A stretch of 16,140 nt of DNA from an uncultured Clostridia bacterium (GCA_937886445.1 CALGBY010000031.1:1-16140), one strand, 5' to 3'. Positions 1 to 16,140 are shown, numbered from the stretch's first letter. Translations and numbers: made by a program. The notes: generated by a model from the sequence alone, not told the origin.

Positions 1-158
1 TTGTTTTCTTGACTGTGCTTGTTTGCCTACCGCATTTTTAAATGAGATGACCCTGAGGCGGATTTGTATACCCCGGGATCTGCGCGGAACCGTGATAACG
101 CCTGTGAAACAGGAACGGGACCGGCGGACGGGCGCCTGAACGGCAAACCAAGTTATGG

Positions 159-187
159 TTGCAACCCTGCGCCTGAGGATGTATAAT
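159..187 (+). promoter_or_regulatory. Sigma-A/sigma-70-type promoter for the sensor kinase gene
   Basis: TTGCAA (159-164), an exact 17-nt spacer, then TATAAT (182-187). It lies inside the 5' extension of the 155..2575 ORF, which argues the true start is the downstream ATG at 251. Confidence 0.5.
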
Positions 188-250
188 ACCAGCAGTATAT
201 TGCTTTTATGCAGCAGGGATGCAGCGTTCGTGAAAGGAGATACAGCGGAT

Positions 251-2575
251 ATGTCAGTGGGTTTGATGTATTCAGTAGCCGTTTTTTTCTGCCTTCTGGT
301 CAATATGGTGATTACGGGCAGGGCGCTTTCATTGCGCCGGCGCGGCATGAAGGATGACCATCTGCTGATGCTGCTGCTTTTTTTTATCGGCTTTTGCGTT
401 ATTGATCTGATCTGGGGCCTGTTTTACGACAATTCCGGTGTGTTCTGCTCCCTTACCGGCCTCGTGCTGTCCTCCTATGCCTTTCACATCATGTCCGCTC
501 TTTCCGCCTGCGTATGGGGCGGGTATATGATACACTTTACAGGGGCAGACGGTAAAACGAAGCTCATATTGAACACCCTGCGTTACTGTCTGCTTGCTGC
601 GCAGATCATTTTGCTGATCTTCAATCTGCTCAGCGAAAATGTGTTCCGCGTTTTTGAAGTTCCTCAGGCTCCGGGAAGCTATGAATATGCAACGGGATCT
701 GCCAGACCGGTATTGTTCTGCCTTCAGATGAGCAATTATGTGATCCTGATGGCTTATTCACTGAGCCGCATTTACAAAAACAGCGAGCGCAGCCTGCACG
801 CCAAGGTGATCTTTTATTCTGTTATCCCGCTCATTTTCGGCTTTATGCAGCTGCTTCGCCTGAATGTATCGATGTACACCTTCGGCTTTACCCTCTCTTC
901 AGTCGCGATCTATATATTCTATGTGACAGATACGAGAGAACGCCAGCTCATCAGCGAAGCGGACAGACAGAGCCGGAAGAACAACGCGATCATACAAAGC
1001 ATATCAAATGATTATGAGGCGATCTATTATGTCGATACCGCGGCCGGTACTTTTGATATCCTGTACAGGATGGCGGACGGCAGCATAAAAAGCGTAAGCA
1101 GGAACGATGATTTCTTCGAATATGCACGGAGCGGCATCGCGAAAACTGTTTACGGCGAGGATCTTGAGAAGGCGGCCGGGATGCTGACACAGTCCCATAT
1201 CCGAAAAGAGCTTGCGGACAAGGATGCGTTTTCCTTCACCTGCCGGATCATGCTGCGCGGAGAACCGGTCTTCTGCGAAGTGCGCTGTGTGCGCTCCGCG
1301 CTTGAAGACCGGGGAGAGGAAAAGCTGATATTCGGTGTACGCAATATCAATGAAGCGGTCCGCGCCCAGACAGAGCAGAACAGGCTGCTTGAAAACGCGC
1401 TGGAGAGCGCCCGTTCGTCCGACCAGACCAAAACAAGCTTCCTCTTTAATATGAGCCATGATATCCGCACACCCATGAACGCGATCATCGGCTTTACCGG
1501 TCTTGCCAAGAAACATATCAATGACACGGAACGCGTGAAGGAATGCCTTGAAAAGGTGGAAAGCGCCGGCGACCAGCTGCTTTCACTGGTAAACGATGTA
1601 CTTGATATGTCCAGAATAGAATCCGGCAAGGTGATCATCAATGAAAAGCCTCTGTATATCAATAAATGCGTCGATGACCTGATCAGCGCGGTGGGAAACA
1701 GCGCGAGGGAAAAGAATATAGAACTGATCTGTGATACCTCAGACAGCTTTGCCCATCCGTGGATCTACGCGGATGAACTGCGATTGAACCGCGTTATGAT
1801 GAATATTCTGAACAACGCGATCAAGTTTACAAAGTCCGGCGGGAAGGTAGTGTACACCGTAAGTGAAAGCGCGTCGACCGAAAAAGGCAGGGTGCATTAC
1901 CGCTTTTGCGTAAACGATAACGGGATCGGCATGAGCAGGGAGTTCATGTCTCACCTGTACGAGGCGTTTTCCAGAGAACAGAATTCAGCCGTGAACGGTA
2001 TTCAAAGCACCGGCCTCGGCCTGACGATCACAAAGGAACTGGTAACGCTGATGAACGGCACGATCGATATTCAGAGCACGCTGGGAGTGGGTACCGATGT
2101 GACCGTGGATTTTGATTTCCGGATCGCGATGGAAGACGGGCCGAAAACACACGCGCATGCGGAGAACGATCTTGCCGTACTGAAGGGAAGGTACGCGCTG
2201 GTCGTTGAGGATAACCCGCTGAACCGTGATATCGCGCTGGATATTCTGGAAGACTACGGAGTAACGGCCGATACTGCTGAGGACGGGACAGCGGCGCTTC
2301 AGAAATATGCCGATATCCTTCGTACCGGTTCAAAAATGTATGATTTTATCCTGATGGATATTGAGATGCCTGTTATGAACGGCTACAAGGCCACCGCTGA
2401 GATACGAAACATGAGCGGCATCGGCGGAACACATGTGCCTGTTATCGCGATGACGGCCAATGCCTTCCGGGAGGACCGGCAGCGGGCACTGGAGGCCGGT
2501 ATGGACGCGTATATTGCAAAACCGATCAACCCCGAGTCGCTTGCCGCCATACTTGCCGGTCTGATCCGGAAATGA
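251..2575 (+). CDS. Hybrid sensor histidine kinase/response regulator: 7-TM N-terminal sensor, PAS-like region, HisKA, HATPase_c and a C-terminal REC domain
   Basis: About seven hydrophobic helices occupy the first ~250 aa. H-box is FNMSHDIRTPMNAIIGF (His codon 1457-1459). N-box is MNILNNAIKFT and the G-boxes are DNGIGM and GLGLTI. The receiver has LVVEDNPLNR, ILMDIEMPVMNG (Asp codon 2357-2359) and YIAKPI. I chose the start at 251 because of AGGAGA at 235-240 and the promoter at 159-187; the ORF track opens at 155. Confidence 0.9.
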   Translation: MSVGLMYSVAVFFCLLVNMVITGRALSLRRRGMKDDHLLMLLLFFIGFCVIDLIWGLFYDNSGVFCSLTGLVLSSYAFHIMSALSACVWGGYMIHFTGADGKTKLILNTLRYCLLAAQIILLIFNLLSENVFRVFEVPQAPGSYEYATGSARPVLFCLQMSNYVILMAYSLSRIYKNSERSLHAKVIFYSVIPLIFGFMQLLRLNVSMYTFGFTLSSVAIYIFYVTDTRERQLISEADRQSRKNNAIIQSISNDYEAIYYVDTAAGTFDILYRMADGSIKSVSRNDDFFEYARSGIAKTVYGEDLEKAAGMLTQSHIRKELADKDAFSFTCRIMLRGEPVFCEVRCVRSALEDRGEEKLIFGVRNINEAVRAQTEQNRLLENALESARSSDQTKTSFLFNMSHDIRTPMNAIIGFTGLAKKHINDTERVKECLEKVESAGDQLLSLVNDVLDMSRIESGKVIINEKPLYINKCVDDLISAVGNSAREKNIELICDTSDSFAHPWIYADELRLNRVMMNILNNAIKFTKSGGKVVYTVSESASTEKGRVHYRFCVNDNGIGMSREFMSHLYEAFSREQNSAVNGIQSTGLGLTITKELVTLMNGTIDIQSTLGVGTDVTVDFDFRIAMEDGPKTHAHAENDLAVLKGRYALVVEDNPLNRDIALDILEDYGVTADTAEDGTAALQKYADILRTGSKMYDFILMDIEMPVMNGYKATAEIRNMSGIGGTHVPVIAMTANAFREDRQRALEAGMDAYIAKPINPESLAAILAGLIRK

Positions 2576-2609
2576 TCGGGATATCCGAGTAGAGTGATCT
2601 CATATACGG

Positions 2610-2650
2610 AAAAGAGGATCTGCAGTTCAAAGGACCGCGGATCCTCTTTT
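2610..2650. terminator. Bidirectional rho-independent terminator between convergent genes
   Basis: AAAAGAGGATC (2610-2620) pairs with GATCCTCTTTT (2640-2650), and a few further GC pairs extend the stem. A-run and T-run flanks allow termination in both directions between the kinase (+) and the glycosyltransferase (-). Confidence 0.7.
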
Positions 2651-2697
2651 GAGATATGCCCTCGGGATGAAAATGTTATGCCCGAAAGATGAAAGAG

Positions 2698-3792
2698 TCA
2701 ATTTAACCCGGAAAGATAGATACTCTCAAGCTTTTTCGCGAATGTCTGTATCCCGAAGCCGGAGGTCTCCGCGATACCGGACAGATCCGAACGCTCCGGT
2801 GTTTCCCTGAGCGCCTCATCCGCCCATACCTGAGTGCTTTCTATAGAAAGACTGCGTACGAGGGGAGAAATGACCACATCCTTTGTGATCCTGTCGGATA
2901 TCAGGCAGGGCAGTCCGGCTGTCTGCGCTTCAATAAGGGAAAGCGGCGCTCCTTCCCAAAGAGAGGGAAACAGAAAACAGTCCGCCGCCTGCAAAAGCGC
3001 GTTCACATCGTTACGGCTGCCCAGCAGGCGCACATTTTTTCCGATGCCGAGAGCGCTGATCTTTTGGAGGATCGCTTTTTCCATCGAGCCGGAGCCCACG
3101 ATCAGAAGCACGCTGTTTTCCTGCTTTTTCAGTATGCCGGCAAAAACATCCAGCAGAAAAAGATGGTTTTTCGCTTCGTTCAGACGGCCGACATGGATAT
3201 ATACCTTTTTGCCCTCAAGCCCTTCCTGCGCCCTTGTGCTTTCGCGCAGCAGGGGATCAAAACGGAATACCTGCGTATCCACCGCGTTGCCCAGTATCAG
3301 GCATTTTCCGTTTTCTATGCTTTTTTTGCCGAAAAGCCATTCGCCCGCTTCTCTGGAGCACGCGATGCAGCGATCCGCCTGATAACGGAGCGGGTACTGC
3401 AGAAGCGTTTTGAACAGCGCTGAAAAGCCTTTGCCGTTGGAGGTACTGTGGCTGTGTACCAGCGTTTTTACACCGAAACGCTTCGCGATGGGCAGATATA
3501 CGGAGGCGTAGCTGCGGATGTGAGAGTGGAGAACGGTGATCTCCGGATGCTCGCGGAAAAAACGCTTCCACATGGAGCGGATCTTTATCACATTAAAGCC
3601 GCTGAAGCGCGGAAAATGGAATACTCTTCCGCCCATTGCGATGATCTCATCTTCGTGGGGCTGCTTTTCCGGAGTGTGCACGATAAAATCGAACTGCACC
3701 CTGCTTTTGTCGATCGCTTTATAGCAGTTGACGACCATGGTCTCCACACCGCCGGTCCTCAGACTGACTACTACCTGAGCTACCCTTACCAT
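2698..3792 (-). CDS. Glycosyltransferase family 4 (GT-B fold, Glycos_transf_1 type)
   Basis: The N-terminus VAQVVVSLRTGGVETMV is typical of GT4 enzymes. The C-terminal EX7E signature is present (FPSLWEGAPLSLIEAQTAGLPCLISD). I set the start at ATG 3792-3790, preceded by AGGAGG (complement of 3799-3804) with a 6-nt spacer. The ORF-track extension to 3855 overlaps the gene's own promoter. Confidence 0.85.
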   Translation of the reverse strand: MVRVAQVVVSLRTGGVETMVVNCYKAIDKSRVQFDFIVHTPEKQPHEDEIIAMGGRVFHFPRFSGFNVIKIRSMWKRFFREHPEITVLHSHIRSYASVYLPIAKRFGVKTLVHSHSTSNGKGFSALFKTLLQYPLRYQADRCIACSREAGEWLFGKKSIENGKCLILGNAVDTQVFRFDPLLRESTRAQEGLEGKKVYIHVGRLNEAKNHLFLLDVFAGILKKQENSVLLIVGSGSMEKAILQKISALGIGKNVRLLGSRNDVNALLQAADCFLFPSLWEGAPLSLIEAQTAGLPCLISDRITKDVVISPLVRSLSIESTQVWADEALRETPERSDLSGIAETSGFGIQTFAKKLESIYLSGLN

Positions 3793-3822
3793 TCGCGCCC
3801 TCCTTTCCGCATATTCCCGTAT

Positions 3823-3851
3823 ATCATAACGCAAGAGGAGCGCGTTATCAA
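3823..3851 (-). promoter_or_regulatory. Sigma-A-type promoter for the glycosyltransferase gene
   Basis: On the minus strand: TTGATA (complement of 3846-3851), a 17-nt spacer, then TATGAT (complement of 3823-3828). This sits about 30 nt upstream of ATG 3792. A 7-bp inverted repeat, ATAACGC/GCGTTAT (3826-3832 / 3842-3848), bridges the two hexamers. Confidence 0.55.
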
Positions 3852-3968
3852 GCAAAACCGAAACAAAATCACACCTTTTGGAATGAATTGCGGAACAGAA
3901 AAGGAAAATCGCGAAAAGCAGAAATTCGGATTTAACAGAATTGTAATCACTGAATAACGGTATATATG

Positions 3969-3977
3969 TGTTATAAT
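3969..3977 (+). promoter_or_regulatory. Candidate extended -10 promoter element for the MBL/comEC/holA/rsmG gene string
   Basis: TGTTATAAT (TGnTATAAT) lies in the AT-rich divergent intergenic region, about 80 nt upstream of ATG 4056. I could not find a convincing -35 at 17 nt. Confidence 0.3.
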
Positions 3978-4055
3978 TAAATTGTATATTTCTGTACTTC
4001 TCCGTTTACGGAGCGTCGGGAATGCCTGCAACGGAACCGAAAGGAAACAGAAAGA

Positions 4056-4856
4056 ATGAAACTGACTTTTTGCCCGCTCTTCAGCGGATCGAGCGGGAAC
4101 GCGCTTCTGGTATGCGGCGGAAACACCCGTTTGCTGATCGACTGCGGCATGACCGGAAAACAGATATGCGGCGCGCTTGAAAGTGTGGGTGCATCGCCTG
4201 ATACACTGGACGCGATCCTGATCACGCATGAACACAGCGATCATGTCAAAGGCGCCGGTGTGATGAGCCGCAAATATCATCTGCCGGTTTACGCGAACGA
4301 ACCCACATGGAATGCGATGGCGAAATGCGTTGGAGAGATCGGATACGATAATGTACGCTTTTTTGAAAGCGGAACGGATCTGCTTCTCGGAGATCTGTGC
4401 GTACATTCCTTCCAAACGCCTCATGACGCGGCGGAATCCGTTGGTTTCCGCGTCTCCTACGGAAACCGGAGCATCGCCGTGGCTACCGATATGGGTCATA
4501 TGCTGAAACGGGTGTTTGAGGAGATCCGCACAGCGGATCTTGTGCTGCTGGAAAGCAATCATGACCCGCGGATGCTGATGGAAAACCCTCATTATTCCTC
4601 CGCGCTCAAACGCCGCATTCTGGGCAATCAGGGGCATCTGTGCAATGAGGTGTGCGCCAAAACGCTGGTCAAGCTATGCGAATCCGGAGTAAAAAGGGCG
4701 ATCCTGGGTCATCTGAGCGGAGAAAACAATACGCCGCAGCTCGCAATGGATACCGCTCTTGAGATCCTGACAGACAGCGGGGCTGTGCCCGGGAGAGATA
4801 TCGCGGTGGATATGTCCTGGCGCGACAGGCCCGGCAATGTATATACGCTTGAATAG
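4056..4856 (+). CDS. MBL-fold metallo-hydrolase, YycJ/WalJ-like
   Basis: The metallo-beta-lactamase motif ITHEHSDHVKG is present. The N-terminus FSGSSGNALLV...LLIDCG and the LPVYANEPTWNAM segment resemble Bacillus YycJ as I recall it. A GAAAGGA ribosome binding site sits about 10 nt upstream. Confidence 0.85.
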   Translation: MKLTFCPLFSGSSGNALLVCGGNTRLLIDCGMTGKQICGALESVGASPDTLDAILITHEHSDHVKGAGVMSRKYHLPVYANEPTWNAMAKCVGEIGYDNVRFFESGTDLLLGDLCVHSFQTPHDAAESVGFRVSYGNRSIAVATDMGHMLKRVFEEIRTADLVLLESNHDPRMLMENPHYSSALKRRILGNQGHLCNEVCAKTLVKLCESGVKRAILGHLSGENNTPQLAMDTALEILTDSGAVPGRDIAVDMSWRDRPGNVYTLE

Positions 4857-4870
4857 GCAAAGGAGATCAT

Positions 4871-5578
4871 ATGAAAATCACGGTTTTGGGCTGCTACGGC
4901 CCCTATCCCGCGCCCGGAGAGGCAACGAGCGGTTATCTGATCGAATGCGCCGGAAAAAAGATCCTGCTGGACTGCGGCGCCGGTGTATGCGGAAAACTGA
5001 TGGAAAGGTGCTCTCCGGAGGAACTGGACTTGTTGGTCTTCTCTCATCTGCATTATGACCATATGAGCGACGCGAGTGTTCTGGGTTATTATTACCAGCT
5101 GCACGGCGGCGTACTGCCGGTTTGGCTGCCGGGTGAGGAACAGAGCGCGAGGAGAAGTATTCTGGATGTGCCGATGTTTTCTCTGAACGATATGAAGGAT
5201 GAATGGGAACTGGACGGCATCCGTTTCTTGACTGTTCCGGTATGCCATCCCGTGCCCTGCCGCGCCGTGAGGATCGAAGCGGACGGCAAGGTATTCGCTT
5301 TTACCGGTGACAGCAATATCTGCCCGCGGCTTGAGGATTTCTGCCGCGGGGCGGATGTGCTGTTTGCCGACAGCGCGTTCACCACAGCCCAGTGGGGAGA
5401 AGGCAAGCCGCATATGAGCGCTGCTCTCTGCGGAAAGCTGGCGGCTGCCGCCGGCGTGAAAAAGCTGTACCTGACGCATCTCAATCCCGGTAACGATACT
5501 GAACAGCTTGTCCGCGAGGCCGGGGAATACTTCCCGAATGTATCCTGCGTATATCCCGGTATGACCTGTCCGGTATGA
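4871..5578 (+). CDS. MBL-fold metallo-hydrolase (Lactamase_B_2 / YhfI-like)
   Basis: Motifs seen are MKITVLGCYGPYPAPGEATSGYLIE, LLDCGAG and the HxHxDH motif FSHLHYDHMSD. AGGAGA sits at 4861-4866. The stop overlaps the comEC ATG (ATGA at 5575-5578). Confidence 0.85.
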   Translation: MKITVLGCYGPYPAPGEATSGYLIECAGKKILLDCGAGVCGKLMERCSPEELDLLVFSHLHYDHMSDASVLGYYYQLHGGVLPVWLPGEEQSARRSILDVPMFSLNDMKDEWELDGIRFLTVPVCHPVPCRAVRIEADGKVFAFTGDSNICPRLEDFCRGADVLFADSAFTTAQWGEGKPHMSAALCGKLAAAAGVKKLYLTHLNPGNDTEQLVREAGEYFPNVSCVYPGMTCPV

Positions 5579-7878
5579 GCAGGTATACGGCGTTTTTTAC
5601 CGAAAGACCGCTGGTGGCTCTGAGCCTGTGCTACGGTATGGGTGTGCTGCTGGGCTTTCGAATGGAATGGATGCCTGTATGGGCCGCCGCGGGTCTGCTC
5701 TGCGGCGCGGCGGCTGCAGTTATCCTGTTTTTAATGAAGAAAAGCGCGCTTCCCGGCGTTTGCCTTTCGATACTTTTTCTGGGCATCCTGCTTGGCGGTG
5801 CCGCGGCGAACCCGTCCCTGCCTGCCGAGGGGCGCTGTACAGTGTACGGTACGGTGAGCGGTTCCGTCAGGACGGACGACAGCGGCAAGAACAAAGTCTA
5901 TCTTGAGGATGTTTTTTTGACCGATGAAAACGGTGTGAGTGTAAAGGCCGGGAAGGCCTATCTCACACTGGCACCCGACACGGAAGGCCTTGTTCTGGAG
6001 GACGGACAGGTCATCCGGACGGAAGGAAGGGTCTATTATCCGTCAGGGCGTGAAAACCCCTATGGCTTTGATTTCAGGGAGTACCTGCTCTCAAAGGGCT
6101 GCGGCTACGGGATCACCGTGACAGGAGACCCCGTTATCGCGCCGGAGCGGAAAACCGGTGTATCGGGCTTCTTTCTGCGCCTGAGAGAAACGATGGCGGA
6201 TAGAGGAAGGGAGATCTTCGGCAGCGAAAGCGCTTTGCCGCTCGCGCTGATCCTGGGGATCAGGGACGAGCTGCCCGATGAAACGCAAAGCTCCTTCTCA
6301 GACGCCGGTGTCGCGCATATTCTCGCGGTATCCGGTCTGCATGTATCTCTGCTGGCCGGTGTGCTGATGCTGCTGCTTCGCAAAATGCACCTTTCGCCGC
6401 TGGCGATCCTCTGTGTGACCGGTGTTTTTCTTCTGGTATACTGTGCGCTGATCGGCTTTTCGGCGCCGGTGGTGCGCGCGAGCGTGCTGACAATGATCGT
6501 GCTTTTTGCCCCGCTCGCGAAGCGGAGGACGGATCCGCTCACCTCACTTGCAGCGGCTTTTCTGATCCTCTTGCTTATCCGCCCGGCCGATCTTTTTACA
6601 CAAAGCTTCATCCTGTCCTTCAGCGCGGTGCTGGGCATCATCCTCTTTGGCGACCTTTTCAAAAGCTTTGTTCCGCGAAACAGGATACTGGCCAGGCTGT
6701 GGAGCTTCTGGCAGACGACATTCGCCGCCTCGTGCGGCGTTGCGCTTTCCTCTGTATGCTGTTTTCATTCTCTGTCGCTCATCGGCTTTGTGATCAATCC
6801 GTTTGTGTGTGCCTTTATCGGCATACTGCTGCCGGCGTATGCGGTGATCTTTGCCGTGGGCTGGGTCTGGCTTCCGGCCGGGCGTTTTCTGGGCACGCTG
6901 ATCGGCTTTGTTACACGGACATTTACAGAGGCGATCGACCTGATCAGCCGCGTTCCCGGCGCGGTGATAAATGTGCGCACGCCGCCGGTGCTGTGCATGA
7001 TCCTTCTCGTGGCTGGTATGATCCTGCTTACGCGTTATTCTGTCATTCGCAGGAAGATCCGTCTGCCTGCCGCCGGCGCGCTGATCCTATCATCTGTTCT
7101 GATATTCATTTTCAGCCGCGATACCGGTTTGCGATACATCCAGCTGTCCTCCGGGCAGGCGGATTGCGCGGTCATTACCGACGGAAATGAAACCGTGGTA
7201 CTGGATACGGGAGAAGACGGGGGAGACCTGAGCAGCTATCTGCTTTCATCGGGTCTGTCTGCCGATACCGTGGTGATCACACATTTCCATTCGGATCATA
7301 CCGGGGGAATAAAGAAACTGATCGAAAACGGGGTCCGTATCGGAAAGGTGTATTATGCCGCCGGTGCTCAGGAGCATGCCGATGACGGAAGCGCGGATTT
7401 TCTTGAATTACTTCGGGACGCGGGCATTCCCGTGCGGGAGATATCCAGAGGAGATGTGTTCTCAACGGAACGCGTACGTTTTTCGGTGCTCTGGCCGGAA
7501 AGAGGAAGGCAACAGCCCGGCGCGGACGCGAATGATTATTCTTTGGCAATGATGATCGACCTGGACGGAACGGAAATGCTTCATATGGGTGATCTGTCCG
7601 GGATCTATGAGCTTTACGCGGCAAACCCTGCCGATATTCTCAAGGTGGCACACCACGGAAGCGGATCCAGTACAGGCGAGGCGTTCCTGAGTACTGTTTC
7701 TCCCGAAACGGCACTTATCACTGCCGCTTCCTTCAGGACTAATCTTCCAAACGAGCGTACGCTTGAAAGGCTCAGAGCGGCAGGCGCGGTCATCTACCGT
7801 ACAGATGAGGACTGCGCGATCGAGATCCGTTTTGAGAACGGAAGCTATACCGTGAATACATATAAGAGGAAACGATGA
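5575..7878 (+). CDS. comEC: DNA internalization-related competence protein ComEC/Rec2
   Basis: It has an N-terminal TM segment plus an OB-like region (NPYGFDFREYLLSKG). The polytopic competence domain carries AGVAHILAVSGLHV. The C-terminal MBL domain carries VVITHFHSDHTGG and KVAHHGS. The downstream holA neighbour matches Bacillota synteny. Confidence 0.9.
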   Translation: MSRYTAFFTERPLVALSLCYGMGVLLGFRMEWMPVWAAAGLLCGAAAAVILFLMKKSALPGVCLSILFLGILLGGAAANPSLPAEGRCTVYGTVSGSVRTDDSGKNKVYLEDVFLTDENGVSVKAGKAYLTLAPDTEGLVLEDGQVIRTEGRVYYPSGRENPYGFDFREYLLSKGCGYGITVTGDPVIAPERKTGVSGFFLRLRETMADRGREIFGSESALPLALILGIRDELPDETQSSFSDAGVAHILAVSGLHVSLLAGVLMLLLRKMHLSPLAILCVTGVFLLVYCALIGFSAPVVRASVLTMIVLFAPLAKRRTDPLTSLAAAFLILLLIRPADLFTQSFILSFSAVLGIILFGDLFKSFVPRNRILARLWSFWQTTFAASCGVALSSVCCFHSLSLIGFVINPFVCAFIGILLPAYAVIFAVGWVWLPAGRFLGTLIGFVTRTFTEAIDLISRVPGAVINVRTPPVLCMILLVAGMILLTRYSVIRRKIRLPAAGALILSSVLIFIFSRDTGLRYIQLSSGQADCAVITDGNETVVLDTGEDGGDLSSYLLSSGLSADTVVITHFHSDHTGGIKKLIENGVRIGKVYYAAGAQEHADDGSADFLELLRDAGIPVREISRGDVFSTERVRFSVLWPERGRQQPGADANDYSLAMMIDLDGTEMLHMGDLSGIYELYAANPADILKVAHHGSGSSTGEAFLSTVSPETALITAASFRTNLPNERTLERLRAAGAVIYRTDEDCAIEIRFENGSYTVNTYKRKR

Positions 7879-8909
7879 ATCACACTCAGTTTTTTGCCGC
7901 CTGCAGCGCCGGACAGATCCGGAATGTATACCTTTTTGAAGGTGAGGAGGAGCTTACCAAGGCGTCTGCGCTGGATGCGCTGCGAAACGCGTGTCTGAAG
8001 GATACCGAGCTTCCCGAAATGAATGAGACCGTGCTGACGGACCCGGACGCGGATACCCTGATCGCGGCATGTGAGACACTGCCTTTTCTTTCGGAGAGAA
8101 GGCTGGTCACCGTGCGGGAATGCGCCATGCTGATACCGAACGGAAAAACCAAAGAATATGACGCGGATGATGCGGCGGAACGCCTGAAGGAATATCTGCC
8201 CGGAATATCGCAGACGACCTGTCTGGTTTTCTATGTGCGCGGTAAAGCGGACAGCAGAAGAAAGCTGTACGGCGCGGTAAAAAAGCGCGGAGAGACTGTT
8301 CAGTTTGACACACTGGATGAGAATGAGCTGGCCAAATGGATCATCAAGCGTTTCCGGCTTCACGGAAAAAATGCGGATGCGTCGGCTGCTCAGGCACTGT
8401 GGTTTACAAGCGGAAAGGATCTGACACTGCTCAGCAATGAGATCGATAAGATCTGCGCGTACGCGGGCGATCAGGATACGGTGACGGAGACCGAGATCGC
8501 GGCGGTGGCCACACAGACGACTGAGTATAAGGTGTTCGATCTTGCGGATACCCTGCTGAGCGGGAACGGGAAAAAAGCGTTTTCCCTTTTGAGAATGCTG
8601 GAGCGGGACGGAGAACAAAGCGTATACCTGCTCAGCCTGCTCGGAAGACAATGCCGTCAGATGCTGTATGTGAGGGACTGCAGAGATCCCTACACCGCGG
8701 CACGGCGTCTGGGGATCCCGTCCGGCGCGGCTTCAGCACTGATGCGTATGGGCAAAGCGTACAGCGCGGAACAAACGGAGCAGATCTGCCGTCTGTGTAC
8801 GGAAACGGAATACAGGATCAAAAGCGGTGAGCTGAATGAGAGCGGGGCGCTTGAAAATGTGATGCTGCGTATTCTGGCAATGTTCAGAAAACAGGACAAC
8901 AGTGATTGA
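7875..8909 (+). CDS. holA: DNA polymerase III subunit delta
   Basis: The N-terminal VYLFEGEEELTK-type motif, the length (344 aa) and the helical C-terminal region fit HolA. It lies directly downstream of comEC with an ATGA start/stop overlap (7875-7878), as in Bacillus. Confidence 0.85.
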   Translation: MNHTQFFAACSAGQIRNVYLFEGEEELTKASALDALRNACLKDTELPEMNETVLTDPDADTLIAACETLPFLSERRLVTVRECAMLIPNGKTKEYDADDAAERLKEYLPGISQTTCLVFYVRGKADSRRKLYGAVKKRGETVQFDTLDENELAKWIIKRFRLHGKNADASAAQALWFTSGKDLTLLSNEIDKICAYAGDQDTVTETEIAAVATQTTEYKVFDLADTLLSGNGKKAFSLLRMLERDGEQSVYLLSLLGRQCRQMLYVRDCRDPYTAARRLGIPSGAASALMRMGKAYSAEQTEQICRLCTETEYRIKSGELNESGALENVMLRILAMFRKQDNSD

Positions 8910-8926
8910 TACGGGAGAAGAACGGA

Positions 8927-9622
8927 ATGAAGGAAACACTCATGCGTCTCGGTATGTGCTATGAGGATCGCGTGTATGAAGATCTTGAGCGGTACATGAA
9001 GATGCTTGATGAAAAGAACCGCGTGATGGATCTGACAAATGTGCCGCTTGAGGAGATGCCGCTCAGGCATTTCGCGGATTCGCTGATGCCCTTCTGCCGG
9101 GGATTGATCCCGGCCTCGGGCAGCCTTGCCGATGTGGGGACGGGAGCCGGTTTTCCGGGTCTTCCCGCGGCCATCGTGTACCGTGATATGAAGGTGACGC
9201 TGATAGACGCGCAGCGGAAGCGGTGCGATTTTCTTGAAGAGGTGAAGGCGGAGCTTGAACTGGATAACGTAACGGTGCTGCATTTGCGCGCGGAGGATGC
9301 CGGGAAGAATGCCGCCCTGCGGGAGCAGTTCGATACGGTATGTGCGCGGGCCGTTGCCCCCCTGAATGTGCTTGCGGAATATCTGCTTCCGCTTGTACGC
9401 GTGGGCGGAAGGGCGGTCTGCTGGAAGGGGCCGGGTGTTAAGGACGAAGAGGAAAGCGGAAGAAAAGCGGCACTGATGCTCGGCGCCGGCGGGCTGACGG
9501 TTGAGGATATGCGGGTGGAAGATATGGCACACTGTGCCGTTGTGATGAAAAAGACAGACAAAACGCCCGGCCGTTATCCCAGAAAAAGCGGAATGCCGTC
9601 CAAAATGCCGCTTGGCGTGTAA
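8927..9622 (+). CDS. rsmG: 16S rRNA (guanine527-N7)-methyltransferase RsmG (GidB)
   Basis: The SAM-binding motif DVGTGAGFPGLPAAIV is present, and RKRCDFLEEV...LELDNVTVLHLRAED is typical of RsmG. I chose ATG 8927, preceded by GGGAGA. The ORF-track start at 8906 is a TTG that overlaps the holA stop, so the start remains uncertain. Confidence 0.88.
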   Translation: MKETLMRLGMCYEDRVYEDLERYMKMLDEKNRVMDLTNVPLEEMPLRHFADSLMPFCRGLIPASGSLADVGTGAGFPGLPAAIVYRDMKVTLIDAQRKRCDFLEEVKAELELDNVTVLHLRAEDAGKNAALREQFDTVCARAVAPLNVLAEYLLPLVRVGGRAVCWKGPGVKDEEESGRKAALMLGAGGLTVEDMRVEDMAHCAVVMKKTDKTPGRYPRKSGMPSKMPLGV

Positions 9623-9665
9623 GCCGGGCTGATTTGAGCGATATATTAATATTGCTAATAGAATG

Positions 9666-9694
9666 TTGAAATATCCGGAATGATTGTATATAAT
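9666..9694 (+). promoter_or_regulatory. Near-consensus sigma-A promoter for the DUF3783/CE4/EAL/HAD cluster
   Basis: TTGAAA (9666-9671), an exact 17-nt spacer, then TATAAT (9689-9694), in an AT-rich intergenic region about 75 nt upstream of ATG 9769. Confidence 0.6.
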
Positions 9695-9768
9695 AGCGGT
9701 ACAGGCTTACAGAATAATGTACCGATCAAATATCCTGATTGAAATACCGGACACGGAAAGGGATTTGT

Positions 9769-10158
9769 ATGAAGCAGCCGGCTGTACTGTGCTTCTGCAC
9801 AGACGCGGAAGAAGAGAAAAAAATACGCGCGTGTGCCGTGATGAACAGGATCCTGTTCAGAAAAGCGGATGCGGATATGAAAGCAAAACCATTGGGCGCC
9901 CTGTTCACTCTGCCGGAGAGCGGAAGCGTTGAAGGTGAAGGAAGCGAACTGCCTGACCGTATGCTGGTGATGGCGTTCTTTACCCCTGATCTGATGAACC
10001 GCTTTCTCGGCACTCTGAAAACGCGCGGCGCGGCTTCCGGCTGGGTAAAGGCGGTACTTACCGCGACCAACGCGATGTGGACACCGGATAAGCTGAAGAC
10101 GGAACTGGACAGGGAAAAGGCTGCGCTTGAAAACGGACAAAAGGCCGTGCACGGCTGA
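9769..10158 (+). CDS. Small DUF3783-like protein of unknown function
   Basis: The C-terminal segment LVMAFFTPDLMNRFLGTLKTRG...VKAVLTATNAMWTPDKLKTELDRE matches the DUF3783 signature as I remember it (KAVxTxxNxxWT...L..EL). The start is ATG 9769, after GGAAAGGGA. The ORF-track start at 9739 has no ribosome binding site. Confidence 0.6.
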   Translation: MKQPAVLCFCTDAEEEKKIRACAVMNRILFRKADADMKAKPLGALFTLPESGSVEGEGSELPDRMLVMAFFTPDLMNRFLGTLKTRGAASGWVKAVLTATNAMWTPDKLKTELDREKAALENGQKAVHG

Positions 10159-10180
10159 CCGGGGTAAGGAGGATCGAGAT

Positions 10181-10819
10181 ATGGACACTGAAAAACTGAT
10201 CGCGCTCAGCTTTGATGACGGGCCGAACCTGACAACTACGCTGCAGGTTCTGGATGTGCTTGAGAAAAACGATGTAAAGGCTTCTTTCTTTCTGATCGGC
10301 AACAAGATCACAGATGAAACAAAAAAAGTGATGATGAAAGAACTTGAGCAGGGGCATGAGATCTGCTGCCATTCAACCGCTCACCGTGTGATGAGCGAAA
10401 TGACCTTTGATGAGATCAAAGAGGACATCAGCGCCTGCACGGCGAAGATCGCGGCGGTGACCGGAAAGGAACCCGCGTTTTTCCGTCCGCCGTATATTGC
10501 CGTCAATGAAACGCTTCTGAAGGCCGTTTCCATGACCTTTATTTCCGGGATCGGCTGTGAAGACTGGGTGCCTGCTGTATCCGCTTCCGAACGCGCCCGA
10601 AGGATCATGGAAAACGCCGAGGATGGCCAGATCGTGCTGCTGCATGATTTTGAAGGCAATGATAATACGGTGGAAGCGCTGAAGACTGTGATACCGGAGC
10701 TGAAGAAAAGAGGATACCGTTTTGTGATGGTATCAGAATTGTTCCGCCTTAAGAAGATCGTACCTGCAGGGATGACTGTTTACAGCAATGTGCTTCAGAA
10801 CACTAGGGTGTGTTTCTAA
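10181..10819 (+). CDS. Polysaccharide deacetylase (NodB homology domain, carbohydrate esterase family 4)
   Basis: All five CE4 motifs are present in order: SFDDGP, HSTAH, FRPPY, GCEDW and LLHD. No signal peptide or TM segment is visible. The start is ATG 10181, after TAAGGAGG (10164-10171). Confidence 0.85.
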   Translation: MDTEKLIALSFDDGPNLTTTLQVLDVLEKNDVKASFFLIGNKITDETKKVMMKELEQGHEICCHSTAHRVMSEMTFDEIKEDISACTAKIAAVTGKEPAFFRPPYIAVNETLLKAVSMTFISGIGCEDWVPAVSASERARRIMENAEDGQIVLLHDFEGNDNTVEALKTVIPELKKRGYRFVMVSELFRLKKIVPAGMTVYSNVLQNTRVCF

Positions 10820-10967
10820 ATTCAAAACGATGCATTTTCAGCATCTTTTCCATCATTTCTGCGTTGTCGAACCTCGATTTACCTCCAGTAAACCTTCGGT
10901 TCTTCGCCTTGAACTGACGGAAAATCTGCTTGAAACTGCACATTCCTCATTTTAGAGACACACCCTA
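10804..10967. repeat. Long imperfect palindrome with 17-bp terminal inverted repeats (MITE-like element or large structured intercistronic hairpin)
   Basis: TAGGGTGTGTTTCTAAA (10804-10820) is the reverse complement of TTTAGAGACACACCCTA (10951-10967) at 16 of 17 positions. Further complementary blocks run inward to an apical stem, TTTAC/GTAAA (10878-10882 / 10888-10892), with loop CTCCA. CAC flanks both ends. Confidence 0.6.
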
Positions 10968-11003
10968 CACACTGAGACGATAAATGACTGAAAGGATAAC
11001 GCC

Positions 11004-14000
11004 ATGCTCTCAGACCGTAAGATTATTGCTCTTTGCCTGAACTGCTTTCAGGATGCCAACCATGCGCCCTTCGTGAACGCGCTCCATAAGGCGGCGATGA
11101 AACACGGCTGGCGTGTAATGGTATTTGCCTCATTTTCAAAGAACATCGCGCCCGGGACAAAAAACACGCCTTCCGTGTTTGATCTGATCAATTTCAAAAC
11201 GGCGGACGCGCTTGTGGTCTCCTATGGCGGAAGGCAGCCGGATGAGGGCTTGAAGCAGGCGATCGTCCGGGCGAAGGAGGCCGGAAAGCCAACAGTCATC
11301 ATAGGGACGAACTGGGATAATGAAGACGCGGTGTCCCTGACGGCAGATCATACCGAAGCCTTCCGCTCGCTGATCATCCATCTGATACAAAAGCATCAGA
11401 TCGGCAGCGCCGTGCTGATGAACGGAAGCCGGGAGGGAGACAGCCACAGCAGGATGTGCGAGCGCGTTTTCCGTGAGGTGATGGCGGAGCACGGGCTTCC
11501 GGGGGACAGCCGCAGCTGTCTGTATACCGAATACCGCGACAGTGCCGTTTACGAAGCAGCGGAGAAACTGGCGGCATCCGGCAAATTGCCCGGTGCTGTG
11601 ATCTGCGCTGATGATCGCATCGCACGCGCTGTGTGCAGGGCGTTTTCCAATCTGGGCGTTCGTGTTCCGGAGGATGTTATTGTGACCGGCATTGAGAATG
11701 AGCCGGGAGATGAATATTTTGTTCCGTCTATTGCTGCATGTCGGACGGACGCGGAACAGGCAGCCGCTATGTGCATGGAACTGCTGGAAGAAAAAACGGT
11801 GACCGGCAGCGCGGGAAAAAGACTGAAAAGCAGCTTTTTCCCGGATACCTCCTGCTGCGGAACAGAGCATAACAGTGTTTCGGCGGAACAGATGCGCAGC
11901 CTGATAAGCGGGATGACCCGCCATGAAGAGCATATGTATTCCTGGATGGAGGAGCTTTCCTGCGCAGAGGATTGGAGCGGCCTGTATTCCGCGTTGTCCC
12001 AGATCATTTCACGTTTTTCGGTGCTTTGCCTGAACAGCTCCGTTTCTGATGTGATCGAAGGCAAAAAACGGGATGAAGCAGACCGTAAGGAATACACTGT
12101 GATCCGTTCTTCAAGAAGCAATAATGACAAACTGTCGGTGTCCAGACAGACGATCGACAGTATCATACCGGACGCGGAGGCCTGGGCAGCCGGAGATAGG
12201 CTGTGCGTGGTCACCCAGATCACCGCCGGTGATATGGTATGCGGGCGCTATGTGCTGTCCATGGACGAGATGAACAGCGAAAAGTATAAGATACGCCGGG
12301 TAACGCGTACGCTGAGCACCGTACTGGGAATGCTTTTGAACAGAGGAAGCGACGGACGGAGAGCGGAAAATGACGCGGAGAACGGGTTTTCCGTCAGAGC
12401 ATCGGGCTTGCCCGGGCTGGAGGGTGCTGTACGCTGGTTTGAGGCTTTTTCCGCTCTTCAGGAAAACCATCGCCTTCAGATCACCGCTACGGTATACAGC
12501 CTGCCGAAATACAGTTATATTTATGAAAACTACGGCATTTTCGACACCGAGGAAACCGTGCAGATGATATCTGAAGCGCTGAGAAGAAACGCGTCCGGCA
12601 AGCGCGGACTGACAGCGCAGATCAGTCAGAATGAATTTTTGCAGATCTTCTGCCTGCACGAGGATGTGAACGCGGCGGATGAAGCGGCCGCGGCGATCAA
12701 AAATGTATATAAAGCAGTGGAGAAATTTAACGCGGAGGCCGGTAAGGACTATCAGGTAGAAGTCAACAGCGGTTATACGACAGCCGCTCCCGGCTGGCAG
12801 GGAACGCTGGAGACCTTTGTCAAGCTTGCTTCCGGTGAAATGTATAAAAACCGTATGCTTCACGGGCAGGAACAGGGCGGACACACTGAGCATGCAACGC
12901 TGGAAATGTACAGCATGTTCAATTATCTTGTGGATAACAATCTGTTCACTTTCTGCTTCCAGCCGATCGTTGACGCGAAGACCGGATCGGTATACGGCTA
13001 TGAGGCGCTGATGCGCACATCCGGCGGGGTGAAAATGTCTCCGCTGGATGTACTTGAGACCGCGCGTGATTATCATCGCCTCTATGACATCGAAAAGATC
13101 ACACTGTTCAGTATCGTTGAGCGCTATGAAAGGGAGTTTGACAGCTTCCGCGGCAGAAAGCTGTTTATCAATACGATCCCCGGCAATTTCCTGAATGAGA
13201 CGGACAGCATGCTTCTTAAGGATAAATACCGTACCCTGCTGGATCATTTTGTATTTGAGATCACTGAGCAGGATACCATTTCGGATGAAGAACTCGGAAA
13301 GATCAAGTCTGTTTCCTGCGATGGTCAAAACGGCCAGGTGGCTGTAGACGATTACGGAACAGGCCATTCCAATATCGCAAACCTTTTGCGCTACGCGCCG
13401 CAGATCATCAAGATCGACCGTTTTCTGATCAGCGGTATACAGAATGACCTGAATAAACAGATGTTTGTTCAGAATACCATTGAGTTTGCACGCCTGAACG
13501 GGATCAAGGTACTGGCTGAGGGCGTTGAAACCTTTGAAGAACTGCAAAAGGTCATCGAATGCGGCGTGGACCTGATCCAGGGCTACTATACGGCCAAGCC
13601 TGCTCCTTTCCCGCTTCAGAACCTGCCGGCGAAGATCAAAAACGAGATCATCGCGGAAAATCTGCGTATATCTCGCTTTGACAATGATCTGCTTGTTTAT
13701 AACGCCTCAAGCGGGGAAAAGATCGATATCATCGATCTGGCGTACAAGAAATATGCCTATGTCAATGTGGCTGAGGGCGAAGTGACCTTTACCGGAGAAA
13801 AGGACAATACGGTCGATCTGGTGATCCGTGTAGCGGAACAGACGGATGCGTGCCTGATCTTTGATAATGTGAATATCAAGGGAAGTGTTGAAACAACAGT
13901 CCAGATCGGCCGCGGCAGCCGCGTGGAGATCGTGCTGTACGGAGAGAACACGCTGAATAAGGAAGGAATCCATGTTCCCGAAACGGCATCTCTTTTGCTG

Positions 14001-14888
14001 CGCGGTGACGGCAGCCTGACGATAAACGGCAACCGCAATTTCGCGGTGGGCATCGGATCAAACTACAGTGAGCCTCACGGTGAGATCGATATCGATATCA
14101 ACGGAAAGCTCAGCGTGATCTCATCCGGTGATAAAGTGGTAAGCATCGGCGGCGGAAGAGAGCGTTCCGCGCAGATCCTGCTTTCACACGGAACGGTATG
14201 TGTAGATGCCAAGGGGATCGATGTGCTGGGCATCGGCAGCGTGGATGACTGCGCGACTGTGAGGATCATCGACGCGGATGTGCGCGTACACTGCTCCGGC
14301 AATAACGCTGTGGGGATCGGGTCAGTCAAGGGAAGCGTGGATATTGAGACCTGCGGGAACGTGTATACGCTTTCGGACGGTGAAAAAGCGGTCGGTATCG
14401 GCACCTGTACAGGCACCGGCGGCCGTGTGAAGCTGATACGCGGCAATGTTACGGCTGTCACTCACTGCGACATCGGTACGGGGATCGGTTCCGTAAGCGG
14501 AAGTGTATCGGTGGAAAACATCGGAGCCTGTACCGACTGCTACGGCGAGGGAACGAGAGTAAGGAGCTTCGGCAGTGTGACCGGCAGATGTGTGACCCGT
14601 ATCACCGGCGGATGCGTCCGCGCGCGCGTACAGGCCGCGGAGGAGCTGCCCTTCGGCGGAGAGGCGGACAGCGTTGTGATCACCGGCGGAAATGTGGTAA
14701 GCGATTCTCCCGTTCCGGTGGCTGTGAACGATTTCGGAGAGCCGCTTATCAGATACAGCCCGAAGGGACACCGGTTTGAGAAGAACGTCGTATGCGGAAA
14801 CGGCGAATATGTCTACACGGCGGTAAGAGATGAAAACACAGGTGAATTATCTGTTTATCTTCCTCATTCCGCCGTTTGCGGGGAATAA
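11004..14888 (+). CDS. Multidomain c-di-GMP phosphodiesterase: LacI-type sugar-binding (PBP1) fold, unassigned region, degenerate GGDEF, EAL and a C-terminal Gly-rich beta-solenoid-like repeat domain
   Basis: The PBP1-like region (aa ~5-265) contains VICADDRIARAVCRAFSNLGVRVPEDVIVTGIEN. The degenerate GGDEF (aa ~465-622) has SQNEF in place of GGDEF. The EAL domain (aa ~633-870) has FQPIVD, GYEALMR, FINTIPGN, FEITE, VDDYGTGHSN, IKIDR, LAEGVET and IQGYY. The region aa ~895-1294 carries six GIG-type repeats. The ribosome binding site GAAAGGA is 7 nt upstream. I see no TM segment or signal peptide. Confidence 0.9.
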   Translation: MLSDRKIIALCLNCFQDANHAPFVNALHKAAMKHGWRVMVFASFSKNIAPGTKNTPSVFDLINFKTADALVVSYGGRQPDEGLKQAIVRAKEAGKPTVIIGTNWDNEDAVSLTADHTEAFRSLIIHLIQKHQIGSAVLMNGSREGDSHSRMCERVFREVMAEHGLPGDSRSCLYTEYRDSAVYEAAEKLAASGKLPGAVICADDRIARAVCRAFSNLGVRVPEDVIVTGIENEPGDEYFVPSIAACRTDAEQAAAMCMELLEEKTVTGSAGKRLKSSFFPDTSCCGTEHNSVSAEQMRSLISGMTRHEEHMYSWMEELSCAEDWSGLYSALSQIISRFSVLCLNSSVSDVIEGKKRDEADRKEYTVIRSSRSNNDKLSVSRQTIDSIIPDAEAWAAGDRLCVVTQITAGDMVCGRYVLSMDEMNSEKYKIRRVTRTLSTVLGMLLNRGSDGRRAENDAENGFSVRASGLPGLEGAVRWFEAFSALQENHRLQITATVYSLPKYSYIYENYGIFDTEETVQMISEALRRNASGKRGLTAQISQNEFLQIFCLHEDVNAADEAAAAIKNVYKAVEKFNAEAGKDYQVEVNSGYTTAAPGWQGTLETFVKLASGEMYKNRMLHGQEQGGHTEHATLEMYSMFNYLVDNNLFTFCFQPIVDAKTGSVYGYEALMRTSGGVKMSPLDVLETARDYHRLYDIEKITLFSIVERYEREFDSFRGRKLFINTIPGNFLNETDSMLLKDKYRTLLDHFVFEITEQDTISDEELGKIKSVSCDGQNGQVAVDDYGTGHSNIANLLRYAPQIIKIDRFLISGIQNDLNKQMFVQNTIEFARLNGIKVLAEGVETFEELQKVIECGVDLIQGYYTAKPAPFPLQNLPAKIKNEIIAENLRISRFDNDLLVYNASSGEKIDIIDLAYKKYAYVNVAEGEVTFTGEKDNTVDLVIRVAEQTDACLIFDNVNIKGSVETTVQIGRGSRVEIVLYGENTLNKEGIHVPETASLLLRGDGSLTINGNRNFAVGIGSNYSEPHGEIDIDINGKLSVISSGDKVVSIGGGRERSAQILLSHGTVCVDAKGIDVLGIGSVDDCATVRIIDADVRVHCSGNNAVGIGSVKGSVDIETCGNVYTLSDGEKAVGIGTCTGTGGRVKLIRGNVTAVTHCDIGTGIGSVSGSVSVENIGACTDCYGEGTRVRSFGSVTGRCVTRITGGCVRARVQAAEELPFGGEADSVVITGGNVVSDSPVPVAVNDFGEPLIRYSPKGHRFEKNVVCGNGEYVYTAVRDENTGELSVYLPHSAVCGE

Positions 14889-15610
14889 TGAAGAAATATA
14901 CAGCAGCTGTGTTCGACCTTTACGGCACGCTTACCGATGTTTTGACAGACGAGGAAGGGGAGGAGACCTGGGACCGTTTTTCCGCATATCTTACGGAAAA
15001 CGGTATGCCCTATACCTCTTCAGAAGCAAAACGCGTGTTTACAGCGGCAGAAAACGCTTTGAAGCGTAAGCCGTCCTGTTACCGGTATCCGGAGTATGAT
15101 ATCCTGCCTGCCTTCGAGGCATTATGCCGAGCCAAAAAGCCGGACGCGGGCAGAGATGTTGCGCGGGCGGCAGGTGAATGCTTCAGAAGATGCGCTTTGC
15201 GCCGGCTTGAGTTGTATCCGCATACGCTTCAGGTCCTCAATGCGCTGAAGAAGCGGGGGATCCGTCTGTATATGCTTACAAACGCACAGGCTGTCTATAC
15301 GAAACAGGAGATAGAAACACTCGGTCTGTATGATTATTTCGATGCGGTGTATATCTCATCCGAACGCGGATGCATGAAGCCGGACGCCGCGTTCTTTGAT
15401 GCCCTGCTTTCTGAGCAGGGGCTGAAGCCGGAAGAAACGCTGATGATCGGGAACGACGCGTTTTCGGATGCAGGTGTTGCCCTGGCGGCTGGAACGGATT
15501 GCGCGTTTCTGAATACAGGCGGCAGTACGGGAATAATGCTGGAATGCCGGTTTGTATACCCGGACGGGGATATCATTCATGTTCTTGAAGCATTTTCTGA
15601 AAATGAATAG
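14888..15610 (+). CDS. HAD-superfamily hydrolase, subfamily IA, with a 2-haloacid-dehalogenase-like DxYGT motif I
   Basis: Motif I is AAVFDLYGTL, motif II is YMLTNA, the motif III Lys is in CMKPD, and motif IV is IGNDAFSD. ATG 14888 shares its A with the upstream TAA stop (TAATG). The ORF-track start at 14876 lies inside the upstream gene. Confidence 0.85.
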   Translation: MKKYTAAVFDLYGTLTDVLTDEEGEETWDRFSAYLTENGMPYTSSEAKRVFTAAENALKRKPSCYRYPEYDILPAFEALCRAKKPDAGRDVARAAGECFRRCALRRLELYPHTLQVLNALKKRGIRLYMLTNAQAVYTKQEIETLGLYDYFDAVYISSERGCMKPDAAFFDALLSEQGLKPEETLMIGNDAFSDAGVALAAGTDCAFLNTGGSTGIMLECRFVYPDGDIIHVLEAFSENE

Positions 15611-15612
15611 AA

Positions 15613-15645
15613 AAAAGAGCAGATACCGTAAAGGCCTGCTCTTTT
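15613..15645. terminator. Bidirectional rho-independent terminator
   Basis: AAAAGAGCAG (15613-15622) pairs with CTGCTCTTTT (15636-15645) around a 13-nt loop. It sits between the convergent HAD gene (+) and the rpiB-like gene (-), with A and T runs on either side. Confidence 0.7.
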
Positions 15646-15666
15646 AAATATAATAACTGCCGGGTG

Positions 15667-16140
15667 TTACTCAAGGCTTTCGCCGTTTTCGATCAAAGTG
15701 AACATATCGATCCTTCTTTGATGCCTTCCGCCTTCAAACGGGGTGTCGAGGAAGGTTTCGGTGAGCAGCATGGCGGTTTCGGGAGCGATCACTCTGCCGC
15801 CCATTGCCAGCATATTGGCATCATTGTGCGCGCGGGTCATCTTCGCGCTGTAGGCGTCGGAGCAGCAGCAGCAGCGGATGCCTTTCATTTTGTTTGCGGC
15901 AATGGAGATACCGACACCCGTACCGCACATGATGATACCGTATTTGTATTCACCGCTCTGTACGGCTTTTGCCGCGCGGCACGCGTATACGGGATAATCA
16001 CGGCAGGTATCGTTTTCGGAGATCCCGAAATAGGTATACCCGATACCGCGTTCTTCAAGCACCTTTATCACAGCATCTTTCAGTACAACGCCGGCAGGAT
16101 CGGCTGCGACGGCAACCTTGAAGGAACCTTCTTTATCCAT
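15667..16140 (-). CDS. rpiB: RpiB/LacA/LacB-family sugar-phosphate isomerase (ribose-5-phosphate isomerase B-like)
   Basis: Motifs seen are IMCGTGVGISIAANKMKGIR, AHNDANMLAMGGRVI and FEGGRHQRRI. The ATG falls exactly at the window edge (16140), so the upstream region and the true start cannot be checked. Confidence 0.8.
   Translation of the reverse strand: MDKEGSFKVAVAADPAGVVLKDAVIKVLEERGIGYTYFGISENDTCRDYPVYACRAAKAVQSGEYKYGIIMCGTGVGISIAANKMKGIRCCCCSDAYSAKMTRAHNDANMLAMGGRVIAPETAMLLTETFLDTPFEGGRHQRRIDMFTLIENGESLE

Follow-up and report, generated by a model that had tools for sequence, protein, structure and literature searches.

A predicted cytoplasmic c-di-GMP phosphodiesterase of an uncultured Clostridia bacterium with a C-terminal beta-solenoid domain that accompanies EAL enzymes

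The window, i.e. the whole stretch of 16,140 nucleotides that was analysed, contains an open reading frame of 1294 codons plus stop that runs without interruption. It encodes an effector-binding fold of the periplasmic-binding-protein (PBP) type 1, a middle region (MID), a degenerate GGDEF domain, an EAL domain and a C-terminal domain (CTD; Table 1). A near-twin of the protein, P0001, also of 1294 amino acids and 99% identical, is found in an independent assembly. As to the start codon, M1 of the homologues lines up with M1 of the target protein in the alignment; a ribosome-binding site precedes the ATG by 7 nt, and a terminator-like hairpin (10829-10845) is located 3' of the preceding gene. 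The downstream gene for a HAD-IA hydrolase is probably co-translated with the target gene, judged from the overlap of its ATG with the stop codon (TAATG). This pairing is also found in L015 and is missing at the other loci, which are those of distant homologues. Comparison of the gene neighbourhood at 13 loci revealed nothing in common apart from the gene itself and no indication of a partner protein.

Table 1 Features of the target gene and its product
Feature	Residues	Position	Strand	Basis
Ribosome-binding site AAAGGA		10991..10996	+	Read from sequence
Whole ORF, soluble PBP1-MID-GGDEF*-EAL-CTD protein (predicted)	1-1294	11004..14888	+	Translation
LacI-type PBP type 1 effector-binding fold without HTH	1-285	11004..11858	+	Pfam, NCBIfam
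MID, about 180 aa	286-465	11859..12398	+	Begins at family ESCGC motif
Degenerate GGDEF domain	466-625	12399..12878	+	Signature SQNEF; Pfam GGDEF weak
EAL domain, catalytically complete	636-870	12909..13613	+	Pfam, Foldseek, residue conservation
Conserved linker helix between EAL and CTD	876-890	13629..13673	+	AF2 model, conservation
CTD, beta-solenoid (predicted), ~400 aa	891-1294	13674..14885	+	AF2 model
CTD N-terminal cap and best conserved block		13692..14033	+	Conservation, hhalign
Eight solenoid coils, 27-31 aa each		14034..14675	+	Motif chain, conserved Gly
C-terminal beta extension, ~70 aa		14676..14885	+	Only in PBP-class and 2TM-class relatives
HAD-IA hydrolase gene, ATG overlapping target TAA		14888..15610	+	

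The N terminus leads directly into the first PBP strand. Pfam Peripla_BP_3 (E 8e-19, 68.7 bits) and Peripla_BP_1 (E 6e-10, 39.4 bits) matched above their cut-offs and together cover residues 23-265; Peripla_BP_4 matched with an E-value of 7e-6. The NCBIfam models of CcpA, RbsR, LacI and PurR align only from model position ~62-73 onward, residue 6 of the protein corresponding to position 62 of RbsR and residue 17 to position 73 of LacI. Since these profiles start only there, the 60-aa HTH is missing; indeed, profile alignment did not reveal an N-terminal DNA-binding domain of the LacI/GalR type. The scores with CcpA, RbsR, LacI, PurR and GalR are all far under the equivalog cut-offs and, therefore, a ligand cannot be transferred to the PBP domain. 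MID starts at a motif that is ESCGC in the family and TSCCG in the target protein, and it is conserved in at least 13 representative homologues. It gave no match in Pfam at E <= 10, in a profile search of the PDB or in an hhalign comparison with a GAF-containing protein.

The GGDEF domain gave a weak Pfam match (26 bits, residues 489-617). The GG[DE]EF active-site signature of diguanylate cyclases is missing from the target, where it reads SQNEF (family-wide [SAG]-x-[DNS]-[EQ]-F in the motif alignment), and the N-terminal D-x-L-T-G-L motif is eroded as well. Due to the loss of the signature, c-di-GMP synthesis is not expected. The EAL domain matched Pfam with 153 bits (cut-off 31.3; residues 643-866), and the best Foldseek matches of its structure model were solved EAL phosphodiesterases (E ~1e-11). 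The catalytic and metal-binding set that was inspected, i.e. E(AL), R, N, ExxE, DD, K, E..E and Q together with the DDYGTG motif of loop 6, is complete (E667, R671, N723, E752, E755, D782, D783, K803, E839, E842, Q859), and these residues are 99-100% conserved in the target and 111 representatives with EAL and CTD. Judged from this complete set, the target protein should be a c-di-GMP phosphodiesterase.

No signal peptide or transmembrane helix was found in the target; the highest Kyte-Doolittle mean over 19 residues is 1.19, and roughly 1.6-1.8 would be expected of a transmembrane helix. Among 67 relatives of 700-800 aa, 52 have two transmembrane helices with a K/R-rich N terminus and an uncharged loop of 10-15 aa. 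This argues for an N-in/C-in topology, with EAL and CTD in the cytoplasm. The target protein itself is predicted to be soluble and cytoplasmic. The initial annotation, made from the sequence alone, had described an uninterrupted, apparently cytoplasmic protein devoid of hydrophobic stretches and signal peptide, with a PBP type 1 fold lacking the LacI HTH, a degenerate GGDEF and an EAL with every known catalytic or metal-binding motif, and all of this was borne out, as were the coordinates given for the gene; the middle stretch that it had left unassigned also resisted assignment here.

The sole unusual part of the enzyme is the CTD, which had been described as some 400 aa of glycine-rich repeats. 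The region is rich in glycine (13.8%) and valine (13.1%) and the repeats are real, but they are better described as solenoid coils of 27-31 aa. Eight [IVLF]G[STGA] motifs, 26-32 aa apart, form one chain; in 20,000 composition-preserving shuffles of the CTD the longest chain was six, reached once. The coil consensus is G-x2-a-V-G-I-G-S-x2-G-x-a-x-I-x-I-x2-G-x-V-x-a, and each coil has one invariant or nearly invariant glycine (G1018, G1049, G1078, G1106 and G1133, 100%; G1162, 92%; G1190, 99%). AlphaFold2 predicted an all-beta solenoid with high confidence (pLDDT 93.8, pTM 0.91), in agreement with the earlier expectation of an ordered C terminus. The helix that links it to EAL (residues 247-261 of the model) is conserved at E881 (73%) and I882 (93%). 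The best conserved block of the CTD, G-E-N-x-L-x3-G-I-x-V-P-x4-L-x3-G-x-G-x-L, comprises residues 980-1005. The CTD is covered to 98-100% in relatives of 750-780 aa and to 70-80% in the class of ~700 aa, the difference being the C-terminal extension. Conserved positions are glycine or hydrophobic residues, the only polar ones being Y899, Y917, N982 and N1242, which argues for a non-catalytic domain, and since the CTD is acidic in 109 of 112 sequences, binding of nucleic acids is not expected either. Together with its position behind EAL (see below), this would make the CTD a cytoplasmic accessory of EAL that has no catalytic role and for which carbohydrate binding could not be demonstrated.

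Inspection of databases revealed no assigned relative. The CTD did not match any Pfam model at E <= 10, PF14262, PF18889 and other beta-helix models included, and 28 members of the CTD family left PF14262/Cthe_2159, PF18889 and the other beta-helix models unmatched at E <= 1, save for a marginal Bactofilin match (see below); the resemblance to Cthe_2159 proposed by the initial annotation thus did not hold. NCBIfam has nothing over this region and a sequence search of the PDB gave no match. The CTD is a previously unnamed domain family without a Pfam or NCBIfam entry. With Foldseek, the CTD model found nothing in the PDB at E <= 1e-3; the weak matches (E >= 0.03, TM-score <= 0.36, rmsd 9-16 Å) are nearly all right-handed beta-helices, and the best match in BFVD is weak as well (E 4e-4, TM-score 0.29). 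The likewise proposed resemblance to AGIGGG-type surface proteins appears to hold for a part of the domain: hhalign aligned P0338, a protein with signal peptide, over ~100 columns to residues ~929-1032 of the target (probability 97%, E 1e-10), and P0257 scored 163 bits with the CTD profile. The first third of the CTD is, thus, apparently a remote homologue of secreted AGIGGG-repeat proteins.

A search with the CTD profile revealed 492 clusters at 50% identity, with P0001, which is of the target's type, scoring highest (462 bits). In 130 of the best 150 representatives an intact EAL lies directly before the CTD, ~30 aa upstream. Nineteen of these 150 lack EAL; they are short (<= 415 aa), and the one that was checked was an artefact of a scaffold gap. 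In one of the searches, all matches of at least 500 aa contain PF00563, save a secreted outgroup. In full-size proteins of gut and rumen Clostridia, the CTD is found almost only fused behind such EAL enzymes. We propose to define the EAL-CTD family by a G-x-N-x-L...G-I-x-V-P block, a ladder of one glycine per coil and an intact EAL directly N-terminal, all of which are present in the target. The coupling is constant across very different N termini, be it a PBP, two transmembrane helices, five to seven transmembrane helices with GGDEF, or no sensor at all. This makes the CTD an accessory of EAL and not another sensor for sugars. The PBP...EAL-CTD layout, which the initial annotation did not recognise as described, occurs in ~45 of the best 150 of the 492 clusters and is not rare in sequence space; functional annotation is indeed lacking, the named proteins all being called just "EAL domain-containing protein". 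Since the architecture is widespread but not annotated, signal peptide and transmembrane helix are absent and the C terminus is a predicted solenoid, the finding survives with a shifted emphasis.

What is the function of the CTD? It is tempting to speculate that it is an EAL-specific adaptor, a beta-helix of the adhesin-stalk type recruited into the cytoplasm of Clostridia for tethering or oligomerising active phosphodiesterases or as a regulatory input, and we put this forward tentatively, well aware that it may turn out otherwise. If true, tethered or oligomerised phosphodiesterases would allow local, target-specific c-di-GMP signalling; alternatively, the CTD itself would be the regulatory input of EAL proteins that have no other sensor. 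A role in sensing or autoregulation, in which the CTD would lie on or close to the active site of EAL or its dimer interface and would gate hydrolysis in response to a cytoplasmic signal, would give the target a second input beside the PBP. In many family members of ~690-720 aa, EAL and CTD are preceded by no more than a short helical N terminus. Since no module other than the CTD is a candidate for regulation in these ~700-aa proteins, such a role suits them no less than that of a passive scaffold. Outside EAL, conservation is highest in the linker helix and the first CTD block, and the two-domain model of EAL and CTD (pTM 0.80) suggests a defined mutual orientation. However, conserved polar pocket residues were not found in the CTD and Foldseek, PDB sequence and Pfam searches did not detect a known ligand-binding fold, so that we regard a sensory CTD as rather unlikely.

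The initial annotation had suggested that the CTD, as a second module of this kind, recognises carbohydrates or glycans, so that sugar and glycan status would be integrated by the enzyme; this appears improbable. The weak fold matches do include polysaccharide-active beta-helices (alginate epimerase/lyase, P22 tailspike, AlgG), secreted AGIGGG-repeat modules appear to be remote homologues, and the window encodes a polysaccharide deacetylase, a GT4 glycosyltransferase and RpiB. But this neighbourhood is not conserved across loci, and for the secreted relatives no ligand is known, the entry for PF18889 naming no function beyond that of a 'stalk' domain (PMC8286594). The beta-helix models of Pfam, including PF14262, and the structural comparisons with the PDB gave nothing of significance, the domain is apparently cytoplasmic and shows no preference for sugar sensors, and its surface was not found to have the conserved aromatic or acidic residues that are usual where glycans bind; nothing points to sugar binding. 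Highly improbable is a polymer-forming, bactofilin-like beta-helix that would organise the phosphodiesterase in filaments or polar patches. A cytoplasmic beta-solenoid with regular coils would fit, and one of the 28 CTD members gave a marginal Bactofilin match (E 0.005), but this did not recur in the others, coils of 27-31 aa are not known to be typical of bactofilins, and the distinct non-repeat ends, which we read as caps, would hinder end-to-end stacking. There is hardly any reason to believe that the CTD is a beta-helix enzyme such as a pectate lyase, epimerase or glycosidase, or that the protein is exported with its CTD acting outside the cell: the arguments in favour are limited to the general class of fold seen in the weak Foldseek matches and to the secreted remote homologues. 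Against an enzyme stands the lack of any conserved constellation of Asp, Glu, Lys, Arg or His. Export is at odds with the hydropathy of the target, with the topology of the relatives with two transmembrane helices and with the richness of the CTD in cysteine (13; family median 8.5), and c-di-GMP, the substrate of EAL, is intracellular.

Altogether, we lean slightly towards a soluble cytoplasmic phosphodiesterase in which metabolite sensing by the PBP is passed via MID and GGDEF to EAL, with the CTD as a platform. A small cytoplasmic metabolite, most likely a sugar, a sugar phosphate or a nucleoside as in the effector domains of LacI, CcpA, RbsR and PurR, would occupy the PBP cleft. Hinge closure would be relayed, along a signalling path that we assume, via MID and the degenerate GGDEF domain, which, like that of Caulobacter PdeA, may still bind GTP for allosteric control, and the conversion of c-di-GMP to pGpG by EAL would be set accordingly. 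The CTD would be a rigid acidic beta-helix that is of common stock with secreted AGIGGG-repeat stalk modules and is used intracellularly. That it serves as a platform for docking or oligomerisation is what we infer and favour, and it is the weakest step of the model; such a platform would keep EAL dimeric in a fixed arrangement or link it to a partner and, thus, make signalling local.

Beta_helix_3 (PF18889) is a 'stalk' domain of fibrillar adhesins (PMC8286594). Secreted or lipoprotein AGIGGG-repeat proteins that carry it have the block L-x-G-x-N-x-l...G-I-x-V-P-x4-L-t-I-x-G-d-G-x-L...G-I-G-g in common with the CTD, but they differ from the target by signal peptides, tandem modules and the absence of EAL, and the alignment covers only ~100 of the 400 residues of the CTD, with the PF18889 model itself unmatched. 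Cthe_2159/PF14262, also a beta-helix from Clostridia, resembles the CTD in this respect, but is not among the top 50 Foldseek matches and gave no profile match. With the pectate-lyase-like proteins AlgG, alginate epimerase/lyase (8jaz) and P22 tailspike, the modelled CTD would share the general fold class, a right-handed parallel beta-helix; unlike them, it lacks catalytic residues and is apparently cytoplasmic. In YkuI of Bacillus subtilis, EAL is reportedly followed by a PAS-like C-terminal domain. The accessory domain of the target likewise comes after EAL and not before, but it is a large predicted beta-solenoid, for which searches of the PDB by sequence and by structure found no relative. 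With the effector domains of CcpA, RbsR, LacI and PurR, the target shares the two-lobe PBP type 1 fold (residues 6-292); in contrast to LacI/GalR regulators, it has neither HTH nor hinge helix, and its output is an enzyme instead of DNA binding. PdeA (CC3396) of Caulobacter crescentus is said to be a phosphodiesterase with a degenerate, allosteric GGDEF before EAL. The target differs from it by the cytoplasmic LacI-type PBP and MID before the tandem and the 400-aa beta-solenoid behind it, but, as in PdeA, a GGDEF domain without the GG[DE]EF signature is combined with a catalytically complete EAL, and net phosphodiesterase activity is therefore expected.

The predicted c-di-GMP phosphodiesterase is encoded by one open frame in frame +1 (1294 codons followed by TAA) and is composed of a LacI-type effector-binding fold (PBP1), a middle region (MID), a degenerate GGDEF domain (GGDEF*), an EAL domain and a C-terminal domain (CTD). 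An exact-sequence look-up gave no database record of the protein. A 99%-identical protein of equal length, together with the same downstream gene, is present in an independent assembly (contig L015) and, therefore, the ORF is not an assembly chimera. Kyte-Doolittle means over 19 residues do not exceed 1.19, and the N terminus is not signal-like. In the PBP region, the alignments of the NCBIfam models for the LacI family begin only at model positions 62-73, past the HTH, so the DNA-binding head is absent. The degenerate signature [SAG]-x-[DNS]-[EQ]-F is common to the whole family, and the EAL catalytic residues are 99-100% conserved in the target and 111 EAL-CTD representatives. Judged by these motifs, the EAL domain is of the active and the GGDEF domain of the inactive type. 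The initial annotation had described a single uninterrupted ORF without signal peptide or hydrophobic stretch, a periplasmic-binding-protein type 1 fold lacking the LacI HTH, a degenerate GGDEF and an EAL with complete catalytic motifs; all of this was borne out.

Features of the window, the target protein (aa) and homologue loci (L-numbers)
Feature	Position	Remarks
Hybrid histidine kinase/response regulator gene	155-2575	HisKA, HATPase_c, Response_reg; first ~420 aa without Pfam match
Two tandem metallo-beta-lactamase-fold genes	4056-4856, 4871-5578	immediately 5′ of comEC
comEC	5575-7878	4-nt overlap with holA
holA	7875-8909	4-nt overlap with next gene
rsmG/GidB-type methyltransferase gene	8906-9622	
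Stretch between rsmG and polysaccharide deacetylase gene	9623-10126	no assigned + strand gene
218-aa ORF (-)	9655-10311	no Pfam match; overlaps deacetylase start
Terminator-like hairpin	10829-10845	closes gene preceding target
Ribosome-binding site AAAGGA		7 nt 5′ of target ATG
Target ORF (+)	11004-14888	
PBP1	aa 23-265	Peripla_BP_3, _1 and _4 match
E-S-C-G-C motif	11847-11861 (aa 282-286)	TSCCG in target
MID	aa 286-465	no match: Pfam (E ≤ 10), PDB profile search, hhalign to GAF protein
GGDEF*	aa 489-617	26 bits; SQNEF
EAL	aa 643-866	153 bits; full set of catalytic residues
CTD	aa 891-1294	13.8% Gly, 13.1% Val; no Pfam match
TAATG overlap	14886-14890	target TAA with ATG of next gene
HAD-IA hydrolase gene (generic)	14888-15610	
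ECF-type sigma factor and the genes that follow it, L013	9195-13348	downstream of EAL-CTD gene
ECF-type sigma factor, L009	2433-2939	downstream of EAL-CTD gene
ECF-type sigma factor, L005	8956-9462	downstream of EAL-CTD gene

The CTD is widespread. In an exhaustive HMMER search, a four-sequence CTD profile matched 492 clusters among 1.84 billion representative proteins at E ≤ 1e-3, 203 of them at E ≤ 1e-30. Typing of the best 150 of the 492 clusters by phmmer with the target's own domains gave 82 EAL-CTD, 19 PBP-EAL-CTD, 13 PBP-MID-GGDEF-EAL-CTD, 9 PBP-GGDEF-EAL-CTD and 7 other GGDEF/MID-EAL-CTD proteins, as well as 19 with the CTD only; a 240-aa fragment (P0240) had no match to any of the domains. 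Thus, the five-module architecture, which the initial annotation did not recognise as described, is recurrent and not singular. The N termini of the EAL-CTD class comprise, according to Pfam scans, two TM helices, 5-7 TM helices with a GGDEF domain or, in proteins of ~700 aa, a short helical stretch only. The CTD-only proteins are all ≤415 aa, save the secreted P0257. Reading them as a free-standing domain was rejected: P0099 is the 3′ part of a full-length PBP-MID-GGDEF-EAL-CTD gene that is split into two called genes by a run of N at a scaffold gap (L014, 2-3309) and is an artefact. A second search, in 5.8 billion proteins, agreed with this: PF00563 was present in all matches of at least 500 aa but for a single secreted outgroup. 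Among the full-size proteins examined, the CTD is strictly downstream of an intact EAL domain, save in a few secreted remote relatives. As judged by domain composition, the CTD is a module coupled to EAL, whatever the type of sensor. The genome matches are from rumen and gut Clostridia (Oscillospiraceae, Lachnospiraceae, Ruminococcus), including Ruminococcus flavefaciens FD-1, a cultured cellulolytic species. The only name given to the relatives by their sources (Ruminiclostridium, Ruminococcus, Eubacterium) is "EAL domain-containing protein".

Inspection of the CTD revealed eight coils, each 27-31 aa long with [IVLF]G[STGA] as its anchor; shuffling 20,000 times gave chains of at most six, a length reached once, versus eight in the CTD. 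The coil consensus, G-x2-a-V-G-I-G-S-x2-G-x-a-x-I-x-I-x2-G-x-V-x-a, suggests three short strands per turn. AlphaFold2 with family alignments gave an all-beta model of the CTD alone (pLDDT 93.8, pTM 0.91) and a two-domain model of EAL plus CTD (pLDDT 90.0, pTM 0.80). According to these models the C terminus is an ordered domain and not disordered, in agreement with the solenoid proposed initially. Foldseek found no PDB match of the CTD model with E ≤ 1e-3; among the weak matches, the best (TM ≤ 0.36) were nearly all right-handed parallel beta-helices, such as alginate epimerase/lyase, P22 tailspike and AlgG, and the viral library BFVD gave the same fold class. The two-domain model retrieved EAL matches only. 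A PDB sequence-profile search with the CTD returned noise (fimbrial subunit, E 0.005; arginase, E ~1). A glycine ladder with one residue per coil is conserved in the target and the 111 representatives (G1018, G1049, G1078, G1106 and G1133, 100%; G1190, 99%; G1162, 92%), as are hydrophobic core positions and a strong block, G980-x-N982-x-L...G988-I-x-V-P992...L997...G1001-x-G1003-x-L1005.

The CTD profile also found two proteins with PF18889 Beta_helix_3 and AGIGGG repeats, the lipoprotein-like P0257 (1198 aa, about six modules) and P0338 (599 aa, with signal peptide). Alignment of the CTD with P0338 by hhalign (probability 97%, E 1e-10, 100 columns) spans the cap and the conserved block. The likeness to AGIGGG-type surface proteins, noted in the initial annotation, apparently reflects genuine remote homology, and the first third of the CTD may be regarded as remotely homologous to the P0257 and P0338 modules. 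The likeness to PF14262/Cthe_2159 noted there did not hold: the target CTD has no Pfam match at E ≤ 10, its NCBIfam matches being confined to the PBP, GGDEF and EAL regions, and no Pfam family recurs among 28 CTD members. In these secreted or lipoprotein-like proteins the AGIGGG-repeat modules are in tandem and ~190 aa long, and Pfam sees only the 20-aa Beta_helix_3 repeat; this module family seems to be poorly covered by Pfam, too.

Four arguments assign the CTD to the cell interior and make an extracellular location less likely. The target lacks a signal peptide or TM helix; 52 of 67 relatives of 700-800 aa have two TM helices with a K/R-rich N terminus and an uncharged inter-helix loop of 10-15 residues, which indicates an N-in/C-in topology; the substrate of EAL domains is intracellular; and the target CTD is rich in cysteine (13 versus a family median of 8.5). 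Conserved polar residues are limited to Y899, Y917, N982 and N1242 in the target and the 111 representatives, which argues against catalysis and a fixed small-ligand pocket. An enzymatic CTD is, therefore, less likely, its conserved positions being almost wholly glycine or hydrophobic. Moreover, 109 of 112 CTDs are acidic (median net charge -13), which argues against binding of nucleic acids or nucleotides. A second carbohydrate-recognition module, as assumed initially, is also less likely, given the sparse polar conservation, the missing PF14262 match and the independence of the CTD from sensor type; PF18889, carried by the secreted P0257 and P0338, is listed as stalk domain of fibrillar-adhesin-like proteins without known ligand (PMC8286594). 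Polymer formation is likewise less likely: the one Bactofilin match was marginal (E 0.005, one of the 28 members) and did not recur.

The target ties a PBP1 effector domain without HTH and an ordered cytoplasmic solenoid to an EAL domain. In the reading favoured here, a cytoplasmic metabolite would bind to PBP1 and control phosphodiesterase activity via MID and GGDEF*, and the CTD would be a non-catalytic docking or oligomerisation platform. An autoregulatory CTD is an alternative of real weight, since many relatives lack any other sensor domain. MID is conserved among relatives despite its lack of database matches; its alpha/beta pattern gives the impression of a GAF/PAS-like domain, but hhalign gave no match to a GAF-containing protein. 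The E-S-C-G-C motif at the PBP/MID junction, with which MID starts, is conserved family-wide (alignments A1 and A5) and might bind metal or be redox-active.

The TAATG overlap suggests translational coupling of the target and the HAD-IA gene. This pairing is also present in L015 and absent from distant homologue loci and, thus, restricted to this lineage. An all-vs-all BLAST of the ORFs of 13 loci revealed nothing in common except the EAL-CTD gene itself, which rules out a conserved neighbourhood as functional clue. The ECF-type sigma factor seen in three loci is followed in L013 by a PASTA-domain protein and then by HAAS and DUF4097 (toastrack) proteins; it does not occur in this form at the R. 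flavefaciens FD-1 locus (L008). No Rfam family reached gathering score in 1-16140, including a c-di-GMP riboswitch 5′ of the phosphodiesterase gene. Farther upstream, comEC, holA and the rsmG/GidB-type gene look like one operon because of their successive overlaps.

The usual picture of c-di-GMP enzymes is a sensor at the N terminus with a catalytic output behind it and, to our knowledge, domains C-terminal to EAL are uncommon. Neither Pfam-A (2025 copy) nor NCBIfam release 20 includes the CTD; it has no solved structural relative in the PDB by sequence profile or Foldseek, and is not described in the searchable full-text literature on EAL with beta-helix/solenoid, Ruminococcus/Clostridia c-di-GMP enzymes or Peripla_BP fusions. 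With hundreds of protein clusters in rumen and gut Clostridia it merits a domain definition; its naming and characterisation would improve the annotation of many proteins labelled merely "EAL domain-containing protein" and could possibly shed light on the localisation or regulation of c-di-GMP degradation in Gram-positive anaerobes. For fibre-degrading bacteria, the PBP1 part suggests a direct link from a cytoplasmic metabolite to c-di-GMP turnover. In its catalytic logic the target is a standard GGDEF*-EAL phosphodiesterase with a cytoplasmic sensor. The novelty resides in an EAL-specific beta-solenoid domain family and does not amount to a categorically new system; characterisation of the CTD would also provide a clear case of a beta-helix module of surface type that is reused inside the cell.
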